A stretch of DNA of 64,000 nucleotides, taken from positions 737,145-801,144 of the forward strand of contig CBDHDB010000001.1 in assembly GCA_965261385.1 (NCBI GenBank), read 5' to 3'. A program made the translations under genes and the position numbers. Under the pieces are notes generated by a model, which saw only the letters and a list, made by a program, of their open reading frames with translations, did no database searches and had not been told where the DNA came from. This DNA is from Dehalococcoidia bacterium. Lineage in GTDB: Bacteria > Chloroflexota > Dehalococcoidia > Lucifugimonadales > Australimonadaceae. Shown piece after piece: positions 1 through 64,000 of the stretch (the stretch's first letter is position 1; every line of letters starts with the position of its first letter).

Positions 1-688
1 CGCGGCGGCGCTTGGCTTGGCGTTCCTGCGTCCCCCGGAGCTGCGACCGAAAGGCGTGGTCGGCAAGCGGGCCGGAGTGCGCGTCGGGGCCTTAGCGCTA
101 GCCGTATTCGTAGTCCTCCTCATTGCCCTGCCGGTGGCGACGCGGCTCACGGACGCCCCGCTGGTCGCCGTGGCCGATAGCTTCTACCGATCTGGGTCGC
201 TCGTATTCGGCGGGGGTCACGTCGTGCTGCCGCTGCTGGAGGCGGAGGTCGTCCCGCCCGGTTGGGTGACGAAGGACGAGTTCATCGCGGGGTACGGCGC
301 GGCCCAAGCTGTGCCGGGCCCGCTGTTCACCTTCTCGTCTTACCTGGGGACGGTGATGGACGTTCTCACGCCCCGATGGCTTGGAGGCCTGCTCGCGCTC
401 GCGGCAGTGTTTGCGCCTTCGTTCTTGCTGGTCATGGGTGTGTTGCCGTTCTGGGAGCGGTTGCGAGATGTCGCGCGAATCAGACAGGGACTGATGGGCG
501 TGAACGCGGCGGTGGTGGGGCTGCTGCTCGCTGCGCTCTACGATCCGGTGTGGACCAGCGCAATCGAGACGCCGGAGGACTTCGCCCTGGCGGCGGCTGC
601 GTTCGCGCTGCTGGCGTTCTGGAAAGCGCCGCCCTGGCTGGTCGTCCTGCTGACCGCCGCCGTGGGTGCGCTCCTCGCGTTGAACTAG
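1..688 (+). CDS. chrA: Chromate transporter (CHR family), 5'-truncated by window edge
   Basis: The ORF 17..688 frame stays open back to base 2. It carries the CHR-family motifs GGGHVVLPLL and AGYGAAQAVPGPLFTFSSYLG and several hydrophobic helices. Confidence 0.7.
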   Translation, partial: AAALGLAFLRPPELRPKGVVGKRAGVRVGALALAVFVVLLIALPVATRLTDAPLVAVADSFYRSGSLVFGGGHVVLPLLEAEVVPPGWVTKDEFIAGYGAAQAVPGPLFTFSSYLGTVMDVLTPRWLGGLLALAAVFAPSFLLVMGVLPFWERLRDVARIRQGLMGVNAAVVGLLLAALYDPVWTSAIETPEDFALAAAAFALLAFWKAPPWLVVLLTAAVGALLALN

Positions 689-777
689 AACGACGCCCCC
701 TCCCGTCTGCGGAAGCTGTCGCGCGAAGCGCGGGGGAGGTGTAGGGCCGCGCGCCGTCGCCTTGGTAAACTGACGGT

Positions 778-1878
778 ATGGAGATTGAGACGACGCCCGG
801 CGGGTTGGCGGTGGTGCGAGAGCATGTGGAGCAGTGGGAAGCGGAACGCCTCTCGCCCAACGCGAGTCTCAGCGCCCGGTCGAAGGGCCGTCCCACGCCG
901 GAGCCGTTGGACGACCTACGCACCGAGTTCCAGCGGGACCGCGATCGCGTCATCCACACCAACTCGTTCCGCAGACTCAAGCATAAGACGCAGGTGTTCA
1001 TAGCGCCCGTCGGCGACCACTTCGTAACCCGGCTAACGCACACGCTGGAAGTGACGCAGATCGCGAGGACCATCGCCCGCGCGCTCCGGTTGAACGAGGA
1101 CCTGGCGGAGGCCGCCGCTCTGGGGCACGACATCGGCCATACGCCCTTCGGACATATCGGCGAGCAGGTGCTGGACCGGTTGCGGCCCGACGGCTTCCGG
1201 CACAACGAGCAGAGCCTCAGGACCGTCGACAAGCTCGAAAAGGACGGCGCGGGACTCAACTTGACCTACGAAACGCGGCAAGCCATCCTCCACCACTCCA
1301 AGCCTCGCGGCGACTTCCTGTACGCGGCCGAGCTGGACAATCTCACCCTCGAAGCGCAAGTGGTGCGCGTGTCGGACGCGATTGCCTACCTCGCCCACGA
1401 CATCGGCGACGCGATGAGGGCCGGTGTGCTCGACGAGTCCGACTTGCCCTCTAGCGCGCGGGAAGTCCTCGGCTCGCGCCACTCCCAACGGCTCGATGTC
1501 ATGGTCAGGGACGTGGTCGCGGCCTCGTGGGCGGCCGCAGGCTACGATGCCAACGAGGGGGGGCCGAGGCCACGGCTGACCATGAGCGCGGAGGTCGCGC
1601 GGGTCGTCACCGAGCTGCGGGAGTTCATGTACGACAGGGTGTACGAACCGGCGGGGGCCGGGCCGGAAGGAGAGAACGCGAGGGTCATCGTCGAGTTCCT
1701 CTACGAATACTTCCTTGCGCATCCCGATGAGGTCCCGGAGCGCTACCACGCGCCAGGCGAGCCTGCCGACCGCGCCGCTATCGACTACATCGCCGGGATG
1801 ACGGACCAGTTCGCTCTGCACACCGCGGAGAGCCTGCGGCCGGGCATCGCCTCGGACGTCTTTGCCGGTCGGGTCTAG
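778..1878 (+). CDS. dgt: dGTP triphosphohydrolase-like HD-domain phosphohydrolase
   Basis: FQRDRDRVIHTNSFRRLKHKTQVF followed by the HD motif LGHDIGHTPFGH is the typical Dgt-like N-terminus. The ORF is 366 aa. Confidence 0.85.
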   Translation: MEIETTPGGLAVVREHVEQWEAERLSPNASLSARSKGRPTPEPLDDLRTEFQRDRDRVIHTNSFRRLKHKTQVFIAPVGDHFVTRLTHTLEVTQIARTIARALRLNEDLAEAAALGHDIGHTPFGHIGEQVLDRLRPDGFRHNEQSLRTVDKLEKDGAGLNLTYETRQAILHHSKPRGDFLYAAELDNLTLEAQVVRVSDAIAYLAHDIGDAMRAGVLDESDLPSSAREVLGSRHSQRLDVMVRDVVAASWAAAGYDANEGGPRPRLTMSAEVARVVTELREFMYDRVYEPAGAGPEGENARVIVEFLYEYFLAHPDEVPERYHAPGEPADRAAIDYIAGMTDQFALHTAESLRPGIASDVFAGRV

Positions 1879-2681
1879 CGCGGCATCGCAGCGGGGGCGA
1901 CCTCTCCCATCGACGTCGTTACTGCTTGCCCGCTGATCAGCGTTCGCTCGGCGCCCGGCTTTACGTGAACGATTCCGCCCCGGCGCGACGCCTGATAGCC
2001 GACGAGCTCATCCTTCCCCAGTTTCGCCTGCCAGTAGGGCCCGAGCGCGCAGTGCGCCGAGCCCGTGACCGGGTCCTCTGGGATGCCGGAGCGCGGGGCG
2101 AAGAACCGCGATACGAAGTCGTAGCGCGAATCGTCCGAGACTGCGGTGACGGCGACACCCCGCGCCTCGACACGCTCCAGCGCCGCGAGGTCCGGGCGCA
2201 GATCGCGCACCGCGTCCGCGGAGCGGACCTCCACAACATAGTCGTTGCCGGCGCGCCCCACGAATACGGAGTCTTCTCCAAGGGCCTCGGCCAAGCCGTG
2301 AGGAGCGTTTGCCCTTACGACGGGCCGCGTGGGAAAGTCCATGTCGAGCCAGCTGCCGCGCCGCACGACGGCTAGAGGCCCGCTGAGCGTTTGAAAGCGC
2401 GCCGGGGTCTCGGCGTCCAGCAGTCCTTGCTCCCAAAGCACGTGCGCGCTGGCGAGGGTCGCGTGCCCGCACAGGTCCATCTCCATAGTCGGGGTAAACC
2501 AGCGCAGCCGAAAGCCCCCGTCCTCGGGGTGCAGGAACGCCGTCTCGCTCACATTCATCTCCGCGGCGACCAGCTGCATCCAAGCAGCGTCGACGGGGCC
2601 GTCTAGCGGGCAGACGACGGCGGGGTTGCCGGTGAAAGGGCGTGAAGCGAATGCGTCGACGTGTAAGAGACGGATACTCAT
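1875..2681 (-). CDS. PhzF-family epimerase/isomerase
   Basis: MSIRLLHVDAFASRPFTGNPAVVCPL is a PhzF-like N-terminus and GSAHCALGPYW a PhzF-like C-terminal motif. I placed the start at the internal ATG at 2681 rather than the ORF-track start at 2729. Confidence 0.8.
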   Translation of the reverse strand: MSIRLLHVDAFASRPFTGNPAVVCPLDGPVDAAWMQLVAAEMNVSETAFLHPEDGGFRLRWFTPTMEMDLCGHATLASAHVLWEQGLLDAETPARFQTLSGPLAVVRRGSWLDMDFPTRPVVRANAPHGLAEALGEDSVFVGRAGNDYVVEVRSADAVRDLRPDLAALERVEARGVAVTAVSDDSRYDFVSRFFAPRSGIPEDPVTGSAHCALGPYWQAKLGKDELVGYQASRRGGIVHVKPGAERTLISGQAVTTSMGEVAPAAMPR

Positions 2682-2762
2682 GCCCTTCTTTCTATCAGAA
2701 CGTGGGCGCCCCTTCACTTGCCACCTCACGAGTGGCGTGACTCTAGAATCTGAGTTTTCGCT

Positions 2763-4601
2763 ATGAGCACAGCCGACGACATCAAAGCGCGCCTCGACAT
2801 CGTTGATGTGGTCTCCGACTACGTCCCCGATCTGAAGCGTTCAGGCAAGAACTACCACGCTCGCTGTCCCTTCCACCAGGAGCGGACGCCGTCGTTCGTC
2901 GTGTTCCCGGACCGTCAGACGTGGCGCTGTTTCGGCGCGTGCGCGGTCGGCGGCGACGTCTTCTCGTTCGTCATGAAATCCGACGGCGTTGACTTCACCG
3001 GAGCGCTCCGGTCGCTGGCCGACCGGGCGGGGGTGAAGCTCGACGAGCGTCGGGCGTCGGAGAGGGCCGAGAGTCCGCTGTACGCGGTCAACGACGCGGC
3101 GCAACAGTTCTTCAGGGACGCGTTCATCGCCGACCGGGGCGCGCAGGCGCGCGCCTACGCCGAGGGGCGGCATCTCACCGAGGAGGCCATCGTGCGGTTC
3201 GGGGTCGGCTACGCCCCGGTCGCCGGAGATGAGCTGCTCCGCAGGCTCACCGCCATCGGCTTCGACCCGACGCTCGTCTTCCAGGCGGGGCTCGCGCTTG
3301 GGGGCGACGAGGACGGCGGCCCCGTGCGGGACATGTTCCGCGGTCGCCTGATGTTCCCCCTGCGAGACGTGAACGGTCGGGTAGCGGGCTTCGCGGGTCG
3401 CACTCTCGACGGCTCCGACCCCAAGTACATCAATACCCCCCAGACCGCCGTCTTCGATAAGGGGCGCATGCTCTACGCGCTCGACCGCGCCAAGGAGTCA
3501 ATCAGCACGGAGGGCTTCGCCGTTGTCGTCGAGGGCTACATGGACGTGATCGCGGCCCACGAGCACGGGCTTCGCAACGTAATCGCGTCGATGGGGACCG
3601 CCCTCACAGGGCAGCAGGTCGCTCTGCTGAAGGCGCGCGCGTCGAGGATTGTCCTCGCCCTCGACGCGGACGCGGCGGGACAGGAGGCGATGCTGCGCAG
3701 CCTGCGCTCGTCGTGGGAGCTTGTCGGGAGCGCGGTGGCGGGCCAGCGGCGCACGGACGTGCTCAGGCGGCCCGACGACCTGGGGTCGCTGAGGGTTGCG
3801 CTGATCACCGGCGGCAAGGACCCCGACGAGCTGATTCGAACGGACGTAAGCCAGTGGCGGCGGCTGATTGCCGAGGCGGTCCCCGCGGTCGAGTTCCTCA
3901 TCGAGGCAGAGGCGGCGCGGCTCGACTTGACGACAGCGCAAGGCAAGTCCGCTGCGGTGGAGCAGCTCTTGCCCATAATCTTCGCCATCCCGAACTGGGC
4001 CGACATGGAGCGCTACTTTCAGCGGCTGGCGGATGTGATTGGCGTTCCCGTCGGGTCGCTCGAGGCGGCCGTGGGACGTATGCGCGGGGAGTTCGCCGCC
4101 AGACGGCAAGCCGCAAGGCCGCGCTCGCGGGAGGAGCAAGTCGAGTCGGTCTTCAAGGTCGCGGAGACCGATCCGCTCGAGGAGCGGGTGCTCGCGCTCC
4201 TCGCTCAGCATCCGGAACATTGGGAGCAGGCGCCCACGGTGGAAGGGCAGCATTTCGTTCGTCCGGAGAACCAGGCCGTATTGAGCGCCATCCAATCTGC
4301 TGCTACAATAGAGGAAGCGCTTGCGCAGCTAGACGGCCCACTCGCCGACCGATTGGTCAGGCTTTCGCAGGAGGCGTTACCTCCGGCCGACAAGAAGCAG
4401 CGCGCGGCGGAATGGCAGGCCTGCTTACGGAGGTTGGAAGAAAGACACCTCCGAGAGTTGAAGGCCCAAGAGGGAGCGGCGTTCGCAGAGGACGCAGCTA
4501 AGGACGCTCCGATTGACCCCGAGTACCTAGAGGCTGTCAGCCGCCAAGCGTTGGAGACCAACCAGCGGCTGCGAGACCTATTTGTCGGCGGTTCGAGCTA
4601 G
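2763..4601 (+). CDS. dnaG: DNA primase
   Basis: CHC2 zinc finger [25 protein letters not shown], Toprim [10 protein letters not shown]...[10 protein letters not shown], and the classic position immediately upstream of rpoD. Confidence 0.95.
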   Translation: [612 protein letters not shown]

Positions 4602-6476
<1,875 letters not shown>

Positions 6477-6503
6477 GTTCCCCTCGCGCAGCGCTTAAAA
6501 ACT

Positions 6504-6534
6504 CCTCTCCCGTCCGTAGCGGAGGCGGGAGAGG
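6504..6534. terminator. Stem-loop between convergent rpoD and a membrane-protein gene (possible bidirectional terminator)
   Basis: A 9-bp perfect stem, CCTCTCCCG (6504-6512) pairing with CGGGAGAGG (6526-6534), sits between two convergent stop codons. Confidence 0.5.
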
Positions 6535-6551
6535 GGCGGTTGGCAGAAGGG

Positions 6552-7349
6552 CTAGGGAGGAGGCGTCGACTCGTCGCTCTCAGGTGGGTCATCCGGCTCC
6601 AAAGGGGGCCGGGGCAGCTCATTCGCTGCCGCTTCCCGGTACTCCTCGAACATCAGCAACTCGACCGCCGCAAACAGCGGCGTGGCCAGGGCCTGCGCCA
6701 AAGATGTCGTCACGATGGTCACCAGCACGTTGCCAGCCAATACGCCGAGGCCGCCGGCGGCGTAGAGAAGGATGAATGAGAAGACTCCTACGAGGAATTG
6801 GATGACGAACGTCCGCCACCAGCGCCCCCCAATGAGCCGCCAGCTGCGGGCCACCGCGGAAGGCACGCTCCGATTCTCCAGGATGATTGCAGGGCCGGTT
6901 AGCGAGATTCGCAGGAGCGCGTAAACGGCGACGATGACGATCAGAGGGCTCGCGAAGGCCGTGAAGCTTGCCGATACAGCGACTGCTATAGCAACCAGTC
7001 CTAGGGCCAGACCGCTTGCGAAGAACCGTGGGCCGAAAGCGATGAGGCCGCTGAGGGCGGCCCCCGCCGTTAACCGCTCCCCACGGGAAGCCAGGACCAC
7101 CAGGTAGGCGGTCGGAGCTAAGGCCCCCAGCGTCGCCGCGGCGACGGGCAAGCCCCATAGGAGAGCCAACGCCGTTGACGTAGGGTTCGCGAGCAGGGCG
7201 AGGAAGTTAGCGGCGAGAGCTCCCACCATCGCGGTCGCAATGAAGGGGACCGCGCCGCGGGCGTACAGCGTCAGCGCGGCGGTAAGGAAGTCCGTAATCG
7301 GGGTAAACTGCTGTCCTTTGGGTTCGCGAGAGAACATGAGCCCGACCAT
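6552..7349 (-). CDS. Polytopic membrane protein, unknown function
   Basis: 265-aa ORF with about 6 hydrophobic helices and an acidic/Pro C-terminal tail. I recognise no catalytic motif. Confidence 0.5.
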   Translation of the reverse strand: MVGLMFSREPKGQQFTPITDFLTAALTLYARGAVPFIATAMVGALAANFLALLANPTSTALALLWGLPVAAATLGALAPTAYLVVLASRGERLTAGAALSGLIAFGPRFFASGLALGLVAIAVAVSASFTAFASPLIVIVAVYALLRISLTGPAIILENRSVPSAVARSWRLIGGRWWRTFVIQFLVGVFSFILLYAAGGLGVLAGNVLVTIVTTSLAQALATPLFAAVELLMFEEYREAAANELPRPPLEPDDPPESDESTPPP

Positions 7350-7469
7350 CGTAGAGGTCTGGCGGTTCCGCCGTCCACAGCCCTACGCTGCGAGATGGCC
7401 CTCCCCTGCGAAATGTCATTGCTATACTCCCCTCTGTCGTTGCCCGAACCGGCGACCCAGAGGAGGACT

Positions 7470-8294
7470 GTGCCGGAGATACCTGACCTCGAAGTGATCC
7501 GCGAGTTCCTGAACGACCGCATCGTCGGCCAGGAGATTGTGCGCGCCGAAGCCCCGAAGGCTTGGATTGTCCGCTCCTCGGCTGCGGAGAGCTTCGTCAA
7601 CGACGTGGTGGGGCGCCGTTTCGGGCCCATCATCCGCAAGGGCAAGGACCTGCTCTTTCCTCTCGACCCGGACCGGGTGCTCGTCGCCAACCTCATGTTG
7701 ACGGGACGCTGGCAGTACACAGAGCCGTCGACCAAGCCTTCCAAGCGCATGTTCTTCCTCCTCGGCACGCCGGATATGGACCTGCGTTACCTAGACGACA
7801 AGTCGATGGGCCGGATCAGCTACCTGCGTCCCGATCAGATTGGACAGATTCAGCGCCTCCAAGACCAAGGCCCGGACGCGCTCGATGCCAGCGTGACGTT
7901 CGAGGACTTCCAAGAGCGCATCAAGCCCTACACCGGCGAGATCAAGGGGGTAGTCGCTCGGGGCAAGCTCGTCGCGGGCATCGGCAACGCGTACGTGGAC
8001 GAAATCCTCTGGGAGGCCGGCATTTCGCCCTTCCGCAAGCGTAAGACGCTCTCGGACGAGGAGCTTCGACAGCTGTTCGACGCAATTCCCAAGGTGCTGA
8101 ACGAAGCGACGGCGGTGGTGCGCGAGCGCATGCCCCCGAAGATCCACGTGAAGGTGCGCGACTTCTTGAAGGTGCACCGCAAGGGCGGGGAGGCGTGCCC
8201 GCGCTGCGGCGCTACGATCTCCGAGATCGGCCCGAACCAGAAGATTACGAGCTGGTGTCGGACCTGCCAGCCGGGCGGGCTGGTGAAGAACTAG
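7470..8294 (+). CDS. mutM: Formamidopyrimidine-DNA glycosylase / Nei family (Fpg)
   Basis: GTG 7470 follows AGGAGG and gives (M)PEIPDLEV, with the catalytic Pro2 as in MPELPEVE. H2TH GIGNAYVDEILWEAGISP and C-terminal zinc finger CPRCGATI...WCRTCQ are present. Confidence 0.85.
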   Translation: MPEIPDLEVIREFLNDRIVGQEIVRAEAPKAWIVRSSAAESFVNDVVGRRFGPIIRKGKDLLFPLDPDRVLVANLMLTGRWQYTEPSTKPSKRMFFLLGTPDMDLRYLDDKSMGRISYLRPDQIGQIQRLQDQGPDALDASVTFEDFQERIKPYTGEIKGVVARGKLVAGIGNAYVDEILWEAGISPFRKRKTLSDEELRQLFDAIPKVLNEATAVVRERMPPKIHVKVRDFLKVHRKGGEACPRCGATISEIGPNQKITSWCRTCQPGGLVKN

Positions 8295-8296
8295 CC

Positions 8297-9232
8297 ATGC
8301 CAGGCTCTATCCAAGTCCCCGCGCCGGACCCGTTCGATTTCGACCTCACCGTCGGACACCAGACCTACTACCGGGGCAAGGCGGGCTCGGACCTCTTCGC
8401 GGATGGCGTGTACTACCGCGCGATGTGGATTGGGAGCGAGGCCATCGCCATGGCGGTGCGCCCCACCGCCGACGGGAAGGCGGTCGCCGTTTCGCTCCCG
8501 AACGGCGGACCTGCCGGCGCGCTCGACACCGCGGCCGTCGAGGCGTCGAGGCTCCTCGGTTTCGATGTCGGCTTGGGCGGCTTCTACGACATCCTCGCGG
8601 ACGACCCGGTGCTGTCCGGCGCCATAGGCCATCTTCGCGGCCTGCGTCTGACCCGTGCGGAGTCGGTCTATGAGGCAGTGGTCCAGGCCATCGCCGCTCA
8701 GCAGATATCGGGCGCGGTCGCCCGTGTCATCCGCGACGGACTGGTGACAACCTACGGCGCCGCAATCGAAGTGGACGGCCACGTCGTCCATGCGTTCCCC
8801 AAGCCGGAGACCATCGTCGAGGCCGGCGTCGACGCGCTCCGGGCGCTCAAGCTCAGCGTCCGGAAGGCTGAGTACATCCTCGGCATCTCGGAGAGGGCAA
8901 TCGACGGTGAGCTCGACTATGGCCTCCTGGACGGCCTGAGCAACGACGAGGTCATCGAGAGGCTCAGCGCAATTCGAGGCGTGGGCCGCTGGACGGTGCA
9001 ATGGGTGCTCATGCGCGCCCTCGGCAGAGTCGACGTCCTGCCCGCGGGCGACCTCGCCCTTCAGCGGACCATCGGGGACCTGTACTTCGACGGCAGGCGG
9101 CTGACGGAGGGGGAGCTTGACGCGTTCGCAGTGGAGCGTTGGAGCCCCTACCGAGGCCTCGCGACCGCCTACCTCTTCGCCCACCTCCGCCAACAGCGAG
9201 CCGAGCGCGAGCAAGCCAAACTCTCTACTTAA
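8297..9232 (+). CDS. HhH-GPD DNA glycosylase (AlkA-like 3-methyladenine glycosylase II)
   Basis: HhH-GPD signature LSAIRGVGRWTVQWVLMRALGRVDVLPAGDLAL. ATG 8297 lies directly after the fpg stop. Confidence 0.75.
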   Translation: MPGSIQVPAPDPFDFDLTVGHQTYYRGKAGSDLFADGVYYRAMWIGSEAIAMAVRPTADGKAVAVSLPNGGPAGALDTAAVEASRLLGFDVGLGGFYDILADDPVLSGAIGHLRGLRLTRAESVYEAVVQAIAAQQISGAVARVIRDGLVTTYGAAIEVDGHVVHAFPKPETIVEAGVDALRALKLSVRKAEYILGISERAIDGELDYGLLDGLSNDEVIERLSAIRGVGRWTVQWVLMRALGRVDVLPAGDLALQRTIGDLYFDGRRLTEGELDAFAVERWSPYRGLATAYLFAHLRQQRAEREQAKLST

Positions 9233-9278
9233 CCCGACGCGGCGGCCGGAGGGGGCGAGAATTCTTTGCTGCGGACCC

Positions 9279-9668
9279 TTAGCTGAAGCGCTGCCAGTCT
9301 TCGTCGAGCGCGTTGACGACGTGCACCGGGATGCCCCGGTGTTTCGCGAGGGTGATTGCGTGGTGAGTCCCGGAGCTGACGCCGTCCCAGACTGCGTAAA
9401 GCTCTTCCACCCGGTCGACGACGGCGGCGTTGCGGTGGGCGAAGTAGTGCAGGTGATGGTTGTAGTCCTCGCCTTCGAAGAGTACCTCCACCTTCAGCCC
9501 GCGCTCCCGCGCTAACCTGACGGCTTCTTCGTCCGTGCCCGGCGCTCCGTTCACGACGACCTCGATGTCGTCAGGGAAGGAATCGACGATCTGCTTGACA
9601 TAGAAACGCCACTGAGGGCTGTGAAGGTCCGAGAACCGCGTGCCTACTATGCCTATGCGCTTGCCCAT
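9279..9668 (-). CDS. Small Rossmann-like (SLOG/DUF2493-like) protein
   Basis: 129 aa with a GIVGTR...NGAPGTDEEA...GT pattern reminiscent of SLOG/DprA-like folds. The assignment is weak. Confidence 0.4.
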   Translation of the reverse strand: MGKRIGIVGTRFSDLHSPQWRFYVKQIVDSFPDDIEVVVNGAPGTDEEAVRLARERGLKVEVLFEGEDYNHHLHYFAHRNAAVVDRVEELYAVWDGVSSGTHHAITLAKHRGIPVHVVNALDEDWQRFS

Positions 9669-9711
9669 CGCTCCCCCTACCAGTTGGAGGATAGCACCGG
9701 CCGTTTGGATG

Positions 9712-11052
9712 CTAGAAGCCAGGCAGGCCCATGCCCGCGAGGCCTCGTTTCTTCCCGGACGCCATCTGTTTCATGAGCTTCTGCATCTGGCGGAACTGGT
9801 TTAAGAGTTGGTTGATGTCAGCGGGAGTTGCGCCGCTGCCGTTGGCGATGCGTTTGCGCCGGCTGCCGTTGATGCGGTCCGGGTGCTGGCGCTCCCACAT
9901 CGTCATGGACGATATCATTGCCTCGGTGCGCCGGAGACGCTTCTCATCCAGCGCGTCGGCGGGCAGCTTGGACCGCAGACCGCGGGCGCCGGGGAGCATT
10001 TCCAGGATGGAGGCCAGCGACCCCATGTTCTGGATCTGCTGTAGCTGCTTGAGGAAATCGTCGAGGTCGAACTGGGCGCGGCGCATCTTGCGTTCGAGCT
10101 CTGCGGCCTGCTCCGTGGTGATTTGCTCTTGAGCGCGCTCGACGAGCGTGACGACGTCCCCCATTCCGAGGATGCGTGACGCCATGCGGTCGGGATGGAA
10201 GGGTTCAAGGGCGTCAGGCTTCTCGCCGGTGCCGGCGAACTTGATGGGCACCCCCGTCACATGGGTCGCGGAGAGCGCCGCTCCACCGCGCGCATCGCCG
10301 TCGAGCTTCGACAGGATGAGGCCTGTGAGGCCGACCCGCGCATTGAACTCGGCGGCGGCGTTCACCGCGTCCTGGCCAGTCATCGCGTCGATGACGAGGA
10401 GCGTCTCCGCGGGCTTCAACGAGTCCTTCATTCGCTGGAGTTCGTCCATCAGGTCCCCGTCGACGTGGAGCCGGCCGCCGGTGTCGACGATGGCCCACTT
10501 CACGCCCATCTCCTTGGCGCGCTTCACGCCGTTCGCCGCCACCTTGGGAGCGTCATCCGGACCGGCTTTCTCTCGGTAGACGGGGATGTCGAGCTGCTTC
10601 CCAAGCGATTCGAGCTGGTCCATAGCGGCAGGCCGGCGGAGGTCCGCCGCGATGAGCAGCGCGCGCTCCTGACGCTTTCGCATGAAGAGGGCGAGCTTGG
10701 CGGCAGCGGTCGTCTTGCCGGAGCCCTGCAAGCCGACCAGCATGATGACGCTGGGCGACGCTGGGGCTACGCATAGCTCTCGGTCGCCCTCCCCGAGCAG
10801 GTCCACGAGGCGGTCGTGTACGAGTTTGACCACCTGCTGGCCCGGCGATACGCCCCGCAACAGACCTTCGCCGGTCGCCTGTTCCTTGACCTTCGCGACG
10901 AACTCGCGGGCGACCTTGAAGTTGACGTCGGCTTCGAGGAGGGCGAGACGAATCTCCCGCAGCGCTTGATCGAGGTCCTCTTCGGTGAGCCTACCCTTGT
11001 TCCTGAGCCGGGAGAAGACGGCGGTGAGCTTATCTGTTAGCGCGTCGAACAT
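9712..11052 (-). CDS. ffh: Signal recognition particle protein
   Basis: NG domain LVGLQGSGKTTAAAKLA and DTGGRLH, plus a Met-rich M domain MGSLASILEMLPG...MTMWERQHPDRINGSRRKRIANGSG. Confidence 0.95.
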   Translation of the reverse strand: MFDALTDKLTAVFSRLRNKGRLTEEDLDQALREIRLALLEADVNFKVAREFVAKVKEQATGEGLLRGVSPGQQVVKLVHDRLVDLLGEGDRELCVAPASPSVIMLVGLQGSGKTTAAAKLALFMRKRQERALLIAADLRRPAAMDQLESLGKQLDIPVYREKAGPDDAPKVAANGVKRAKEMGVKWAIVDTGGRLHVDGDLMDELQRMKDSLKPAETLLVIDAMTGQDAVNAAAEFNARVGLTGLILSKLDGDARGGAALSATHVTGVPIKFAGTGEKPDALEPFHPDRMASRILGMGDVVTLVERAQEQITTEQAAELERKMRRAQFDLDDFLKQLQQIQNMGSLASILEMLPGARGLRSKLPADALDEKRLRRTEAMISSMTMWERQHPDRINGSRRKRIANGSGATPADINQLLNQFRQMQKLMKQMASGKKRGLAGMGLPGF

Positions 11053-11181
11053 GCCTATCTAAGCCTACCGCTCCCGCTGGCTTACGGCCAAGGGGGAGCG
11101 CGACGGCATCGGACCGCCGCCGTGGGGTTGTCCCCGCTGTCGTGTGTGGCAGGGCGGCGGGCCAACCCCACGCTGGCCCCG

Positions 11182-11967
11182 CTAGGCGGGCGCAGGACGG
11201 AAGGCGTTCTGCAGCGTGGGCAGATCGAAGCCTTCGGGCTGCTCGCCCATGACGTAATCGTAGAGCGCCGCCTTGAATACGCCCTCCAGGGCCTGGACGA
11301 CGGAGAGGGCGAACCCTACCAAGACGACGCCCAGCACGATGCCCGCTAGGGGAACAATCAGTGCTAGGAGCAAGGCGGGGATGACGGCGACAACGAACGC
11401 TGCGATGTAGACCAGGAAGAAGCCGAAGGAGGCGGTGAGCTGTCGCCCCCAGGTCTGGCGCACGATGCTAAACGACCGCTTGATGCTGGTGATGGGCCCG
11501 TGATTCTCGGAAACCATTACGGGCACCACGAAGAAGGTGAGGAACTCCCATGCGCCGCCGATGAGACTGACAACAAATTGGGGGAAGCGCCGTTCCAAGG
11601 CGCGGAGCACGATGTTCACCGCCGCTGAGATGATGGCCCACAGCACGATGTGGTGGATATGTCGCATCGCATGGCGTAGACCCGAGCCGATGTCCGGGTC
11701 GCCCCCGCGCAGACGCTCCAAGGCAGCGGAGATCAGCGCCGCGTTGAAGAAAACGGTGACGACGTAGGCCGCCACGAGGAGGATGCCCATCGCAATCATC
11801 GAGGTCTGGCCATCCCCTGACGACGAGGTCAGCACGGCGCCTACCAGCCCGATGGGAATCAGGCCGACGACAGAGAACACGGGGAAGAGAATGAGTTCCC
11901 GGTCCTTCATCAGCACCTCCCAGCTCATACGCATCAGAGCAAAGGTGTGCTTTATTGAGTTGAACAT
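11182..11967 (-). CDS. Membrane protein (DUF6159-like)
   Basis: 261 aa with the N-terminus MFNSIKHTFALMRMSWEVLMKDRELILFP and 5-6 TM helices. Confidence 0.5.
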   Translation of the reverse strand: MFNSIKHTFALMRMSWEVLMKDRELILFPVFSVVGLIPIGLVGAVLTSSSGDGQTSMIAMGILLVAAYVVTVFFNAALISAALERLRGGDPDIGSGLRHAMRHIHHIVLWAIISAAVNIVLRALERRFPQFVVSLIGGAWEFLTFFVVPVMVSENHGPITSIKRSFSIVRQTWGRQLTASFGFFLVYIAAFVVAVIPALLLALIVPLAGIVLGVVLVGFALSVVQALEGVFKAALYDYVMGEQPEGFDLPTLQNAFRPAPA

Positions 11968-12030
11968 AAGAGAGTCCTCCAGAGGCGAAGCGTAACTGGC
12001 CGGAGCATATATTGCCGCGAGCCAAGATGC

Positions 12031-12669
12031 CTAAAAGCTCTGCCGTCCTTCGAAGGCCTTGGTGAGAGTGAGGTCATCGGCGTACTCGAGGTCTCCGCCT
12101 ACCGGCAGGCCCCGGGCGAGGCGGGTGACCTTGGGGCCCAACGGCTGCGCAATCTGGCGGATGTACATTGCCGTCGCCTCGCCCTCCACGGTGGGGTTCG
12201 TCGCCACGACGATCTCTTCGATGGGCTCGTCGGCGATGCGCATGAGCATCTCGCGGATGCGCAGGTCTGCTGGGCCTATGTTGTTCATCGGGTCGATGAC
12301 GCCGTGGAGAACGTGATAGAGCCCGCGGAACACGTTGGTCCGTTCCAATGCCAGAACGTCCAACGGCTCTTGGACGACGCACAGGCGCGTCTGGTCGCGC
12401 GACGGGTCCGCGCATACCCCGCACGGGTCGGACTCGGTGATGTTCTGGCAGCGCGAGCAGAAGCCGACCCGGTCCTTCACGGAGCCGATGGCCTCGGCGA
12501 GGTCGTGCGCCTCCTGGGCCGGCATCCGGATCAGATAATAGGCGAGCCGCTGGGCCGTCTTTGGTCCGATGCCCGGCAGTTTATGCAGCTGATCGATCAG
12601 GCGCGCCACAGGCGGCGCGAGAGAAGGATGCGACGCCTCAGAGAAGCCTTGCGAGCCGTAGGAGGTCAA
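12031..12669 (-). CDS. recR: Recombination protein RecR
   Basis: HhH LPGIGPKTAQRLAYYL, Cys4 finger CSRCQNITESDPCGVC, and Toprim. The start is set at TTG 12669, just downstream of the ybaB stop; the ORF-track start at 12759 would overlap ybaB. Confidence 0.9.
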   Translation of the reverse strand: MTSYGSQGFSEASHPSLAPPVARLIDQLHKLPGIGPKTAQRLAYYLIRMPAQEAHDLAEAIGSVKDRVGFCSRCQNITESDPCGVCADPSRDQTRLCVVQEPLDVLALERTNVFRGLYHVLHGVIDPMNNIGPADLRIREMLMRIADEPIEEIVVATNPTVEGEATAMYIRQIAQPLGPKVTRLARGLPVGGDLEYADDLTLTKAFEGRQSF

Positions 12670-12676
12670 TGGCGCG

Positions 12677-12979
12677 CTACATGCCCGGGAGCTTGAGTCC
12701 GCCGGTGATCGCGCCGAGCCTTTGCGCCGCGAGTTCCTGGGACTTGGCGAGCGCCTCATTCACTGCGGCGAGCACCATGTCCTGCAGGATATCGACGTCC
12801 TCCGGGTCAACAGCGTCGGGGTCTATGGTGATGGACTCGATGGTCTGCTTGCCGGTCGCGACAACCTTCACGGCCCCGCCTCCCGCAGACGCTTCGACCA
12901 CCTCCGACTCGAGCTCTTCCTGGGCTTTGGCCAGCCGCGCCTGGAGCTGTTGCGCTTGCTTGAGCATGTTCCTATTCAT
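12677..12979 (-). CDS. ybaB: Nucleoid-associated protein YbaB/EbfC
   Basis: 100 aa with MLKQAQQLQARLAKAQEEL...GGGAVKVVATG, in the conserved dnaX-ybaB-recR order. Confidence 0.9.
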   Translation of the reverse strand: MNRNMLKQAQQLQARLAKAQEELESEVVEASAGGGAVKVVATGKQTIESITIDPDAVDPEDVDILQDMVLAAVNEALAKSQELAAQRLGAITGGLKLPGM

Positions 12980-12984
12980 GGTTC

Positions 12985-14967
12985 CTATTCCTCTCGCGGT
13001 AACCCGGACGTCGCTCCGAACGCAACGAATGTCGGCGTCTCGCCGGCAGCGGTCGGCTGGACGGGCGACGTGGTGGGTCCCGGCGATTGTTGGGCTATGG
13101 CCCGCCTGTCATCCGCCTCGACAGGGGCAAGCACGTCCTCGGCGGGCGTCTGCCTGAGGGGCGGCCCGATGGACGCGGACGTATCCTCCGCAGGCGCTTG
13201 CCGGATGGGTGGTTCTGCGGGTTCGGGCGTGTCTTCCGGGGGAGCTTGCTGGATGGGCGGACCTGCGGATTCGGGAGGGTCCTCCGTGGGAGCTTGCCTA
13301 GTGGGCGGCGGCGCGTCCTCGCTCTTGGAGACCACCTGACCGCCGAGGTTTACCGCCGCTTGGACGAGATGCCCGGCGGGGTTTTGCCCCTTCTGCCCCG
13401 ACGCGCTTCCCCCATCGGCACTGCTCTCAACCCTGATGGTGAAGTGATCCCCAAGCGCTTGCTGTAGGACCTTCTCGACCTCGATTCGGCACGGGGGGTC
13501 GTCCAGTTCGGACTGCAAACGTTCACTGTTGGACTGATGCGAGAACGTGACAACCACGGTGTTCCCGTCTATCGACCGGCTCGCCGAGCTCCGCAATAAC
13601 GCGGCCACGTCGAACTTCCGCCGGGGTACGTGGCTCAGAGCCTTGAGAATCGCCGGCCACTGGGCCGCGAGTCTCCGATCGACCGGCGCAGTGGGGTCGA
13701 AAGCGGGAATCGGGGCCGGGTCGCTCGGCGCGTTGGTCGGCGGGGCCTGTCGCTGCGGGGGTTGCTGGGGCCGAGGCTGGCTGGGCGCTCCTTGCGGACG
13801 GAACGGAGGCGGGCCAGGGGCGGGCCGACCTTGGGGCACGGCGGCGGGCGCCGGGGCCTGGTTCGCCGGGGCGGGCGCGGCCTGCTCAGGCTCCAGCGCC
13901 AACTCAACTGTGGCCAGCTCCAGGGGCAACGGCGACGGCTGATCGAACCGGAGGGAGACCTGGCCGAACAGTCGGAGCGCACGCATGATGTGCTCGATGG
14001 ACACGCTGGCCGCCGCGAACGAAAGTTGCGCCTGCGCCTCCTTTGACAGTTCGAGCGAGTCGGACACGCCGCTCTTCATCAGCAGGGCGGCGCGCAGGAA
14101 GTCGACCGTCATCCGGTGGAGCGGCCGCAGGTCCAGTCCTTCGCTTGCAACGGAGTTGATGACTTCGAGGGCCTGGGTGGCCTCGCCGGTGAGCAGGTGC
14201 TTCACCAGGGCCAATGCTCGGTCCTCGCCGCCCGCGCCCAATAGCTCGCGCACCTGCTCGACGCTCAGGCTCGTCCCGAAGGAGGTGATGAGCTGGTCGA
14301 GAAGATTCGTGGCGTCGCGCAGGCTTCCGCCTGCCGTACGGGCCACGAGGCGGAGCACCTCAGGCGAAGCGTCGACTCCCTCCTCCTGGGCGATGGCCGC
14401 AAGCCGCTCGACGATGTCCGCCATAGCGATGCGGTGGAAGTCGAAGCGCTGGCATCGGGAGATGATGGTCGCCGGTAGGCGGTGCGGCTCCGTCGTGGCC
14501 AGGATGAAGACCGTATTCGGCGGGGGCTCTTCCAGCGTTTTCAGAAAGGCGTTGAAGGCGTCGTTGGTCAGCGCGTGGGCCTCGTCGATGATGTAGACCT
14601 TGTTTCTGCCGAGCGTCGGTGCGAACCGGACCTTCTCGCGTAGGTCGCGCATCTCGTCGATTCCGCGATTGCTGGCGGCGTCGATCTCAATGAGGTCGAC
14701 AAAGCTGCCGTTCTCTATGGCGCGGCAGTTGTTGCAAGCACCGCAGGGGTCGCCGACGCCGGGAGGGCGCATCGTGCAGTTCAAGGACTTGGCGAGGACG
14801 CGCGCCGTGCTCGTCTTCCCCGTTCCACGAGGCCCGCACAGCAGATAGGCGTGCGACGCACGGTCGTTCGCGATGGCCTGGGTCAGCGTCTGGGTGATGG
14901 GGCCTTGCCCCACGATGTCAGCGAATCGCGGGGGGCGCCATTTGCGGTAGAGCACCTCGCCGCTCAC
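12985..14967 (-). CDS. dnaX: DNA polymerase III subunit gamma/tau
   Basis: Walker A GPRGTGKTSTARVLA, zinc module CGACNNC, DEAH-like IIDEAH and SRC motif. The C-terminal tau region is Pro-rich with tandem repeats. Confidence 0.95.
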   Translation of the reverse strand: MSGEVLYRKWRPPRFADIVGQGPITQTLTQAIANDRASHAYLLCGPRGTGKTSTARVLAKSLNCTMRPPGVGDPCGACNNCRAIENGSFVDLIEIDAASNRGIDEMRDLREKVRFAPTLGRNKVYIIDEAHALTNDAFNAFLKTLEEPPPNTVFILATTEPHRLPATIISRCQRFDFHRIAMADIVERLAAIAQEEGVDASPEVLRLVARTAGGSLRDATNLLDQLITSFGTSLSVEQVRELLGAGGEDRALALVKHLLTGEATQALEVINSVASEGLDLRPLHRMTVDFLRAALLMKSGVSDSLELSKEAQAQLSFAAASVSIEHIMRALRLFGQVSLRFDQPSPLPLELATVELALEPEQAAPAPANQAPAPAAVPQGRPAPGPPPFRPQGAPSQPRPQQPPQRQAPPTNAPSDPAPIPAFDPTAPVDRRLAAQWPAILKALSHVPRRKFDVAALLRSSASRSIDGNTVVVTFSHQSNSERLQSELDDPPCRIEVEKVLQQALGDHFTIRVESSADGGSASGQKGQNPAGHLVQAAVNLGGQVVSKSEDAPPPTRQAPTEDPPESAGPPIQQAPPEDTPEPAEPPIRQAPAEDTSASIGPPLRQTPAEDVLAPVEADDRRAIAQQSPGPTTSPVQPTAAGETPTFVAFGATSGLPREE

Positions 14968-15521
14968 GACGCCGCTCCGCCAGGCGCGCGGACGCCTTCT
15001 CCCTGTCCCGTGGGGAGAAGGGAAAGCGTGCCCAGAGCCCTGTTCTCGATTGCCTTCATCGCTGCTTCTTCGTCCGGCGCCGCGTGGTCGTAGCCAAGCA
15101 GGTGGAGGACGCCATGCACGATGAGCAGAGCGACCTCTTCCTCCACCGTCACATTGTGCTCGTCCGCTTGCCGAGCAGCCAAGGGGTAGGACAGCACAAC
15201 CTCCCCTAGGCTGGGGGTCTCGCCGGGCATATCGGGGAACGCCGGGTTGGAATCTACGTCCGGCGCATCCTGGTCGAGGACCTCGCCGTGCTGGCCGAAG
15301 GAGAGGACGTCCGTCACTTCGTCGAGTCCACGGAAGCGCCGGTTGAGATCGTGCAGCGTCTCGTCGTCAGCCACCACGATGCTCGCGGAGGTGCCGCCGT
15401 CGGGGTCGGCAACGGCGAGCGCCGCTGCCGCTGTCCGCCGCACCCAGACCGCCTTCACTGAGCCCCGGAAAGCCGGAAACACTTGGACGTCGATTTGCCG
15501 TTTGTTTGGTCTTGGCGCCAT
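14964..15521 (-). CDS. ybeY: rRNA maturation endoribonuclease YbeY
   Basis: Zinc motif HGVLHLLGYDH. The stop overlaps the dnaX start. Confidence 0.9.
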   Translation of the reverse strand: MAPRPNKRQIDVQVFPAFRGSVKAVWVRRTAAAALAVADPDGGTSASIVVADDETLHDLNRRFRGLDEVTDVLSFGQHGEVLDQDAPDVDSNPAFPDMPGETPSLGEVVLSYPLAARQADEHNVTVEEEVALLIVHGVLHLLGYDHAAPDEEAAMKAIENRALGTLSLLPTGQGEGVRAPGGAAS

Positions 15522-15640
15522 GAGCTCGAGCTGCGCGGGGATGGTAGCACAGCAAAACGCCTCTCCCGGCGAGAGACGGCATGGGGGAGAGGCGGCATGC
15601 GACTGGCGACCCCAGGGCAGGCTTCTCTATAGTCGCCGGG

Positions 15641-16123
15641 TTAGCCCGAATTGCCTCCGCTCCCTCGGTCCATCATCTGCTGTAGCTGCGGGGAGGCGAC
15701 TACGTTGTAATGGACGCGGCGGGACTCCTCGTCGTCGATCGAGCCGATGACGACGTTGGCGCCGAGCTTCTTCATCTCGATGTCCGCCTGCAGCGCCATC
15801 TGGACCCGCTGGGCCTGGCCCGCCTTCGCTCCCGGAGGGCGGCCAACCTCGAAGTGGCCCTCAACCTTCGCCTGCCGATTGCCGTCCTCATCCACGAAGT
15901 CCAGCGTGAGCCGGTGGCGCTCGTTGGTCTTCCCCCAGGGGACGTTTACGGAGACGGCGAGGGCGATGCGCCTGCGGACCGGCAGGGGCGAGGAGACATT
16001 GATGCGGTCGAACCCTCCGCCGAGCAGGTAGAGCTTGCCGCCGTTCACCTCGGCGGCGTCGGCGAGAATCAGCCATTCAATCGCCATCGCCTCTTCAGCG
16101 AAGGGGTTGGGAATGTTGGTCAT
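15641..16123 (-). CDS. Hypothetical protein
   Basis: 160-aa ORF with coding-like composition and a plausible start. No motif recognised. Confidence 0.4.
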   Translation of the reverse strand: MTNIPNPFAEEAMAIEWLILADAAEVNGGKLYLLGGGFDRINVSSPLPVRRRIALAVSVNVPWGKTNERHRLTLDFVDEDGNRQAKVEGHFEVGRPPGAKAGQAQRVQMALQADIEMKKLGANVVIGSIDDEESRRVHYNVVASPQLQQMMDRGSGGNSG

Positions 16124-16280
16124 CGCAGGGGCTCCTTGGTGGGCTGAGGTGGGAACGAGGAGGAAGGCGTGCTCCGCCTACGCCATTCAAGATACACGGC
16201 CTTTGCCGACGGGAGTCGGAGTCATTGGCCCGGAATGAGGCGTGTCAGCTTGCTTTGCCTCGGAAGGAGGCGGCGACTCT

Positions 16281-17090
16281 CTAGGGGGCGTCGAGGTCGT
16301 CCGGAAGGCCGTAGCCGCTTACCTGCAGCAGCTTGACGTAGTGGTTCCAGGCGAAGTTCTCGGCTCCGGAGACGCGCTCCCGCCAGCCGCCGGCCTGCCG
16401 TGGGGCTCCAGGACCATAGCGGCCCATGTCCTGGTCGGAGAGCAGTATCGGCTCGCGGCCCGACAGGGCAATCTCCCACATGATGCGCGATAGCCGGTCG
16501 AACCGGATGGCCAGGGAAGTGGCCTGCTCCACAGTGGGCGCGTGGACGCTGATGCCGTGGCCCCGCATCAGCACCACATCCCGGTCGCCCATGTGGGCCA
16601 GCATGTCGGCGGCCTGCTGCTTGTCGGTCACCGTGGCGGCCCGCGGATAGACCGGCACGCCCTTCGTGACGATGCTGAGCGAGGAAGGGTCGTATCCACC
16701 GAACACCGGCTTGTACTCAATCTCCGTTACGCCGCAGAGGAGGGCATACCACGGGTGCGCATGCACGACGGCGCCGGCCTGGGGCTTGGCGCGGTAGATT
16801 TCGCCGTGGATGGGGGTCTCGCTGGGAGAGCCGTGCTCGTCGTCGATGTGCGGTCCCTCGCCGTCGAAGTCGGTGCGGCGGATGTTATGCACGCCGGTGA
16901 AGGCGATGCCTTCTTCCTTGCCGCCACGGCACCGGATGAACATCTCGTCCGTGCCCGGTATCCGCGCGCTGACGTGTCCGGTGGACTCGTTCACGAGTCC
17001 CAGCATTCCGAGGATGCGGCACGAGACCGCCACCTTCCAACGCAGCTCGTCGTGGGCGCTAGTCATAACTGCTTCCTCCCTTATGCTCAC
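16281..17090 (-). CDS. Class II aldolase/adducin-domain protein
   Basis: The GHVSARIPG...IHGEIYRAKP...VVHAHPWY pattern is typical of the class II aldolase family. Confidence 0.8.
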   Translation of the reverse strand: MSIREEAVMTSAHDELRWKVAVSCRILGMLGLVNESTGHVSARIPGTDEMFIRCRGGKEEGIAFTGVHNIRRTDFDGEGPHIDDEHGSPSETPIHGEIYRAKPQAGAVVHAHPWYALLCGVTEIEYKPVFGGYDPSSLSIVTKGVPVYPRAATVTDKQQAADMLAHMGDRDVVLMRGHGISVHAPTVEQATSLAIRFDRLSRIMWEIALSGREPILLSDQDMGRYGPGAPRQAGGWRERVSGAENFAWNHYVKLLQVSGYGLPDDLDAP

Positions 17091-17151
17091 CGTGCGGGGC
17101 GACCAAGCGGCATCGATGTGGGTCGTCTCTAGAGCTGAGCGCGCCGCCGGC

Positions 17152-17361
17152 CTACGTCGGGCCGACGAACCTGCCGCCGTCGAACGTCGCTATATCGTCG
17201 GCGGCGATCGACCCCTCGGAGCCTACTATCGCGTCGCTGCCCAGGACTTCGACGTATCTGACCGTGGCGGCGAGACCGCCGTCCTCGACGCCCAGCAGCT
17301 CGACGATGTCGCCATAGGATGTTACGAGTCGCGTTCCCTTTTCCAAGCCGTCGATTTTCAT
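17152..17361 (-). CDS. Small hypothetical protein between aldolase and oxygenase genes
   Basis: 69-aa ORF on the same strand, filling the gap in an apparent operon. Confidence 0.35.
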   Translation of the reverse strand: MKIDGLEKGTRLVTSYGDIVELLGVEDGGLAATVRYVEVLGSDAIVGSEGSIAADDIATFDGGRFVGPT

Positions 17362-17382
17362 CGCTTCCTCAGGAGGCTCGGC

Positions 17383-18786
17383 CTAGCCGGGCGAGATTTC
17401 GGTCACAGGAGTCACGCCGGGCTCGTACTCCGGCGGCAGCGTGAAGCCCTTGCGGGCGGCGCGTTCCAGGAAGACAGAGTTGAACTTGCCTGCCTGCCCG
17501 CTGGAGAGCGCCTCCACGCGTTGCCCGTAGCCGTAGACGTCATCGGTGGAGACCGCCTGGTTCGCGCCCTCGTCCTGACCGTCGAACGGAAGCATGACCA
17601 TCTCGTTAGCCACGGGATCACGGAAGGTGTTCATCGGCTCTCCGCCGTCTTCGACCAGCTTCATCTGTTCGAGGAGCATGCGCCGGTACATGATGACGCC
17701 AACGTCGGACTGCCCCAGCTTTTCTAGATAGCGGCGGGTGAGCGGTCCCTGGGAGACCCAAGCGAAGTTGTCCTGACCGCTGTTGTTGTCGAGTTGCCCC
17801 CAGATGGGCAGGCCGTCGGCGTCCACTTGAGGAAGGGGCACGCGGTAGTAGGGAATCTCGTCGCCTGCCTGGTCCACCGGTTCGCCCTCGTCAGGGAAGT
17901 GCGCGCCGTACCAGACGTAGTAGGTGTTGGTGTCGTCCATGGGAACGCGGATCTGGAAGTGATGCCCGCCGGAGCCGTGCTCGAGGTTCGGGAAGACCAC
18001 CGGGTGACCGATGTTCCACGACGGCGATGAGACCGGGTCCTCGCCATCAAGGAGGCGGTGCTTCAGGATGCCGTGCTCAAAGGCGGTGAATCCGGCTTTC
18101 GCGTGGTGGCGGATTTTCGCGCCCTTCCGCCAGTAGGGGTCGGCGTCAGGATTGGCCTCGAACCTTTGGGTTCCCCATACGTTGCCCCTGTCGAGCAGGA
18201 TGCCGAGCCGTTCGAGCACGTAGTTCGAGAAGTAGCGGTGCAGGAACTCGCCATGCATGGGGTCCAACGAGTTCTCCATGACCTGGAGCCAGTTGCACGG
18301 CACGACCGCCCACCCGATGCTGCGGGTCATTCCCCGCTCGACGAAGGGGTAGTAGCGGGGCAGCAGCGGCCGCGGCTCCGGGCCCATGTAGGCGAAGATT
18401 AGTCCGCCCAGCTCTTCGACGGGATAGGCATTGAGCTTGACGCGGGTTGCGAAGGTCGAGTCCTCCGCCTCGGCGGGGGTCTCGATGCACTGGCCGGTCT
18501 CGTCGTAGAGCCAGCCATGGTAGGGGCACCGGAGCCCCTCGTCCTCCGGTATGCCGAACAGCAGGTTGACCCGGCGGTGGGCGCACGACGCCTCGATCAG
18601 GCCAATCGTCCCGCTTCGATTGCGGTAGAGGACGAGGTCCTCGCCGAGGAGCCGCACCGCTTTCGTGGGGTTCTTGACGAGCTCGCCGGCGGCGGCGATC
18701 GGGTGCCAGTAGCGCCGCATCAGCTCGCCCATGGGCGTTCCGGGCCCGACTCTGGTGATACGGTCGTTCTGCTCGACGGTAAGCAT
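17383..18786 (-). CDS. Rieske [2Fe-2S] aromatic-ring-hydroxylating oxygenase, alpha subunit-like
   Basis: Rieske motif CAHRRVNLLFG...CPYHGWLY. I chose the start at ATG 18786 (MLTVEQNDRI); the ORF track starts at 18831. Confidence 0.85.
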   Translation of the reverse strand: MLTVEQNDRITRVGPGTPMGELMRRYWHPIAAAGELVKNPTKAVRLLGEDLVLYRNRSGTIGLIEASCAHRRVNLLFGIPEDEGLRCPYHGWLYDETGQCIETPAEAEDSTFATRVKLNAYPVEELGGLIFAYMGPEPRPLLPRYYPFVERGMTRSIGWAVVPCNWLQVMENSLDPMHGEFLHRYFSNYVLERLGILLDRGNVWGTQRFEANPDADPYWRKGAKIRHHAKAGFTAFEHGILKHRLLDGEDPVSSPSWNIGHPVVFPNLEHGSGGHHFQIRVPMDDTNTYYVWYGAHFPDEGEPVDQAGDEIPYYRVPLPQVDADGLPIWGQLDNNSGQDNFAWVSQGPLTRRYLEKLGQSDVGVIMYRRMLLEQMKLVEDGGEPMNTFRDPVANEMVMLPFDGQDEGANQAVSTDDVYGYGQRVEALSSGQAGKFNSVFLERAARKGFTLPPEYEPGVTPVTEISPG

Positions 18787-19043
18787 GATTCCCCCAGACC
18801 GGCGCTGGTCTACCCTTGCTTTGAGGTTCACGGCGAGGAAGCGGCACGCGCCGAAGTAGCTTCGCTATTGCCAGGCGGCCACGCACGGTGAACTGCGGGC
18901 GACGATACCCCAACCGCCTAGGCGTGTCACCTGTCGAGTGGGCCCGCCACGGGGCGCGGGAGGATTCCCGTCCGGGCGATGGCGTCCGCGTGGCTCAATC
19001 CGCAAAAGCCGAACGCGGGCGTGACGGATATCCTAGCTCCGCG

Positions 19044-19072
19044 TTGACATGGCCGTGAGGCGGTGCTAGGTT
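19044..19072 (+). promoter_or_regulatory. Candidate sigma-70 promoter upstream of the ABC ATPase gene
   Basis: TTGACA (19044-19049), a 17-nt spacer, then TAGGTT (19067-19072). This would give a leader of about 235 nt. Confidence 0.3.
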
Positions 19073-19308
19073 TTCGCGCACCCTTAAGATGGCCCCATGA
19101 AGTAGGGGGCTGAGGCGCTTGGCCAGAGGGCGGGTTTCTGGATTGCTGGCCCGCGCTGTTGGAGTTGGCGTTATTCAGCGGGTTAGTCCGGAGCGGCGCC
19201 GAGTCGTCGGGCCGCCGACGGAATCAGGCCCGAACTACGTTTGGACAGACCGGCGATGAAGGGTGGAGACTGAGGCGCGCGGGCGCGCGCTCCTAGGAGG
19301 ACACCAAC

Positions 19309-20508
19309 GTGACTACTGTAGGAACACCACCAGCCGAGGCGGGGGGGACCCGTTCAGGCCCACCGCCGGCGATGAGTTTGGAGCACCTCTCTAAGACCTA
19401 TCCCGGCGGCGCGGTTCCCGCCGTGAACGACCTGAGCATTGACGTTAACGACGGTCAGATCGTGACCTTGCTGGGGCCGAGCGGCTGCGGGAAGAGTACG
19501 ACTCTCCGGATGGTCGCAGGCCTCGAGAACCCCGATATAGGCACGATCCACTTCGGGGACCGCCCTGTAGTGATCACCTCCAGCGGGCTCCGGGTGCCGC
19601 CCGAGAAGCGCGACGTTGGAATGGTGTTCCAGTCCTACGCAATCTGGCCGCACATGACGGTGGAGGAGAACGTCGCCTTTCCGCTGAAGTCGCGACACGT
19701 CAACAGGCGCGACATCAAGGAACGGGTATCGCAGGTGCTGGACCTCGTGGGCCTGCCCGGTCTGGAGAAGAGGCCTGGGCCTCTGCTCAGCGGCGGCCAG
19801 CAGCAGCGCGTCGCTCTGGCGCGGGCATTGGTCACCGAGCCGAGCGTGCTGCTGCTCGACGAGCCTTTCAGCAACCTCGACGCCAAGCTGCGGGAGCAGA
19901 TGCGCATTGAGGTCAAGCAGATGCAGCGGCGCTTGAACATAGCGGTGCTCTTCGTCACCCACGACCAGATCGAGGCGCTGAGCCTTTCGGACCAGATTGC
20001 CTTGATGGATCTTGGCGTTATCCAGCAGCAGGGCGCGCCGCGGCTGCTCTACGAGGAGCCGGCCAACGAGTTCGTCCGCGACTTCGTGGGGAAGACGGTC
20101 CTCTTCCGCGGCGAAGTGCGGTCGAGCAACCCCTCCGGCCAGCTGGCGGTGGCGATTGAAGGCGCTCCCGACTGTGTGGTGTTCGGACGAGGCTACGCCC
20201 CCGAGGGGTTCCCCGTGGGAAGCTCAGTCTTCATCGGAGTGCGCCCCGAGGACGTTGATATTGTGCCGGCTGATTCGGACACTGTGCCGGCCGGGATGAT
20301 CGGCGCCACCGTGGACACCGAGCTTTTCATCGGCGAGCGGGTCGAGTACCAGGTCGACGTGGACCAGCAGCACGCGATGTTGGTTTACGGAGAGCGTCAC
20401 CACCCGATTCAGGAGGGCAGCAGAGTGTGGCTCAGGCTGCGGCCGGAGGGCCACAGCGCTTGGAGCTCGGACTGGTCCCACAGTCACATCGAGGGCGAGG
20501 GCCCATAG
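19309..20508 (+). CDS. ABC transporter ATP-binding protein (PotA/FbpC-like with C-terminal TOBE-like domain)
   Basis: Walker A GPSGCGKST, signature LSGGQQQRV, Walker B LLLDEP. The GTG start is preceded by AGGAGG. Confidence 0.9.
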   Translation: MTTVGTPPAEAGGTRSGPPPAMSLEHLSKTYPGGAVPAVNDLSIDVNDGQIVTLLGPSGCGKSTTLRMVAGLENPDIGTIHFGDRPVVITSSGLRVPPEKRDVGMVFQSYAIWPHMTVEENVAFPLKSRHVNRRDIKERVSQVLDLVGLPGLEKRPGPLLSGGQQQRVALARALVTEPSVLLLDEPFSNLDAKLREQMRIEVKQMQRRLNIAVLFVTHDQIEALSLSDQIALMDLGVIQQQGAPRLLYEEPANEFVRDFVGKTVLFRGEVRSSNPSGQLAVAIEGAPDCVVFGRGYAPEGFPVGSSVFIGVRPEDVDIVPADSDTVPAGMIGATVDTELFIGERVEYQVDVDQQHAMLVYGERHHPIQEGSRVWLRLRPEGHSAWSSDWSHSHIEGEGP

Positions 20509-20524
20509 TAGGCAGAGGCGCCGG

Positions 20525-21151
20525 GTGAGGCTTTCCCGCGCCGCGGCCCGGCGGCTCGGGCTGACGGCGGCGCTTGCTCCGTTCTACTACGTCGTCGTGG
20601 GCGCGGTCGCCACGCTGCTTGGCCCCAAGGGGTATAGCTCGACCGCGCAGACGATGAGCGAGCTTGCCGAGCCGGGCGCGCCGCGTCCGCATTTCATCAG
20701 CGCAGCCTTCATGGGGTACGCCACGCTCGTTCAGGGGCTTGGCCCGCTGCTGCATCGTGAGGCGGGCGGAGGCTGGCGAGGCCGGACGCTCTGGGGACTG
20801 GTCGGCGTCTACGGCCTCGGCGGTTTCCTTGCGGGTGTCTTCCGCGAGGGCAGCGAGGAGGAGGTCCTTCCCGGAGTCGACGAGGACGCCGTCCACGGGG
20901 TTGCGGGCCGGTGCAGCTTCGCCGCCATCCTCACGCTGTCGGTCCTCACGCCCCTCTTCTTTCGCAAGAAGCCCGGATGGGCGGGCTGGCGACGCTTCTC
21001 CTACGCGATGTTCGCCGCGACGAGCGCCTTCGCCTTTCCCTTCCAGGCTGACGCTTGGAAGGGAAAGCGCGGTCTGCTGCAGCGCGGCTTCTTCGCGACG
21101 ACGATGGCGTGGGTCCTCGCGACCGCGCTCAAGCTCCGGAGTTCTTCCTAG
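20525..21151 (+). CDS. Membrane protein (DUF998-like)
   Basis: 208 aa with 5-6 TM helices. The family assignment is tentative. Confidence 0.45.
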   Translation: MRLSRAAARRLGLTAALAPFYYVVVGAVATLLGPKGYSSTAQTMSELAEPGAPRPHFISAAFMGYATLVQGLGPLLHREAGGGWRGRTLWGLVGVYGLGGFLAGVFREGSEEEVLPGVDEDAVHGVAGRCSFAAILTLSVLTPLFFRKKPGWAGWRRFSYAMFAATSAFAFPFQADAWKGKRGLLQRGFFATTMAWVLATALKLRSSS

Positions 21152-21487
21152 TCCATTCCCCTAGGCAGTCCCCCCCTCCCTAACTCCCCCCCGCTGACGA
21201 GACCTTTGCGCAACTTCAAACTGCTTCGTGGTGAGCTTGCCATAGGTTCGTGGTGAGCCTGTCGAACCATGGACAGCTTTGAATACGGGGGAGCGCAGAG
21301 GGGCGACGCCCCTCTGCCGGGGGCGTGGGGGTGTCCCTCACAGTATGACGGGCGGGTGGGTGGGAAGAGTTACGCTCGCCAGATAATAGGGTTACGCAAA
21401 GGTCTCGCAGACGGAAGAGGGACGAGGCAGACCTTGCCCGCAGAGGAGCCCAGGAGGGAACCCTCTGCGGGCGGAAGAAGAAGCTCC

Positions 21488-22474
21488 TTAGCGGGGCGGG
21501 GCCTTGGGGGCGTTGCCCGTGCCGAAGCGTTCGATCTCCTCGTCGTTGCCGTCCCAGGCGGCGATGGCATCGACGGCGTCGCGCTCCTCTGGGGTCAGGA
21601 CCCAGTCGCAAGTGCTGGCGTTGCCCTCTACTTGCTCCTCGTTCATTGCCCCGGCGATGACGGAGCTGACGGACGGGTGGGCGAGCAGCCACGCGAACGC
21701 CAGGTCGAGGACGGAGTGGCCATGCTCGTTGGCGAAGGCGTCGAGCTGGGAGAGGATGGCGCGCGCCCGCTCGTCGCCCTGGAGCTGGCCGACCATCCGG
21801 CGTGCGCTGCTCGGGACCGCCGCCTCGGCGGAGTACTTGCCGGTGAGCCAGCCGCCCGCGAGGGGGAAGTAGGGGAGGAAGCCGATGTTGTGCTCCGTGC
21901 AGAAGGGGAGCAGCTCGAGCTCCACGTGGCGGCGCATGAGGCTGTAGTAGTTCTGGGAGGAGACGAAGGGCGCCCATCCCTTGTCCACAGCGGCGCGGTC
22001 CGCGTCGGCGTGGCGCCAGCTGGCGTAGTTGCACTCGCCGATGTAGCGCACCTTACCCTCAGTGACGAGGTCGTTCAGCGGCTCCAAGTACTCCTCGTGC
22101 GGCACGCCGTAGGGGATGAAGTGGATCTGGTAGAGGTCGATGACGTCCGTCTGGAGCTTGGTCAGGCTGTCCTCGACGTTCTTGTTGATGCGGTCGCGTG
22201 GAGACTCGCCGTCGAGCTTATTGAGGTTGAACTTGGTGGCGATGATGGCTTGGTCGCGCTTGCCCTTCAGGGCCGCGCCGATGTGGACCTCGCTCTCGCC
22301 GCTGCCGTAGATGTCGGCGGTGTCGATGAAGTTGATGCCCACGTCGAGACACTTGTCGATCACGCGCTGGCTGTGCGCGTGTTCCGAGATGCGGCTGGGG
22401 TTGCCGAAATTGTTGGTTCCGAGGCCGATGACCGAAACCTCGAGGTCGCTGGCGCCTAGCTTGCGGTACTGCAT
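21488..22474 (-). CDS. Aldo/keto reductase
   Basis: MQYRKLGASDLEVSVIGLGTNNFG...DTADIYGSGESE...SSQNYYSL is an AKR signature. Confidence 0.9.
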   Translation of the reverse strand: MQYRKLGASDLEVSVIGLGTNNFGNPSRISEHAHSQRVIDKCLDVGINFIDTADIYGSGESEVHIGAALKGKRDQAIIATKFNLNKLDGESPRDRINKNVEDSLTKLQTDVIDLYQIHFIPYGVPHEEYLEPLNDLVTEGKVRYIGECNYASWRHADADRAAVDKGWAPFVSSQNYYSLMRRHVELELLPFCTEHNIGFLPYFPLAGGWLTGKYSAEAAVPSSARRMVGQLQGDERARAILSQLDAFANEHGHSVLDLAFAWLLAHPSVSSVIAGAMNEEQVEGNASTCDWVLTPEERDAVDAIAAWDGNDEEIERFGTGNAPKAPPR

Positions 22475-22538
22475 GGATCCTCCATGGACGTGATATGTAG
22501 CGGATGTTCCGAGCCGCGCGCTCGTGAATCAGCGTGCG

Positions 22539-23087
22539 TTACGAGCGGGGCATGGCTGGGGGTAGAAAAACGGTCTCATTTGGTCTCATTTGGTAGCATT
22601 TTACTCGTAAGCAGCCCGGAGCGACTGCGGGCGGCGGACGGCTTACGGGCCGGTTCCATGGTAGAGGTCGCAGGGGCGACGGGGCAAGGGGCAGGTGTCT
22701 TCCGTCATCCCCGCGAAGGCGGGAATCCAGGAACACCCTCGCGCCTGCTTTGGGTCCCTCGCCCGTCTGCGGGTGCACGGCAGTGGAGACCTGGGCTCGT
22801 TTGGTGTGCGTTACAGCTCCTACAGTTTTACCGAAGAGACTTGCGTTCAGCGTATGTAGCCGGCCGGGACGCGCCCAACTGTCTCTTAGCAGCTGGCCAT
22901 GCCGCATATCATTCTGTGTAAGCTCAATGTCCCCAGGACGGCTCTGCTGCCTGCTGGTTATCTCGCACAGCGCCCAATCGCCCATCCCCACGTCGGCAAG
23001 CACCAGGCAGGGCCGTATCTTGGCGGAGCTCAGGTCAGAGTAGGGGAACGGCGCCAAGACTACGTCTCCGACCACGCAGCCTCCCAA
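22539..23087 (-). CDS. PemK/MazF-like toxin domain with an aberrant ~70-aa C-terminal read-through
   Basis: The N-terminal ~110 aa (GDVVLAPFPYSDLSSAKIRPCLVLA...CEITS...) match the PemK/MazF pattern. The remainder reads through a REP-like element (..FLDSRLRGDDG..) and short tandem repeats. The start overlaps the end of the upstream RM gene. Confidence 0.6.
   Translation of the reverse strand: MGGCVVGDVVLAPFPYSDLSSAKIRPCLVLADVGMGDWALCEITSRQQSRPGDIELTQNDMRHGQLLRDSWARPGRLHTLNASLFGKTVGAVTHTKRAQVSTAVHPQTGEGPKAGARVFLDSRLRGDDGRHLPLAPSPLRPLPWNRPVSRPPPAVAPGCLRVKCYQMRPNETVFLPPAMPRS
22572..22601. repeat. Short AT-rich tandem repeat (GGTCTCATTT x2 plus degenerate GGTAGCATTT) near the left ICE junction
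   Basis: Read directly from the sequence. Confidence 0.8.
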
Positions 23088-26000
23088 TCGGGGTCGTCGG
23101 GCCTGCTAAACCAGTCCGCCATTCCGAGCATCGCCCATTCGTGCTTGTCGCGGTCGCCGTAGACGACGAGGTCGTCGCCGTCCCAGTAGGCCATGCCGTC
23201 CACGATGTCCATCGTCTTGACGCTCACGGCGCAGACGCGGCGCAGCAGGTCTATGACGCGTTCCTTGTGGTCCGCGAAGCGGTACGTGTCGAAACGCTCG
23301 GCGATGGTGGGGTCTTTCGGCTTGCGCTCCTTGTACTGGTCGAGCACCCACTCGAGGGCGGAGCGGTTGCCGAGGCGGTAGCGCCAGGCGTCCGGCGGCA
23401 CACCGGTGAGGCGCGTCGCGTCGTCGAGGACGATGACGCTATGTTCCTTATCGGCGTGGAGTTTCGGCTTGCCCGGCTCTTTACCGGTCTCCTCCCGTTC
23501 CAGGGGGTACGGCTCGGCGGACTCGAACCCGATATGCAGGTCGAGCAGCTCCTGTCCCATGCGCGCCCAGATGTCGAAATCGTGGTAGAGCGGCAGGCGC
23601 GGGAACTCGCGGAGCAGGTCGACGGCGTAGTCGTGCCGGTAGACCGGATCGTGGAGGACGGCGTAGGTGTAGGCGAATATCTGCTCGGCGGTGATGCCGT
23701 CTTTGCCGGCGACGTTCTCGAAGTCCTTCCCCCACTCCTTGCGGTAGTGGTCGTTGACCTGCCGCAGCCCCCACTCCGTGATGTTGCTGACGCGCTTGCC
23801 GTGCTCCGTGTAGCGGTAGAGGGGGAGGCATTGGGTGTCGCCGGTGAAATGCCAATCAGTCAAGTAACCCGCAGCCAGTGCATAAAACGCATTGCCGTTT
23901 ACGCAGAAGTTTATAACTTCGTTGGGGTGATACAAATCCGGCCCAAAGATTCGGTAATGATTACTGGTAAGTCTGTCATTCATCACTACATCGGCAAAGT
24001 AATGCTTGGCAACGAACGGACGATACAGTGATTGAGTAAGCCATTGTTCGGTATAAATGATTCGGCGTCCACGGTTGAAATGGTTACGAGTGGCTTCGCT
24101 CCACTTGATTACCGTATCATACGAATCGTCGTCCTGAGCCAAGAGTCTATTGTAAGTATCGGCAAAGAAAAGCACTTTAGCGCGAAGATTGCTGATTTCG
24201 AAATCGTAAACCCACCCATCCCGTGCCGTATTAACTCCAAGTGCGCTAAGGCTGAAAATCGCCCGTTCCTCGCTGATGTGTTTGGCGTACTTAGTCTGGC
24301 GGTTAGCTAAAGGAAGTAGCGAGCCGAAATCAGTGTCAGTCTGCTTGAGCCAGTTGTGCTCTACGTCAGGTAAAATACTTTCAAACGCAAGCTCGTTGAG
24401 CTTGGCTTGGCGCAGATAGGCTAGCTTATCTATCGCAAGCTCGGCGTCCTCCCGGCGCGCGTAGTGGATGCCGCATCCGCCGGTCTTGGAGCTATCCCGC
24501 ACGAAGAAGCCGATAGCTACGCCGGTCTGTATCCCAAATACGTTATGCGTGGTTCCCGCGATCTTTGGGTTGCGGCGTACATCGGAACCTAAATCGAGGA
24601 TGTAAAGTTCACTGAATTCTTTGCCCACGACCTGCCGGAATCCATCGTCCTGCCGCGCTTCGAGGTAAGCGCGGTTGGTGACGAAAGCGATGATTCCGTC
24701 GTCATCCAGCCGGTCGCTCGCCCAGCGGATGAACCGCTTGTACATGTCGTATTGCTTGGTCTTTTGGGCGGTGCTGGCTTTGATGTAGGTGTCACTAATC
24801 CGGCGGTCTATCTCCGGGTACTCGCGGTTCTTGTTGTTATCGTTCTCGTTCTGCTGGTTCGCGTTGTACGGCGGGTTGCCGATGACGACGCTGATCGTCT
24901 TCTCGTTCTGCTCTTGGACGCGCAGCCAATTCTCGGTTGAGAGGCCGCCGAGGTTGAACGCGCTCTGCCGCTGCACCGCCGCTCCGGTCGCGCCGGTCTG
25001 TTGCCAGCCCATGTTGTCCAGCGTGTCGACGAAGCAGAGATTGGGGAACTCGAGGTAGCGGCCGGTGCGCTCCTTGTAGGTGTACTCGATATTGAGGTTG
25101 GCGATGTAGTAGGGGAGTATCGCTAGCTCGTTGGCGTGCATCTCGTGGCGGTACTTGTGCTCCAAGCGGTCGAGGGGCAAGAAGTTGATGAGGCTGGTGA
25201 TGAACGTGCCGGTGCCGGTGGCGGGGTCGAGTATCTGGACGTTGACGTCGGCGAGCCCGCGCCCGAAGTGCTTGCGCAACAGGTGGTCCGTCCCTCGCAC
25301 CATGAAGTCCACGACCTCGTTGGGTGTGTAGACGACGCCCATGCGGTCGGCGGCGGCGGGGTTGTAGGTCTTGTAGAAGTCCTCGTAGACGGCCTTGAGG
25401 AACTGCTGCTTCTCGGCGTGGTCGGCGATCTCGTCGTCGGCGCGGCCGATGGCGCCGTAGTAGGCGCGGAGGCGGTCGATGGCCTGTCGGCGGATGTCGC
25501 CGGTGAAGAAGGTCTGTTCGAGGGCGTCGAGGCGCAGGGCGACGTCGTTCTCGCGGTGGAACTGCTCCTCGCCGAACACGCGGAGGAAGACATCTTTGGT
25601 GAGGATGTGCTGGAGGAGCATCTCCCGCACGTCCGCCTCCGAGACGTTGGGGCCGATGGTCTGGCGGCAGAGCTCGAGGAAGGCGGCGGCCGCTTGCTGG
25701 TAGCCCGTGCTGCCGGCCTCCGCCTCAACGATGGTGCCGCGAAGGTTCTCCAGGACCTCGGGAAGGTCGGTCTTGAACTGCGACCAGGCGTGGCGGAACT
25801 CCTCGATCTGTGGAAGCTCATAGTCGAGGAAGCGGCGGATGAGGCGGTGGAGCTCGTCGGGACGGCGCATGTCCACCCACATTGCCACGCCGTCGTTCTG
25901 GTAGAGGACGGCGGTCTGCGAGTCCTCGAAGATGATGTTGTCGCGGGGGTAGCCGCGGTTGAGCTTGCGCTGGATCTCGGCTTCGAGGTCGTCATCGGTG

Positions 26001-26242
26001 TCTTTCGCCTCCCAATAGCCGCGTGCCATGCGGAGCGCGTCCTTCACCGTTCCGTCGGGCCTGACGCCTGAGGGCAAGGCGAGCTCCGGAACGAGCACGA
26101 CGCGCTCCCTGTGCTCGCGGCAGTAGGCGGTGAGGCAGCTCTCGAAGGCCCGGCGAGTGCTCTGCTCGTTGGTGGAGCCGCCGAACTCGATGAGCTGTCG
26201 CAGCTCCTCGTAGTAGCGCTCGATGTGGGGGTGGTCGGGCAT
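23060..26242 (-). CDS. Fused restriction-modification enzyme (Type IIG / helicase-less Type ISP-like): N-terminal PD-(D/E)xK-like motif, gamma-class N6-adenine methyltransferase, C-terminal specificity domain
   Basis: Motif IV VIGNPPYNANQQ and an AdoMet-binding ILDPATGTGTF. The N-terminal RPDGTV...GYWEAKD fits PD...ExK. The C-terminal third resembles Type ISP/MmeI-type target-recognition regions. Confidence 0.75.
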   Translation of the reverse strand: MPDHPHIERYYEELRQLIEFGGSTNEQSTRRAFESCLTAYCREHRERVVLVPELALPSGVRPDGTVKDALRMARGYWEAKDTDDDLEAEIQRKLNRGYPRDNIIFEDSQTAVLYQNDGVAMWVDMRRPDELHRLIRRFLDYELPQIEEFRHAWSQFKTDLPEVLENLRGTIVEAEAGSTGYQQAAAAFLELCRQTIGPNVSEADVREMLLQHILTKDVFLRVFGEEQFHRENDVALRLDALEQTFFTGDIRRQAIDRLRAYYGAIGRADDEIADHAEKQQFLKAVYEDFYKTYNPAAADRMGVVYTPNEVVDFMVRGTDHLLRKHFGRGLADVNVQILDPATGTGTFITSLINFLPLDRLEHKYRHEMHANELAILPYYIANLNIEYTYKERTGRYLEFPNLCFVDTLDNMGWQQTGATGAAVQRQSAFNLGGLSTENWLRVQEQNEKTISVVIGNPPYNANQQNENDNNKNREYPEIDRRISDTYIKASTAQKTKQYDMYKRFIRWASDRLDDDGIIAFVTNRAYLEARQDDGFRQVVGKEFSELYILDLGSDVRRNPKIAGTTHNVFGIQTGVAIGFFVRDSSKTGGCGIHYARREDAELAIDKLAYLRQAKLNELAFESILPDVEHNWLKQTDTDFGSLLPLANRQTKYAKHISEERAIFSLSALGVNTARDGWVYDFEISNLRAKVLFFADTYNRLLAQDDDSYDTVIKWSEATRNHFNRGRRIIYTEQWLTQSLYRPFVAKHYFADVVMNDRLTSNHYRIFGPDLYHPNEVINFCVNGNAFYALAAGYLTDWHFTGDTQCLPLYRYTEHGKRVSNITEWGLRQVNDHYRKEWGKDFENVAGKDGITAEQIFAYTYAVLHDPVYRHDYAVDLLREFPRLPLYHDFDIWARMGQELLDLHIGFESAEPYPLEREETGKEPGKPKLHADKEHSVIVLDDATRLTGVPPDAWRYRLGNRSALEWVLDQYKERKPKDPTIAERFDTYRFADHKERVIDLLRRVCAVSVKTMDIVDGMAYWDGDDLVVYGDRDKHEWAMLGMADWFSRPDDPDWEAAWSET

Positions 26243-26251
26243 GGGCGGCGA

Positions 26252-28069
26252 TTATAGCAAGCCGCTCCTTTGGCCCACTCTCCCCCGCGCTTTGCTGCGC
26301 TCGCGCTTCCCCTCCCGCACCTTCCGGCGCTGCGCGTCCGCCGACCAACCAAACCCTAGCGCGCCGCCCCGCCGCGACATTTGCCCATTGCCCAATCCCC
26401 CTGCGCCCCCTACGATGGATTGCTCGTCATACCTCGATTGGAGAACCCAACCACGGGCGCGGGACTTCTTCCCTTCCTCCCCCGTCTGCGGGGGAGGTAC
26501 CGGTAAGGCAATAGCAACGGACTCGTCAAGGGGGACGCCCAAGGTGAGGAGCAGGTTGTTGTCCCGGCCGATCACAACCTCATCCACCACCATCTGGAGG
26601 ACCTCCCTGCGCTGAGCGGGGGTCAGATCGTCCATCCCCTCGCCAACCTCCCCCGCCCAGGTGAGGATCCCCTCCATCAGGGCCCGCTTCTGCGCCCCGC
26701 TCGCCTCCCTGGCGCGGTAGTCGTCCAGCTTTGCCCGCAGACTCTCCAGCCGCTCGGTGATGAACTTGCGCTGCAGGTCGAGCTGATTCTCGGTGATCTT
26801 CCCCGACACGTACAGCCTGATGGCCCGGTCTTCTTCCGACTGGACCCGCCTCAGGTCCCGCTCTGTCCTTGCGACCTCTTCGGCTGACCCCCCGTCTTCC
26901 TGCACGTCCAGGGCCTCGATGCCGGCGACGATGAGGCCAGGGTTCTGCAGGACGTTCTTCACCTCGCTCCAGACCAGTTCCTCCAACCGCTCCGCCCGGA
27001 TGAAGGGATGCTCCCTGCAGCGCAGGCGGTGCTTCTGCATGCCGTAGCAGTAGTAGTACCGCTGAGGAGGGTCGAGCTCGTACCGGTAGACCTTGCCGTT
27101 GCGCGTGATCTTGTTGCTGTTGTTCGTCTTTCCTCCGAAGAGCATCCCGCACTCGGCGCACCGGACGAGATGCTGCAACAGGTAGAACACCTTGGTGTTC
27201 CGCTTGGACCTGCTCAACCGCTGCTTCTTGAGGGCCTGCGCCCGGTCCCAGGTCTCCTCGTCCACCAGCGGCGTGACCGGGACCTTTATCCAGGTCTCTT
27301 GAGGCTGCGCGTAGACCCTCGTCCCGTCTTCCGTCGCAACATGCCGGGCCCTGCCAAACCACCAGGCGCCCTTGTAGGCCTCGTTGCCCAGAATGCGGTG
27401 AACGCGTGCTTCTTGCCACCGCGCGTTGGGCTTGCGCATGGGGATTTCCTCCTCGATCAGCTGCCAGGTGATGGACGCCGCGCCCATCCCCTCGTGGACG
27501 TACTGGCGGAAGATGCGCCGCACGACCTCGGCCTCGGCCTCGTCAATCTCAGGCCGGCCGTCGTCGCCGGTCCGGTAGCCGTAGGGGAGCGTGCCGGTCG
27601 GCACGCGGCCCTGCTTGGCCGCCCCGCGCCTGCCCATGGCCGAGCGCTCCCGGAAGTTGTCCAGCTCGATCTTTCCGATGGCGGCCATCAGGCCGAAGGT
27701 CTTCATGTCGATGGCGTCCATGACGGCCTCAATCCCTATCTGGTAGGCCTCGACGACCTCCATGAGAGCGGCGGCGGGGAACATGCCCCGGCTGAGGCGG
27801 TCCGACTTCCAGCAGACGATGGTGTCGAACAAACCCTGCTTGGCGTCGGCCAGCATCCGCTGGAACTCGGGGCGCTTCTTCGACCAGCCCCGGCCGATCT
27901 CCTGGTAGCGCGCGGTGATGGTCAGCCCCTTGCGCTCGCAGTAGGCCTCCATCTCGATGGCCTGCTCGGAGAGGGAGGTCTTGTCCTCCTCGGCCTGGCT
28001 CTTGTCCGAAACGCGGGCGTAGATGGCCGCTCGCTGTCCCTGTAGTTGCTGCGTCTTAGCTCTCGGCAT
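26252..28069 (-). CDS. Large serine recombinase (integrase)
   Basis: The catalytic N-terminus AAIYARVSDKSQ...SLSEQ, recombinase domain and zinc-ribbon CAECG...CYG, and coiled-coil are present. ATG 28069 is preceded by AGGAGG. The last ~90 codons look low-complexity. Confidence 0.9.
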   Translation of the reverse strand: MPRAKTQQLQGQRAAIYARVSDKSQAEEDKTSLSEQAIEMEAYCERKGLTITARYQEIGRGWSKKRPEFQRMLADAKQGLFDTIVCWKSDRLSRGMFPAAALMEVVEAYQIGIEAVMDAIDMKTFGLMAAIGKIELDNFRERSAMGRRGAAKQGRVPTGTLPYGYRTGDDGRPEIDEAEAEVVRRIFRQYVHEGMGAASITWQLIEEEIPMRKPNARWQEARVHRILGNEAYKGAWWFGRARHVATEDGTRVYAQPQETWIKVPVTPLVDEETWDRAQALKKQRLSRSKRNTKVFYLLQHLVRCAECGMLFGGKTNNSNKITRNGKVYRYELDPPQRYYYCYGMQKHRLRCREHPFIRAERLEELVWSEVKNVLQNPGLIVAGIEALDVQEDGGSAEEVARTERDLRRVQSEEDRAIRLYVSGKITENQLDLQRKFITERLESLRAKLDDYRAREASGAQKRALMEGILTWAGEVGEGMDDLTPAQRREVLQMVVDEVVIGRDNNLLLTLGVPLDESVAIALPVPPPQTGEEGKKSRARGWVLQSRYDEQSIVGGAGGLGNGQMSRRGGALGFGWSADAQRRKVREGKRERSKARGRVGQRSGLL

Positions 28070-28544
28070 AACTGCCTCCTCTCGTTCGTATCCGTAGAAA
28101 CCAAAAAGTCCCGCCTCCTGCCGGGAGCGGGTCTGCGAGCGGTAGAATACGCATCGCATCACCTGATCCAGCAGGTGGAGCCACGGCCCGGGGTGTTCAC
28201 GCACCGCCGGGCCAACCTCTACTTGAAAGCGTATCCCAGCCGCCTCAGGCAGTCAAAGGGGCGTTGTCACAACCCCGCATATGCAATCAGGCTATAGCAT
28301 TTCGCTGGACTCTCGCCTCTTCGATCAGGACTTCAGAGGTGACTCGCGTTTGATCCCTTCCTATCCTTGTTCGTCTGCCAAAATAGACAAGCCTGGCCCC
28401 TTCGCGTTAGTTGTAAGGCGCGGCAGAATCGTGGATTGCCATTTGCTATCCAGTTCACGTTCGCGTTACTGAGGATGTCTAACTCTGCGTTATGCGAGGG
28501 GCAGTTCGGAATTGCACTATGTCTAGGCCGGACGCAGATTTGTC

Positions 28545-29666
28545 CTACGTAGGCCTATTGTAGTCTGCCAACTGACATGCCGATCCAAACAATTCGACAT
28601 TCCAGTCGGTTACCGACGTAATCTTCTTTCGTAACCGAATCATCCCGTCAGACAAGCCTACTGTCCGGATCCTTGCGCCGCTTTCACGGATAGTCCTTTC
28701 TACGACGCTACTCCTACCTTGCAGGAGTCTACCTACAATGCTTTCTTGTGACCCTGTGACGTATGCCTCATCGGTAAGCGAGAGGATGCGAAGTGCGTCG
28801 GTTTTAGTCGGCAACGCTCGTCCACCTCTTCGCCACGGAGTGACTACTGCGATAGGGTCTTCACGCAACATGTCGTTCCATACGCGATTCTCATGTGCGT
28901 TTTGAGAACCGTGATGTGGCAACTTGAATACCGATGCCTTGGTATCCGAGAGTTTGTCGATATCGAGAATTTCTAACCATCCTTCGTTCTCGAGATCGGC
29001 ACCAAGAAGAACTACTGTCTGGTCTAATTCAATCAATAGAACGACCGCAGCCTCGTTGGGTGTCAATGGAGGAACACGCCTTTTAGGTTCCATCTCTTGT
29101 GGAACAAGACGACCTATTGCTTGGAGGAAGGCGCGGAATGCCCGATCCGAAGGAGAAAGGGACCGTATCCTGCAATTATCTCGATTGAAGATAATGCGGT
29201 CGGAGATGGCGTGTCTCCAAGTAGCAGACCTCTGTTCAAGGAGTGAAAACACTCTGTAGAGCTCCCGTACTCCAGAGCCAAAATCGGTTGCGGGTCGGTT
29301 TTCGAGCGCGCCCACGGCGGCAAGGAATTCTCTAGTAGTCAAAACGGAAGCGCAGCAGAATATGGCGTTGTCACAGATCTCGACCAATTGCCCCAGGCCC
29401 CGTATGTGGTCGTCGTGCCAGTGAGTCGCTACTATCAAGCAGACGGCTGTTGAAGGATCCAAACCTAGGCTGCGTAAATAAGTGAGCGCTGCGGGTCGAT
29501 AGTCGGTATCGAGACAAGAATCGACGACCACCCACCTGTCATTCCCGATATGAATTAGCACGCATTCCCCATAACCGGGGCCAAAGAGGCTTAGCTCAAT
29601 CTCATCTATTTGGGGAGAAAGAGTGGGCGTCACTGCTCTATCGATTTGGCTACTTTCATGGCCCAT
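28545..29666 (-). CDS. MBL-fold metallo-hydrolase (ComEC-like subtype)
   Basis: HxHxDH motif VATHWHDDHIRG and a distal KLPHHGS. ATG 29666 has a GAGG RBS; the alternative start GTG 29633 would form a GTGA overlap with the upstream stop. Confidence 0.8.
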   Translation of the reverse strand: MGHESSQIDRAVTPTLSPQIDEIELSLFGPGYGECVLIHIGNDRWVVVDSCLDTDYRPAALTYLRSLGLDPSTAVCLIVATHWHDDHIRGLGQLVEICDNAIFCCASVLTTREFLAAVGALENRPATDFGSGVRELYRVFSLLEQRSATWRHAISDRIIFNRDNCRIRSLSPSDRAFRAFLQAIGRLVPQEMEPKRRVPPLTPNEAAVVLLIELDQTVVLLGADLENEGWLEILDIDKLSDTKASVFKLPHHGSQNAHENRVWNDMLREDPIAVVTPWRRGGRALPTKTDALRILSLTDEAYVTGSQESIVGRLLQGRSSVVERTIRESGARIRTVGLSDGMIRLRKKITSVTDWNVELFGSACQLADYNRPT

Positions 29667-30259
29667 GCGAGTCCCTCGGATCTGTCTTGCATAGTCATGG
29701 CCGGAAGGTCGCGAATAACAATCTGTGAGATACGTCGCTTTGTTCCACTCGCAGAGCGCTCGTATCCGATAACCCATCGGAAGATGCTGCCTGGACGGAG
29801 TCGTTTCAGGTCATCCTCTGAAATCTCCGACAAGGGAATGACGGCCTCCTCCTCTTGCCCCAGGGGTGCCTGAACGCCAAAAGAGGCAGCGGTTAAATCC
29901 AGCAGCCGTGCTGTAAAGTCGGTCTCTCCTGTTTCAAGGACATAACCTTCCCATTCTTGAAGCGCATGCAGTGTTGGCGCATGCGAAGCTCGAGGCGTTG
30001 AAGGTTGGAGAGGGAATTCGATGAGGCAGCTATAGTTGGGATAACAATCAGTCGATGTTAAGTAATCGACGCTAGTTGGGTCTTCGATTCTTGTCGCAGT
30101 CAGCATAATGCCTTGGGCTTGGGTTGATGCGACGTAGACCTGTTTTGCATATCCCTCTTCAAATAGCTGTTTCGGAGTCAGGTTCTCCCAAGGATTCTCG
30201 GTGAAATCTGACGGAATAGGAAGGCTATTGCCCACTGGAGCTAATGCGGTGTCGGACAT
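29630..30259 (-). CDS. Hypothetical protein (middle gene of the low-GC cassette)
   Basis: 209-aa ORF. Its start lies 1 nt after the upstream stop and it overlaps the downstream MBL gene. No recognisable motif. Confidence 0.55.
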   Translation of the reverse strand: MSDTALAPVGNSLPIPSDFTENPWENLTPKQLFEEGYAKQVYVASTQAQGIMLTATRIEDPTSVDYLTSTDCYPNYSCLIEFPLQPSTPRASHAPTLHALQEWEGYVLETGETDFTARLLDLTAASFGVQAPLGQEEEAVIPLSEISEDDLKRLRPGSIFRWVIGYERSASGTKRRISQIVIRDLPAMTMQDRSEGLAWAMKVAKSIEQ

Positions 30260-30260
30260 G

Positions 30261-30956
30261 CTATGATTCCCTTAGTGACATGATATGGTCAATAATCTGG
30301 TCTGCGTGGCGGAGCGAGTCGTCAAAATGTGTTTCAAGTAGACTAACTATTTCGCTTGTTGCGGTCTGGCTCTCTGGATCTTCAATTGCATAGTGATCAT
30401 TGACCTGGACAAATACCCCTGTACCCTCTTTTCCTACGCGATTCGATGGCTGTACAGTCACGTTTAGCTGTCCACCCGGCGGTCTGTCCTTTATGCCTAC
30501 CTGTGTCATAGTAATCGAAGTCATGCCACCGTGCCGTCCATCAGGTCCAAGTTGTCCGGCCCAGGCACCCCAGGGCGCAATGGGTGCAAGTGTTCTGCCA
30601 AGCCGATCCCGCTCCTCTAGAGCATTGAATAGAAAATGAATTTCGCGATTGATTCCCATCGCCCCAAGGCGTGTATGAGGGAGTTGTTCTTGGAATATCC
30701 GGATTGTTAGATCCCGCAAACGAACAAATGGTGGTTGAGCGGTACTAATTAAGAAGCGATTGGGAAGAACTTGGAGGTGTAGCCAGTCTGCTTGGAACGT
30801 TGTGATCTGTGGTTGAGCGGTTTGCAATTCTGCAATGTTGACAGTGTTTTCGGGGAGTAGGCCGTACCAACCAAACCACGCAGGTGTAAAAATCGAAGGA
30901 TTGAAATTGCCAAGCAAGACAAGAGAAACGCCCGTTATTTCAGGTGGAATCCTCAA
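30261..30956 (-). CDS. Hypothetical protein (first gene of the low-GC cassette)
   Basis: 231-aa ORF with a TTG start preceded by GGAGAGGAA. The N-terminus is LLGNFNPSIFTPAWFGWYGLL. No family assignable by eye. Confidence 0.55.
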   Translation of the reverse strand: MRIPPEITGVSLVLLGNFNPSIFTPAWFGWYGLLPENTVNIAELQTAQPQITTFQADWLHLQVLPNRFLISTAQPPFVRLRDLTIRIFQEQLPHTRLGAMGINREIHFLFNALEERDRLGRTLAPIAPWGAWAGQLGPDGRHGGMTSITMTQVGIKDRPPGGQLNVTVQPSNRVGKEGTGVFVQVNDHYAIEDPESQTATSEIVSLLETHFDDSLRHADQIIDHIMSLRES

Positions 30957-31909
30957 CTTTGCTAGTTCCTCTCCGCACTCTGGACAATGGGACGTTGTGC
31001 GACAAAAATACGCTGATGTAGGTCTCCCATAAGCGTTAGAGTCCTTTGGAGGACACAGTGGTCACAGTTGTCCGATCTCCTAGGAGGCCTCCAGAGTTCG
31101 CATAGGGTCGGCAATTGCTATCAAGGCAGCCAGCTCTCCTTTGTGGGTGGGTAGCATATCACCTCTTTCGGTGCTTGACCCATTCCAGCGTTGCTGCCCT
31201 GGTTTGGGCCGATAGGCTATCTAACGCAGCTATACAGGTTCTCTCTTTGTACGGCCTCGGCCGTGGCCTGCGTCGGCATGCTGTTACCACGGTTGGTATT
31301 AGGGCCATGCGGGCGGAGCTGTGGCGTGGGCGAGTGGAAAGGCCCTTCGTGAGTCTAAGGGATATGGGGCAGGCCGACCACCGACGTACCCGTCGTAGGT
31401 CGGCCCTGAACGGAGCGTCGGTGGGCGATGACGTGGTTTGATGGCGTCCTAAGGAGGCCGCCTCTCGGCCTCAACATGACTGCCCAAAGGCGGCGGGACC
31501 TCCTCCTGAGCGGCACCCTGATGTTTGATAGCGTACTTGACCAGCATGGTGAAGAGGCGGCGCAGCCGGTCTTCGGCGTCGAGGCCGGGGTTGAAGTCGA
31601 CCCTCTCCACCCTCAGTTCCGGTCCAGTCCCGCCGGAGTTCTTCGGTCTCTTTCGGCTTCTCTTGTCTTCCATATATCGTTGTCCCGGTATCCACGGCGC
31701 AGGCAAAACCGGCCTGATGCGCCGGACCTGCGCTCATCCTGCCCGGCGAACCCGAGGGCCGCCGGTCTCTCGTTCAGCTCCCGATCATTCGAGCTTCCAC
31801 TCACATGTGTGCTTCTCCAGGTCTGCCATAGGCCGCCGGTGCGGGGACGGGTGGGCGCGCACCGGCAGCGTCGGTCGTGGGTTGGGTCGGATTCCGGTCC
31901 GCCGCCGCC

Positions 31910-32302
31910 CTATAACAAGGGGATAGGTCCTCCTGTTATGGCGAATGGGCAGGCGGGGCATGGCGTCGGGCCCCGCCTGAGGGGGACCTGGAAGCCCTCG
32001 TCGAAGCCCTCGCGGGCGAGGATCTGCAGGCCGCCGGGCGTCCGGAACGCAAGCAGGTAGAGGGAGTGCATGGCTCCCCCGCAGGGCTCCGTTCCCTTGC
32101 GCCACCGGAGCACCTGCTTGAGCCCCGCGCCCACGACCTGGGCGAACACGATCCAGGTGTGGCCGGTGGCCTTCTTCAGCCGGTTGAGGCGGTCCGGGAA
32201 GTCCTCCGGCAGCACGCCCTTTCCGGCGGGTCTGGAGTCGCCGTCGCTGGCGGCGCAAGACGGATAGCCGTCCAATAGGAGAGAAGAGTCACGGTTTGTC
32301 AC
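31910..32302 (-). CDS. Hypothetical protein, possible HTH domain
   Basis: 130 aa. Its GTG start forms a GTGA overlap with the stop of the upstream XRE-like frame. The central segment RLNRLKKATGHTWIVFAQVVGAGLKQVLRWRKG looks HTH-like. Confidence 0.4.
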   Translation of the reverse strand: MTNRDSSLLLDGYPSCAASDGDSRPAGKGVLPEDFPDRLNRLKKATGHTWIVFAQVVGAGLKQVLRWRKGTEPCGGAMHSLYLLAFRTPGGLQILAREGFDEGFQVPLRRGPTPCPACPFAITGGPIPLL

Positions 32303-32571
32303 TGCGGTTCCTCCAATCTGAAGAGTTCATGAAAGTCCTTTACGCCAAGTGCCTTCTGCATCCGTTGGCGGATGCGTCCCGAAGGCGCGCGCCCCTCGTT
32401 GACCAGCATGGAGAGGTAGCCCGGGCTGATCCCGGCCTCTCCGGCGAGCCAGCTCTAGGTGCGGTTCAGCACCGCCAACCGACCCCAGAGCGCGGCAGTG
32501 TTGAGCCGGACAACGGTCCGTCCCCGACGCCTCCGATAGCCTCTCGATTCGTTGTCTTCGTGCGAGCGCAT
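32299..32571 (-). pseudogene. XRE-family HTH regulator frame interrupted by an in-frame TAG (codon 39)
   Basis: ATG 32571 has a GGAG RBS. The frame reads MRSHEDNESRGYRRRRGRTVVRLNTAALWGRLAVLNRT*SWLAGEAGISPGYLSMLVNEGRAPSGRIRQRMQKALGV..., with the TAG at 32455-32457 lying inside the HTH. Confidence 0.5.
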
Positions 32572-32584
32572 AGCGTGGGTCTCC

Positions 32585-34288
32585 CTATGGGGAAGGGAGC
32601 GGGAACCTCCGCTCCTCTTCAGTGTGTTGGTCGTTGTTCAGCGGGCCGGGAGCACGCGGGTGAGCGCCCAGCCGGTCGGGGGTCCGCCAGACGCGTCCCA
32701 GCGGTCCCCGCTCGTCGATGGCCGCCTTGTGGGAGACCCACAAGGGGGTTTGGACCTTGGCCCGCGCCATCGCCTCCCGCGCCACGCGCAGGAAGTGGAC
32801 CGGCGCGATTTCGTCGTCGAAGACGACGAAGACGGCGGGCTGCGCGCCGTGGTCGTCGGTGGGCTGGTGGGAGGAGTAGTAGCGCAGGTAGGGCGCGAGC
32901 CGCGCCGCCATAGTCGCCGGGCGCACCGCGCGGCGCTCCCACTCCAGGAAGAAGGGCCAACTTATGGAACCCTTGCGCAGGACGCCGAAGGCGTCGGGGT
33001 GGACCGAGCGCAGCCCGCCGCCATGCCGGAAGTGCCTCGACGCGCGATGGGGCGGGTCGATCTGCGCGACCTCCCATCCCAGGTAGCGCGACTGCCGGGC
33101 CAGCGCCGCGATAAAGGCGTGGACCGCCGCGGTGTGCTCGATGTTTCTGAGCAGCTGGCGGCTTCTCCTCCCGGACACGTTGCGCCAGGCGAAAGAGGCC
33201 TTCGGCTCCAGGGGAGCGGCGCTCCAGCGCTTCCGCGCCACGCCCACGGAGGCGCGGTCGCGGCGGGCCAGGAGCGCCAGCCCCCGGTCGGCGAGGACCA
33301 GGCGTCCCCCTCCGGCGGCGACGCGGGCGACGAGACCGGACCCTTCGAGGAGGGCCACGATCTGGGAGGCGCGCGGCCCCGAGACGGCCAGCAGGCCCGC
33401 CAGGTCCCTCTGCGAGACCCAGGGCCAGTCGGCGAGCAGGTCGAGGGCGCGCTTCTCTGCGGGCTTCAGTAGGGCGGGCAGCAGGTGGCCGTGTATGTGG
33501 CGCCCCGGAGCGCCCATTTCAATGTCGATGGGTAGGGTTGCCCGCGAGAGGCGCCGCTCCACGGGGAGCGCGCCTCCGGGACGTATCCGGGCGAGCGCCG
33601 ACCGCAGGTCGAGGGCCGCGTTGACGGAGGGCGGACGCCATACCGAGGCGGCGCCGGACAGGACCGCCTCGCGCTCCAACGCGAGGAGCGCCGGGACGGA
33701 CGTGCGGGCGAGCAGTCTGCGGGCATGCCGCAGCCGCGCCTCGTCGGGCATGAGCATGAGGACGGCCCCGGGAAGCGGCCCCTCCCCCAGCCGCCAGAGC
33801 CGCTTGGAGAAGCCCGTCCTATCGGCGGCGCGTCCCTGCCGAACGATTGCGACCGTCCGTCCGCCGGGGAGCAGGATGGCGGCGTCCATGGGCATGGCCC
33901 TGTATAGCCGCAGGCGTATGGGGTGGGCGATGTTGGAGACGGCGGCGGCCAGGCGGTAGATGGCGGCGAGGGCATCGAGGCGTCCCAGCAGAATGCGCCG
34001 CCACTGGGCGGATAGCGGACGGGCGCGAATCAGGTCGTCGACGGTCACGCCCTCGTCCTGCGCCAGCCGGAGCAGACCGGCGGCGGTGAGGTGAAAGCGC
34101 CGGGTCGGCGGGACGAGGTCCGTTGCGTGGGGGACGGAAGCAACCAGCCCTCTGTCCTCCAGCTCCCGGAAGCCCTCGTAGACCGCGCCCCTGGACCAGC
34201 CGGAGACGGCGGCCATCTCCAGGCGGTCGAGGAAGGGCGCCGACGCCAGCCTGCGGAGCAGCTCTCCTTCGCACTGAGAAAGTCTCAT
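32585..34288 (-). CDS. Replication-relaxation family protein (putative relaxase/accessory) with tandem winged-helix domains
   Basis: Two MarR-like wHTH segments (AVSGWSRGAVYEGFRELEDRGLV and VSQRDLAGLLAVSGPRASQIVALLEGSGLV) are followed by a C-terminal HTAAVHAF...HPDAFGVL...FFLEWERR nuclease-like core. The start has an ATGA overlap with the T4CP stop. Confidence 0.55.
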   Translation of the reverse strand: MRLSQCEGELLRRLASAPFLDRLEMAAVSGWSRGAVYEGFRELEDRGLVASVPHATDLVPPTRRFHLTAAGLLRLAQDEGVTVDDLIRARPLSAQWRRILLGRLDALAAIYRLAAAVSNIAHPIRLRLYRAMPMDAAILLPGGRTVAIVRQGRAADRTGFSKRLWRLGEGPLPGAVLMLMPDEARLRHARRLLARTSVPALLALEREAVLSGAASVWRPPSVNAALDLRSALARIRPGGALPVERRLSRATLPIDIEMGAPGRHIHGHLLPALLKPAEKRALDLLADWPWVSQRDLAGLLAVSGPRASQIVALLEGSGLVARVAAGGGRLVLADRGLALLARRDRASVGVARKRWSAAPLEPKASFAWRNVSGRRSRQLLRNIEHTAAVHAFIAALARQSRYLGWEVAQIDPPHRASRHFRHGGGLRSVHPDAFGVLRKGSISWPFFLEWERRAVRPATMAARLAPYLRYYSSHQPTDDHGAQPAVFVVFDDEIAPVHFLRVAREAMARAKVQTPLWVSHKAAIDERGPLGRVWRTPDRLGAHPRAPGPLNNDQHTEEERRFPLPSP

Positions 34289-36366
34289 CCCTCTCGCTCC
34301 TCCCCGCCTGCGTTCGCATCGGCGGCCGCTCCTCCGCCCCGCTCCGCGCCCGGCGCATCCTCTTCGGCGGCTGCGTTCGCCCCCTCTCCGGCGGCGTCGC
34401 CGTCACGAATTCGCTTGCTCCGCTGCCTGCGCCGCTCCGAGTCCGATGGGGCGGCCTGCTCCTTCGGTAGTTCCCCCGCCGGTTCCCCCGCCTGCTCGCC
34501 GCCATCGGCGAGGGCGTGCAGTCCCGCCCGGTACTCCTCCGCCCGCTTCTCCGACTCCGCCTGCCCGGCGGCGATCTCCTCAGCCGGCGTGGTGTAGCCC
34601 CCGGCGGCGGCGCGGATGCGGGCGGCGGTCTCCGGGTCTCCCGGATCGGGCGGCCTCACCTGCATGGAGAAGGCGGGAAGCCGCTCCCTGCCCACGGTGG
34701 CCCTCACGTAGCAGTGGTGGACCGGCAGGGAGGTGATGTCGTCCTCAGACACCCGGTCCTTGCCCAGCTCCCACACCAGCTGCCGCGCGTCGGAACCGGC
34801 CACCTGGAAGATGGCGAGGCAGCCCACGTTGGCCAGCAGGGTGTCCCGCATCGTGCGGGAGAGGTCGTCCAGCTTGGCGAGGCTCTGGGTGGCCAAGATG
34901 AACGACGCCCCGAACTTTCCCAGCTCGGAGAGCATCGACTCGTAGTCGACGCCGGGCATGGACTGCATCTCGTCCACCACGACCAGCGCTCCCCGCCGCT
35001 TCTCCGGGGGCAGGCCCTCCTGCTCCCGGATGACCGAGTCCACCAGATTGAGGAGGGAGGCCCCGACCAGTGCGGCCACGTCGCGCCCCGCCGTTCCCTG
35101 GGCGGTGGAGACCAGCAGCACGCCGCCGTCGAGGATGGTCTGCCGCAGGTCGATGGTGGAGCGGGGCTGGCCGAGGATGGCGCGGGCGCGCTTGGACGAT
35201 GCGTAGTAGGCGAGGCGGGTCTGGACGGGGGCGATGGCCTCGGCCCGGTACTCGCGGCGCCAGCCGCCGAAGTCCCTCGCCCACCACTCCAGCAGGTAGG
35301 GGTCGCTCACCTTCGCCAGGACCCCGTTGCGGAACTTGGCGTCGGACAGCAGGGGCAGCCCGTCCAGGATGGTGTGTTGCTCGCCCGCATGCGTCGAGGG
35401 GTGCGCGTTGGCTTCGTGAAGACTCTTGACGGTGTGTTCGAGGATCGACTGCATCCTCGGCCCCCACAGCCCCCTGGCCACGCGCACCACCGAGTCGGTG
35501 GTGCGGTCCCTATCGGCGAAGATGCGGGTATCGAGCAGATTGACGCCGGGCGCGCCCCTATCGTCCGCCAGGTCGATGAGGCGCACTTGGCCGGCGAGGG
35601 ACTCGGGGACCTGCTCCAACAGCCCGCCCACCAGGTCGGCGTGGGGGTCGACGACGATGATGGCGTCGGAGTCCCTGCCCGCCGCCTTCTCCCGCATCTT
35701 GTGGGCGGCGATGTGGCTCATGAGGGTGGACTTGCCCATGCGGGTGCGGGCGACATAGAGGTGATGGCGGTGGAGGAGGTCGTCGGGAAAGCGGATCTCA
35801 CGGGGCGTCCCCGCGGTCGTGTCGCCCACGAGCGCTCCGACCTTCACGCCCCGCGCCGAGGGGAGGAGCACCCTTGCGCCGGAGCGCTCGACGAGGGGCG
35901 TCTCGTCCCTGGCCCCCGGCGGGTGCCACAGGGCGGCAACCTCGCGGACGCCGAGGACGCTGCGCTTGCCGAAGAATCCGGGGCCGGTGGGGTGCAGCAA
36001 AGGGATAGGGACCACGGGCCGGACCTTGCCGGCCTTGAAGCGCGCCCCTGCGGGATGGTCGTAGTGACGGTAGGCCACGGCGACGGCGTTGAGCAGCTCG
36101 TGGGCGCGCTCCCCAGTCTCGCCAGGCGGCAGGATAGCGGCGACCTGGACCTCCGCGTCGAAGGCGATGTGGGAGACCTTCTCCCGGATGATGAGCGGGT
36201 CGTAGACGCGGGAGCGGGCCTTCTTCCAGCGATGCCAGACCCAGCCCGCCAGGGCCAGGCCGGCGAAGACGCCCAGGCCCAGGAGCGCGGCGTTCCACGT
36301 CTCCCCGGCCTGGACCCACAGGTATCCCTTGAGCACCGCCAGCGCGCCCACGCCCAGGACCGTCAT
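34285..36366 (-). CDS. T4SS coupling protein-like ATPase (VirD4/TraD/TcpA-like)
   Basis: Two N-terminal TM helices, then Walker A ARTRMGKSTLM and Walker B LVVVDEMQSM. ATG 36366 overlaps the upstream stop (ATGA). Confidence 0.8.
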   Translation of the reverse strand: MTVLGVGALAVLKGYLWVQAGETWNAALLGLGVFAGLALAGWVWHRWKKARSRVYDPLIIREKVSHIAFDAEVQVAAILPPGETGERAHELLNAVAVAYRHYDHPAGARFKAGKVRPVVPIPLLHPTGPGFFGKRSVLGVREVAALWHPPGARDETPLVERSGARVLLPSARGVKVGALVGDTTAGTPREIRFPDDLLHRHHLYVARTRMGKSTLMSHIAAHKMREKAAGRDSDAIIVVDPHADLVGGLLEQVPESLAGQVRLIDLADDRGAPGVNLLDTRIFADRDRTTDSVVRVARGLWGPRMQSILEHTVKSLHEANAHPSTHAGEQHTILDGLPLLSDAKFRNGVLAKVSDPYLLEWWARDFGGWRREYRAEAIAPVQTRLAYYASSKRARAILGQPRSTIDLRQTILDGGVLLVSTAQGTAGRDVAALVGASLLNLVDSVIREQEGLPPEKRRGALVVVDEMQSMPGVDYESMLSELGKFGASFILATQSLAKLDDLSRTMRDTLLANVGCLAIFQVAGSDARQLVWELGKDRVSEDDITSLPVHHCYVRATVGRERLPAFSMQVRPPDPGDPETAARIRAAAGGYTTPAEEIAAGQAESEKRAEEYRAGLHALADGGEQAGEPAGELPKEQAAPSDSERRRQRSKRIRDGDAAGEGANAAAEEDAPGAERGGGAAADANAGGEEREG

Positions 36367-36929
36367 GGTGGCGACGTCGGTCTGGGTGGCCCTGGCCCGT
36401 TCCGCGTCGGGGGAGAGCCGGGGCCCGGCCCCTTCAGCGCCTTTGCGAGGTGGGGCTGCGACCAGTCGGGGCCGAGGGAGCGCAGCAGCAGGCGGGCCAC
36501 GATGCGCTCCCCCTCCCGCAGGTCCGACAGCGCGCCCAGGAGGGCGATGAGCGGGTCGGAGCCGGGGTCGAGCAGGTCGTCGTCGCGGAAGACCCGCAGC
36601 GGCGCGTATTCGGGGCCGCCCGACCGGAGGGTCACACCCCACGCCTGCTCCCCCTCTTCGAGGCGCAGGGGGTCCTCTTCCTCCGGGACCTCGCGAATGC
36701 GGGCCTGAGGGTAGTGGGCCGCGATCTGGCCCTGCACCACCTCCTTGTCGAGGCAGCGGGCCATGAGGGACACGCCGTGGATATCGCCCGCCAGCTCCAA
36801 CGAGAATGGTTCAGGGACGGCGATGGAGCCGAGCAGGTTCTCCACGCCGAGGAGGGTCCGCTCGCCGGTCCTCGGCGGCGTCATCGCCAGCAGCGCGGGG
36901 GCTTCTTCCGGTCGTCGCCGAACAGCCAT
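36363..36929 (-). CDS. Hypothetical protein translationally coupled to the coupling protein (possibly its detached N-terminal domain)
   Basis: 188-aa ORF with a Pro-rich tail that ends in an ATGA overlap with the T4CP start. Confidence 0.45.
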   Translation of the reverse strand: MAVRRRPEEAPALLAMTPPRTGERTLLGVENLLGSIAVPEPFSLELAGDIHGVSLMARCLDKEVVQGQIAAHYPQARIREVPEEEDPLRLEEGEQAWGVTLRSGGPEYAPLRVFRDDDLLDPGSDPLIALLGALSDLREGERIVARLLLRSLGPDWSQPHLAKALKGPGPGSPPTRNGPGPPRPTSPP

Positions 36930-37028
36930 CTGATGGGGTTCAGTTTCATAGGTTCCTACCTCTATGGGTCTCTCTTGGTAATAGGTTTCGCTTGCGTGTT
37001 CGCCATTTCCGTCCGTTCCGCTCGCCGG

Positions 37029-39221
37029 TCAGTCGCGCCTGCCGGGCCGCCACTCGATGACCTCTGTTTCCTCCGGCGTGGCCTCGATGCGGATGGGGAA
37101 CCGGTTGCCCTTCGCGATGAGGAGGCCGTCGCCTCTCGGACAGGAGACGAGCCAGCGCTGCAGCTCCGGCGGTAGGTCGAAGGCGTCCCCCACCGCGCCC
37201 ACGGCGGCGGAGTCCTGTTGCAGGAGCAGCTTGAAAGCGGCGTTCTGGAGGAGGGCCCTGCCGGAGTGGCCGGTGATGGCCCGCGAGGTGTCCTCGCTGA
37301 GCAGGTCCTGCACGTCCTGGGTGATGAACCGCAGGCCGAGGAGGTGCTTCCTGGCGCGCTTGGCCATGGAGACCATGAAGGCCGCGCCCTCGGGGTGCTG
37401 CATGATCGACCACACCTCGTCCACGACGAGCAGGCGGGGCTTGGGGTCCTGGGCGGCCGCGGCCCACACCGTCTCGGTGCAGACCATGGCGGCGGCGGGG
37501 CGCAGCTCCGGTTCGAGGAGGCGCAGGTCGAAGACGGTGACCAGCGCCTCGCCGGCGAGCAGGTCGTCCCCCTCGTCGGAGAGGAGGTGCCGCAGGCTGC
37601 CGGTGGCGAAGGGGCGGAGCAGCTTCGCCATCTCGTTCTCCTCGCCGCCTTCGAGATGGGCGTAGAAGTCCTTGAAGCCCGTTCGCTCGCGGGGCTCGGC
37701 GTAGTAGCTGGCGAGGGCATGGTCGAGGGAGGCTCGGCGCTCGGCGCTGAGCCGCTCGCCAACCATCACCTCGATGAGCCTCCGCAGGCTGCCGATCCGC
37801 TGCAGCAGCTCCTCCGGGTCTCCCCGGTCGATGACGAAGGGGTTCATGCCCTGGCCGGGGACGCCGGGGGAGATGACGCGCCCGCCCGCCGCGCGGGCCA
37901 TGTCGGCGTATTCGCCCTCGGGGTCGATGACGTAGGCCGTTACCCCGCGAGTGAGTCCCCGCAGCACCGCCAGCTTGGTGGCGAAGGACTTGCCCGAGCC
38001 GGAGCGCGCCAGGACGGCGGTGTTGGCGTTGAGGTGGGTCCCGTCGAAGGGGTCGTAGACCACGGGGGAGCAGGCCCGCAGGTCGGTCCCGTAGAGCGTC
38101 CCCCTCCGGGTGTCCAGGTCGGGCGGGGAGAAGGGGAAGAGCCGGGCCAGGGAGGACGTGTCCAGGGTGCGCCACTCCGCCACGGCGTTGAGGGCCAGGG
38201 GCAGCGTGGACAGCATCCCCTCCCGCTGGCGGAAGGCGAGCGGGTCCAGCTTGCCGAGGGTGGCCCCGAAGTGTGCCCGCGCTCGCTGGGTCATCTCCTT
38301 CAGGGAGGCCGCGTCCTTGGCGTGGAGGGTGACGGAGAGGGACGAGTGGAAGAGCCGCTCCCGTCCCCGCTGCACCTCGTCGCGGAGCCGGGTGATGTCT
38401 TCGAGGGCGATCTCCGCCTCGGGGGAGAGACTGCGTCCCCGGCGGAGGGAGAGGGAGTGGGCGGACTCGAAGCGGACCTTCTGCCACTCCAGGGTGCGGG
38501 CCGCCTGGTCGGTGGGAATGGGGCCGAGGTGGACGGAGAGGTCCATGGGGATCCCGGCGGCCATGAGGCCCTGGAGGAAGCCGGGAGACAGCGACCGGGG
38601 CCATTTGCCCAGGTGGAGGGAGCGGATGAGGCGTTCCCCGACGCGGATGTCGCGGCGGTTGACCTCGACTTCCACCTGCGTGTCCTCCTCCGTCTCGGCG
38701 GGCGCGCCGCCGAGGGCCGAGGCGAGCAGGAGCATCCGTAACTGGCGGCCCTTCAACGGATGCGCCGACAGGCCTGAGCGCGCTAGGAGCCCCCGTAAAT
38801 CGTCGGCGCGTTCGGTCTCGCATATCGCGTAGAAGCGCCGGTCGAGGATGCCGTCCCGGCTCTCCAAGTCTCTGAGCAGTCCCTGAAGAGAGTCCGCCGC
38901 CGCCGCGACCTGCGGGGGCAGGTCCTTGGGCTGGGCCTCTTGCAGGTCCGCCCGCATCTTCGCCAGGCGCGGCGGGTGTTGGCGGACGAGGAGCTGGACG
39001 GGGAAGTCGAGGGCGTTCAGCGCGCCGGCGAAGGACCCGAGCTTCGGCTCGTCGAGCTCGATGCCCATCACCTCGCAGACGCCGAGCTTCACGCCGTCGA
39101 GGCGGACCGGCCCGTCCTCCTCCAAGTGGGAAAGCATGAAGCACCGGGGCAGCGGGAGCGGCGGCTTCGGCTCGGCGTTCTTCCGCTCCCTATGCCTTGT
39201 GAGTGCAGATAGCTTTTTCAA
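37029..39221 (-). CDS. VirB4-family conjugative transfer ATPase
   Basis: Walker A ARSGSGKSFATKL and Walker B LLVVDEVWSIMQH. At 730 aa, its size and position next to PrgI-like and pilin-like genes fit VirB4. Confidence 0.85.
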   Translation of the reverse strand: MKKLSALTRHRERKNAEPKPPLPLPRCFMLSHLEEDGPVRLDGVKLGVCEVMGIELDEPKLGSFAGALNALDFPVQLLVRQHPPRLAKMRADLQEAQPKDLPPQVAAAADSLQGLLRDLESRDGILDRRFYAICETERADDLRGLLARSGLSAHPLKGRQLRMLLLASALGGAPAETEEDTQVEVEVNRRDIRVGERLIRSLHLGKWPRSLSPGFLQGLMAAGIPMDLSVHLGPIPTDQAARTLEWQKVRFESAHSLSLRRGRSLSPEAEIALEDITRLRDEVQRGRERLFHSSLSVTLHAKDAASLKEMTQRARAHFGATLGKLDPLAFRQREGMLSTLPLALNAVAEWRTLDTSSLARLFPFSPPDLDTRRGTLYGTDLRACSPVVYDPFDGTHLNANTAVLARSGSGKSFATKLAVLRGLTRGVTAYVIDPEGEYADMARAAGGRVISPGVPGQGMNPFVIDRGDPEELLQRIGSLRRLIEVMVGERLSAERRASLDHALASYYAEPRERTGFKDFYAHLEGGEENEMAKLLRPFATGSLRHLLSDEGDDLLAGEALVTVFDLRLLEPELRPAAAMVCTETVWAAAAQDPKPRLLVVDEVWSIMQHPEGAAFMVSMAKRARKHLLGLRFITQDVQDLLSEDTSRAITGHSGRALLQNAAFKLLLQQDSAAVGAVGDAFDLPPELQRWLVSCPRGDGLLIAKGNRFPIRIEATPEETEVIEWRPGRRD

Positions 39222-39240
39222 AGTGTCTTCTCCTTTCGGT

Positions 39241-39549
39241 CTAGGGGATGGGGACGATGCCGCTGAGGAGGGCGAGGGAGACGCCCTTGGCCGAGAGGAC
39301 GAGGACCAGTCCCACGACCGCGCCCACGACGGCGCTCCGGGCCCGGCCCCCGCGCTCCCCAGCCCCCTCCGCCATGAGGACGAAGCCCGCCCACACGATG
39401 GAGAAGAGGCAGAGTCCCGCCCCCGCGTAGCCCATCGCCGTCAGGACGCCGTCGAAGGCTGCGAGCATCTCCCGTTCCTCGGCCTCCGCCGCGCCGAGGG
39501 ACGCCAGCGCGGCGGAGGCGAGCGGCAGGGTTGCGACGCCCCGTCTCAT
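39241..39549 (-). CDS. VirB2/TrbC-like pilin candidate
   Basis: 102 aa with a signal-like N-terminus ending AAEA, then two hydrophobic helices separated by a charged loop (AEGAGERGGRARS). The ATG overlaps the upstream TAA by 1 nt. Confidence 0.5.
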   Translation of the reverse strand: MRRGVATLPLASAALASLGAAEAEEREMLAAFDGVLTAMGYAGAGLCLFSIVWAGFVLMAEGAGERGGRARSAVVGAVVGLVLVLSAKGVSLALLSGIVPIP

Positions 39550-41273
39550 TACGGCCGCTCCCAGCCGAGTCCGCCGAACAGGTGGTCCGCTTCCCCCTCG
39601 CTCAGGGGCGACTGATCGGCGGGGACGGGTTCCGGTTCCGGCTCCGGCAGGTCGAGGACCTGGAAGGCGGCGTCGGCGCCGACACTTAGCGCCAGAGCAG
39701 CGGTCTCGCTCCTGCTCCGGGTTGCGGGCGCGCGGCCGACCACCTCGGCCCGCACGTGCTCCTCGTGGACGATGTCCAGCGTGACCTCCTTCTCGACGGT
39801 CTCGCTGGGGACGGAGAGGCGGGCGGAGACCGTGTGCCGCGTCGTCGTCCCGTCGCCGTGGTGCACCGTCACGGTCTCGCTGACCCGCCTGCTGACGCCC
39901 GGACGGACGAGGCTCACCGTCTCGGTGCGCTGCTCCGTCCACTTCAGACGGTGGGCGAGTTGCACCAGCGGCGGCAGCGGGACCCGGAGGGCCGCCTCCA
40001 AACCGGTGTCGATGGCCAAACTGTGGACCGCCTCCCCGTCCTCGACGGAGAGGGAGAAGGAGGTCTCGCCGCCGGGGACGAATTCGGTCTGTGTGTGGGA
40101 GGTCTCCGTCCCGTCCGACGCGCTCACCCGCACCGTCCCCGTGACGCCGGTCACCTCCGCGTCCATCACCGCCGTCACCGTGATGTGCTCGTGTCCGGCC
40201 ACGGTCTGGAGGGGCATCGTCTCCTCGATCATGGAGACGCACTTCGAGGCCAGGACTCCCTCGATCCTCCCCGGCGTCCAGCCCAGGGAGGCGACCCGGA
40301 CATCGCACAGCTCCCCTTCCACGGACGGGAGGGGATGGGGCAGCCGCTCGTCCTTCAACGTGAACGCGCCGACCTGGCCGAGGGCGTCCACCCAGGAGAA
40401 GGTGAGGGAGGGCGCGTCGCCGATGAGGGGGAGGTCGTAGAAGACCCGTCCCCCCTCTTCCGCGCCCGCCGCCCCCCAGAAGCGCAGCTCTTGCCCCTGC
40501 GGCCCGCCGTAGGCCTGCGCCCACACGTGCAGGTCCGTGGCCGCCCGCAGGGTCACCTTGGCCCGGCCTCCGGAGACCTCCAGCGCCTCGACCAAGAGCC
40601 TTCGTCCGGGGACGGGGTCGGGGGAATCGACCTCAACCTCGTCGAGCCAGTGGCCGTCCGCCAAGGCCGTCTGCGGCGCGGCGGCTACCGCGACCGCCAC
40701 AACGGCGACCGTTAGCACAGCGGGGGCCAGGACCGTGCGCCAGGTCTTCGTGTAGTCGGTCTGTCGTATAGCGGCGTGGTGGCCATTGCCGTGCCCGTTG
40801 CCTTGATCAGGAGGCTGACGCCGTCCGCCCAGCCAGCGCGGACGCAGGGGCATCCGCCCGTTCCGCCGCTCCTTCCGCTGCTTCTTGCGCAGCCTGCGGA
40901 GGCCGCGCCTCGCCCGCTTGGCCAGGAGTTGCAGCGGGCCCGGCTTCTTCGCGGGCTGCGGGGGAGGCTCGCTCCGGGCAAGCTCCCCCGGGGGCCCGGC
41001 GTAACGCCGGGGCCCCAGCCCAAACCGGAGCAGGTCGGCGGCGACAGGCAGCAGCCCCCGCCCTCCGATCTTCCCGACGACCATCGCCAACCCCAGAAGG
41101 CCGACGACGACGGCCAGGGCCAGCCGCGCCTCGGACGGCCCGACGGGGGCGTACCGGTAGGCCCCGTAGGCCAGCGCCCCCACCGCCGTCATCGCCACGA
41201 CCTGGGGGAAGGTGAACCACAGCAGGACCTTGTCCTCGGCCTGCACGTGGGTCGGCACTTCGTGCTCTCTCAT
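39549..41273 (-). CDS. PrgI-family (VirB3-like) protein fused to a ~450-aa extracytoplasmic domain
   Basis: The N-terminus VPTHVQAEDKVLLWFTFPQVVAMTAVGALAY matches the PrgI-family pattern, followed by 2 TM helices. The long C-terminal region has no recognisable motif. Confidence 0.6.
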   Translation of the reverse strand: MREHEVPTHVQAEDKVLLWFTFPQVVAMTAVGALAYGAYRYAPVGPSEARLALAVVVGLLGLAMVVGKIGGRGLLPVAADLLRFGLGPRRYAGPPGELARSEPPPQPAKKPGPLQLLAKRARRGLRRLRKKQRKERRNGRMPLRPRWLGGRRQPPDQGNGHGNGHHAAIRQTDYTKTWRTVLAPAVLTVAVVAVAVAAAPQTALADGHWLDEVEVDSPDPVPGRRLLVEALEVSGGRAKVTLRAATDLHVWAQAYGGPQGQELRFWGAAGAEEGGRVFYDLPLIGDAPSLTFSWVDALGQVGAFTLKDERLPHPLPSVEGELCDVRVASLGWTPGRIEGVLASKCVSMIEETMPLQTVAGHEHITVTAVMDAEVTGVTGTVRVSASDGTETSHTQTEFVPGGETSFSLSVEDGEAVHSLAIDTGLEAALRVPLPPLVQLAHRLKWTEQRTETVSLVRPGVSRRVSETVTVHHGDGTTTRHTVSARLSVPSETVEKEVTLDIVHEEHVRAEVVGRAPATRSRSETAALALSVGADAAFQVLDLPEPEPEPVPADQSPLSEGEADHLFGGLGWERP

Positions 41274-41309
41274 GGCATGTTTCCTTTCAAAGTCGTTGCT
41301 CTTGGTTGG

Positions 41310-41600
41310 CTAGGGCGTGGGTGTGGGCGTGGCCGTGACCGGGTCGGGCAGTTCGATGTCCACGGCCGGGTCCACCACTGCGCTCATGACGATGTCCACG
41401 ACGCCGTAGGCCACCATGGCCAGCACGATGCCCGCGATGGCGGTCATCATGGCGCTCTTCCCCCGCTCCATCTGGTTGGGCGCTCCCGAGGCCGTCAGGT
41501 ACATGTAGGCGCCGTAGACGAAGAAACCGACGCCGACCGCGCCCACCAGCCCCAACAGGATCCCAACCAGGTTCGAGATGGTCTGTGTGAGGTTTTCCAT
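41310..41600 (-). CDS. Second VirB2/TrbC-like small two-TM protein
   Basis: ATG 41600 has an AGGAGCGAACGGAA RBS. The 96-aa product has two TM helices around the loop ASGAPNQMERGKS and a Pro/Thr tail. Confidence 0.5.
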   Translation of the reverse strand: MENLTQTISNLVGILLGLVGAVGVGFFVYGAYMYLTASGAPNQMERGKSAMMTAIAGIVLAMVAYGVVDIVMSAVVDPAVDIELPDPVTATPTPTP

Positions 41601-41763
41601 TTCCGTTCGCTCCTCTGTTTTCCCTCCGGGCGACGCTTGCGCCCGGCGCTGCTGGTTCCTGCTCAGTCCTTCCCGCTGCCCGCCGTTACTGGCACATCTC
41701 CCTGCCTCCTCCATGCGTGGTGGACCGGCGCGCGTTCCCGCTGCGCCGTTGGTTGTCGTTGGG

Positions 41764-42756
41764 CTACTCGCTGGCGCTCCGGGGGGCCTCGCTTGGCTGG
41801 CCCGACCCCGAGGCCATGTCGGCCGCCGAGCGGAGGCCGCTCACCGCGAGCCCCACCGCCGCCGGCGCGACCCCCGCCGCGATCCCCCCCGCCAGCTTCC
41901 CCGCGGCCAGGCCGCCGGGGCCGCCCGCAGCGCCCCCCGCCAGCAGCCCGATGGACTGGGCCGACCGGAGCACCGCTCCCGGCATCGACATGCCGAAGAA
42001 GAGGGTCGACAGCCACGCGTTGAAGGTCCCCGCGTTGCCCAACATCGCGGGCGCCCGCGTCGCCAGGTAGATGAACGACGTGGACATCAGGAGCTTCCAG
42101 ACCAGGTCGCGCACCGGCTCGAACGCCGCTATCCCCGCGAACTCCCGCAGGAACCCGAACCCCAGCGCCAACACCACCAGCTGCACCGCCTGCTGAAAAA
42201 CCGTCACTAGGAACGTCCGCAGCCAGTGCCGTCCCCAACCCTCGGTATGCGGCAGCACCCAAAGCCCCAACGCGACGGGGGCCAGCGCCAGCAGCACGTC
42301 GATCAGGGCCAGGCGGATGATCATCTGCACCAGGACGTACAGGACGAAGAATCCGTAGACCATGTAGAGCGTCGCCATCACCAAGGCCATCCCCACGCTT
42401 CCGGATTCCACCGCCGTGAGCAGGGTCTGGAGCGAGGCCCGCAGCAGGTCGCCCGCCGTGACGCCGAGGGAGGCGGCGATGAAGCCGGACACGGCGTCGG
42501 CCGTGTCGATGACGAGGGCGCACCACCACAGGGACGACGCGGCGGCCGTGAGTCCCAGGACGAGGCGGGGGACCATCTCCCGCCAGCCCGCCTGGGGCCT
42601 GCCGAGGTGTTCTTGAACGATGAGGGTCAGCCCCATCCATCCGAGGATGACGATCAGGGCGCCGGAGACGACGACCCACATGGTCATCCATGCGTCGCGC
42701 ACCAGGGGGTGCAGGTAGGTGAGCTCGGGGGACGTGCCGGTGAGAATGTCCGTCAC
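41764..42756 (-). CDS. VirB6/TrbL-like polytopic channel protein
   Basis: At least 6 TM helices and a Gly/Ala-rich C-terminus. GTG 42756 forms a GTGA overlap with the upstream stop; the longer ORF-track N-terminus is Arg/Pro-rich and unlikely to be coding. Confidence 0.6.
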   Translation of the reverse strand: MTDILTGTSPELTYLHPLVRDAWMTMWVVVSGALIVILGWMGLTLIVQEHLGRPQAGWREMVPRLVLGLTAAASSLWWCALVIDTADAVSGFIAASLGVTAGDLLRASLQTLLTAVESGSVGMALVMATLYMVYGFFVLYVLVQMIIRLALIDVLLALAPVALGLWVLPHTEGWGRHWLRTFLVTVFQQAVQLVVLALGFGFLREFAGIAAFEPVRDLVWKLLMSTSFIYLATRAPAMLGNAGTFNAWLSTLFFGMSMPGAVLRSAQSIGLLAGGAAGGPGGLAAGKLAGGIAAGVAPAAVGLAVSGLRSAADMASGSGQPSEAPRSASE

Positions 42757-43427
42757 GAGGAACCCTCCCGGCAGTTGGCGGCGTCCTCGCCGCTGGCCCG
42801 TTCGACCACGCCGCAGAGGGTCCCGTGGACGCCCTCGACCATCCAGCGGGCGAAGGCCCTGGCCCACCGCGCGGGGTTGAGTGCGCCCAGCACCCGGTCC
42901 CACAGCCCGCCGGGCTGGTGGACGGGGATGACCGCGTGGAAGGAGAGGCGTTCGACGCCCTCTTCCGTGACCAGGGCCAACAGGTATGCCCGCTCGGGGT
43001 CGAGACTGGGCTGTTGGTTGTTGGCGGGGTATTCGAAGGTGTATTCCCAGCCGTCCTGGAGGCGCTTCGCCCGGCCGGTCACCTGGTGGGGGGCGGCGAG
43101 CCACTCCCCGGTGTCGGGGTCGCGGACGGCGTAGTGGAGGGCGGCGACCTCCAGATCGAAGACGGGCCGTGCGATGAAGCGCCCGTCCTTCTTGCGCTCG
43201 ACGACGTTCCCGCCCTCGTTGACCATGACCAGGCCGTCTTCGGGCGGGGCCTGGGCGAGGGCGGCGTTGCTCGACGGAATGACCAGAAGCATTGCCAGCA
43301 GCGCGACGGCTGCGGACCGCGTAAAGACGCGCTTTGCTCTACCGGACTTGATGCTCAATCGCAACGCCAAAATCGTCGCCTCTCTGCGGTGACTTGGCGG
43401 GCCGTTGGAGCCCCGCCGAAAACGCAA
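42753..43427 (-). CDS. Secreted hypothetical protein, first gene of the T4SS operon
   Basis: Signal peptide AAVALLAMLLVIPSSNAALA. No other motif. The exact start is uncertain. Confidence 0.45.
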   Translation of the reverse strand: MRFRRGSNGPPSHRREATILALRLSIKSGRAKRVFTRSAAVALLAMLLVIPSSNAALAQAPPEDGLVMVNEGGNVVERKKDGRFIARPVFDLEVAALHYAVRDPDTGEWLAAPHQVTGRAKRLQDGWEYTFEYPANNQQPSLDPERAYLLALVTEEGVERLSFHAVIPVHQPGGLWDRVLGALNPARWARAFARWMVEGVHGTLCGVVERASGEDAANCREGSS

Positions 43428-43462
43428 TGAAGTGTGAACAATCCGAAAGTTGAACGTCTAGT

Positions 43463-43503
43463 CCCCTCATAGGGGGCGCATATGCGCGCCCCCCTATGAG
43501 GGG
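43463..43503. repeat. Large imperfect inverted repeat centred on the palindrome GCGCATATGCGC
   Basis: CCCCTCATAGGGGG (43463-43476) pairs with CCCCCTATGAGGGG (43490-43503), and there are 3 inner base pairs. It lies in the divergent region between the T4SS operon and the plus-strand module. Confidence 0.8.
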
Positions 43504-43674
43504 CTATTTTGAGGAAGCCCCGCATGATGTCATTGGGGTGTACAGAGAATCGAGTTTCGTAACGGAGTTGCGGCGGGGTTGTGCGCAAGGCCGTACAGGG
43601 GAAAACGCCCCCTACAGGACGTTGCACAGTGAGCACTTCGTCTTAAGTGCGCGTTCCACGAGGCCGGCGCAAAG

Positions 43675-43766
43675 CCCACGAGTGAACGTGACATTGTTGC
43701 ACCGGCGGCGACCGGACCCGGCGTACAAACCCCACGAGTGAACGCGACAATTCTGCGCACCGGCGG
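43675..43766 (+). repeat. Two ~35-nt direct repeats (CCCACGAGTGAACGyGACA..TT..GCACCGGCGG) immediately upstream of ORF 43778
   Basis: Copies lie at 43675-43708 and 43731-43766. The second ends 11 nt before the start codon. Confidence 0.75.
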
Positions 43767-43777
43767 AGGCGGGAAGG

Positions 43778-44599
43778 ATGAGACCGGAAGGACCGATCAT
43801 GGAGAGGAACTGGAATGCGGAGGACATTCACCGCCTGCGGCTCATGGCGCTGCTGCACGGGCTGGTGCGGAGGAATGGGCTCAGGGGAGCGGCGAGGGCG
43901 TTGGACATCGACCGCCGGACGCTGGCCGCCAGCATGGAAGAGGGCGCCCCGTCCAAGCGGGTGCGGGTCACCCTGGAGAAGGAGCTCCTTGCCGAGGCCG
44001 GCGCGGCTGCGGACCGGCTGCGGGAGCGCAGTGAGACCCTGGAGCAGCGGGTGGAGGCGCTCGCCGAGGAGACGCGCGGCAGCCTCGAATCCATCGAGGG
44101 GAAGATCGAGGCGCTGCGGGAGGAGCACGCCCAGGGAATGAGGCTGGTCCAGCGCCGGCTGGCGGCGGAGGCTGGCCGGGGAGCCCAGGGCGCGGTGGGA
44201 GCGTCCGCCGTGGGCGGAAGGCCGGCCGCGAGCGTCCGGGAACGGCGGCGATACCCCCAGTTGGTCACCCGCGAGCCGGCTCCCGACGACGAGGACGTGT
44301 ACGGCGCGGCGTGGCCGTTGGTGGACGAGTGGCGCAGGCTGCGGGCCGGCCACCCCGGCAGGGGCGGCGGCGTGTCGTGGCTCATGCGGGAGGAGCGCAT
44401 CCGGGAGCTGGAGGCGGCGATGCTGGAGGAGCACAAGCTGACCCTGCCGCCGGCCGCGCATCCCAGGGGAGACTCCGACCGGAGGCATGACGTCTACTTG
44501 CTCAGGCAGACCCTCGACAGGGTGCGGGGGGAGCGCATGCGGGCGCAGTGCCGGCGCTGGCTGCGCCGGGCGCTGACCCTCGGTCTGTGGTGGAAGTAG
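43778..44599 (+). CDS. Hypothetical coiled-coil protein, possible regulator
   Basis: 273 aa. The N-terminus LRGAARALDIDRRTLAASME is HTH-like, and the central region is a heptad-rich Glu/Arg/Leu coiled coil. The start could instead be ATG 43799. Confidence 0.5.
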   Translation: MRPEGPIMERNWNAEDIHRLRLMALLHGLVRRNGLRGAARALDIDRRTLAASMEEGAPSKRVRVTLEKELLAEAGAAADRLRERSETLEQRVEALAEETRGSLESIEGKIEALREEHAQGMRLVQRRLAAEAGRGAQGAVGASAVGGRPAASVRERRRYPQLVTREPAPDDEDVYGAAWPLVDEWRRLRAGHPGRGGGVSWLMREERIRELEAAMLEEHKLTLPPAAHPRGDSDRRHDVYLLRQTLDRVRGERMRAQCRRWLRRALTLGLWWK

Positions 44600-44602
44600 C
44601 CG

Positions 44603-44621
44603 CCGGACGGCCTCCGTTCGG
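44603..44621 (+). terminator. Short stem-loop directly after the stop of ORF 43778..44599
   Basis: CCGGACGG cct CCGTTCGG forms an 8-bp stem including one G-U pair. There is no clear U-tract. Confidence 0.35.
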
Positions 44622-44812
44622 GAACGCTGAATTTCCGTCGAAGTCTTCGCTACTTTTTCGCGAACTGGATAAACGACTTTGAGCGGAAAGACCCTGAAAC
44701 CGTTGCAAACCACCGTCGTAAGCGGCAATACTAAGTTCGTTATCAGGCTTTTCCAGCGTTTCCACTGCCCTAGAAACCTGGAGGGTCCCTTCCCTGACCC
44801 GGGAACGACCAG

Positions 44813-44907
44813 AGGATCGAGCCTCGCTCTCCCGTTGGCCGGCCCAAGAGGGATACGCTTTCTCCGCTCTTCGAAGCAGCGTTGAAGGATCGAGCCTTGC
44901 TCTCCCG
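44813..44907 (+). repeat. Pair of 22-nt direct repeats AGGATCGAGCCTyGCTCTCCCG in a ~750-bp apparently non-coding stretch
   Basis: Copies lie at 44813-44834 and 44886-44907 and are 21/22 identical. Confidence 0.8.
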
Positions 44908-45347
44908 AGACCGCTTCGGAAGACGGAACATCTTGGGTGAAGCGCCTCCCGCGTTTCGGCCCTTGGATACCGTGCGGTTGGAGTGCGTCATGCGGTCCGA
45001 CTGGTCCCATACGCCAACGGCATAGCTGGCAGCAGTTAGGCCGCTCGTTCAACATGCGCCGGTCTGCAATGACGTCATAGGCAGGCCGGCCGCTTCATGT
45101 CCCGCAGCAGCCGCCCCAGACCGCTCCACTTTCCCGTCCCAACTCTGGCCGAGCTGCGTCTTCCCACCTGGCCGCTCCGCGTTCGATCCGTGGCCGGCCA
45201 TGTCACAGCCCACACTCCCCCGCTCCGCGTCAGGCATCCGGCCGGGGGCGGAGTGTGCCCATCGACGACTGAACGACCTGCGCCACGGATGCCGGCATGG
45301 GTCAACGAGCACGCCACCGATAGGACGAACACAGCAAGGAGGACACG

Positions 45348-45875
45348 ATGACCACGTTGGCAGTGAGCAGCCCGACGATGACAGCGATAGGCCGGCCCAG
45401 CCTGGAGGAGTTGGTTGACCGGGTGGTGGACGCCCTCTTCTTCGGCAAGCGCGAGAGGAAGCCGGAACAGCGAATGACGCGGACGCTCCGCGAGGCCCCG
45501 GCGCAGAGCGTCCATGAAGGGCGAATGGACCAGAGCATGGCGAGGGCGGTCCACGAGGCGCGGCGGCTGCGGCAGGCCGGCGACCTCGACGCGGCGCTGG
45601 CGGCCCTGGCCGGCGCGGACATGTCCACGGCGACGGAGCAGGAACGCCGGTGGGCCTACGCCGAGTGGGTGGGCCTGGCCCGGCGGCGGTTCGCAGACGG
45701 CGGGGCGATGCTCTACAGCCCCGGCACGGGTAAGGCGGCGGTCCTCGCTCCCCGCGACGACGGGACCCTCGAGGTCCTGGCGGCGCTGGGGATGCGCTGG
45801 CGGCCGGGCCGGGTCGTCTCCCGTCGGAGCCTGCGGGGGCTGAAGCCCCTGGGGGGAGGCGCGCCATGGTCGTAG
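45348..45875 (+). CDS. Hypothetical protein
   Basis: 175 aa with an AAGGAGGA RBS. Its stop overlaps the primase start. Confidence 0.5.
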   Translation: MTTLAVSSPTMTAIGRPSLEELVDRVVDALFFGKRERKPEQRMTRTLREAPAQSVHEGRMDQSMARAVHEARRLRQAGDLDAALAALAGADMSTATEQERRWAYAEWVGLARRRFADGGAMLYSPGTGKAAVLAPRDDGTLEVLAALGMRWRPGRVVSRRSLRGLKPLGGGAPWS

Positions 45876-46924
45876 CCAACGCGCCGGTCGTGGACATCCC
45901 GGCGTTGAAGTCGCGCCACCCGTTGGGGGACGTGGTGGAGGCGTCGGGAGTCCAGCTGCGTGGAAGGGGCAGGGTCCGGCAGGGCGTCTGCCCCTTCCAC
46001 GAGGAGGTCGAGGGCAGCTTCACCGTGTACGGCGACTCGGAGCGGTTCTACTGCTTCGGGTGCGGGGCCGGCGGAGACGTGCTGGATTTCGTGGGGCGCG
46101 TCGAAGGCCTGACCCTCGCAGAGTCGATACGGCGGCTGGCTGGCGGCCCGGGGCGCAGGCCCTGGGCCGCCAGCCGTCCGGCCGGTCCGCGGCGGCCCCC
46201 GGACGCCGCTCCGCCTCCCAGGGACCCCAACCTGCTGACGGCGGCGGCCCGGTTCTACGCCGGGCAACTCCGCCGTCGCCCGGAGGGGCGGGCGTACCTG
46301 GCCTCGCGGGGCGTCGGCCCCGCCGCCGCAGCCCGCCTGGGCCTCGGCTATGCGCCGGGCGGGGGGCTGCGGCCGGCCCTGGAGTCCCTGGGCTTCTCCG
46401 AGCCGCGCCTCAGGGACTCCGGGCTGTTCATGGCGCGCGGCGCGGAGCGGTTCGCCGGGATGGTGGTCGCGCCCGAGATCTCCGGCGGCCTCGTCCGCTG
46501 GCTCGGGGGCCGGGCGGTCGATCCCGACCGGACTCCCCGGTTCCAGGCGTTGCCCGGCCCCAAGCCGGTGCTGGGCCTGGGGCGTCTCGGCCGCGCCCCG
46601 CTGTGGGCGATCGTCACGGAGGGCGTCTTCGACTGGATCGCCCTTGCAGGCTGGGAGTTCCCGGCCTGCGCCGCCCTGGGCGCCCAGGGCGTTGAGCGGG
46701 TCGCCGGCGCCCTCCGGGGCAGCGCCCGCGTCTTCCTTGCCTTCGACGCAGACGACGCGGGCCGGGAGGCAACGGAGCGGCTTCTGGCCCTGCTCGGGCG
46801 CAGGGCCGCCGCCGTCACCCTTCCCCCCGGCGTCGGCGACGTGGCCGAGCTTGCGGCGCTTCCCCACGGGCGCGCCACCTTCCTCGGCCTCTTGACAGCG
46901 GCGGCGCTCTCCGCCCGCTCGTAG
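45866..46924 (+). CDS. Element-encoded DNA primase (CHC2 zinc finger + Toprim)
   Basis: CPFHEEVEGSFTVYGDSERFYCFGCGAGGDVLDFV, then Toprim VTEGVFDWIAL...LAFDADDAGREA. Confidence 0.85.
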   Translation: MVVANAPVVDIPALKSRHPLGDVVEASGVQLRGRGRVRQGVCPFHEEVEGSFTVYGDSERFYCFGCGAGGDVLDFVGRVEGLTLAESIRRLAGGPGRRPWAASRPAGPRRPPDAAPPPRDPNLLTAAARFYAGQLRRRPEGRAYLASRGVGPAAAARLGLGYAPGGGLRPALESLGFSEPRLRDSGLFMARGAERFAGMVVAPEISGGLVRWLGGRAVDPDRTPRFQALPGPKPVLGLGRLGRAPLWAIVTEGVFDWIALAGWEFPACAALGAQGVERVAGALRGSARVFLAFDADDAGREATERLLALLGRRAAAVTLPPGVGDVAELAALPHGRATFLGLLTAAALSARS

Positions 46925-47103
46925 CCCCTCGCCGCTTTCCTGCGGGTCTCTCGGCCCGCCCCCTCGCCCGTCCCCACGCTCACCGCCCAGGAGGACCCAT
47001 GCCCAATGCACGACGGGCCCTGCCCGCACACGGATTCCCATGGAGGAGTCCGCGCCGGCCATTCGCTTAGGAACACGCAACACAGACAGAAGGAGACACG
47101 ACC

Positions 47104-47976
47104 ATGTTCAACAGGAACGGAAGCAACAACGGACCCAGCGACGGGACGGGCGACGGCATCGTCCACATCAACGGCAACGGGCGCCAGCCCGACGCCGCCC
47201 CCGCATCGAGCACGGGGCAGGCCATCGTCGGCGAGCACGACCTGCTCTGGGACGGGCTCTCGCCCACGGTGACGGAGCAACTGAACAACCCCCTCGACCC
47301 TGCCCTGGTCTCGCAGCGCAAGGGCCGGGCCAACCGCGACTACGTCTACGTCGAGGGCCGGACGGCCATCGATCAGGCGAACCGGATCTTCGGCTTTGGG
47401 GGCTGGGGATACGAGGTGGTGGGCGAGGTCACCCAGTGGCAGAACGAGCACGCGGACCCGCAGACCGGCGAGGTCAAGCGGGTCCGCTCCTACGCCGCGA
47501 CGGTCAAGGTGACCGTGCCCGGCGCGCCCTCCCGCACCGACGTGGGGTTCCACACCGTGGCGGAGGAGAACGGGGAGGGCCATGAGACGGCGTACAAGGG
47601 ATGTGTCACGGACGGGCTGAAGCGGGCGCTGCGCAGCTTCGGGGCCCAGTTCGGGAATGCCCTGCACGGCGACGGCGAGACGGACGCCGTCGCGTCCGTC
47701 TCGGAGCAGGCCCTGGCGCCATCCCTGCGGAAGGCGCTGGTGGGCCTGGGGGCGTCCCAGGGATTGGGCGAGCAGCAGGTGCGGGAGGCGGTCAGGAGCA
47801 GGACGGGGAAGGACTTCGAGGAGCTCCGCGCGTCGGAGCTGGCCCGGATGGTCGAGGGCGCGGCGGTCAAGCTGCAGCAGGCCCGGACCGTGGAGGCCGC
47901 TCCCCAGCCGGCCGCGCCAGCGCCGGCCGCGTCCCGACAGGCTGCCGGAGACACGGAGATGAAGGCCGCGGCGTAA
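47104..47976 (+). CDS. Rad52/Rad22-family single-strand annealing protein
   Basis: LDPALVSQRKGRANRDYVYVEGRTAIDQANRIFGFGGWGYEV...KGCVTDGLKRALRSFG is the Rad52-type core. Confidence 0.75.
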   Translation: MFNRNGSNNGPSDGTGDGIVHINGNGRQPDAAPASSTGQAIVGEHDLLWDGLSPTVTEQLNNPLDPALVSQRKGRANRDYVYVEGRTAIDQANRIFGFGGWGYEVVGEVTQWQNEHADPQTGEVKRVRSYAATVKVTVPGAPSRTDVGFHTVAEENGEGHETAYKGCVTDGLKRALRSFGAQFGNALHGDGETDAVASVSEQALAPSLRKALVGLGASQGLGEQQVREAVRSRTGKDFEELRASELARMVEGAAVKLQQARTVEAAPQPAAPAPAASRQAAGDTEMKAAA

Positions 47977-48084
47977 CCCGCCGCGGGACAGCGCAGTCAT
48001 AACGGGGCCGTCTCCACACATGGGGACGACCCCGTTCTCATCCGTCCGATCGAGTCAACCGGAATAACGGGAAGGAGACGAGAG

Positions 48085-48351
48085 ATGAGCGTGACGAACG
48101 ACACGATGGTCGACCAGGTGGAGGAGGGCCTCGCCCTGCTGTGGTTCGAGATGGAGGAGGCGGGGCACGCCGGGTTCCAGGAGGAGATCGAGGAGGTGGG
48201 CCGCCTGTTCCCCGTGCCGGAGGGCAGCCCCTTCGGACGCCGCGTGATCGAGCGGGCGCACGACCTCTTCGAGCGGGTCCGCGCCGAGTTCGCGCCGATG
48301 GGCCGCAGGCCGGTCCCGTGCCCCCACTGCGGGGACGCGGCGGCCGCGTAA
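48085..48351 (+). CDS. Small acidic hypothetical protein with a C-terminal CPHCG
   Basis: 88-aa ORF with a GGAAGGAGACGAG RBS. Confidence 0.45.
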   Translation: MSVTNDTMVDQVEEGLALLWFEMEEAGHAGFQEEIEEVGRLFPVPEGSPFGRRVIERAHDLFERVRAEFAPMGRRPVPCPHCGDAAAA

Positions 48352-48454
48352 GCGGAGCAGGAGGGAGACGCTCCGAGACCGGAGCGCACACGGCGACAGC
48401 TGGCCCCGCCAGCCCGCCGCCGCGCACGACGGACGCTACGGCGGACGCAGCACA

Positions 48455-48487
48455 CGGGGCCGCTTCCCCACCGAGGGGGCGGCCCCG
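48455..48487 (+). repeat. GC-rich intergenic stem-loop, CGGGGCCGC...GCGGCCCCG family
   Basis: 9-bp stem read directly from the sequence, upstream of ssb copy 1. Confidence 0.7.
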
Positions 48488-48544
48488 CCCATTCCACCGG
48501 GCGCGGCAAGGAGCCGCGTCACATCACACGCAAGGAGCACTGCA

Positions 48545-48940
48545 ATGCCGAAGACCATCAACCGAGTCGAGCTGCTGGGCCGCGTCGGGACCGACCCCGA
48601 GATGAAGCACACCAACGGCGGGACGGCCGTCGCCCAGCTGCGGCTGGCCACCGACCGCCCCCGTCAGAACGGGGAGACCGAGACCGACTGGCACACCGTC
48701 ATCTGCTGGTCCAAGTTGGCCGAGGCCGTCAACCAGTACGTCCACAAGGGCGACCGGCTCTACGTCGCCGGTCGGCTGGCCCAGAACAGCTACGAGACCT
48801 CCGACGGCCAGCGCCGCCACTCCACCGAGGTCCACGCCGCCGAGGTCGTCTTCCTCGACTCCCGCAACGGCGCCAACGCCAAGGCGGACGCCACGGGCGC
48901 GGCCGTCCCCGCCGGGCAGGCGGCCGACTCCCCCTTCTAG
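48545..48940 (+). CDS. ssb: Single-stranded DNA-binding protein, copy 1
   Basis: OB-fold N-terminus MPKTINRVELLGRVGTDPEMKHTNGG...WHTVICW...GDRLYVAGRLAQNSYE and C-terminal tip DSPF. Confidence 0.9.
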   Translation: MPKTINRVELLGRVGTDPEMKHTNGGTAVAQLRLATDRPRQNGETETDWHTVICWSKLAEAVNQYVHKGDRLYVAGRLAQNSYETSDGQRRHSTEVHAAEVVFLDSRNGANAKADATGAAVPAGQAADSPF

Positions 48941-48983
48941 CCCACGGAACGCATACGACGCCCGCCACGGCGGACGCAGCACA

Positions 48984-49016
48984 CGGGGCCGGTTCCCCGA
49001 CGGGGGAGCGGCCCCG
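48984..49016 (+). repeat. GC-rich intergenic stem-loop, same family
   Basis: 8-bp stem between ssb copies 1 and 2. Confidence 0.65.
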
Positions 49017-49068
49017 CCCATTCCACCGGGCGCGGCAAGGAGCCGCGCCACATCCAAGGAGCACTGCA

Positions 49069-49464
49069 ATGCCGAAGACCATCAACCGAGTCGAGCTGCT
49101 GGGCCGCGTCGGGACCGACCCCGAGATGAAATACACCAACGGCGGGACGGCCGTCACCCAGCTGCGGCTGGCCACCGACCGCCCCCGTCAGAACGGCGAG
49201 ACGGAGACCGACTGGCACACCGTCATCTGCTGGGCCAAGCTCGCCGAGGCCGTCAACCAGTACGTCCACAAGGGCGACCGGCTCTACGTCGCCGGACGCC
49301 TCGCCCAGAACAGCTACGAGACCCAGGACGGCCAGCGCCGTCACTCCACCGAGGTCCACGCCGCCGAGGTCGTCTTCCTCGACTCCCGCAACGGCGCCAA
49401 CGGCAAGGCGGACGCTGCGGGCGCGGCTGTCCCCGCCGGGCAGGCGGCCGACTCCCCCTTCTAG
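49069..49464 (+). CDS. ssb: Single-stranded DNA-binding protein, copy 2
   Basis: Near-identical to copy 1, differing at a handful of residues. 131 aa, ending DSPF. Confidence 0.9.
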   Translation: MPKTINRVELLGRVGTDPEMKYTNGGTAVTQLRLATDRPRQNGETETDWHTVICWAKLAEAVNQYVHKGDRLYVAGRLAQNSYETQDGQRRHSTEVHAAEVVFLDSRNGANGKADAAGAAVPAGQAADSPF

Positions 49465-49507
49465 CCCACGGAACGCATACGACGCCCGCCACGGCGGACG
49501 CAGCACA

Positions 49508-49540
49508 CGGGGCCGCTTCCCCGACGGGGGAGCGGCCCCG
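49508..49540 (+). repeat. GC-rich intergenic stem-loop, same family
   Basis: 9-bp stem between ssb copies 2 and 3. Confidence 0.7.
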
Positions 49541-49594
49541 CCCATTCACACCGGGCGCGGCAAGGCCGCGCCACTACACGCAAGGAGCACTGAG

Positions 49595-49658
49595 ATGCCG
49601 AAGACCATCAACCGAGTCGAACTGCTGGGCCGCGTCGGAACGGACCCCGAGATGCGCT
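49595..49658 (+). CDS. ssb: ssb copy 3, exon 1 (codons 1-21 plus 1 nt)
   Basis: ATG 49595 follows the same CAAGGAGCAC leader. The exon encodes MPKTINRVELLGRVGTDPEMR, then homology to copies 1 and 2 stops exactly where GTGCG begins. Confidence 0.8.
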
Positions 49659-50165
49659 GTGCGCCGCGTCACGCGGCATAGGATTCCCGATTTAGTCAGG
49701 AGAGATTCGGAGGAAGTCTCTGGGCCAACCGACCCACCTGGCGGCGAAAGCCAAAGGGGACAACAGCATGTCGGTAAAGCGGCTACAGCCTGAAAGCGTT
49801 GTAGGGCTGGTTCCGCAAGGCCCGCGCGATACGGTGAAAGCTGGATTGCTTGAACCCCAGTTCCCAAGCGGTGAAATCGGCACCCACCGGTAGAACGCTT
49901 GCAACCCGGTGCCACTCATTACGACGGTCTGTAGCGTGGACTGTTGCACCTCCGATGAGTGGGCGATGACCGATGAGGCCTATTCAAGGGGACGAACGGG
50001 GCACCTAAGTCGTGCTATCACGTCCTATGTCAACGGAACGCGGGATTGCCTACGGGGGGAGACCCCCACGGCAACGGAGCCCTCGTAGTAGTCCGAGCCG
50101 GGGAAAGCCCGGCACATGGCGAAGGAGGGCAGGTGTCAACGACGGAATACGACAGAGAGGTACTC

Positions 50166-51941
50166 ATGATGAGAACAGCCGAAACTGTACTGAACGTCAT
50201 ACGCGAACGCGGAGAACGAGGATTGCCGCTGGAGAACATCTATCGGCTACTGTACAACCGGAACCTGTACCTGCGGGCCTACGGTCGTCTCTACTCAAAC
50301 CAGGGAGCGATGACCAAGGGCACCACCGCAGAGACCGTGGACGGCATGTCACTGGCGAAAATCAACCGCATCATCGACGAGCTTCGTTACGAGCGGTTCC
50401 GGTGGACGCCGGTGCGCCGGGTCAGCATCCCCAAACCTAACGGGACGACCCGCGCCCTGGGCATACCGACGTGGACGGACAAGCTGCTGCAAGAGGTCAT
50501 CCGGATGATTCTGGAGGCCTACTACGAGCCGCAGTTCTCCGACCACTCTCACGGCTTCCGGCCCGACCGGGGATGCCACACCGCCTTAAACGAGGTGGTC
50601 ACTCACTGGACCGGTGCCCGCTGGTTCGTCGAGGGAGACATCAAGGGGTGCTTTGACAACATCGACCACGAGGTCCTGTTGTCGGTGTTGAGCGAGAAGC
50701 TCCACGACAACCGATTCCTACGCCTGCTCAAGTACCTACTGAAGGCAGGCTACCTTGAGGACTGGACATACGGCCGCACATTGAGCGGTACGCCGCAAGG
50801 TGGCGTGGTCAGCCCCATCCTCGCTAACGTCTACCTAGACCGGTTGGACAAGTTCGTCGAAACAGTGCTCATTCCAGCCCACACCCAAGGCACAGAACGA
50901 AGGCGCAATCTCACATGGAAAGCGTTGAACAGTCAAATGTCCTATCACCGGGGAAGGGGAAACCATGCGCAGGCGTTGGGACTGCGAAAGCAGATGCAAC
51001 AATTGCCATCAGGAGACCCCAACGACCCTGGCTACCGACGACTGCGATATGTCCGCTACGCGGACGACTTCGTGCTGGGCTTTATCGGGCCAAAGGCCGA
51101 AGCCGGGCAGATCAAGGATTCCTTGGAGACATTCCTGCGCGACACGCTCAAGCTGGAGCTATCCACGGAGAAAACTCTTATCACCCACGCCACCAGCCAG
51201 GCGGCGCGGTTCCTCGGTTACGAACTCATAAACCAACAAGCCAATGATAAGCACGACCCTACTGGGCGACGCAAAGTCAATGGCCGTATCGGATTACGGG
51301 TTCCCGCTAAAGTCATCGAACAACACTGCAGCGCCTACATGGGCAACGGCAAGCCGGCACACCGCGGCGGACTCATACACGATGATGACTTCTCCATCGT
51401 GAGCAGGTCCCAAGCGGAATTCCGGGGCGTCATTCAGTACTATCTCTTGGCCCTCAATGTCTCCCGTCTCGGGAGGTTACAGTGGGTCATGAGCCAGTCG
51501 CTGACCAAGACCCTTGCGGCAAAGCACAAGACCACACGCCGTGAAGTGCTTCGACGCTATAAGAGCGTCGCACAGACCGAGCATGGGGAACGTGCCTGCC
51601 TCAAGGTCGTGGTAGAGCGGGGCAATGGGAAACGCCCACTGGAGACGCAGTTCGGCGGCATACCCCTGAAGCGGAATAGGCAGGCCATCCTCGTAGACCA
51701 ACAGCCTCAACGGTACAGGTTCCACCGCAACGAGCTTATCAAACGGCTCCTAGCGGACGAATGCGAGTTGTGCGGGTCAACAGTGGACATACAAGTTCAC
51801 CACGTCCGCGCGCTTCGCGACCTGAACGTGAAAGGCCAAGGCCAAAAGTCCGAGTGGATACAAATCATGGCCGCAAGGCGACGCAAGACCCTCGTGGTCT
51901 GCCAACTCTGCCACATGGACATCCACGCAGGGCGCAAGTAA
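50166..51941 (+). CDS. Group II intron-encoded protein: reverse transcriptase / maturase / HNH endonuclease
   Basis: RT motifs RALGIPTWTDKLLQEV, HGFRPDRGCHTAL and YVRYADDFVLG. The HNH is CELCGS..VHHVRALRDL...CQLCHMDIHAG. I chose the start at ATG 50166 (MMRTAETVL). Confidence 0.9.
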   Translation: MMRTAETVLNVIRERGERGLPLENIYRLLYNRNLYLRAYGRLYSNQGAMTKGTTAETVDGMSLAKINRIIDELRYERFRWTPVRRVSIPKPNGTTRALGIPTWTDKLLQEVIRMILEAYYEPQFSDHSHGFRPDRGCHTALNEVVTHWTGARWFVEGDIKGCFDNIDHEVLLSVLSEKLHDNRFLRLLKYLLKAGYLEDWTYGRTLSGTPQGGVVSPILANVYLDRLDKFVETVLIPAHTQGTERRRNLTWKALNSQMSYHRGRGNHAQALGLRKQMQQLPSGDPNDPGYRRLRYVRYADDFVLGFIGPKAEAGQIKDSLETFLRDTLKLELSTEKTLITHATSQAARFLGYELINQQANDKHDPTGRRKVNGRIGLRVPAKVIEQHCSAYMGNGKPAHRGGLIHDDDFSIVSRSQAEFRGVIQYYLLALNVSRLGRLQWVMSQSLTKTLAAKHKTTRREVLRRYKSVAQTEHGERACLKVVVERGNGKRPLETQFGGIPLKRNRQAILVDQQPQRYRFHRNELIKRLLADECELCGSTVDIQVHHVRALRDLNVKGQGQKSEWIQIMAARRRKTLVVCQLCHMDIHAGRK

Positions 51942-52067
51942 TCCGCAATCGCACCCGTCGGTAGTATCTGACCTCAGACAACTGAGGCCAGAGCAGGTGT
52001 AACAATGTCATTCCGCTGGGATTGATGATACACTACGAGGCATAATGCGTCCTTGGAGTGCTGATTC

Positions 52068-52445
52068 ATGCCAATAGGACCTCTGCTCTTAGCGAGTGTA
52101 CCGTGGACAGAGCTTATCAAAGCTGCTCCTCGGATGATGGAATCTGCCATAAAGCTCTACGAAAACGTGAGCGGTCGGCAACCACGACGCCCATCACGAG
52201 GTACCACCACGGTTGATGACATTCCCGCCTTGCGCGAAGACGTAACAGAACTCCAGAGACATCTAGATATGTTGGAGAGCACTGATAAAACCCAGGCCGA
52301 ATTGATCAAAACCCAGGCCGAATTGATCGCCGAGTTGATTCGGCATCAGGCGTCCTTAGCGCGCTGGATAATCGTGCCAACGCTAACCTCGGTCGTGACG
52401 GGTATCGTCGCAATAGCTGCTCTCGTCGTTGTCGTCCTACAATAA
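52068..52445 (+). CDS. Low-GC extra ORF inside the intron: coiled-coil protein with a C-terminal TM anchor
   Basis: 125 aa. A heptad region contains the duplicated TQAELIK (a 2 x 21-nt tandem repeat at 52287-52328), and the C-terminus IIVPTLTSVVTGIVAIAALVVVVL is hydrophobic. The ORF lies between the IEP stop and domain V. Confidence 0.5.
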   Translation: MPIGPLLLASVPWTELIKAAPRMMESAIKLYENVSGRQPRRPSRGTTTVDDIPALREDVTELQRHLDMLESTDKTQAELIKTQAELIAELIRHQASLARWIIVPTLTSVVTGIVAIAALVVVVLQ

Positions 52446-52628
52446 GAAGGAAAAGTAGTCCCGACATTTGCAACCATTCATGCCGGGGCCATCGGGCCTA
52501 GACTCGGTAATCCTCCCAGATAGGACGTCCCGACCCCATCGCGTGCCCCCCCTCGGTCACCCTCGCGCCCATTAGCGTAGGGTGTTGGCCGAAAAAGACG
52601 AGACCTTCCGACGTATGAAGACACTGGA

Positions 52629-52662
<34 letters not shown>

Positions 52663-52725
52663 GGAGGGGGGCCGACGGAAAAGTGCTCTGATAACTCGGA
52701 GTAACTCGCCGGCGGCCTACCCTAC

Positions 52726-53054
52726 ACACCAACGGCGGGACGGCCGTCACCCAGCTGCGGCTGGCCACCGACCGTCCTCGCCAGAACGGGGAGACGGAGA
52801 CCGACTGGCACACCGTCATCTGCTGGGCCAAGTTGGCCGAGGCCGTCAACCAGTACGTCCACAAGGGCGACCGGCTCTACGTCGCCGGTCGGCTGGCCCA
52901 GAACAGCTACGAGACCTCCGACGGCCAGCGCCGCCACAACACCGAGGTCCACGCCGCCGAGGTCGTCTTCCTCGACTCCCGCAACGGGGCCAAGGCCACG
53001 GCGGACACCACAGAGGCTGTCCCGGCTGGGCAGGCGGCCGACTCCCCCTTCTAG
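52726..53054 (+). CDS. ssb: ssb copy 3, exon 2
   Basis: The sequence resumes ..(Y)TNGGTAVTQLRLATDRPRQNGETETDWHTVICWAKLAEAV... in frame with exon 1 and ends DSPF. Confidence 0.8.
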
Positions 53055-53097
53055 CCCGAAGGCACATGCCGACGTCCGCCATGGCGAACGCAACACA

Positions 53098-53130
53098 CGG
53101 GGCCGCCTCCCCACCGAGGGAGCGGCCCCG
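53098..53130 (+). repeat. GC-rich intergenic stem-loop, same family
   Basis: 9-bp stem after ssb copy 3. Confidence 0.7.
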
Positions 53131-53183
53131 CTTCCGTTCCAGAACCGAATCACCACTCAATCATCCCCCAGAAGGAGGCCGAG

Positions 53184-53717
53184 ATGACCACCAAGACGAG
53201 GCAGCCCAAGACCCCTCTTGCGAGCCCGGAGCAGGCGCTGCTGGACGCCCTGCGGCGCAACCTGCATGTCCTGGGCGAGCTCGCTGTGCGCTACGACATC
53301 GAGACCAAGCCCCAGCGTTTCGCGGGCGATCTCCCCGCCGTCCACAGCCCGGAGGACGTGCGCCGGCTGCTGCAGCCGGAGATGGCGGGACTCGCCCAGG
53401 AGCAGTTCCGGGCGCTGCTGCTGGACCGGAAGAACCGGGTCGTGGGGCAGCGGGTGATCTACCAGGGGAACGTGAGCGCGGTCTCCTCCATCAGGACGGC
53501 GGAGGTGCTGCGCCCCGCCGTGGTCGAGGCCGTCCCCGGCGTCATCGTTGCTCATAACCACCCGTCGGGCGACCCGGAGCCGAGCCCCGAGGACGTGGCG
53601 GTCACGAAGGCGCTGGTCGAGGCCGGGAAGCTCCTGGACATCGAGGTGCTCGACCACGTGGTCATCGGCTGCCCCGGCATCGTCAGCTTCAAGGAGCGGG
53701 GCCTCCTCCCCGCCTAG
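53184..53717 (+). CDS. radC: RadC-like JAB/MPN domain protein
   Basis: JAMM motif IVAHNHPSGDPEPSPEDVAVTKAL...LDHVVIG. Confidence 0.85.
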   Translation: MTTKTRQPKTPLASPEQALLDALRRNLHVLGELAVRYDIETKPQRFAGDLPAVHSPEDVRRLLQPEMAGLAQEQFRALLLDRKNRVVGQRVIYQGNVSAVSSIRTAEVLRPAVVEAVPGVIVAHNHPSGDPEPSPEDVAVTKALVEAGKLLDIEVLDHVVIGCPGIVSFKERGLLPA

Positions 53718-53825
53718 AACACCTCACGCTGCAAGTCCGGCGGCGCATGCCGTCCGGCCCCCACGCGGGGAAGACGCTCCCCACGCGCCGCTCGAACGCA
53801 TCAACACCTATGAAGGAGACAACCC

Positions 53826-54464
53826 ATGCAAGCGACAGACCGCGCCCCCCACCCCGAAGACCTGTTCACCATCAATGCCGGCGGCTTCTCCGCCACCGCC
53901 GACGCCTTCGCCCGCGACCCCGGCTCCGACGGCCTCTGGTTCCTCTCCATGCTCGGTTCCCAGACGGCGGTAAAGGCCATCTGGGCCTCCCTCCTCAAGC
54001 AGCCGCCCGACCCCGCCCACCTCATCCGCGGCGCCGACGGGATGGCGCTCTCGGGGGGTTACCAGCGCTGCGTCATCCCCCCGGAGACCGTGGGGACCTG
54101 GACGACGAAGATCGCCCGGCTGCCGGTCTCCGGCGGCTGGCACGCGATGGTCTACACGACCCTCGCCGAGTTCGGCTCGGACCGCGACGCCTTCCTCCTG
54201 CTGGCCCAGAGCGCGGAGGACGCTCCGGCGCTCCACCACCGCTTCCTCGACCGCCGGAGCCCGCTGCCCCTGCACCGCTCCTGGTCGGACTGGCTCTGGG
54301 ACCGGGGCCTCCGGAGCGGCGAGGTGGTCCCCCTCCAGTCCGTGGGGCTCGCGGCCTACCGGTGCGACCCCGACGGCGAGCAGTTACGGGACGACCTCTC
54401 CGAGGCCGTGGCGTCGGGAGTCCTGACGCTGCCCGAAGAGGCGCCCGTTGCGGCGGCTGCGTAA
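53826..54464 (+). CDS. Hypothetical protein
   Basis: 212 aa with an AAGGAGA RBS. No motif recognised. Confidence 0.5.
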   Translation: MQATDRAPHPEDLFTINAGGFSATADAFARDPGSDGLWFLSMLGSQTAVKAIWASLLKQPPDPAHLIRGADGMALSGGYQRCVIPPETVGTWTTKIARLPVSGGWHAMVYTTLAEFGSDRDAFLLLAQSAEDAPALHHRFLDRRSPLPLHRSWSDWLWDRGLRSGEVVPLQSVGLAAYRCDPDGEQLRDDLSEAVASGVLTLPEEAPVAAAA

Positions 54465-54537
54465 GGAAGGGGCGGGCGCGCAAGGCCCGCTCACGGGTCC
54501 CATCGGCCTCACATCACACGCAGGAGACATCACGCCC

Positions 54538-55107
54538 ATGATCGATCACCAGCACGACGACGGCGGCCGGGAAGCCGCCGGCTACCGGGGCAAGACGGGC
54601 GACTGCGTCGTCCGCGCCATCGCCATCTGCGCCCGCCAGGACTATCGGACCGTCTACCTCACGATGGCCGAGCACATGAAGCGCAACGGCTACGCCGCGA
54701 GCGGCAACGCCTACGCGATACGGGAGCGCAACCGCAAAGCGCCCCGCCGCAAGGGCCAGTTCACCGCCCGGCGCGTCCAGGACCGCGTCCTCGAGCTCTA
54801 CGGCTTCCAGAAGGTCCGCCTCCCGGCGGGAGCGCGCCCGACCTTCACTGAGGCGCACCGCCGCTACGGGGACTGCATCGTCGGCACGACGAAGCACGCG
54901 GCGGCCGTCGTGGACGGGGCGCTGCGCGACATCTTCGACGGCCGCACCTACGAGTGGGCCAAGCCCCGGACGGAGTCCGCGTGGGACGTCTTCCGCCCGG
55001 CGGAACAGGCCGGCTTCGAGACGCGCGAGCGCAAGGCCCAGTCCGTCTGGGTGGAGACCTCCAGAGGGCAAGAGACAGACGAGACAGAGAAAGGAGCGAC
55101 GATATGA
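54538..55107 (+). CDS. Hypothetical protein with a possible Cys/His (papain-like) dyad
   Basis: ATG 54538 follows the CACACGCAGGAGA leader. The protein contains GDCVVRAIAI near the N-terminus and TKHAAAVVDG about 125 aa later. The stop has an ATGA overlap with the methyltransferase start. Confidence 0.45.
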   Translation: MIDHQHDDGGREAAGYRGKTGDCVVRAIAICARQDYRTVYLTMAEHMKRNGYAASGNAYAIRERNRKAPRRKGQFTARRVQDRVLELYGFQKVRLPAGARPTFTEAHRRYGDCIVGTTKHAAAVVDGALRDIFDGRTYEWAKPRTESAWDVFRPAEQAGFETRERKAQSVWVETSRGQETDETEKGATI

Positions 55108-56141
55108 GACTAGCGGCACAGGCCAAGGGGGGCTTCTACCCCACGCCGCCCCGCGTGATCGACCTGATCGCGGGGCTGGTCTCCGCCCCGGTCAGCTACC
55201 GCGGGCGGGGCCAGGAGGCGCTCCGCATCCTCGACCCCTGCTGCGGGGCCGGTGATGCGGCCGCCCGGCTGGCGGAGCGTCTGGGCAAACGCAACGGCCC
55301 GCCCATCGAGACCTTCGGGGTGGAACTGCACCGGGAGCGGGCGCAGGAGGCGTCGGAGCGGCTGGACCGCGCCCTCGCCGCCGACCTCTTCCAGACCTCC
55401 GTCGCCAACGGGGCCTTCGGCCTCCTGTTTCTGAATCCGCCCTATGACTACGATTCGGAAAACAGGCGGACGGAGCACGCCTTCCTCGTCCAATGCACCC
55501 GCTATCTGGCGGAGGACGGCCTGCTGGTCTTCATCGTTCCCCGCCAGCGGCTGGAAGTCTCCGCCCGGTACCTGGCCTCCCACTACCGGAATATCCGCTG
55601 CTGGGCGTTCCCCAGCCCGGAACGGGAGGTCTTCGACCAGGTGGTCCTCATGGGCTGCCGCCGGGCGGAGCCGCACCTCGACACCCACGCCGAGGCGCAG
55701 GTGCTGGAGTGGGCGGCGGGGGAGCTTGAGGAACTCTCGCGTCAGCCCTACCCCGTCGTGGACGCCCCCGCCGCGCCGGCGGGCGAGGTCCTCTTCGCCA
55801 ACCGCACCGTCGACCCCCTGGCGGCCGCTGCCGAGGCGCGGCGGTCGGGGCTGTGGGCCAGCGCCGGGGTGACCGATTCCCTCTGGCCCGCCAAGGATGC
55901 AAAGACCCGTCCGCTGATGCCGCTGCGGCGGGGCCACATGGCCATGCTGGTGGCGGCGGGCTTCCTGGACAACCTCTGCCTGGAGGCCAACGGCAGCCGC
56001 ATCCTGGTCAAGGGCAGGACCTCCAAGGAGGTCGTGCTGGCCGAGGAGACGGAGACCGCCGAGGTCTACCGGGACCGGCTGAAGACCACCGTCGTCGCCC
56101 TCGACCTGGACGGCGGCGTCATCACCGACATCGCCGCCTGA
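55104..56141 (+). CDS. Orphan N6-adenine DNA methyltransferase (NPPY)
   Basis: Motif I ILDPCCGAGDAA and motif IV LLFLNPPYDYD. No cognate nuclease is adjacent. Confidence 0.75.
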   Translation: MRLAAQAKGGFYPTPPRVIDLIAGLVSAPVSYRGRGQEALRILDPCCGAGDAAARLAERLGKRNGPPIETFGVELHRERAQEASERLDRALAADLFQTSVANGAFGLLFLNPPYDYDSENRRTEHAFLVQCTRYLAEDGLLVFIVPRQRLEVSARYLASHYRNIRCWAFPSPEREVFDQVVLMGCRRAEPHLDTHAEAQVLEWAAGELEELSRQPYPVVDAPAAPAGEVLFANRTVDPLAAAAEARRSGLWASAGVTDSLWPAKDAKTRPLMPLRRGHMAMLVAAGFLDNLCLEANGSRILVKGRTSKEVVLAEETETAEVYRDRLKTTVVALDLDGGVITDIAA

Positions 56142-56257
56142 GACGGTTCTACGAAGAGCCGCGTCACGAGGCCCCTTGGTCCCTCCGAGGACCACGGGTG
56201 CTCGCCCTCTCTCACGCAACCCCCAAGCGCATCCCCATCCAGGGAAAGGAGGAGCCC

Positions 56258-56485
56258 ATGCACGCCAAAGCCAGCCCCGCGCTCGACGTCGAGACCTGCG
56301 CCTGGTGTGAGCGGCCGGTCCGCTCCGGCGACCCCGTCGCCCAGACCGCCACGGTGGACATCATCGACGGAAGGGCCGCCGCCTCTCCGGCAAGGTCCTA
56401 CCACATCGAGGGCGGCTGCTACCACGCCGCCAAGCAACAGGAACAGGCGGCCATGGCCGCCCGCAGAAAGGCAGCCAACGCCTAG
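56258..56485 (+). CDS. Small Cys-containing hypothetical protein
   Basis: 75 aa with a GGAAAGGAGGAG RBS. It contains CAWCERP. Confidence 0.4.
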   Translation: MHAKASPALDVETCAWCERPVRSGDPVAQTATVDIIDGRAAASPARSYHIEGGCYHAAKQQEQAAMAARRKAANA

Positions 56486-56583
56486 ACGGTCCCCACGACG
56501 GGGCCGCGTCACGGGGCCTGTCTCCCACCGGAGGCCGGCCCCGCCTGTTTCACGCCAAAACCAAGATACAAGGAGAAGACCCC

Positions 56584-56787
56584 ATGGTCCTGAAAGGCGT
56601 CAACTGCCCCGCCTGCGGCGGGAGGGAATTCACACCGGAAGAGCTCGTCGAGGACGACGAGCTGACCGGCATCTACCTGCGGTGCGCGCGCGGCTGCGGC
56701 TTCTACTCCTACGAGGCGGGCGACCGCTGCGGCTGGAGCGCCGTCGGGCCGAATGAGGCCGACCCGTGCGCCCCGCCGCGCCGATAG
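56584..56787 (+). CDS. Small zinc-ribbon protein
   Basis: 67 aa with CPACGG...CARGCG and an AAGGAGAAG RBS. Confidence 0.45.
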   Translation: MVLKGVNCPACGGREFTPEELVEDDELTGIYLRCARGCGFYSYEAGDRCGWSAVGPNEADPCAPPRR

Positions 56788-56879
56788 GAGGCGCGCGCAG
56801 CCCGCATGCGCAACCACGGGACCGATGCGGACGGCCTCGCCTTCCGTCTCGGCTGCAAGACCATCAACCGGAGGACACC

Positions 56880-57200
56880 GTGACCACAACACCGAGAACC
56901 CACCCCGCGACCGCAGGCTGCCCGCAGTGCGAGCACGAGGTGGAGACGACCCTGTACGTCCGCTCCGACGGCGTCTCCGCATACGTCTACGGGCAGCACT
57001 GCCCCGCATGCGACGAGGCCGTGGCCATGGACGTGGAATTCGAGATGCCGGAACCGCCCCCACTGCGGAACCTCACCGAGTGCCACGCGCCCGGCTGCGG
57101 CAGCCAGCGCTTCAACCTGAATGTCGCAGGCGGCGTCTACTGCGCCAAGTGCGGCTCGCAACAGCGCAAGGCATGGCGTCTCGGCTATCCGCGCAACTAG
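56880..57200 (+). CDS. Small double zinc-ribbon protein
   Basis: GTG 56880 follows GGAGGA. The protein carries four Cys pairs: CPQC, CPAC, C..GC and CAKCG. Confidence 0.45.
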   Translation: MTTTPRTHPATAGCPQCEHEVETTLYVRSDGVSAYVYGQHCPACDEAVAMDVEFEMPEPPPLRNLTECHAPGCGSQRFNLNVAGGVYCAKCGSQQRKAWRLGYPRN

Positions 57201-57269
57201 GCGCGGAGCACGGCGGGAGGCCGCACGGCCCTCAGCGCGACGAGCAAGACGGAGCATCGATCCGCCCCA

Positions 57270-57301
57270 CGGGGCCGCGCTCCCCATGGGAGGCGGCCCC
57301 G
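57270..57301 (+). repeat. GC-rich intergenic stem-loop, same family
   Basis: CGGGGCCGC ... GCGGCCCCG upstream of the SNF2 gene. Confidence 0.7.
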
Positions 57302-57354
57302 CCCCCTGTCCCCGCCCCCCACCACACCCCCTCTCCCAGGAAAGGAGCAGACCC

Positions 57355-59637
57355 ATGGACCTGGCAGGATTCATCGACACGTACAAGGAAGCGATCGCCC
57401 GGCGGGTGGTCGAGTCCTACCCGCCCCTCTACCGGCCCTCCGACAACGGACGGCCCCTCCCCCTCCTCCTCCGCTCCCCTCTCGGCGCCCAGCGCGACGC
57501 CATCCAAGGCGCGGCCCTCTCCCTCGAAGCCCACCGGGGCACGACCGTCGTCGGCGAGATGGGCACCGGCAAGACCTTCATCGCCGCGGCAGCCGCCCAC
57601 ATGGCGGGCTTCAAGCGGGTCCTCGTGCTCTGCCCGCCCCACCTCGTCCGCAAGTGGAAGCGGGAGGTGGAGGAGACGGTCCCCGGCGCCCAAGCCGCCA
57701 TCGTGTCCTCCATCACCGACCTGGAGAAGCTCCGGCTCTCCACCGGCCCCGGCCCCCTCTTCGCCGTCATGTCCCGCGAGCGGGCGAAGCTGTCCTACCG
57801 CTGGCAACCCGCCGTCGTCGAGCGGTGGGCCGTCTCGGGCGGCAGGCTCATCCGGGCCGAGGAGACGGGGGAGCCCTTCAGAGTCCCCTGCTGCCCGGTC
57901 TGCTCCCGCCAGGCCGTGGACAAGGACACCGTGCCCCTGACGCCGGAGGAGATGTCGCGCAGGCGGCGCAGCTGCGCCCGGTGCGGCTCGCCCCTCTGGC
58001 AGGCCGACGTCCGGGGCCCCCGCCGCTACCCGTTGGCCGACTATGTCAAGCACCGGATGAAGGGCTTCTTCGACCTGCTTGTCGGGGACGAGGTGCATGA
58101 ATATAAGGGAAGGGGTTCCGCCCAAGGCGTCGCCGCCGGCGTGCTGGCCGACGCCTGCGGCAAGTCCCTCACCCTGACCGGCACGCTGCTGGGAGGGTAT
58201 TCGAGCACCTTGTTCCACCTCCTCTACCGGTTCTCCCCGGAGATCCGGACGGAGTTCGGCCGCTCCGACGAGCGCCGCTGGATCGAGCGGTACGGGTTCG
58301 AGGAGTTCACCCTCGGGAAGGACGACGGCGAGGCCGTCGAGGACGGGCGGTTCAGCCGCCGGAAGAAGTACCGGAAGGTGGTGCGGGAGCGGCCGGGGCT
58401 CGCCCCCTCCGCCCTCTTCCACCTGATCGGCAACAGCGTCTTCCTGCGGCTCTCCGACGTGGCGTCGGGCCTGCCGCCCTACGAGGAGCAGGTGCTCCTC
58501 TCGACCATGGACCGGGAGCCCGACGCGATGGGCCTCTCCCAGCGGGGGGCCTACGACCGGGTCTTCAACGCCCTGCGCCATGCCCTGGCGCAAGCGTTGG
58601 CGAAGGGCTCCAAGCGGCTGCTGGCCACCTACCTGCAGACGCTGCTGGCCTACCCCGACGGCTGCACGCGGGGCGAGACGGTCTTCGACCCGGCGACGGG
58701 CATCCCCATCGTCCAGGTCCCTCCGCTGTCGGAGGAGAAGCTCTACCCGAAGGAGCAGGCGCTGGTCGACCTCGTGGCGGCCGAGCGGCTCGAAGGGAGG
58801 AAGGTGCTGGTGTACGCCACCCACACGGGGACGCGGGACATCACCGGGCGGATGGACGACATCCTGACGCGGCACGGGTTCCGGGTCGCGGTGATGAAGG
58901 CCGACGCCGTGGCCCCCGACCGGCGGGAGGCCTGGGTGGCGGACCGGGTGAAGGAGGGCGTCGACGTCCTCGTCTGCCACCCCCGGCTGGTGCAGACCGG
59001 CCTGGACCTGATCGACTTCCCGACCATCGTCTGGTTCGAGACCGATTACAGCGTTTACGTCATGCGGCAGGCGTCGCGCCGGTCGTGGCGCATCGGGCAG
59101 ACCCGCCCGGTGAAGGTGGTGTTCATGTCCTACCGGAACAGTCTGCAGGCCGACGCCCTGAAGCTGGTGGCGAAGAAGCTGCAGAGCTCCCTCGCCGTCG
59201 AGGGGGAGTTGCCGGAGGACGGGCTTGCGGCCTACGGCGACGACGGCGACGACCTGATGCTGGCCCTGGCCCGCAGGATCGTCAGCGGCGACGAGGACGA
59301 AGACGAGGCGGAGACGGTGGAGGCGGTATTCGCCCAGGCCAGGGACGCCGAGGCCAGCGCCGAGGAATACCTGGTGGACGATGACTGGGAGGCCGTCGAA
59401 GTGGAGCCGGAGACCATGGCGGTCCATCACGACGAGGCTGGAACGGCCGCAGACAGCGGTTGCGGCGGCGAGGCCGTCGGGCCGCAGCGGTCGCTGTTCT
59501 CGTGGACGGAGTTCCTCGCGGAGGAGCAGGGCCGCAGCCGCAGCCGGAAGCCGAAGCCCGCTTCCGCGTCCCTCTTCGAGTGGGCGATGAGCATGGAGCA
59601 GGAGCGAGAGGAAGAGCCGGTCGGCGCGGGACGCTAG
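57355..59637 (+). CDS. SNF2/DEAD-like helicase with an inserted zinc-ribbon
   Basis: Motif I GEMGTGKTF, motif II DEVHEYKG, the insert CCPVCS...CARCGS, and helicase-C motif RRSWRIGQTRPV. ATG 57355 follows AAAGGAG. Confidence 0.85.
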   Translation: MDLAGFIDTYKEAIARRVVESYPPLYRPSDNGRPLPLLLRSPLGAQRDAIQGAALSLEAHRGTTVVGEMGTGKTFIAAAAAHMAGFKRVLVLCPPHLVRKWKREVEETVPGAQAAIVSSITDLEKLRLSTGPGPLFAVMSRERAKLSYRWQPAVVERWAVSGGRLIRAEETGEPFRVPCCPVCSRQAVDKDTVPLTPEEMSRRRRSCARCGSPLWQADVRGPRRYPLADYVKHRMKGFFDLLVGDEVHEYKGRGSAQGVAAGVLADACGKSLTLTGTLLGGYSSTLFHLLYRFSPEIRTEFGRSDERRWIERYGFEEFTLGKDDGEAVEDGRFSRRKKYRKVVRERPGLAPSALFHLIGNSVFLRLSDVASGLPPYEEQVLLSTMDREPDAMGLSQRGAYDRVFNALRHALAQALAKGSKRLLATYLQTLLAYPDGCTRGETVFDPATGIPIVQVPPLSEEKLYPKEQALVDLVAAERLEGRKVLVYATHTGTRDITGRMDDILTRHGFRVAVMKADAVAPDRREAWVADRVKEGVDVLVCHPRLVQTGLDLIDFPTIVWFETDYSVYVMRQASRRSWRIGQTRPVKVVFMSYRNSLQADALKLVAKKLQSSLAVEGELPEDGLAAYGDDGDDLMLALARRIVSGDEDEDEAETVEAVFAQARDAEASAEEYLVDDDWEAVEVEPETMAVHHDEAGTAADSGCGGEAVGPQRSLFSWTEFLAEEQGRSRSRKPKPASASLFEWAMSMEQEREEEPVGAGR

Positions 59638-59651
59638 ACCGCAAGGACACC

Positions 59652-59684
59652 GGGAGGCCGCCGCACAAGGAGCGACGGCCTCCC
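59652..59684 (+). repeat. GC-rich stem-loop with AAGGAG in its loop
   Basis: GGGAGGCCG ... CGGCCTCCC forms a 9-bp stem after the SNF2 stop. Confidence 0.7.
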
Positions 59685-59724
59685 CGCACGAAGCAGGACA
59701 AAACCATCACAAGGAGATGGACCA

Positions 59725-59931
59725 ATGGGACGCATCTTTGTCTACGACGACCGCGAGTTCCCCGACCCCGACCCCCAGATGAGTGTCGACCAGGTGAAGG
59801 CAACGCTCAGCGACTTCTACGGGGAGATCGCCAACGCCTCGGTGAAGGAGACAACGCGGGGCAACGACACCATCTACGAGTTCCAGCGGCGGGTGGGCAC
59901 CAAGGGCGCCTTCACCCACGCCAAAGAGTAA
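59725..59931 (+). CDS. PRTRC system protein C-like ubiquitin-like (beta-grasp) protein
   Basis: 68 aa. The pattern IFVYDDREFPDPDPQMSVDQVKATLSDFYGEIANA...YEFQRRVGTKG matches my recollection of the PRTRC_C family (TIGR03738). Confidence 0.65.
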   Translation: MGRIFVYDDREFPDPDPQMSVDQVKATLSDFYGEIANASVKETTRGNDTIYEFQRRVGTKGAFTHAKE

Positions 59932-59943
59932 GGAGGGAGTCCG

Positions 59944-60174
59944 ATGGACAACCGGACCTTTGCCGGTCTGCTGGCAGCGACCCCGCCGGCGGACCTGAGA
60001 ATCCTCGAGCTCACGGCGGAGCTCACACGGCCCGACGGCGCCTTCGACCTGGACGCCGCGGCCGCCCGGCAGCATGAGGTGGAGCTGGCCTGTGTCCAGG
60101 CGCAGGACTACGCCGCGGCCACGGGCCGCCTGCTGGAGGCGTTGCGATGGCAGCTGCGGCCCCGGCGCAGCTGA
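59944..60174 (+). CDS. Small hypothetical protein within the PRTRC-like cassette
   Basis: 76-aa ORF packed tightly between protein C and the next gene. Confidence 0.4.
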   Translation: MDNRTFAGLLAATPPADLRILELTAELTRPDGAFDLDAAAARQHEVELACVQAQDYAAATGRLLEALRWQLRPRRS

Positions 60175-60983
60175 GCGGCCTGGCGAACCTGCTCCTGCGG
60201 CGTCCGCCGTCGCTGCGGGATCTGGTCACGCTGATCGGGTACGCCGACGACTACGCATGGTTCGCGGGGCTGGCGCGCCGCCTCTTTCCCCAGGAGGCGG
60301 AGGATGCGCTTTCGGCCCCCGACATACGCACGAGGGTGGAGCGCTTCGCCCAGCTCTTCGGAGAGCGGCACTTCCCCCTCTACGCCCCGTTCTTCGAGTT
60401 CTTCATGGACGAGGGGGACGAACCCCCCTGGACCTGGCTGCGGAGGGGGATCCCCTTCGAGCTGATGGGCTTCGGCTACGACGCCCCCCACGAGCTGTGG
60501 GACGGCTACCGCGAGGGGCTCTCGGCCATGGTCCTCCTGGCCAGGCCCCCCGATTCCTCCTACGAGGGACCCGACGGGCTGCGGGTGGCTTGGCTGGAGT
60601 CGGCCGCCGCCCGCATCCCGCAAGAGACCCTGCGCCGCATTCCCGAGGGCGGCATACCCCTGGACGACCTCGCCGAGGCGCTCAAGGGGACCGGCTTCGA
60701 GGGGGCGGCGCAAGCCTGCTCCTGGGTCTTCGCCGAGACAGGCAACTTCTTCCTGGACGCCAGCTACGACGACGGGATGTACGAGGGGTTCTCCGATCCC
60801 TGGGAGGACGAGGTGATCGAGGCGGGCACGGAGGAGTGGCGCAAGGCCGCCGCCGTCATGGACGCGGTGGGCAAGCTTGCCGACTGGCTGGAGGAGGACC
60901 TCCCCGGCCGCTTCGCCGAGATGCTGGACTTCGTCCTGGGGCGGCTCCCCAATCAAACACGGGAGGATAGCGATGAGTGTTGA
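60147..60983 (+). CDS. Hypothetical protein at the position of PRTRC protein F
   Basis: 278 aa and acidic. It overlaps both neighbours. The assignment is by position only. Confidence 0.45.
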   Translation: MAAAAPAQLSGLANLLLRRPPSLRDLVTLIGYADDYAWFAGLARRLFPQEAEDALSAPDIRTRVERFAQLFGERHFPLYAPFFEFFMDEGDEPPWTWLRRGIPFELMGFGYDAPHELWDGYREGLSAMVLLARPPDSSYEGPDGLRVAWLESAAARIPQETLRRIPEGGIPLDDLAEALKGTGFEGAAQACSWVFAETGNFFLDASYDDGMYEGFSDPWEDEVIEAGTEEWRKAAAVMDAVGKLADWLEEDLPGRFAEMLDFVLGRLPNQTREDSDEC

Positions 60984-61680
60984 AGTCGACGCAACCCAAT
61001 GGTCCCTGCCGGGCCCGGCGGACATGCCCAGGGACACGCTCAAGGCGCAGCTGGAGGTCTACAACGAGACCATCCTGCTGCGGGGCTTCGAGGAGGACTC
61101 CACCTGGGTGCGGACCGTCTCGGCGGACGCCATCGCCAACGTGTTCACCCAGCACCTGGGGTCCTCCTCGGGACTGCTGCCCCAGGATGCCCTCTGGTGG
61201 AACCAGGGCGAGACCGGACAGGTGGTGGCCCTGTGGCGGCCGCCGCAGGTCTGGTCCGCGGCCCTGCAACGGGAGCCCTTCAAGCCTCCCGCCCGGCTCC
61301 GGCTCCCGATGCCGGGGCTGGTCTTCGTCTGCTCGCCGGGCCGCGCGCCCTGGGTCTACGCCGCAACGAGCCGGCCCACCGACCCCGAGCAGCATCTCTT
61401 CCGGGCCCCTGCCTTCAACGTCTTCAGGGACGGGCGGGTCTGCCCCGGAAGCCACCGGTTCCCCGAGGAGGTGGGACTGATACCGGAGTCCTTCTTCCAG
61501 TCCTACTTCTCGCTGACCGGCGATTCACGGGACCGCTCGAAGAAGCGCCCCGACAACCTGCAGGCGCTATGGGAGGAGCTCGATGGAACAACTGCATACC
61601 CGGTTGAGGACCTGGTTCCCCAGTGCACGGTGGGCCAGGCGATGGCGGTCTCCGAGGGGAGACGCGGCTACCGGCGCTAG
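60973..61680 (+). CDS. PRTRC system protein B-like (prokaryotic E2-like)
   Basis: ATG 60973 follows GGGAGGA. The motif LFRAPAFNVFRDGRVCPGSHRFP...FFQSYFS resembles the PRTRC_B / Prok-E2_B pattern, with one conserved Cys. Confidence 0.65.
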   Translation: MSVEVDATQWSLPGPADMPRDTLKAQLEVYNETILLRGFEEDSTWVRTVSADAIANVFTQHLGSSSGLLPQDALWWNQGETGQVVALWRPPQVWSAALQREPFKPPARLRLPMPGLVFVCSPGRAPWVYAATSRPTDPEQHLFRAPAFNVFRDGRVCPGSHRFPEEVGLIPESFFQSYFSLTGDSRDRSKKRPDNLQALWEELDGTTAYPVEDLVPQCTVGQAMAVSEGRRGYRR

Positions 61681-61696
61681 CGGGGCGCCGGGGCCG

Positions 61697-62329
61697 GTGG
61701 GCTACCTGGTCAACCACCCCGGCGGCCTCGCCGGCGTCCAGGGCATCGGCTACGACTACGTGCTGGGATCGGGGGGCGTCTACGTCCAGTCCCGGAGCGC
61801 CGACCTGACGGCGCGGGTCCTGGTCGCCCCCGGCGCGGTTCGCGGGCTCGCTCCCGTCGCCGAGAAGGTGGAATTCACCCACGGCCCCATCCCTGCCTGC
61901 CTCTTCGAGCTGGGGCTGCGCTGGTTCCAGGACGCCCCGGACACCGAGCGGTTCTTCGCCGTGCGGTGGGGCGGGGATGCCTACCGGCTGGTGGTTCCCC
62001 CACAGGCAGGCACCGCAACGAGACTCGCGTACCAGCCCCCCGCAGGGGTGGTCGCCGAGTTCCACTCCCACGGAGGCGCCCGCGCCTTCTTCTCGGCCAC
62101 CGACGACCGGGACGAGCAGGGCTTCCGCATCTACGGCGTCGCCGGACGCCTCGACGCTCCCCGGCCCGAGCTGCGGCTCCGGGTCGGGGTCTACGGCCAC
62201 TTCGCCCCGCTGGACTGGCCCCAGGTGTTCTGCGGCACGGAGCCGGGTCTCCGGCTCTTGGGCGATGGGCCGGGGCCGACACGCAACACCGACTGCATAC
62301 CCCAATCGAACGACAAGGAGGTGAACTGA
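61697..62329 (+). CDS. PRTRC system protein A-like JAB/MPN metallopeptidase
   Basis: JAMM-like EFHSHGGARAFFSATDDRDEQGFRIYGV. The GTG 61697 start is tentative. Confidence 0.7.
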   Translation: MGYLVNHPGGLAGVQGIGYDYVLGSGGVYVQSRSADLTARVLVAPGAVRGLAPVAEKVEFTHGPIPACLFELGLRWFQDAPDTERFFAVRWGGDAYRLVVPPQAGTATRLAYQPPAGVVAEFHSHGGARAFFSATDDRDEQGFRIYGVAGRLDAPRPELRLRVGVYGHFAPLDWPQVFCGTEPGLRLLGDGPGPTRNTDCIPQSNDKEVN

Positions 62330-62331
62330 AG

Positions 62332-63147
62332 ATGCCCTACTACCTGGACAACGCATTCCTGCTCGACAACCCCTGGATCACCGTGGTCGGCTGCGGCGGA
62401 ACGGGCGGCTTCGTGGCCGAGGGCCTCTGCCGCCTCTTCCAGGGGCGGGAGGCCACCATCGTCCTGGTCGACCACGACCGGGTGGAGCCCCACAACCTGC
62501 TGCGCCAGAACTTCTACCCCGAGGACGTCGGAAAGTTCAAGAGCCAGGCCCTCGCCGACCGGCTGGCGCGGGCCTACCGGAGGCCCGTCGGCTACTCGGT
62601 CTACGCCTTCCGGGAGGAGGACTCCCGCCCCGATGGGGGCCGCTACCCCGGCCTTCCCTCCTACGGGAACTCCCTGCTCATCGGCTGCGCCGACAACGCC
62701 GCAGCGCGGCGGGCCATGGCCGAAAGCCTGCCGGGCGACCCGCATCGGTGGCTCATCGACGCGGGCAACGACACCAACTGGGGACAGGTATTGGTGGGCA
62801 ATGTCGCCGACGAGATTGCCTGGGACGAACCCGCCTTCACGGGCGAGACCTGCTCCCTGCTCCCCGCGCCCACGGTGCAGCGGCCCGACCTGCTGACCGC
62901 CGTGTCGACCAGACCGCCGGACGTGGACTGCGCGGCCGCCCTCGACCTCACCGACCAGGACCCGACCATCAACCAGATGATGGCGTCGCTGGTCTTACAG
63001 GTGGTCCGCCGCATGGCGGCGGGAACCTGCCCCTTCATGGGCCTCTACCTGGACATGGAGATGGGAACGGTCACACCGAGCTACGTCACCCCAGAGGCGG
63101 TGGCGCGGGTGGTGGGACCCGGCTCCGAGTGGGAAATATCGGCCTAG
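62332..63147 (+). CDS. PRTRC system ThiF-family E1-like protein
   Basis: Nucleotide loop VVGCGGTGGFVAEGL, then VDHDRVEPHNLLRQNFYPEDVGKFKSQALADRL. The start has an AAGGAGG RBS. Confidence 0.85.
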   Translation: MPYYLDNAFLLDNPWITVVGCGGTGGFVAEGLCRLFQGREATIVLVDHDRVEPHNLLRQNFYPEDVGKFKSQALADRLARAYRRPVGYSVYAFREEDSRPDGGRYPGLPSYGNSLLIGCADNAAARRAMAESLPGDPHRWLIDAGNDTNWGQVLVGNVADEIAWDEPAFTGETCSLLPAPTVQRPDLLTAVSTRPPDVDCAAALDLTDQDPTINQMMASLVLQVVRRMAAGTCPFMGLYLDMEMGTVTPSYVTPEAVARVVGPGSEWEISA

Positions 63148-63200
63148 CGATCAACGGCACGTGAACGCAACCAGAGAAGCAACAAGGAGAAGGAGAAGCC

Positions 63201-63584
63201 ATGACTGACAAGAACGGAAACGCCACGATCTGGCAGGACAACCACAGCGGGCTCCGCAGGCACAAGCTGATGACCAAGGAGCTTGCCGACACCATCCCGC
63301 CCATGTACGCCAATGACGGCGCGGACGACCCCGACGCCGTCGTCGCCAGGGTGAAAATGTTCAGCCCGTACAACGGCTGGCGCTGGTACGTCACCGAGTG
63401 GGACGCCGAGACCGGAACGTGCTTCGGCCTCGTCGAGGGGTTCGAAGTTGAATTGGGCTACTTCGATCTCACGGAACTCTCGGAAGTGACCGTGTTCGGC
63501 AGCGTCCCCGCCGTGGAGCGCGACCTCTACTGGGCGCCGATGACCCTCGGCGAGATCAAGGAACAGTCGAGACTCGCGGCCTAG
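63201..63584 (+). CDS. DUF2958-domain protein
   Basis: IPPMYANDGADDPDAVVARVKMFSPYNGWRWYVTEWD...CFGLVEGFEVELGYFDLTEL...VERDLYW is the characteristic DUF2958 pattern seen on conjugative elements. Confidence 0.7.
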   Translation: MTDKNGNATIWQDNHSGLRRHKLMTKELADTIPPMYANDGADDPDAVVARVKMFSPYNGWRWYVTEWDAETGTCFGLVEGFEVELGYFDLTELSEVTVFGSVPAVERDLYWAPMTLGEIKEQSRLAA

Positions 63585-63621
63585 GCAAGCGTCAGAGAAG
63601 CATCAAGGAAAAGGAGCAACC

Positions 63622-64000
63622 ATGCCCGACGAAACCGGAACGGAAACAACCCGCTCGGATGCTCCGAGCGCCGACGAGAGTCCCATCGGCGATGCGGCGG
63701 ACGGCACGGAAGCCGCGGTTGCCGATGAACAGGACGCCCCACAGGACCCGCAGGGTTCCGACGCTGCCGAGGAGCAGGCCGGTCCTCCGGACGACCTGAA
63801 GGTCGTCGTGTCTCTCAAGGGAGGCAGGGCCACCATCGGCGTGCAACAGCCCACGTCGGACCCATACATCGAGTCCTTCGACGACCGGGGCCTCTCCGGG
63901 CTGACGCAGGAGGTCCCGGCGGTGGTCGAACGGGCGAGGGCCAGGTGGGAGGACGAGCCCAGGCATCCGGCCCACGCGAGACCCGCTCCCCCGGCCAGGC
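63622..64000 (+). CDS. Hypothetical protein, 3'-truncated by window edge
   Basis: ATG 63622 follows AAAGGAG and the frame stays open to base 64000. The N-terminus is acidic and low-complexity, followed by KVVVSLKGGRATIGVQQP... This ORF is not in the supplied track because it has no stop in the window. Confidence 0.5.
   Translation, partial: MPDETGTETTRSDAPSADESPIGDAADGTEAAVADEQDAPQDPQGSDAAEEQAGPPDDLKVVVSLKGGRATIGVQQPTSDPYIESFDDRGLSGLTQEVPAVVERARARWEDEPRHPAHARPAPPAR

Follow-up and report, generated by a model that had tools for sequence, protein, structure and literature searches.

A three-gene cassette from a Dehalococcoidia bacterium is probably a divergent member of the DS-42 defence family carried by an integrative conjugative element

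Three adjacent genes (A, B, and C) in a 64,000-nt stretch of DNA from a Dehalococcoidia bacterium (hereafter the window) encode proteins that, by sequence and profile comparison, are all remote homologues of the three proteins of Escherichia coli DS-42, with the gene order kept. The cassette is best explained as horizontally acquired cargo of an integrative conjugative element (ICE). We estimate a probability of roughly 0.7 that it is a divergent DS-42-family member on such an element, a figure that includes the proposed mechanism, in which A and B would license a DNase encoded by C. The cassette is probably an immunity module and not a new kind of system. DS-42, so far a supplementary-table line with a weak phenotype in one host, is now placed in a large, ancient family that spans at least 12 phyla and is found on ICEs, plasmids, and prophages.

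Locus and gene layout

The cassette and its surroundings in the window comprise the following features.

30261..30956, minus strand: gene A, 231-aa ORF with a TTG start
29630..30259, minus strand: gene B, 209-aa ORF with an ATG start
28545..29666, minus strand: gene C, 373-aa form with an ATG at 29666
29406..29423, minus strand: HWHDDH, MBL motif II (HxHxDH), read in the sequence of gene C
28905..28925, minus strand: KLPHHGS, ComEC-type motif V, read in the sequence of gene C
30957..31468, minus strand: upstream non-coding stretch with no long minus-strand ORF, presumed promoter region
26252-28204: serine recombinase
23060-26242: fused type IIG RM enzyme (PADLOC, 938 bits)
22539-23087: PemK/MazF toxin
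32.6-43 kb: Replic_Relax, T4 coupling protein, and TrbL

An earlier note on this DNA had described three tightly packed minus-strand ORFs forming an AT-richer block within a GC-rich element, between a serine integrase and conjugation genes and near a fused RM enzyme and a MazF-like toxin. The ORFs are present in the ORF list at the sizes it gave, the coordinates agree with the placement, and the two motifs that it had named in C were located. Its 1-nt gap between A and B is read in the sequence as TAGcATG. The overlapping stop/start that it placed between B and C needs correction: the ATG of C lies 37 nt within B, and an identical 37-nt overlap occurs at a related locus (L001). The longest ORF of C in the window's list spans 28545-29777 (410 aa). 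A Shine-Dalgarno-like GAGGGA lies upstream of the 373-aa start at 29666, and homologues open with the same MGxE; with an alternative GTG start at 29633, C would overlap B by GTGA. A Shine-Dalgarno-like GGAGAGGA is found 9-16 nt ahead of the TTG start of A. Scans of the cassette's surroundings for promoters, terminators, and flanking repeats gave no signal exceeding chance.

GC content in the intervals from 28 to 31 kb is 0.54, 0.53, and 0.49, against 0.62-0.74 on both flanks. The same depression recurs in relatives: at 62 of 66 related loci the trio has a lower GC content than the DNA on either side, by 6 points on average. The immediate neighbours of the cassette in the window are the recombinase on one side and a gene without a Pfam family on the other. 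Together with the type IIG enzyme and MazF, the cassette identifies the ICE's left arm as a region of defence cargo. The window's element was also found in another sample, at 99.1% identity (L083).

Relationship to E. coli DS-42

The DefensePredictor study (DeWeirdt et al., Science 2026, PMC13092281) described DS-42, with the working name PRO1, as a prophage system of E. coli ECOR; its proteins are WP_249925928.1/WP_000143147.1, WP_001024069.1, and WP_001198055.1 (PMC13092281). It was scored defensive (TRUE), with a -log EOP of 1.10 on Bas1, a ~12-fold drop in plating, and smaller plaques (PMC13092281, Tables S6 and S7). This weak phenotype concerns one phage and one screen row and is given in supplementary tables only, without a mechanism (PMC13092281). 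The current RefSeq name of the first DS-42 protein is 'anti-phage protein'.

Both cassettes are borne by mobile elements and have the same gene order on one strand, with products of 238, 190, and 363 aa in DS-42 and 231, 209, and 373 aa in the window. The junctions differ, with a 4-nt overlap and a 23-nt gap in DS-42 and a 1-nt gap and a 37-nt overlap in the window. Homology is strongest for C, which is 34% identical to WP_001198055 over 310 aa by BLASTP (E 2e-50) and matches this MBL protein at 100% hhalign probability (E 2.7e-40). Protein A matches the first DS-42 protein at a probability of 98.5% (E 2e-15) with a broad A profile and of 95.0% (E 4e-8 over 202 columns, ~20% identity) with a close-family profile. 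For B and the second DS-42 protein, hhalign gave probabilities of 89-90% (E 2e-6) with a close-family profile and 97.1% (E 7e-11) with a two-subfamily profile, the 71-column C-terminal domain alone being aligned.

The differences are considerable. A and B are about 20-27% identical to their counterparts and were related to them via profile comparison; the C-terminal ~65 aa of the window C are unaligned to the E. coli protein; and B is basic in E. coli (+6) but acidic in the window (-12). DS-42 occupies a prophage moron slot, flanked by Q and the holin gene, and has no RM neighbour, whereas the window trio is ICE cargo in a high-GC genome. Phage protection is reported for the E. coli DS-42 operon only; the window trio is known from its sequence.

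Conservation and spread of the trio

A, B, and C form an obligate unit in many phyla. Of 81 genome loci, 76 have the order A-B-C, and these loci represent at least 12 phyla. The order was also present at all 41 testable metagenome loci of a second subfamily, found with a 3-sequence distant A alignment as query, in which A shares only 29% identity. A and B also occur as a natural fusion, in one case (P0365). No fourth conserved gene was detected, the commonest neighbour occurring at 12 of the 76 loci.

The trio is mobile and horizontally transferred, as judged from its low GC content relative to the flanks and from an A+C tree that is incongruent with taxonomy. More distant copies are carried by an Adhaeribacter plasmid, a Pantoea conjugative plasmid, and E. 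coli lambdoid prophages, and no close relatives on phages were found in INPHARED or IMG/VR. At many loci the trio is surrounded by housekeeping genes, and none of the genes up to three positions away is a defence gene.

Predicted features of proteins A, B, and C

The analysis brings out two unnamed protein families, A and B. Neither matches a Pfam, PADLOC, or NCBIfam family, A also has no significant PHROG match, and a sequence search of the PDB gave no solved-structure relatives of either. Relatives of A comprise 278 close homologues of ~231 aa and, by HMM, 2395 clusters at 50% identity; B has 740 homologues, none with a name.

The AF2 model of A (pLDDT 91.4) predicts a tandem beta-alpha(alpha)-beta3-4-alpha arrangement, that is, a TBP-like or helix-grip pseudo-dimer. 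Foldseek matches of A in the PDB (RepDE, AdoMetDC, PYL) reached a TM-score of at most 0.33 and, like those of B, were used as fold-class hints only. In BFVD, the top match of A is to a protein of 202 aa from a phage (E 8e-11, TM 0.59-0.66). No conserved Ser/His/Asp, Cys/His, or metal-site constellation was found across the A superfamily, in which the only invariant residues are G, P, W, D, and N. NDH was considered as a catalytic motif of A and rejected, only its N being invariant across the superfamily.

Protein B appears to be bipartite. Its N-terminal ~95 residues are variable and predicted to be disordered, with AF2 pLDDT below 50 for residues 1-22 and 37-88, and its conserved C-terminal ~110 aa are predicted to form a beta-barrel plus helix (mean pLDDT ~88 for residues 96-209). 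The motifs LQxWEGxV, F.ARL.DLT, EEA..L.E.S..D, and G..F.W.IGY..G.R.S.I.FRRLP are kept across subfamilies. Foldseek gave weak OB/S1-like matches only (E >=0.01). The acidity of the window B is common to most marine homologues, and a role for B as an acidic DNA mimic plugging the nuclease was dropped as a general mechanism because the E. coli protein is basic. An LLDLTAG motif prompted consideration of B as a retropepsin-like protease, which found no fold or family support.

Protein C is a predicted DNase effector, a ComEC-like MBL-fold metallo-hydrolase. As the earlier note had it, C alone of the trio is recognisable: it has the only Pfam match (Lactamase_B, 2.7e-11). Motif II (H82 W83 H84 D85 D86 H87) is invariant in 36 homologues, as are D224 (LLGADLE, motif IV), K248, H251, H252, and G253 in the homologue alignment, and KLPHHGS aligns to 'KVPHHGS' of ComEC. 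At the level of sequence, C thus retains every metal-binding motif of ComEC-type MBL nucleases. Its profile matched only ComEC-type MBL domains in the PDB (9ic4, 6.8e-8; 30bt, 5e-6). Compared with ComEC 9ic4, C is longer by ~40 residues in the stretch from motif II to motif IV; this extra segment is well conserved and has a KRR stretch and a near-invariant GSG.

Comparison of C with known MBL proteins

With ComEC/Rec2, C shares the motif set HxHxDH ... D ... (K)xPHHGS. It differs in being soluble, without channel or OB domains, and in having the extra central residues and a ~75-aa C-terminal extension; there are no competence genes nearby. Membership was rejected, with TIGR00361 at 17.5 bits against a cutoff of 190 and only the MBL part aligned. 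The P. aeruginosa 6A-MBL was likewise discarded, since NF058524 scored 23.8 bits (cutoff 220) across only 60 residues and ubiquitin-related partners are absent. C matches phrog_28593 strongly (2.6e-40) because E. coli prophage copies of the family exist.

In PADLOC, A and B remained without a family, and C resembled defence MBL models below family level (RTasMBL, 4.3e-13; LmuA, 5.5e-11; PDC-M48B, 5e-6; Avs1a, 7.6e-4). Its best matches, from 4e-13 to 8e-4, are the MBL models of protease-activated pro-nucleases, which are known from Hachiman (HamM), AVAST, Lamassu, DRT, and Canu (PMC12799240; PMC12642450; bioRxiv 10.1101/2025.09.03.673762). The related MBLs of defence systems are dsDNA nucleases that depend on Zn and cause abortive infection (PMC12642450, PMC12799240). 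Canu, too, has three genes in one operon, the nuclease gene coming last. The window trio, in contrast, has no trypsin, caspase, or subtilisin partner, and C falls far under family level (22.5 bits with the NCBIfam Avs1a model, whose cutoff is 420). AVAST type 1 was rejected, the Avs1a models scoring far under cutoff and the cassette lacking a STAND gene.

Proposed mechanism

In the mechanism that we favour, A (a predicted TBP-like pseudo-dimer without a catalytic signature) and B (a predicted disordered, variable tail on a conserved beta-barrel) would form a complex, for which the natural A-B fusion argues. This complex would sense infection or foreign DNA and hold the C nuclease inactive until triggered. 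Licensed C, a metal-dependent DNase in this view, would then degrade the DNA of the invader and possibly that of the host. Because the trio has no protease partner, unlike the characterised defence MBL nucleases, licensing is proposed to occur by protein-protein control instead of proteolysis. C would in that case be a defence MBL nuclease without the protease partner that is seen with every characterised defence MBL, and the E. coli, Pantoea, and Adhaeribacter copies are entry points to the control of an MBL DNase without proteolysis.

A wider reading of the DS-42 family is offered more tentatively. The family may represent protease-independent licensing of a defence MBL DNase, with A and the hypervariable-tailed B gating the nuclease directly as a guard module. 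The trigger might be damage to, or inhibition of, the host DNA-modification systems that nest the cassette, and the module might be widespread, with particular abundance and horizontal exchange among apparent sponge and coral symbionts. Taken jointly, these statements are a possibility that we place well short of even odds.

Defence neighbourhood

Defence genes were frequent near the trio, and it matched no operon for competence or metabolism. At ~10 loci from several phyla, the trio is nested in Hma/BREX-related operons with the order HmaC-DUF7680-[ABC]-HmaB-PLD helicase, all genes being co-directional; its slot is between HmaB and the DUF7680 gene that follows HmaC. The junctions are tight in several, with the stop of C at the HmaB start or at most 40 nt from it, and these loci are dispersed across one large clade of the A+C tree. 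The trio lies between or adjoins type III Mod and Res in ~8 loci, and in Latescibacterota it is flanked by a type III MTase/REase and a SoFic-like gene. BrxABC is directly downstream of it at two loci (L090 and L091), and NACHT-HEAT STAND paralogues occupy its flanks at another (L111). Other neighbours seen were Septu, PARIS-like, Dpd, and PsyrTA.

Co-directional nesting in Hma operons, the recurrent type III and BrxABC neighbours, and the type IIG enzyme beside the window copy all favour an alternative in which the trio is an auxiliary or back-up effector that guards or reinforces a neighbouring RM-like system, for instance by firing when this system is inhibited, like PrrC with EcoprrI. A survey has indeed proposed embedded nucleases as back-up effectors (PMC12839542). 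However, at well over half of the 76 loci no RM-like gene was found within three genes on either side, the partner system varies from locus to locus, and E. coli DS-42, without an RM neighbour, defended when cloned alone. Embedding is moreover common for independent systems (bioRxiv 10.1101/2024.01.29.577857). We regard the back-up effector as unlikely, although it survives better than the other alternatives. Nesting in DNA-modification systems is most likely the usual embedding of independent cassettes, and obligatory cooperation of the trio with the systems that host it is less likely.

Among Hma-embedded candidates, seven of the nine tested defended (bioRxiv 10.1101/2024.01.29.577857), so genes embedded in Hma operons are good predictors of defence. 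The trio resembles these candidates (HEC-01 to HEC-09, PADLOC PDC) in its Hma embedding; it differs in that no such model matches A or B and the match of C to PDC-M48B is weak. The trio is absent from PADLOC-DB 2.0.0. Membership of the cassette itself in Hma or in DUF499-centred BREX-related systems was rejected, the DUF499 ATPase, DUF1156 methylase, and helicase-nuclease all missing from the window.

The earlier reading of a horizontally acquired three-gene defence or exclusion cassette with an MBL nuclease effector is supported by these neighbourhoods, by co-inheritance of the genes, and by the defensive score of a remote homologue of the whole trio. Its remark that no named defence system has this architecture is outdated, DS-42 being such a system.

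Other alternatives

The trio might instead be a toxin-antitoxin (TA)-like addiction module that stabilises mobile elements, with C as a DNase toxin, B as a labile inhibitor, and A as a regulator or third part. The gene order and 37-nt B/C overlap recall antitoxin-toxin pairs, B has a long disordered region, carriers of the trio include an ICE, two plasmids, and prophages, and a MazF toxin lies near the cassette in the window. Many copies, however, reside in the chromosome amid housekeeping genes, without an evident mobile element, and the E. coli homologue lowered phage plating. The charge of B is not conserved, which makes a common role as a DNA-mimic inhibitor doubtful. TA and abortive-infection roles also overlap, so that this account, less probable again than a back-up effector, is partly a sub-case of the A/B-licensed DNase.

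It is very doubtful that C is a zymogen gated by a protease, as are HamM, the Avs-associated MBL, and CanC, with A or B a cryptic protease that cuts inhibitory linkers in C. The closest PADLOC models of C are indeed protease-associated MBLs, published trees pair MBL clades with several protease families (PMC12799240, PMC12642450), and the extra segment between motifs II and IV could be taken for a cleavable linker. Yet this segment is conserved and not loop-like, the matches to protease-linked models are far under family level, Pfam, NCBIfam, PADLOC, and PHROGs show no protease domain in A or B, and the A superfamily has no conserved catalytic constellation.

A role in metabolism or housekeeping, be it in DNA uptake, competence, repair, or the hydrolysis of small molecules by an MBL enzyme with two accessory proteins, has the least claim of all. 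Although the nearest solved relatives of C are ComEC domains and some loci lie among metabolic genes, the neighbourhood is free of membrane and competence genes, the channel domains of ComEC are missing from C, and the trio has a patchy distribution, foreign composition, incongruent phylogeny, recurring defence neighbours, and a homologue that was scored defensive.

Layout and composition of the cassette

The cassette is real. Three minus-strand ORFs, designated A, B, and C (the trio), were confirmed at positions 28545-30956, and the surrounding genes (serine recombinase, type IIG restriction-modification [RM] enzyme, PemK/MazF toxin, and conjugation genes) match the context given in the earlier note.

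Features of the cassette and its neighbors in the window
22539-23087, minus strand: PemK/MazF toxin (Pfam 7e-10 over the first 105 residues)
23060-26242: type IIG RM enzyme
26252-28204: serine recombinase
28545-29666, minus strand: C, ORF of 373 aa counted from ATG, open up to 29777
28905-28925, minus strand: KLPHHGS motif in C (sequence)
29406-29423, minus strand: HWHDDH motif in C (sequence)
29630-30259, minus strand: B, ORF of 209 aa
30261-30956, minus strand: A, ORF of 231 aa with a TTG start
32.6 kb onward: Replic_Relax, coupling protein, TrbL

A single base separates A from B (TAGcATG), as had been reported. The overlapping stop/start proposed for B and C did not hold, since the ATG of C, preceded by GAGGGA, lies 37 nt within B; a GTG at 29633 is an alternative start that would yield GTGA. 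The MGxE N-terminus and the 37-nt overlap are common to homologs. The AT-richer block described by eye was borne out (GC of 0.54, 0.53, and 0.49 across 28-31 kb versus 0.62-0.74 in surrounding DNA), and both motifs ascribed to the metallo-beta-lactamase-type (MBL) hydrolase are present in C. Scans for promoters, terminators, and repeats around the cassette gave no signal beyond chance.

The trio is co-inherited across phyla

Homolog lists of A, B, and C had the same contigs in common. With one genome scanned for each species, 80 loci were recovered in metagenome-assembled genomes (MAGs) of at least 12 phyla, with taxa including Latescibacterota, Dehalococcoidia/SAR202, Poribacteria, Nitrospirota, Gemmatimonadota, Acidobacteriota, Rhodothermales, Alpha- and Gammaproteobacteria, Spirochaetia, Binatia, Thermodesulfobacteriota, and Opitutales. 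Co-inheritance, on which the earlier note had made its hypothesis depend, was found: compact A-B-C was present in 76 of 81 loci (the 80 plus L001), the remainder being contig ends or insertions, and in 41/41 loci with enough downstream sequence in a second subfamily (29% identity in A), which derives from soils, sediments, sludge, and peat. There was no conserved fourth gene among trio loci. Four loci (L025, L036, L043, and L079) have 1-2 kb of extra DNA between trio members or lack C, which may reflect insertion sequences or decay.

In 62 of 66 loci, the trio had lower GC than the DNA on either side, and phyla were freely mixed in an A+C tree. The window-subfamily hits (L002-L081) were mostly MAGs whose names (e.g., IRC4, COS, RHO3, SB0662, Plut, PNGco, and SAR202 bin90) and phyla agree with symbiont collections published for sponges and corals, where lateral transfer and enrichment of RM and CRISPR genes have been described. 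Record titles suggest a sponge/coral habitat for this subfamily, in contrast to the origins of the second, and the cassette may thus be exchanged within a habitat.

The trio belongs to the DS-42 family

Using tblastn, divergent trios were found on Adhaeribacter swui plasmid NZ_CP055155.1 and, between two tyrosine recombinases, on the Pantoea agglomerans conjugative plasmid pAR24_C. With the Pantoea copy as blastn query, 14-15 of 5426 complete E. coli genomes were hit. In RM10466, E8, and ECOR29, genes of 238, 190, and 363 aa (231, 209, and 373 aa in the window) lie on the opposite strand, between the antiterminator Q and holin genes of a lambdoid prophage; the carrier is a prophage in E. coli, plasmids in Adhaeribacter and Pantoea, and an ICE in the window. 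Profile comparison tied each window protein to its E. coli counterpart (hhalign probability for A, 95.0-98.5%; B, 89-97%; C, 100%), and C is 34% identical to the E. coli MBL (E 2e-50). These prophage copies also explain the PHROG matches. One RefSeq annotation of the first E. coli protein reads "anti-phage protein."

The three E. coli accessions are PRO1, or DS-42, marked defensive in Table S6 of the DefensePredictor study (DeWeirdt et al., Science 2026, PMC13092281). DS-42 reduced phage Bas1 from 5e6 to 4e5 PFU with smaller plaques (-log EOP 1.10, Table S7), and its sole annotated domain is a ComA/ComEC-like MBL (PMC13092281). It is not discussed in the main text of that study, and no later paper was found. 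The trio is therefore a divergent member of the weakly validated DS-42 family and not a new kind of system. The defense interpretation is supported by a homolog that scored defensive on Bas1, whereas the statement that no named system has this architecture no longer stands: DS-42 has three genes, with the MBL last. New here are how large and widespread the family is, how invariably the three genes stay together, and their position inside Hma/BREX-related, type III RM, and BREX loci, along with an A-B fusion, model-based fold assignments, and the lack of a protease partner.

Defense genes recur around the trio

Recurrent neighbors of the trio were defense genes. In ~10 loci from different phyla, the order was HmaC (DUF499), DUF7680, A-B-C, HmaB (DUF1156 methylase), and PLD/SNF2 helicase, all co-directional, and in several of these the stop codon of C overlaps the start of HmaB or is ≤40 nt away. 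In ~8 Latescibacterota loci, type III RM genes (methylase and restriction enzyme) and a SoFic-like gene flank the trio or adjoin it on one side. Further neighbors included Septu PtuA, PARIS/OLD-like ATPases, HEC-01A, and HEPN/MNT; those of the second subfamily included BrxA-BrxB-BrxC directly downstream, DpdF, PsyrTA, and, in L111, two paralogous NACHT-HEAT STAND NTPase genes (4832-7924 and 10595-13708; 57% identical), one on either side of the trio and all on the same strand. Less probably, the cassette is a back-up effector reliant on an adjacent modification system, a reading that the Hma and type III settings would suit; many other trio loci lie amid housekeeping genes.

The slot between the DUF7680 gene, which follows HmaC, and HmaB seems to be a hotspot for stacked cassettes. 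Embedded genes occur in 62.7% of Hma systems, and 7/9 tested embedded candidates defend (Payne et al., bioRxiv 10.1101/2024.01.29.577857); a 2026 survey (PMC12839542) renamed Hma a DUF499-centered BREX-related system and cataloged embedded auxiliary nucleases. Neither publication mentions an MBL. Further genes share the trio's slot in L037 (12546-13748, 400 aa) and L066 (12537-17390, 375 aa and 1176 aa).

Protein features and a possible mechanism

C alone belongs to a known family (Pfam Lactamase_B, 2.7e-11). Its weak PADLOC and NCBIfam matches (RTasMBL, 4e-13; LmuA, 5.5e-11; Avs1a; PDC-M48B; 6A-MBL; ComEC) were all defense-associated MBLs or ComEC, well under curated cutoffs. A profile of 36 homologs, in which HxHxDH, D224, and K248-x-P-H-H-G are invariant, matched only ComEC-type MBL domains in the PDB, and the stretch from motif II to motif IV is ~40 residues longer in C than in ComEC.

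A had no family in four libraries (Pfam, PADLOC, NCBIfam, and PHROG). Its confident model (pLDDT 91.4) follows the pattern beta-alpha-alpha-beta4-alpha then beta-alpha-alpha-beta3-alpha and matched PDB structures poorly (TM ≤0.33); in BFVD, a 202-aa phage protein ranked first (E 8e-11, TM 0.59-0.66), ahead of TBP and VETF proteins. We read the modeled fold as a pseudo-dimer of the TBP-like or helix-grip type. Across the wide A family, invariant positions are limited to G, P, W, D, and N, which favors a scaffold or sensor role over an enzymatic one. The N-terminal ~95 residues of B are variable and modeled with low confidence; its C-terminal beta-barrel and helix are conserved, its motifs are kept across subfamilies, and the barrel weakly resembles OB/S1 folds. 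Among 2395 clusters (50% identity) from an HMM search with A, one was a 438-aa A-B fusion. This metagenome protein (P0365) joins A to the conserved C-terminal B domain via a Ser/Thr/Asp-rich linker; it may represent either a genuine Rosetta-stone fusion or a frameshift introduced by sequencing.

In Hachiman, AVAST, Lamassu, DRT, and Canu, the defense MBL is a zymogen dsDNA nuclease that becomes active once a neighboring trypsin-, caspase-, or subtilisin-like protease cleaves two occluding linkers (PMC12799240; PMC12642450; bioRxiv 10.1101/2025.09.03.673762). C is only remotely related to these MBLs, and no protease partner is detectable in the trio, so a model with a sensor/regulator complex is favored. 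Strict linkage, the 1-nt gap, and the natural fusion suggest that A and B would form this complex, which may use protein-protein control to license C, a predicted metal-dependent DNase; invading DNA would then be degraded, or infection would be abortive. A toxin-antitoxin-like addiction module, which the B/C overlap and mobile carriers would suit, is unlikely given the anti-phage activity of DS-42. A cryptic protease-zymogen pair is also unlikely, with no protease domain detected in A or B, and a housekeeping role, given the recurrent defense neighbors, is the least likely.

Other probable or possible cargo of the element

The toxin ORF and the 3' end of the type IIG RM gene overlap by ~28 nt. 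The RM gene and the serine recombinase ORF share a strand, with 10 nt between the end of the former and the start of the latter (23060-26252), and the 24-25 kb segment of the RM gene is likewise GC-poor (0.54); the RM and MazF genes are therefore probably part of the mobile element and not of the host. L083, a second assembly of the same element (99.1% identity over window positions 28752-33509), carries one 277-aa gene at 1210-2043. Its counterpart at 31469-32302 (minus strand) is two ORFs, 31910-32302 (130 aa, no Pfam family) and 31471-31737, which could mean that the window has a frameshift or that the 2x-coverage contig is in error. At 50000-53000, GC dips a second time (0.58-0.59 versus ~0.70); this patch contains a 631-aa plus-strand ORF (50046-51941) that may be a further cargo gene of the element.

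Follow-up and report, generated by a model that had tools for sequence, protein, structure and literature searches.

The ~690-nt stretch that separates the IEP gene from domain V in a group II intron of a Dehalococcoidia (Chloroflexota) genome is most likely a cargo stem-loop, bounded exactly by the IEP stop codon on one side and the linker to domain V on the other in an intact intron, although no expression, splicing, or mobility data are available. The intron is located in a 64,000-nucleotide stretch of DNA, hereafter called the window, which belongs to a 4.23-Mb genome in two contigs (a MAG of an uncultured organism). The cargo loop would hold a complete translation unit composed of a Shine-Dalgarno motif, an ATG, and the gene of a 125-aa tail-anchored membrane protein. 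The slot is common to about a third of the intron lineage, with many different genes inside. The core of the original prediction, which was made from sequence alone and envisaged an extra, unusual gene riding in domain IV between the IEP and domain V, held.

Inference from established group II intron biology suggests that the passenger gene would be transcribed together with ssb as part of the intron RNA and would leave the ssb message on splicing. The passenger may be translated from the precursor or from the excised lariat by means of its own Shine-Dalgarno motif. Retrohoming would copy the passenger to new sites, and the intron would then act as a natural retroelement vector.

Structure and location of the intron

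The window contains three tandem ssb genes, and the intron interrupts the third of them after position 49658, with exon 2 beginning at 52726 (Table 1). The ends of the intron, GUGCG at 49659 and AC at 52724-52725, meet the GUGYG/AY criterion. The joined exons are in frame, with EMR followed directly by YTNGG, in agreement with the intact ssb copies, and the SSB reading frame is restored. Domain V is followed by domain VI, as expected, and the RF00029 score of 68.6 bits exceeds the gathering score of 40. The IEP contains a YADD motif and matches the Pfam families RVT_1 (1.3e-31), Intron_maturas2 (1.1e-13), and an AI2M-like HNH domain (1.9e-14). It also matches the LtrA protein of Ll.LtrB over its full length (PDB 5g2x, E 6.8e-120, residues 23-586). 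The 5' part of the intron is 82-85% identical in DNA sequence to other full copies; no structural model stands behind domains I-III. Because the splice boundaries are in frame, the encoded RT/maturase/HNH protein matches LtrA, and domains V and VI are recognized, the element is an apparently intact, LtrA-type mobile group II intron of the IIA / mitochondrial-like (ML) class, with splicing and retrohoming being inferred.

The module that hosts the intron (window 45866-59634) includes genes for a DnaG-like primase, a Rad52-family protein, the three SSBs (48545, 49069, and 49595), RadC, an unnamed 212-aa protein, a DUF6094 methyltransferase, and a SNF2/ResIII helicase, and a ThiF-family protein is also encoded nearby. 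Judging by the appearance of this gene set, the surroundings of the intron probably represent a conjugative-element module.

Table 1. Positions of the intron, its host gene, and the cargo features in the window
Feature	Position	Strand	Basis
ssb copy 3, exon 1 (21 codons plus 1 nt)	49595..49658	+	Alignment to intact ssb copies 1 and 2 ends after GAGATGCGCT
Group II intron, 3067 nt, 5' GUGCG, 3' AC	49659..52725	+	Boundaries set by ssb alignment
IEP (RT, maturase X, D, HNH endonuclease); start GTG 50133 or ATG 50166	50133..51941	+	
Extra segment, 668 nt vs 8 nt in the orthologous compact intron	51954..52621	+	blastn, window vs L096
Cargo-loop closing stem, 5' arm CGUCGG, then degraded GGUAGUAUC core	51956..51961	+	Unconstrained fold of 51942-52626
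Small conserved hairpin just inside the 5' arm	51967..51992	+	MFE fold
Shine-Dalgarno-like GGAG, 9 nt upstream of ATG	52055..52058	+	Sequence
Passenger gene, 125-aa tail-anchored membrane protein (predicted)	52068..52445	+	ORF, homologues, hydropathy, AlphaFold2 model
Perfect tandem duplication (2 x 21 nt, in frame, 7 residues), found only in the window copy	52287..52328	+	Sequence, TRF, homologue alignment
Cargo-loop closing stem, 3' arm CCGACG	52608..52613	+	Same unconstrained fold
Domains V and VI	52627..52725	+	Rfam RF00029, 68.6 bits, E 2.2e-11
ssb copy 3, exon 2	52726..53054	+	Alignment to ssb copies 1 and 2 picks up at ACACCAACGGC

The extra segment is an insertion closed by a conserved stem

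The IEP stop codon (51941) is separated from domain V (52627) by 685 nt, which confirms the predicted value of nearly 700 nt. The closest relative of the IEP among 80 loci from public genomes (L096, 85% identical) is encoded by an intron that occupies the same ssb position and is devoid of the segment. The window and L096 are colinear in blastn at 85% over 49507-51953 and again from 52622 on. The segment is an insertion relative to this orthologous intron. It had been described as visibly richer in AT than both the intron and the host, and this held in a modest form: the lower GC content of the segment (0.51-0.54) is genuine, but the difference from the IEP (0.56-0.61) and from the flanking host genes (~0.70) is not large. 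Since neither a sigma-70-like promoter nor an intrinsic terminator was found in the window's insert, an autonomous expression cassette is unsupported here. The slot of the window contains no second ORF beside that of the 125-aa protein. A twintron was rejected, as the window contains one RF00029 match, and thus one domain V, and one RT, and the ORF of the insert encodes neither an RT nor a maturase domain.

The unconstrained fold of the segment pairs residues 51956-51961 with 52608-52613 at a probability of 0.93-0.96. The closing stem of the window's intron is partly eroded in its core, and 6+2 bp are left. The consensus arms of the relatives, GGTAGTGTC and GACACTACC, are complementary in 16-18 of 18 distinct arm pairs. 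Most inserts begin with GGTAGTGTC, either at the IEP stop codon or ~18 nt past it, and are closed by GACACTACC at a distance of 8-13 nt ahead of the domain V linker. Compensatory changes are absent from the invariant 9-bp arms of the 18 pairs, and because this 9-bp core never varies, an RNA helix cannot be distinguished from an inverted repeat that functions at the level of DNA. The small hairpin just inside the 5' arm is kept in 10 introns that carry at least six different cargoes. Its covariation is weak, as only one-sided changes and no double changes were found among the 10 introns.

The stem could alternatively represent the 9-bp terminal inverted repeats of a MITE-like non-autonomous transposon with variable contents, which inserted into the intron by its own activity. 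The near-invariance of GGTAGTGTC and GACACTACC and the lack of compensatory changes between them are in line with this possibility. However, arm pairs with one mismatch occur outside introns at chance level in the 4.23-Mb genome (24 observed vs ~18 expected), and there are no exact-arm pairs outside introns in that genome. Furthermore, in every case the unit occupies one and the same nucleotide position, past the IEP stop codon and ahead of the linker to domain V, and neither a transposase nor a target-site duplication was seen. We consider the MITE-like explanation very unlikely, and a nested MITE- or IS-like transposon was rejected on the basis of the constant insertion point and the lack of an excess of arm pairs outside introns.

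The passenger gene belongs to a conserved protein family

The 125-aa ORF is a real gene of an uncharacterised protein family that is under purifying selection. An ORF of at least 125 codons appears in 3.4% of shuffles of the segment, and therefore the length of the ORF alone is weak evidence and homology decides. Three metagenome proteins (P0001-P0003) are 59-79% identical to the 125-aa protein, and their alignment contains 57 invariant columns. A profile search of 1.84 billion representatives identified 651 clusters at E<=1e-3, including 74 at <=1e-10, and the matching clusters are nearly all 100-135 aa in length and aligned over their full length. The dN/dS ratio is ~0.2-0.4 relative to four genomic homologues, which is a rough estimate since dS is saturated.

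The predicted position of the ORF and the perfect 2 x 21-nt duplication within it were both confirmed. TRF reports the duplication with a period of 21, 2.2 copies, and 96%, and the seven residues that it adds, TQAELIK, are missing from all seven aligned homologues. It is possible that the duplication signals relaxed constraint. The proposed C-terminal transmembrane anchor held as a sequence prediction. The only hydrophobic stretch of the protein is formed by residues ~100-124 (residues 97-125 in the hydropathy scan), with a 19-residue Kyte-Doolittle mean of up to 2.77, and the N-terminus is amphipathic and without a signal sequence. The protein thus meets the criteria for a tail anchor, namely a single C-terminal membrane segment and no N-terminal signal peptide; its insertion into a membrane is inferred from the sequence. 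The description of the protein as a coiled coil was not established. The AlphaFold2 model consists of a helix of residues 13-34, a disordered basic linker, and a long helix of residues 52-124, and has a low confidence (pLDDT 62). A coiled coil is plausible on the strength of the long helix, but it is not shown. The matches of the protein to the Pfam families SAB and FlxA are under their cut-offs.

The genomic context of homologues was read at 13 loci in other genomes, which do not include the three closest homologues P0001-P0003. Twelve of these are free-standing chromosomal genes in ordinary metabolic neighbourhoods, with no IEP, domain V, or arms nearby. Their neighbours include an isocitrate/isopropylmalate dehydrogenase (Iso_dh) gene and, elsewhere, an aldolase together with a CoA-transferase; another neighbour is an ORF that looks like an enoyl-CoA hydratase gene, with a RecA-like ORF close by (both identified by eye from translations). 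The thirteenth homologue, from genome G019 (L016 2907-3600, minus strand), is part of a 5'-truncated, decayed intron that keeps a C-terminal remnant of the IEP, canonical arms, a Shine-Dalgarno motif, an intact 102-aa ORF, and domains V and VI. The ORF of this fragment is 48% identical to that of the window, and its survival raises the possibility that a passenger gene may outlive its vehicle. The window's intron supplies the only copy of the protein family found in its own genome. A scan of metagenome contigs with the family alignment did not confirm any locus. The gene may have moved either from a chromosome to the intron or in the reverse direction.

The 125-aa protein has no match in Pfam, PHROGs, NCBIfam, or PADLOC, and tblastn searches of plasmid and phage records returned nothing. 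The protein atlas contains only unnamed clusters for it, and cluster look-ups gave no names. The original suggestions of a toxin, holin-like protein, exclusion factor, or addiction module remain guesses, with no family match and no partner gene found. A membrane toxin, holin, or addiction factor that stabilizes the intron or its carrier element would agree with the small size of the protein, its hydrophobic C-terminus, and its location on a selfish element inside a mobile-element module. Against this explanation, none of the four family databases and neither of the two sets of records provides a match, the slot holds no ORF for a partner such as an antitoxin, and the homologues are single free-standing genes beside metabolic genes. 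In addition, holins normally have N-terminal or multiple membrane segments, which counts against a holin. We regard this explanation as very unlikely. Our best guess, held with low confidence, is that the protein has an envelope function that helps the carrier element or the host, for example in surface exclusion or modification, because the contents of the slot across the family are strongly biased towards lipoproteins and small membrane proteins.

The cargo slot is shared by related introns

A sample of 82 junctions between the IEP and domain V was surveyed in this intron family, in which the IEP stop codon was located by tblastn and domain V by nhmmer. In 52 of the 82 the junction is compact, with the stop codon up to 20 nt from the domain V linker or overlapping it, and in most relatives this distance is 1-20 nt. 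The remaining 30 junctions are loaded with 300-1083 extra nt, mostly within the conserved stem. The statement that only a short stretch normally separates the IEP stop codon from domain V thus held for most relatives, but not for the 30 loaded ones. The insertion point is constant: every insert follows the IEP stop codon and precedes the linker to domain V. The slots contain ~20 different ORFs on the same strand as the intron, which encode mainly lipoproteins and small membrane proteins. At least eight cargo types have a lipoprotein signal peptide with a lipobox, approximately eight are small one- or multi-pass membrane proteins, and a few are soluble, as assigned by eye. Significant Pfam domains were detected in two cargoes (DUF6174, 7.7e-27, and DUF4377, 2e-11). 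A motif similar to the Shine-Dalgarno sequence, mostly GGAGG or AGGAG, precedes the first ATG in 13 of 26 distinct cargo ORFs. The 217-aa soluble cargo of L064 (4873-5523) has a weak, sub-threshold match to DUF429 (E 0.0039).

The window's genome contains five full introns and one 5'-truncated fragment, all six of which are loaded, each with a different cargo. The four further full introns (C2:41261-44402, 47090-50316, 2143015-2146090, and 2660929-2664187 on the minus strand) are 70-84% identical and have a different lipoprotein gene in each slot, one of which includes the DUF6174 domain. The truncated fragment (C2:2740283-2740917) consists of a 162-aa lipoprotein cargo, the 3' arm, and domains V and VI, and adjoins an ORF that looks IS-related by eye, without a family search. 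The cargo of L092 is related to this 162-aa lipoprotein and is shortened to 94 aa.

Loaded and compact introns are interspersed in the IEP tree, which requires at least 4-7 gains or losses of cargo, and the placement of the cargo-bearing introns in a single clade was therefore rejected. Introns with near-identical IEPs sometimes differ in the state of the slot, as do L019 and L087. The intron family is almost confined to the ssb-radC-methyltransferase-helicase module, which was found in dozens of Dehalococcoidia genomes, and uses approximately eight insertion sites there. Loaded copies at different sites are 93-98% identical to each other, whereas their flanks are 78-83% identical, and an IEP ORF of at least 520 codons is kept in 26 of the 30 loaded junctions. 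Because of these differences in identity and the retention of the IEP, it is likely that the loaded introns still home; the evidence is indirect and comes from sequence comparison.

Two introns inserted at the same helicase site, L003 (3968-4540) and L031 (4960-5553), carry lipoproteins whose signal peptides and both flanks are 91-94% identical. The mature parts of the two proteins are unrelated, which suggests a possible exchange of cassettes within the slot. In ten introns (L062, L003, L081, L063, L031, L082, L034, L041, L067, and L030), the last ~60 nt directly before the 3' arm contain a GC-rich hairpin followed by CTTGCTTTT, which resembles an intrinsic terminator. The window's insert does not have this element. 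The sequences of the terminator-like stems vary by cargo type, and the hairpins could have been left over from the 3' ends of mRNAs that were acquired through template switching.

The best-sampled cargo family, lipoprotein B (L081, L063, L004, L031, and L082), has a dN/dS ratio of ~1 (0.6-2.5), and all five ORFs are open. The IEPs of the same introns have dN/dS ratios of 0.2-0.35. The ratio for lipoprotein B fits neutral drift as well as diversifying selection, and we do not favour one over the other. The inserts of L058 and L065 (438 and 493 nt) have canonical arms and no convincing ORF, and perhaps represent non-coding or decayed cargo.

Alternatively, the insert could be decaying junk, left over from a nested insertion or a recombination event that occurred accidentally, with an ORF that is still open by chance and is of no use to the intron or the host. 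This view is supported by the degraded core of the window's closing stem, the internal duplication found in the window copy alone, the dN/dS ratio of ~1 of lipoprotein B, the loaded introns L058 and L065 without a convincing ORF, and the fraction of shuffles that reach 125 codons. Nevertheless, the window's ORF belongs over its full length to a family of 651 clusters with a dN/dS ratio of 0.2-0.4 and a conserved architecture, and its Shine-Dalgarno motif is correctly spaced. Intact ORFs of ~20 different kinds occupy the slot, significant Pfam domains are present in two of these, and a cargo is intact even in the truncated intron of G019. Decaying junk is a very unlikely explanation. The remnant of a nested insertion, which was also among the original suggestions, is unlikely because the same slot holds ~20 different intact genes. 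Neither of the two outcomes that would have weakened the original prediction, a routine non-coding expansion without a conserved ORF in related introns or an ORF conserved nowhere, was borne out.

Discussion

Our preferred interpretation is that of a cargo stem-loop in an intact intron. A bolder reading is that the lineage is a natural retroelement gene vector, in which the domain IV stem-loop is an exchangeable cassette site, introns exchange genes with one another and disseminate them by retrohoming among conjugative-element modules, and the surface-exposed cargo is under diversifying selection. We lean slightly against this reading when its parts are taken as one joint claim. Small envelope-protein genes would in this scheme be captured, possibly by template switching of the RT to cellular mRNAs, an idea that fits the terminator-like hairpin plus T-run at the ends of several inserts. 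If true, the bolder reading would describe an RNA-based counterpart of the integron.

The prevailing view is that group II introns are streamlined retroelements with no gene other than that of their reverse transcriptase. A natural cargo-bearing lineage would show that ribozyme-based elements can move host genes, and would offer a design for cargo-tolerant targetrons. It would also raise the question of what use small envelope proteins are to the mobile elements of Dehalococcoidia. A full-text search of the literature found only engineered cargo introns and no natural ones, and absence there is no proof of novelty. A natural intron with an IEP plus a passenger gene may be undescribed, as far as the searched literature goes.

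The intron resembles those of the Ll.LtrB type in its GUGCG...AC ends, domains V and VI, RT/X/D/HNH IEP, and location among genes of a mobile element. Unlike the known form, in which the IEP alone is in domain IV, it has a second, unrelated gene in a stem-loop added after the IEP stop codon. Compact relatives from the same lineage have the standard Ll.LtrB-type form. The intron variants catalogued in a 2015 review comprise twintrons, LAGLIDADG introns, ORF-less introns, altered splice sites, and alternative splicing; an IEP combined with an unrelated passenger gene is not among them. Like these variants, the cargo-bearing introns depart from the standard one-ORF retroelement design and show that domain IV tolerates extra sequence. 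They differ from these variants in that they contain no second intron, no homing endonuclease replaces the RT, and the splice sites are unaltered.

The passenger ('moron' or accessory) genes of prophages and transposons and the cassettes of integrons are, like the intron cargoes, small, variable, often directed to the envelope, and located in a fixed slot, and they share the property that the contents differ between close relatives. In contrast to these systems, no recombinase or att-type site is evident in the introns; the vehicle is a ribozyme-based retroelement, and the cargo would pass through an RNA copy and reverse transcription.

Engineered targetrons, in which cargo has been placed in domain IVb of Ll.LtrB (Frazier 2003, Plante and Cousineau 2006, as cited in PMC8524655; PMC8524655 itself), are a parallel in design, as they too hold a foreign gene in the loop of domain IV and not in the catalytic core. 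The insertion efficiency of targetrons is reduced by exogenous sequences, and there are limits to the size of the cargo (PMC8524655). The cargo of targetrons is carried by retrohoming, and the same is inferred for the natural introns, the cargo of which measures ~0.3-1.1 kb. Unlike targetrons, the introns described here are natural, keep their IEP in cis, and carry the cargo past the IEP, enclosed by a conserved stem, and their cargoes are diverse and apparently exchangeable within one lineage.

Follow-up and report, generated by a model that had tools for sequence, protein, structure and literature searches.

A divergent 6d/PRTRC-type ubiquitin-like protein cassette in the backbone of a Dehalococcoidia ICE, proposed to encode a protein-conjugation pathway

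Main finding

The window, a 64,000-nucleotide stretch of Dehalococcoidia DNA, carries on its plus strand at positions 59725–63147 six translationally coupled genes that we interpret, with a probability of roughly 0.6, as a self-contained ubiquitin-like (Ubl) protein-conjugation pathway of the 6d/PRTRC kind, JAB-matured and thioester-driven, which serves the establishment of the ICE. The cassette represents a divergent lineage of the "6d" operon described by Iyer, Burroughs and Aravind (2006), which TIGRFAMs names PRTRC, and it forms a constant part of the backbone of a T4SS-type Dehalococcoidia ICE.

From the observed gene content, conservation, catalytic residues and processing signature we infer the chemical steps, the targets and the biological role as follows. 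The JAMM/JAB peptidase would cut the pro-Ubl after Gly61 (between RRVGTKG and AFTHAKE), freeing the glycine carboxylate, which the ThiF-type E1 would adenylate and probably then load on its own Cys200. The Ubl would next be handed to Cys157 of the Prok-E2_D protein and attached to one or more target proteins, and the JAB may also undo such conjugates. The u76 and u278 proteins are presumed to be obligate partners, as an adaptor, an E3-like factor or the first substrate. We consider it most likely that the module benefits the mobile element itself and is not cargo for phage defence; it may act on replication, recombination or host proteins as the element DNA establishes in the cell.

Organization of the cassette

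All six ORFs are present and tightly packed, as originally described, and the motifs quoted for them (RRVGTKG, FNVFRDGRVCPGSH, EFHSHGG..SATDD and VVGCGGTGG) are found in their translations. The first gene (59725–59931) encodes the 68-aa pro-form of the Ubl, with matches to Prok_Ub and PRTRC_C. It is followed by u76 (59944–60174), a small helical partner of 76 aa that is assigned to no family and is conserved in related loci, and by u278 (60147–60983), an all-alpha protein of 278 aa in the position of PRTRC protein F. The E2-like protein (235 aa; Pfam Prok-E2_D) occupies 60973–61680, starting at an ATG within the ORF 60877–61680. The JAMM/JAB metallopeptidase, which has an additional N-terminal alpha+beta domain, spans 61583–62329 (248 aa from ATG; an alternative GTG start at 61697 would give 210 aa), and the ThiF/E1-like adenylating enzyme (271 aa) spans 62332–63147, from an ATG within the ORF 61966–63147. 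The third-position GC of the six frames is 86–92%, which identifies them as coding. Starts and stops overlap or lie 2–12 nt apart, and Shine-Dalgarno sequences are present.

Directly upstream on the same strand lies an SNF2-type helicase gene (57355–59637; ResIII and Helicase_C), preceded by a gene for a DUF6094-family methyltransferase (55104–56141; PF19587, 9.7e-24), which bears out the original placement of the cassette after these two genes. The conserved block extends beyond 63147, with a plus-strand gene for a DUF2958 protein immediately downstream (63201–63584; PF11171, 4.6e-8; found in ~75 of 80 related loci), whose membership of the conjugation system is uncertain, and then an E-like gene of ~165 aa, conserved in relatives, of which the window end leaves the 5' part (63622–64000, plus strand). 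The E-like protein combines a disordered, acidic N-terminus with a conserved core; the disordered tail that relatives carry ends in ..TLRLF, and the LRLF end is found in 58 of 62 related loci. It gave no HMM match, and because comparison by hhalign with PRTRC_E and with the upstream proteins of the cyanobacterial cassettes returned a probability of 0.2%, it resembles PRTRC_E in layout only.

A group II intron is inserted in this ICE copy, and truncated and transposon-disrupted copies of the cassette occur in related genomes. Both observations could speak for this copy being a decaying, non-functional relic, but all six ORFs here are intact and coupled, and strong purifying selection acts on them across copies; we regard this explanation as extremely improbable.

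Relation to the 6d/PRTRC family

The best NCBIfam matches of the cassette proteins are PRTRC C, B, A and ThiF, and the genes stand in canonical PRTRC order, in agreement with the original prediction of a PRTRC-type Ubl/E2/JAB/E1 cassette. The scores show how far this lineage has diverged. In HMM searches the Ubl matched Prok_Ub (4e-15) and PRTRC_C (48.4 bits, cut-off 45.95); the E2 matched Prok-E2_D (9.7e-18) and PRTRC_B (65.3 bits, cut-off 131.45); the JAB matched Prok-JAB (1e-6) and PRTRC_A (52 bits, cut-off 101.8); and the E1 matched ThiF (3e-13) and PRTRC_ThiF (101.5 bits, cut-off 144.75). Protein C alone thus exceeds its NCBIfam cut-off, and B, A and ThiF fall well below their curated ones, so that the proposed check against the PRTRC families came out positive for C and short for the other three. 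Two finer assignments were not upheld: Pfam places the E2 in family D instead of B, and u278, tentatively linked to PRTRC protein F, gave an hhalign probability of 0.2% against Caballeronia PRTRC_F, at which homology is not detectable. HMM searches of the window detected no homologues of ParB, PRTRC D or PRTRC E.

Outside the clade, the closest relatives are unnamed cassettes carried by plasmids of cyanobacteria and of Chlorohelix. The original view of PRTRC as mostly proteobacterial needs widening, the broader 6d family having been listed in 2006 in Bacillus, Anabaena and Bacteroides, and predictions of the 6d kit on plasmids and conjugative elements going back to the same year (PMC1779556). 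We found no functional studies of the PRTRC/6d family in the literature, in keeping with the original statement that PRTRC is not known to have a demonstrated biochemical function.

The u76 and u278 proteins

Neither u76 nor u278 matches any Pfam or NCBIfam model. Conservation in place nevertheless indicates that both are real genes: tblastn against 80 related loci found u76 in 77 and u278 in all 80, at 66–94% identity (78–94% for u76). Positional counterparts of u76, of 72–83 aa, occur in Ralstonia, B. gladioli, Azospira and Pseudanabaena, and in the PRTRC cassettes of the first three an unnamed gene of 72–78 aa lies between C and F. In the AF2 model of a natural fusion relative u76 is predicted to be helical (pLDDT 82–93). 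The u278 family has 527 representatives among 50%-identity clusters, and members at 30–40% identity keep the same six-gene order. Its AF2 model is all helical (pLDDT 91.6, pTM 0.86), and Foldseek returned no structural relatives (best E 1.1 in PDB and 2.6 in BFVD).

Processing of the Ubl

The Ubl consists of a conserved core, residues 1–61, which ends in RRVGTKG, and a variable 7-aa tail, AFTHAKE. The RRVGTKG motif is unchanged in 119 of 120 close relatives and the following seven positions are hypervariable (entropy 0.06 bits for the motif versus 2.59 bits for the tail); not one of 126 relatives has a Ubl that stops at the Gly. The Ubl therefore does extend past the Gly, as first noticed, but this is no peculiarity of the present copy, since most relatives, canonical PRTRC included, carry an extension.

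Three lines of evidence strengthen the original suggestion that the JAB matures the Ubl. First, the tail is variable, as described above. Second, the Ubl and u76 are fused in frame on plasmids of Leptolyngbya, Nostoc and other cyanobacteria, and the same fusion occurs in at least one Dehalococcoidia cassette that is intact; some Dehalococcoidia fusions sit in decayed copies, and none was found in the 80 species-representative loci. Third, a comparison of 18 cassettes shows residues beyond the Gly in 13 of the 14 that have a JAB gene and in none of the 4 that lack one (Fisher p=0.0016, for lineages that are not independent). The exception is Azospira, in which a JAB gene is present and the Ubl terminates at the Gly; the JAB thus serves a different or an additional function. 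Processing by the JAB thus appears probable from these sequence patterns, and a precedent exists in the BubAB pre-protein, which is cut by the JAB domain of BubCD (PMC11601596).

The Pfam match and a medium-confidence model suggest that the Ubl adopts a beta-grasp fold. In the AF2 model of the fusion relative the Ubl part is predicted as beta-beta-alpha-beta-beta (pLDDT 74–80) and the linker around the proposed cleavage site as disordered; Foldseek matches to UBL domains were not significant (best E 0.03).

Active sites of the E2, JAB and E1

The E1 ATP-binding and Arg-finger residues, E1 Cys200, E2 Cys157 and the JAMM motif hold across three phyla. The candidate catalytic Cys157 of the E2 (RVCPGSH) is invariant among Chloroflexota, cyanobacterial and proteobacterial members, and the His at Cys+4 is retained in at least 90% of the clade. 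The downstream His of the "F[NST]xH" motif, called absolutely conserved by Iyer et al. (PMC1779556), is found in the other five sequences compared but is missing from the E2 of this clade (FSLTGDS here), and for this reason its activity is not assured. In the JAB the JAMM motif is complete, with E122, H161xH163, S171 and D174 invariant across phyla. Six diverse members share without exception the E1 GxGGxG loop, R58/Q59, K70, D121 and Cys200, and the PDB relatives of the E1 are generic E1 adenylation domains only.

These residues also bear on a non-conjugating chemistry, in which the E1 would adenylate a small protein for sulfur transfer or MccB-type peptide modification, with structural roles for the E2-like and JAB proteins. 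The size of the E1, nearest to ThiF, MoeB and MccB, would suit such an enzyme, as would an E2 without the conserved downstream His. Yet the E2 has an invariant Cys and the JAB a complete JAMM site, the Ubl-like precursor signature suits conjugation systems, and rhodanese, sulfurtransferase, cofactor and peptide-export genes are absent from the conserved block; we consider this chemistry highly unlikely.

Host element and biological role

The host element is an ICE of high-GC Dehalococcoidia (Chloroflexota), not of Actinobacteria or another high-GC Gram-positive group. It encodes a Replic_Relax relaxase and a T4SS of monoderm type, together with a serine recombinase, in agreement with the prediction of a monoderm-type T4SS element. 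Relatives of the E2 number 257 in species-representative genomes, and a genome may hold up to four ICE copies. The order SSB-RadC-u212-MTase-SNF2-Ubl-u76-u278-E2-JAB-E1-DUF2958 is kept in ~75 of 80 loci, and homology between ICE copies stops just past the E-like gene, the last gene of the common backbone.

Genes for a primase, Rad52, SSB, RadC, a methyltransferase and SNF2 surround the cassette, and it is from these neighbouring genes only that we infer action at entry. Cassettes on cyanobacterial, Chlorohelix and proteobacterial plasmids adjoin SSB, RecG, Gp157, ParB, methylase, SNF2 or dnaN genes. In Ralstonia, B. gladioli and Azospira the PRTRC cassette has N-6 DNA methylase genes in its vicinity, and SNF2/helicase genes are found near the cassettes of Caballeronia and Chlorohelix.

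An anti-phage role resembling Bil, with the Ubl conjugated to phage proteins and the cassette carried as cargo for host benefit, has precedent: all bacterial E1/E2/JAB pathways characterized to date (type II CBASS and Bil) act against viruses, as Bub is suspected of doing (PMC11601596). Moreover, the E1 N-terminus matches CBASS Cap2 models, a CBASS operon adjoins the cassette in one relative, and authors of ICE surveys placed PRTRC among defence genes. The cassette, however, sits in the invariant backbone and not in variable cargo, with synteny to SSB, RadC, the methyltransferase and SNF2 in ~75 of 80 copies, and across phyla such cassettes lie on plasmids and ICEs beside DNA-processing genes, not in defence islands. 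PADLOC recognized only the generic E1 fold, with no model matching the Ubl, E2, JAB, u76 or u278. Defence cargo is therefore, in our judgment, unlikely.

Another reading is a maintenance or addiction module, or a partition or replication regulator, which is what "ParB-related" would then mean; in it conjugation versus deconjugation would stabilize the element after establishment and not at entry. Iyer et al. proposed an addiction-like role (PMC1779556), and a ParB-family gene heads canonical PRTRC. Of 232 PRTRC plasmids, 139 were typed as non-mobilizable; the E and E-like C-termini resemble a beta-clamp-binding peptide, and two plasmids have dnaN close by. We nonetheless find this role rather improbable, since in this clade the ParB gene is absent from the window, no toxin-like component is evident, and the neighbours (primase, SSB, Rad52, methyltransferase and SNF2) are typical of entry and establishment modules. 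We thus favor conjugation in the service of ICE establishment.

Comparison with known systems

Canonical 6d/PRTRC shares with the cassette a small Prok_Ub protein that carries a conserved Gly in its C-terminal region, an alpha-helical protein that diverges rapidly, a Prok-E2_D in which a Cys is conserved, a JAB extended by an additional domain at its N-terminus and an E1 that lacks a rhodanese domain. The gene order is the same in both, and both are carried on plasmids and ICEs with SNF2 or methylase genes nearby. Here, however, homologues of ParB, D, E and F are not detectable, the E2 is without the downstream His, the E-like gene follows the E1 whereas PRTRC E precedes the Ubl, and the host is a Chloroflexota ICE with the recombinase, relaxase and T4SS named above.

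Bub (formerly 6E/DUF6527; Ye et al. 2024, PMC11601596) likewise has separate Ubl, E1, E2 and JAB functions and a Ubl that is synthesized as a precursor, in some cases joined to a pathway partner; in Bub this precursor is cleaved by a JAB domain. It differs in forming Tyr/Ser oxyesters without a catalytic Cys, whereas the E1 and E2 cysteines are invariant here; the DUF6527 protease is absent here, and the fusion partner is the E2 in Bub and the 76-aa helical protein here. Bil (BilABCD) also encodes Ubl, E1, E2 and JAB deubiquitinase as separate genes, but PADLOC and Pfam matches to its components reflect the generic E1 fold only, and the present cassette has an E2 of the Prok-E2_D family, two extra obligate proteins and a location in a mobile-element backbone, not a defence island. 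Type II CBASS Cap2/Cap3 shares the E1 adenylation fold and the JAB peptidase, and the E1 N-terminus matches Cap2 models over residues 11–82 only; the cassette has no E2-E1 fusion, CD-NTase or effector. Finally, eukaryotic polyubiquitin, Ub-ribosomal protein fusions and pro-SUMO/NEDD8 carry extensions or fusions that a dedicated peptidase removes before E1 activation, a likeness in logic only; the cassette Ubl presents a single conserved Gly in G-[TA]-K-G and not Gly-Gly.

Gene organization of the cassette

The six plus-strand reading frames of the original prediction are all present at the positions assigned to them. The cassette opens with the gene for a ubiquitin-like protein (Ubl; 59725–59931, 68 aa), followed by genes for a 76-aa protein (u76; 59944–60174), a 278-aa protein (u278; 60147–60983), an E2-like protein (235 aa; likely ATG at 60973, stop at 61680), a JAB peptidase (61583–62329, with GTG 61697 as the other possible start) and a ThiF-like E1 (271 aa; likely ATG at 62332, stop at 63147). 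The frames have a third-codon-position GC content of 86–92% in a window of about 70% GC, and are therefore coding; the numerous open reading frames on the opposite strand are GC artefacts. Since the start/stop junctions either overlap or leave gaps of 2–12 nt, and GGAGG-type sites precede the starts, the genes look translationally coupled. A scan of 57–64 kb for plus-strand promoter and terminator sites found none, using a consensus that may not hold for Chloroflexota, and this absence is compatible with a single long operon.

Family membership and catalytic residues

We compared the cassette proteins with Pfam and with the NCBIfam models of PRTRC (proteins A, B, C, D, E, F, ThiF and ParB), the family to which the cassette had been assigned. 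The kind of system was recognized correctly. A PRTRC model is the top match for each of the four core proteins, but protein C alone passes its curated threshold. The Ubl matches Prok_Ub (E=4e-15) and TIGR03738 PRTRC_C (48.4 bits, cut-off 45.95); the E2 has TIGR03737 PRTRC_B as its sole and best NCBIfam match (65.3 bits, below the cut-off of 131.45); the JAB protein matches Prok-JAB (1e-6) and TIGR03735 PRTRC_A (52 bits, below 101.8); and the E1 matches ThiF (3e-13), with TIGR03736 PRTRC_ThiF as its best match (101.5 bits, below 144.75). The Pfam match of the E2 is Prok-E2_D (9.7e-18), and not the family B that had been named for it. ParB, D, E and F are undetectable: no NCBIfam or Pfam match to them was found among the cassette neighbours examined in the window, and tblastn of the Caballeronia ParB, E and F proteins against the window gave a best E-value of 0.19. 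Only the first 0.4 kb of the final backbone gene is inside the window; in relatives, the backbone does not continue past this gene. Neither u76 nor u278 has a match in Pfam, NCBIfam or PADLOC.

The window proteins were aligned with those of a Chlorohelix plasmid, three cyanobacterial plasmids and the canonical Caballeronia PRTRC to evaluate residue conservation. Invariant across this set are: E2 Cys157; the JAMM residues E122, H161xH163, S171 and D174 of the JAB protein; and the GxGGxG loop, R58/Q59, K70, D121 and Cys200 of the E1. An extra N-terminal domain of about 120 residues lies ahead of the JAB core, and the 271-aa E1 consists of the ThiF domain only, lacking a rhodanese domain. The E2 deviates at one point. 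The five other lineages carry a His within an F[NST]xH motif downstream of the catalytic-type Cys, whereas the window clade has FSLTGDS instead; the later “HP” position is Arg in the window, and a His at Cys+4 is retained in the window clade. The downstream His was called absolutely conserved in the E2 of 6d, an operon type defined by Iyer, Burroughs and Aravind in 2006 (PMC1779556). As judged by residue conservation, and apart from this His, the catalytic equipment of the cassette is complete. Sequence searches of the PDB with the E2 and JAB profiles returned no match, and a search with the E1 returned generic E1 domains only.

The Ubl is probably a precursor

The window Ubl carries seven residues after the glycine of GTKG, which had been read as a special feature of this copy that would call for processing. 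The extension is not special, since most relatives are extended, but the pattern across relatives argues strongly for processing. Nine residues follow the Gly in Caballeronia, three in C. necator, R. pickettii and B. gladioli, and 36–69 in Hydrogenophaga, Ahniella and Manganitrophus. Not one of 126 Dehalococcoidia-type Ubls ends at the Gly. Their mean entropy, 0.37 bits across the 61-residue core, drops to 0.06 bits within RRVGTKG and climbs to 2.59 bits in the seven positions that follow. Across phyla, G58 and G61 do not vary.

Several cyanobacteria, among them Leptolyngbya (including a plasmid of Leptolyngbya sp. BL0902), Nostoc, Calothrix and Nodularia, encode the Ubl and a u76-like protein as one in-frame fusion (138–145 aa). 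Fusions of this kind also occur in Dehalococcoidia, where three contexts were checked, but two of them lie in decayed copies and one in an otherwise intact cassette, and none was found in 80 species-representative loci; we have therefore downgraded the Dehalococcoidia evidence, and it is the fusions on plasmids of cyanobacterial isolates that carry the argument. For a natural fusion, AlphaFold2 predicts a beta-beta-alpha-beta-beta Ubl domain (pLDDT 74–80); the stretch flanking the Gly is disordered in the model, and the two domains do not pack against each other (pTM 0.44). Foldseek support is weak: UBL and PB1 beta-grasp domains are over-represented among the top matches, but these are non-significant.

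Extension and peptidase also go together. In 18 cassettes read by hand, residues follow the Gly in 13 of the 14 that contain a JAB gene and in none of the four that lack one (Fisher one-sided p 0.0016, uncorrected for relatedness). Of these four, two are on pWW53 and pQBR103 and the others on a megaplasmid of P. aeruginosa and a plasmid of Parabacteroides, and no JAB is detected by Pfam in their surroundings; in the Pseudomonas PRTRC examples that we read, the JAB gene is absent and the Ubl ends exactly at the Gly. The exception is Azospira, where a JAB gene is present and the Ubl tail is absent, which suggests an additional role of JAB, for example in deconjugation. A precedent is found in Bub, where the BubAB pre-protein is cut by the JAB domain of BubCD (PMC11601596). 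Taken together, the entropy contrast, the fusions, the predicted disordered linker and the association with JAB argue strongly that the Ubl is processed as a precursor.

The two unfamiliar proteins, u76 and u278

Clustering at 50% identity gives 527 representatives of the u278 family. An AlphaFold2 model of u278, built on an alignment of 87 sequences, is all-helical (pLDDT 91.6, pTM 0.86). Foldseek retrieves no structure significantly similar to it from the PDB or BFVD, so that no function can be derived from the fold. The protein agrees with the “novel alpha-helical protein” of 6d. We considered u278 as a candidate PRTRC_F and rejected it: neither u278 nor the 87 family members have an NCBIfam match, and hhalign gives a probability of 0.2%. 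As agreement with F is limited to position and all-alpha character, we do not claim homology.

The smaller protein, u76, is predicted to be helical (pLDDT 82–93 in the model of the natural fusion) and, where present, is 78–94% identical across 77 related loci. Several of the small proteins encoded between C and F elsewhere, at comparison loci L106 (4712–4930), L107 (4712–4930), L102 (4740–4976) and L085 (6442–6693), and the long C-terminal extensions of the Ubls at L100 (4498–4815) and L101 (4507–4917), have hydrophobic or aromatic tips; pooled, these read ..LPMVF, ..LPLIF, ..VPPCF, ..IRGF, ..HSGF and ..GIWG. The window u76 ends in ..LRPRRS, without such a tip.

The host element and conservation of the block

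Host metabolic genes extend up to about 22.5 kb of the window. The left end of the element (23060–28204) encodes a Type ISP restriction-modification protein of 1060 aa and, next to it, a large serine recombinase of 650 aa that probably serves as the integrase; the 64-kb window contains no tRNA gene. A minus-strand block at 32.6–43.1 kb encodes a Replic_Relax relaxase, a coupling protein, VirB4, TrbL/VirB6 and a T4SS pilin. A long plus-strand module contains, in order, genes for a DnaG-type primase, a Rad52-family protein and an SSB, a group II intron, and genes for a second SSB, RadC, an unfamiliar protein, a DUF6094 methyltransferase and an SNF2 helicase; after the helicase come the cassette, a DUF2958 gene and one more conserved gene cut by the window end, all on the plus strand. 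The gene order bears out the earlier placement of the cassette after a methyltransferase and an SNF2 helicase on a T4SS element.

One-genome-per-species collections contain 257 relatives of the E2, the best 80 of which are all from Dehalococcoidia (Chloroflexota) metagenome-assembled genomes, at 81–92% identity and with at most four copies per genome. We therefore rejected an actinobacterial host; the host lineage of the cassette is high-GC monoderm, not actinobacterial. Nearly without exception, the 80 loci share the order SSB-RadC-u212-MTase-SNF2-Ubl-u76-u278-E2-JAB-E1-DUF2958, and homology between copies in one genome ends just past the gene after DUF2958. The fixed order and the shared limit of homology indicate that the cassette is part of the backbone and not variable cargo.

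We also noted features particular to single copies or regions. The u212 gene (53826–54464), located between RadC and the methyltransferase, encodes a 212-aa protein without a family match that is 69–78% identical in nearly all related copies. The low-GC group II intron (49900–52730) lies between the two SSB genes of this ICE copy, with an RT/maturase/HNH frame at 50046–51941 and an Rfam Intron_gpII match at 52627–52725; its domain V/VI match extends into the start of the SSB frame at 52695, and the distance from Rad52 to this SSB is 5.6 kb in the window compared with about 2.5 kb in related copies. The ICE family is multicopy, as in OZ244718.1 (loci L025, L030, L063 and L066), and some copies are truncated or transposon-hit. 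Diverged repeat arrays occur just past the shared backbone of related loci (L025, 14400–16300; L063, 14400–20300; L066, 16200–17700), with units of about 270–300 bp that are 65–76% identical between units and between loci. In the intact relative L089 (9462–12450), DUF2958 is fused to the protein of the following gene (324 aa), and a CBASS-like pair (SMODS/DncV-like and patatin) lies directly downstream on the opposite strand.

The last backbone gene and a possible clamp motif

The gene after DUF2958, here called E-like, runs from 63622 to the window end and encodes about 165 aa in relatives. As a candidate PRTRC_E it was rejected (no HMM match, hhalign probability 0.2%), leaving an analogy of layout: E-like, PRTRC_E and the product of a cyanobacterial gene upstream of the Ubl all have a folded core, a long disordered tail and a short hydrophobic end peptide, and profile comparison did not show homology among the three. 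The comparison took in the window gene (63622–64000), which the window end cuts short, and loci L001–L080, L084–L086, L081 and L095–L107. The E-like protein ends in ..TLRLF in 58 of 62 Dehalococcoidia copies (L001–L080, at about 12.6–13.1 kb); the cyanobacterial counterparts end in ..QISLF, ..QITLF or ..QMALL, and the proteobacterial ones in ..NLASLFD, ..LDASLF or ..QASIFD. As a hypothesis only, these peptides resemble the bacterial beta-clamp-binding motif, described as QLSLF, QxxLF or xxxLF (PMC12309361). The clamp gene dnaN adjoins the cassette on Azospira pAZI09 and lies near it on the P. aeruginosa megaplasmid pZYPA192.

Proposed mechanism and role

The conserved residues suggest a chain of reactions in which: (i) a pro-Ubl would be matured by JAB; (ii) the mature Ubl would be adenylated by the E1, with a probable thioester at Cys200; (iii) it would be handed from the E1 to Cys157 of the E2; and (iv) it would be conjugated to targets, a step that would require u76 and u278 as partners. 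Passage from JAB to E1 to E2 to target is the most likely chemistry, each step being drawn from conservation.

With regard to biological role, the evidence favours a service to the mobile element itself, because the cassette has backbone status, is surrounded by DNA-processing genes and bears no likeness to known defence systems. Its neighbours are primase, SSB, Rad52, RadC, methyltransferase and SNF2 genes in the window, and SSB, RecG, Gp157, ParB, methylase, SNF2 and dnaN genes in other phyla. A defence role is a live alternative by analogy with Bil and CBASS, but the cassette travels with DNA-entry and replication genes, not with defence islands, and resembles no known defence system in PADLOC. 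The PADLOC matches that it has are to CBASS E1-E2 models and cover the Rossmann part of the E1 only; nothing else was matched, which for Bil has to be read with the caveat that PADLOC-DB 2.0.0 (2023) may not hold Bil models. A role in maintenance or partition is likewise live.

Within the favoured reading, of a service to the element, we can offer a specific but unlikely proposal, to which we give about one chance in five: that the cassette is an establishment machine of conjugative elements, in which, after DNA entry into a cell, a JAB-matured Ubl would be put on replisome or ssDNA-processing proteins, or on host defence proteins, with E-like, through its clamp-motif-like tail peptide, as the recruiter. 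If true, this would be a plasmid-borne bacterial counterpart of PCNA/replisome ubiquitylation, and no ubiquitin-like system before it would have been shown to work for horizontal gene transfer and not for immunity. A role in plasmid or ICE establishment, if true, would add a new function class to bacterial ubiquitin-like signalling and possibly provide a handle on plasmid spread. The family is widespread on mobile elements, including plasmids, a prolific Dehalococcoidia ICE family and many cyanobacterial plasmids; in PLSDB, 232 plasmids encode PRTRC protein C, and Pseudomonas accounts for 138 of these, many being clinical P. aeruginosa plasmids of 320–555 kb. Homologues of the Prok_Ub protein number at least 941. 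It is the comparison with relatives, and not the window itself, that yields concrete predictions for a family described in 2006, namely that the Ubl would be a precursor matured by JAB, that the core parts include a helical protein of about 75 aa and an all-alpha protein of unfamiliar fold, and that the cassette keeps company with genes of DNA entry and replication.

Relation to 6d, PRTRC and other ubiquitin-like systems

PRTRC is the later TIGRFAMs name for the proteobacterial form of 6d. The canonical plasmid order is ParB-E-C-(F)-B-A-ThiF. R. pickettii, B. gladioli and Azospira have a further, unnamed gene (72–78 aa) between C and F, which makes the window order (C, small protein, F position, B, A, ThiF) a general one. 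As defined in 2006, 6d is the fourth operon type. An operon of this type encodes a small beta-grasp protein whose C-terminal Gly is conserved, an alpha-helical protein that diverges rapidly, an E2-like protein in which a Cys is conserved, a JAB extended by a further N-terminal domain, and an E1-like protein; the hosts listed were proteobacteria, Bacillus, Anabaena and Bacteroides (PMC1779556). The earlier description of PRTRC as mostly proteobacterial does not apply to the wider 6d. The window corresponds to 6d in its Ubl, which matches Prok_Ub (4e-15), is modelled as beta-beta-alpha-beta-beta and has a conserved Gly near the C-terminus; in the all-alpha u278, which occupies the PRTRC_F position with undetectable similarity to F; in the extra N-terminal domain of its JAB; and in an E1 without rhodanese.

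Outside Dehalococcoidia, the cassettes most closely related to that of the window lie on plasmids of cyanobacteria and Chlorohelix; their E1 identity is about 30%, and PGAP gives them no name. Environmental contigs with a u278 30–40% identical to that of the window contain the same six genes. A match on a Subdoligranulum plasmid was discarded, as it concerns a ThiF-like gene only, without a cassette. We found no functional study of the 6d/PRTRC family in the literature, in agreement with the original statement that PRTRC has no demonstrated function; a 2024 ICE paper gives its function as unknown, and the Corbett-lab papers treat CBASS, Bil and Bub (6E), but not 6d. With CBASS Cap2/3, Bil and Bub solved since 2022, 6d/PRTRC is the main remaining bacterial family with Ubl, E1, E2 and JAB for which no functional study was found.

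The cassette is distinct from type II CBASS, as its E1 and E2 are separate genes and the block contains no SMODS/CD-NTase. It also differs from Bub, in that Pfam gives no DUF6527 match, and E1 Cys200 and E2 Cys157 are invariant, whereas the Bub enzymes lack catalytic cysteines. The cassette is a divergent lineage, of Chloroflexota/cyanobacterial type, of a family that is bioinformatically known and functionally uncharacterized. Its occurrence on an ICE will be no surprise to the specialist.
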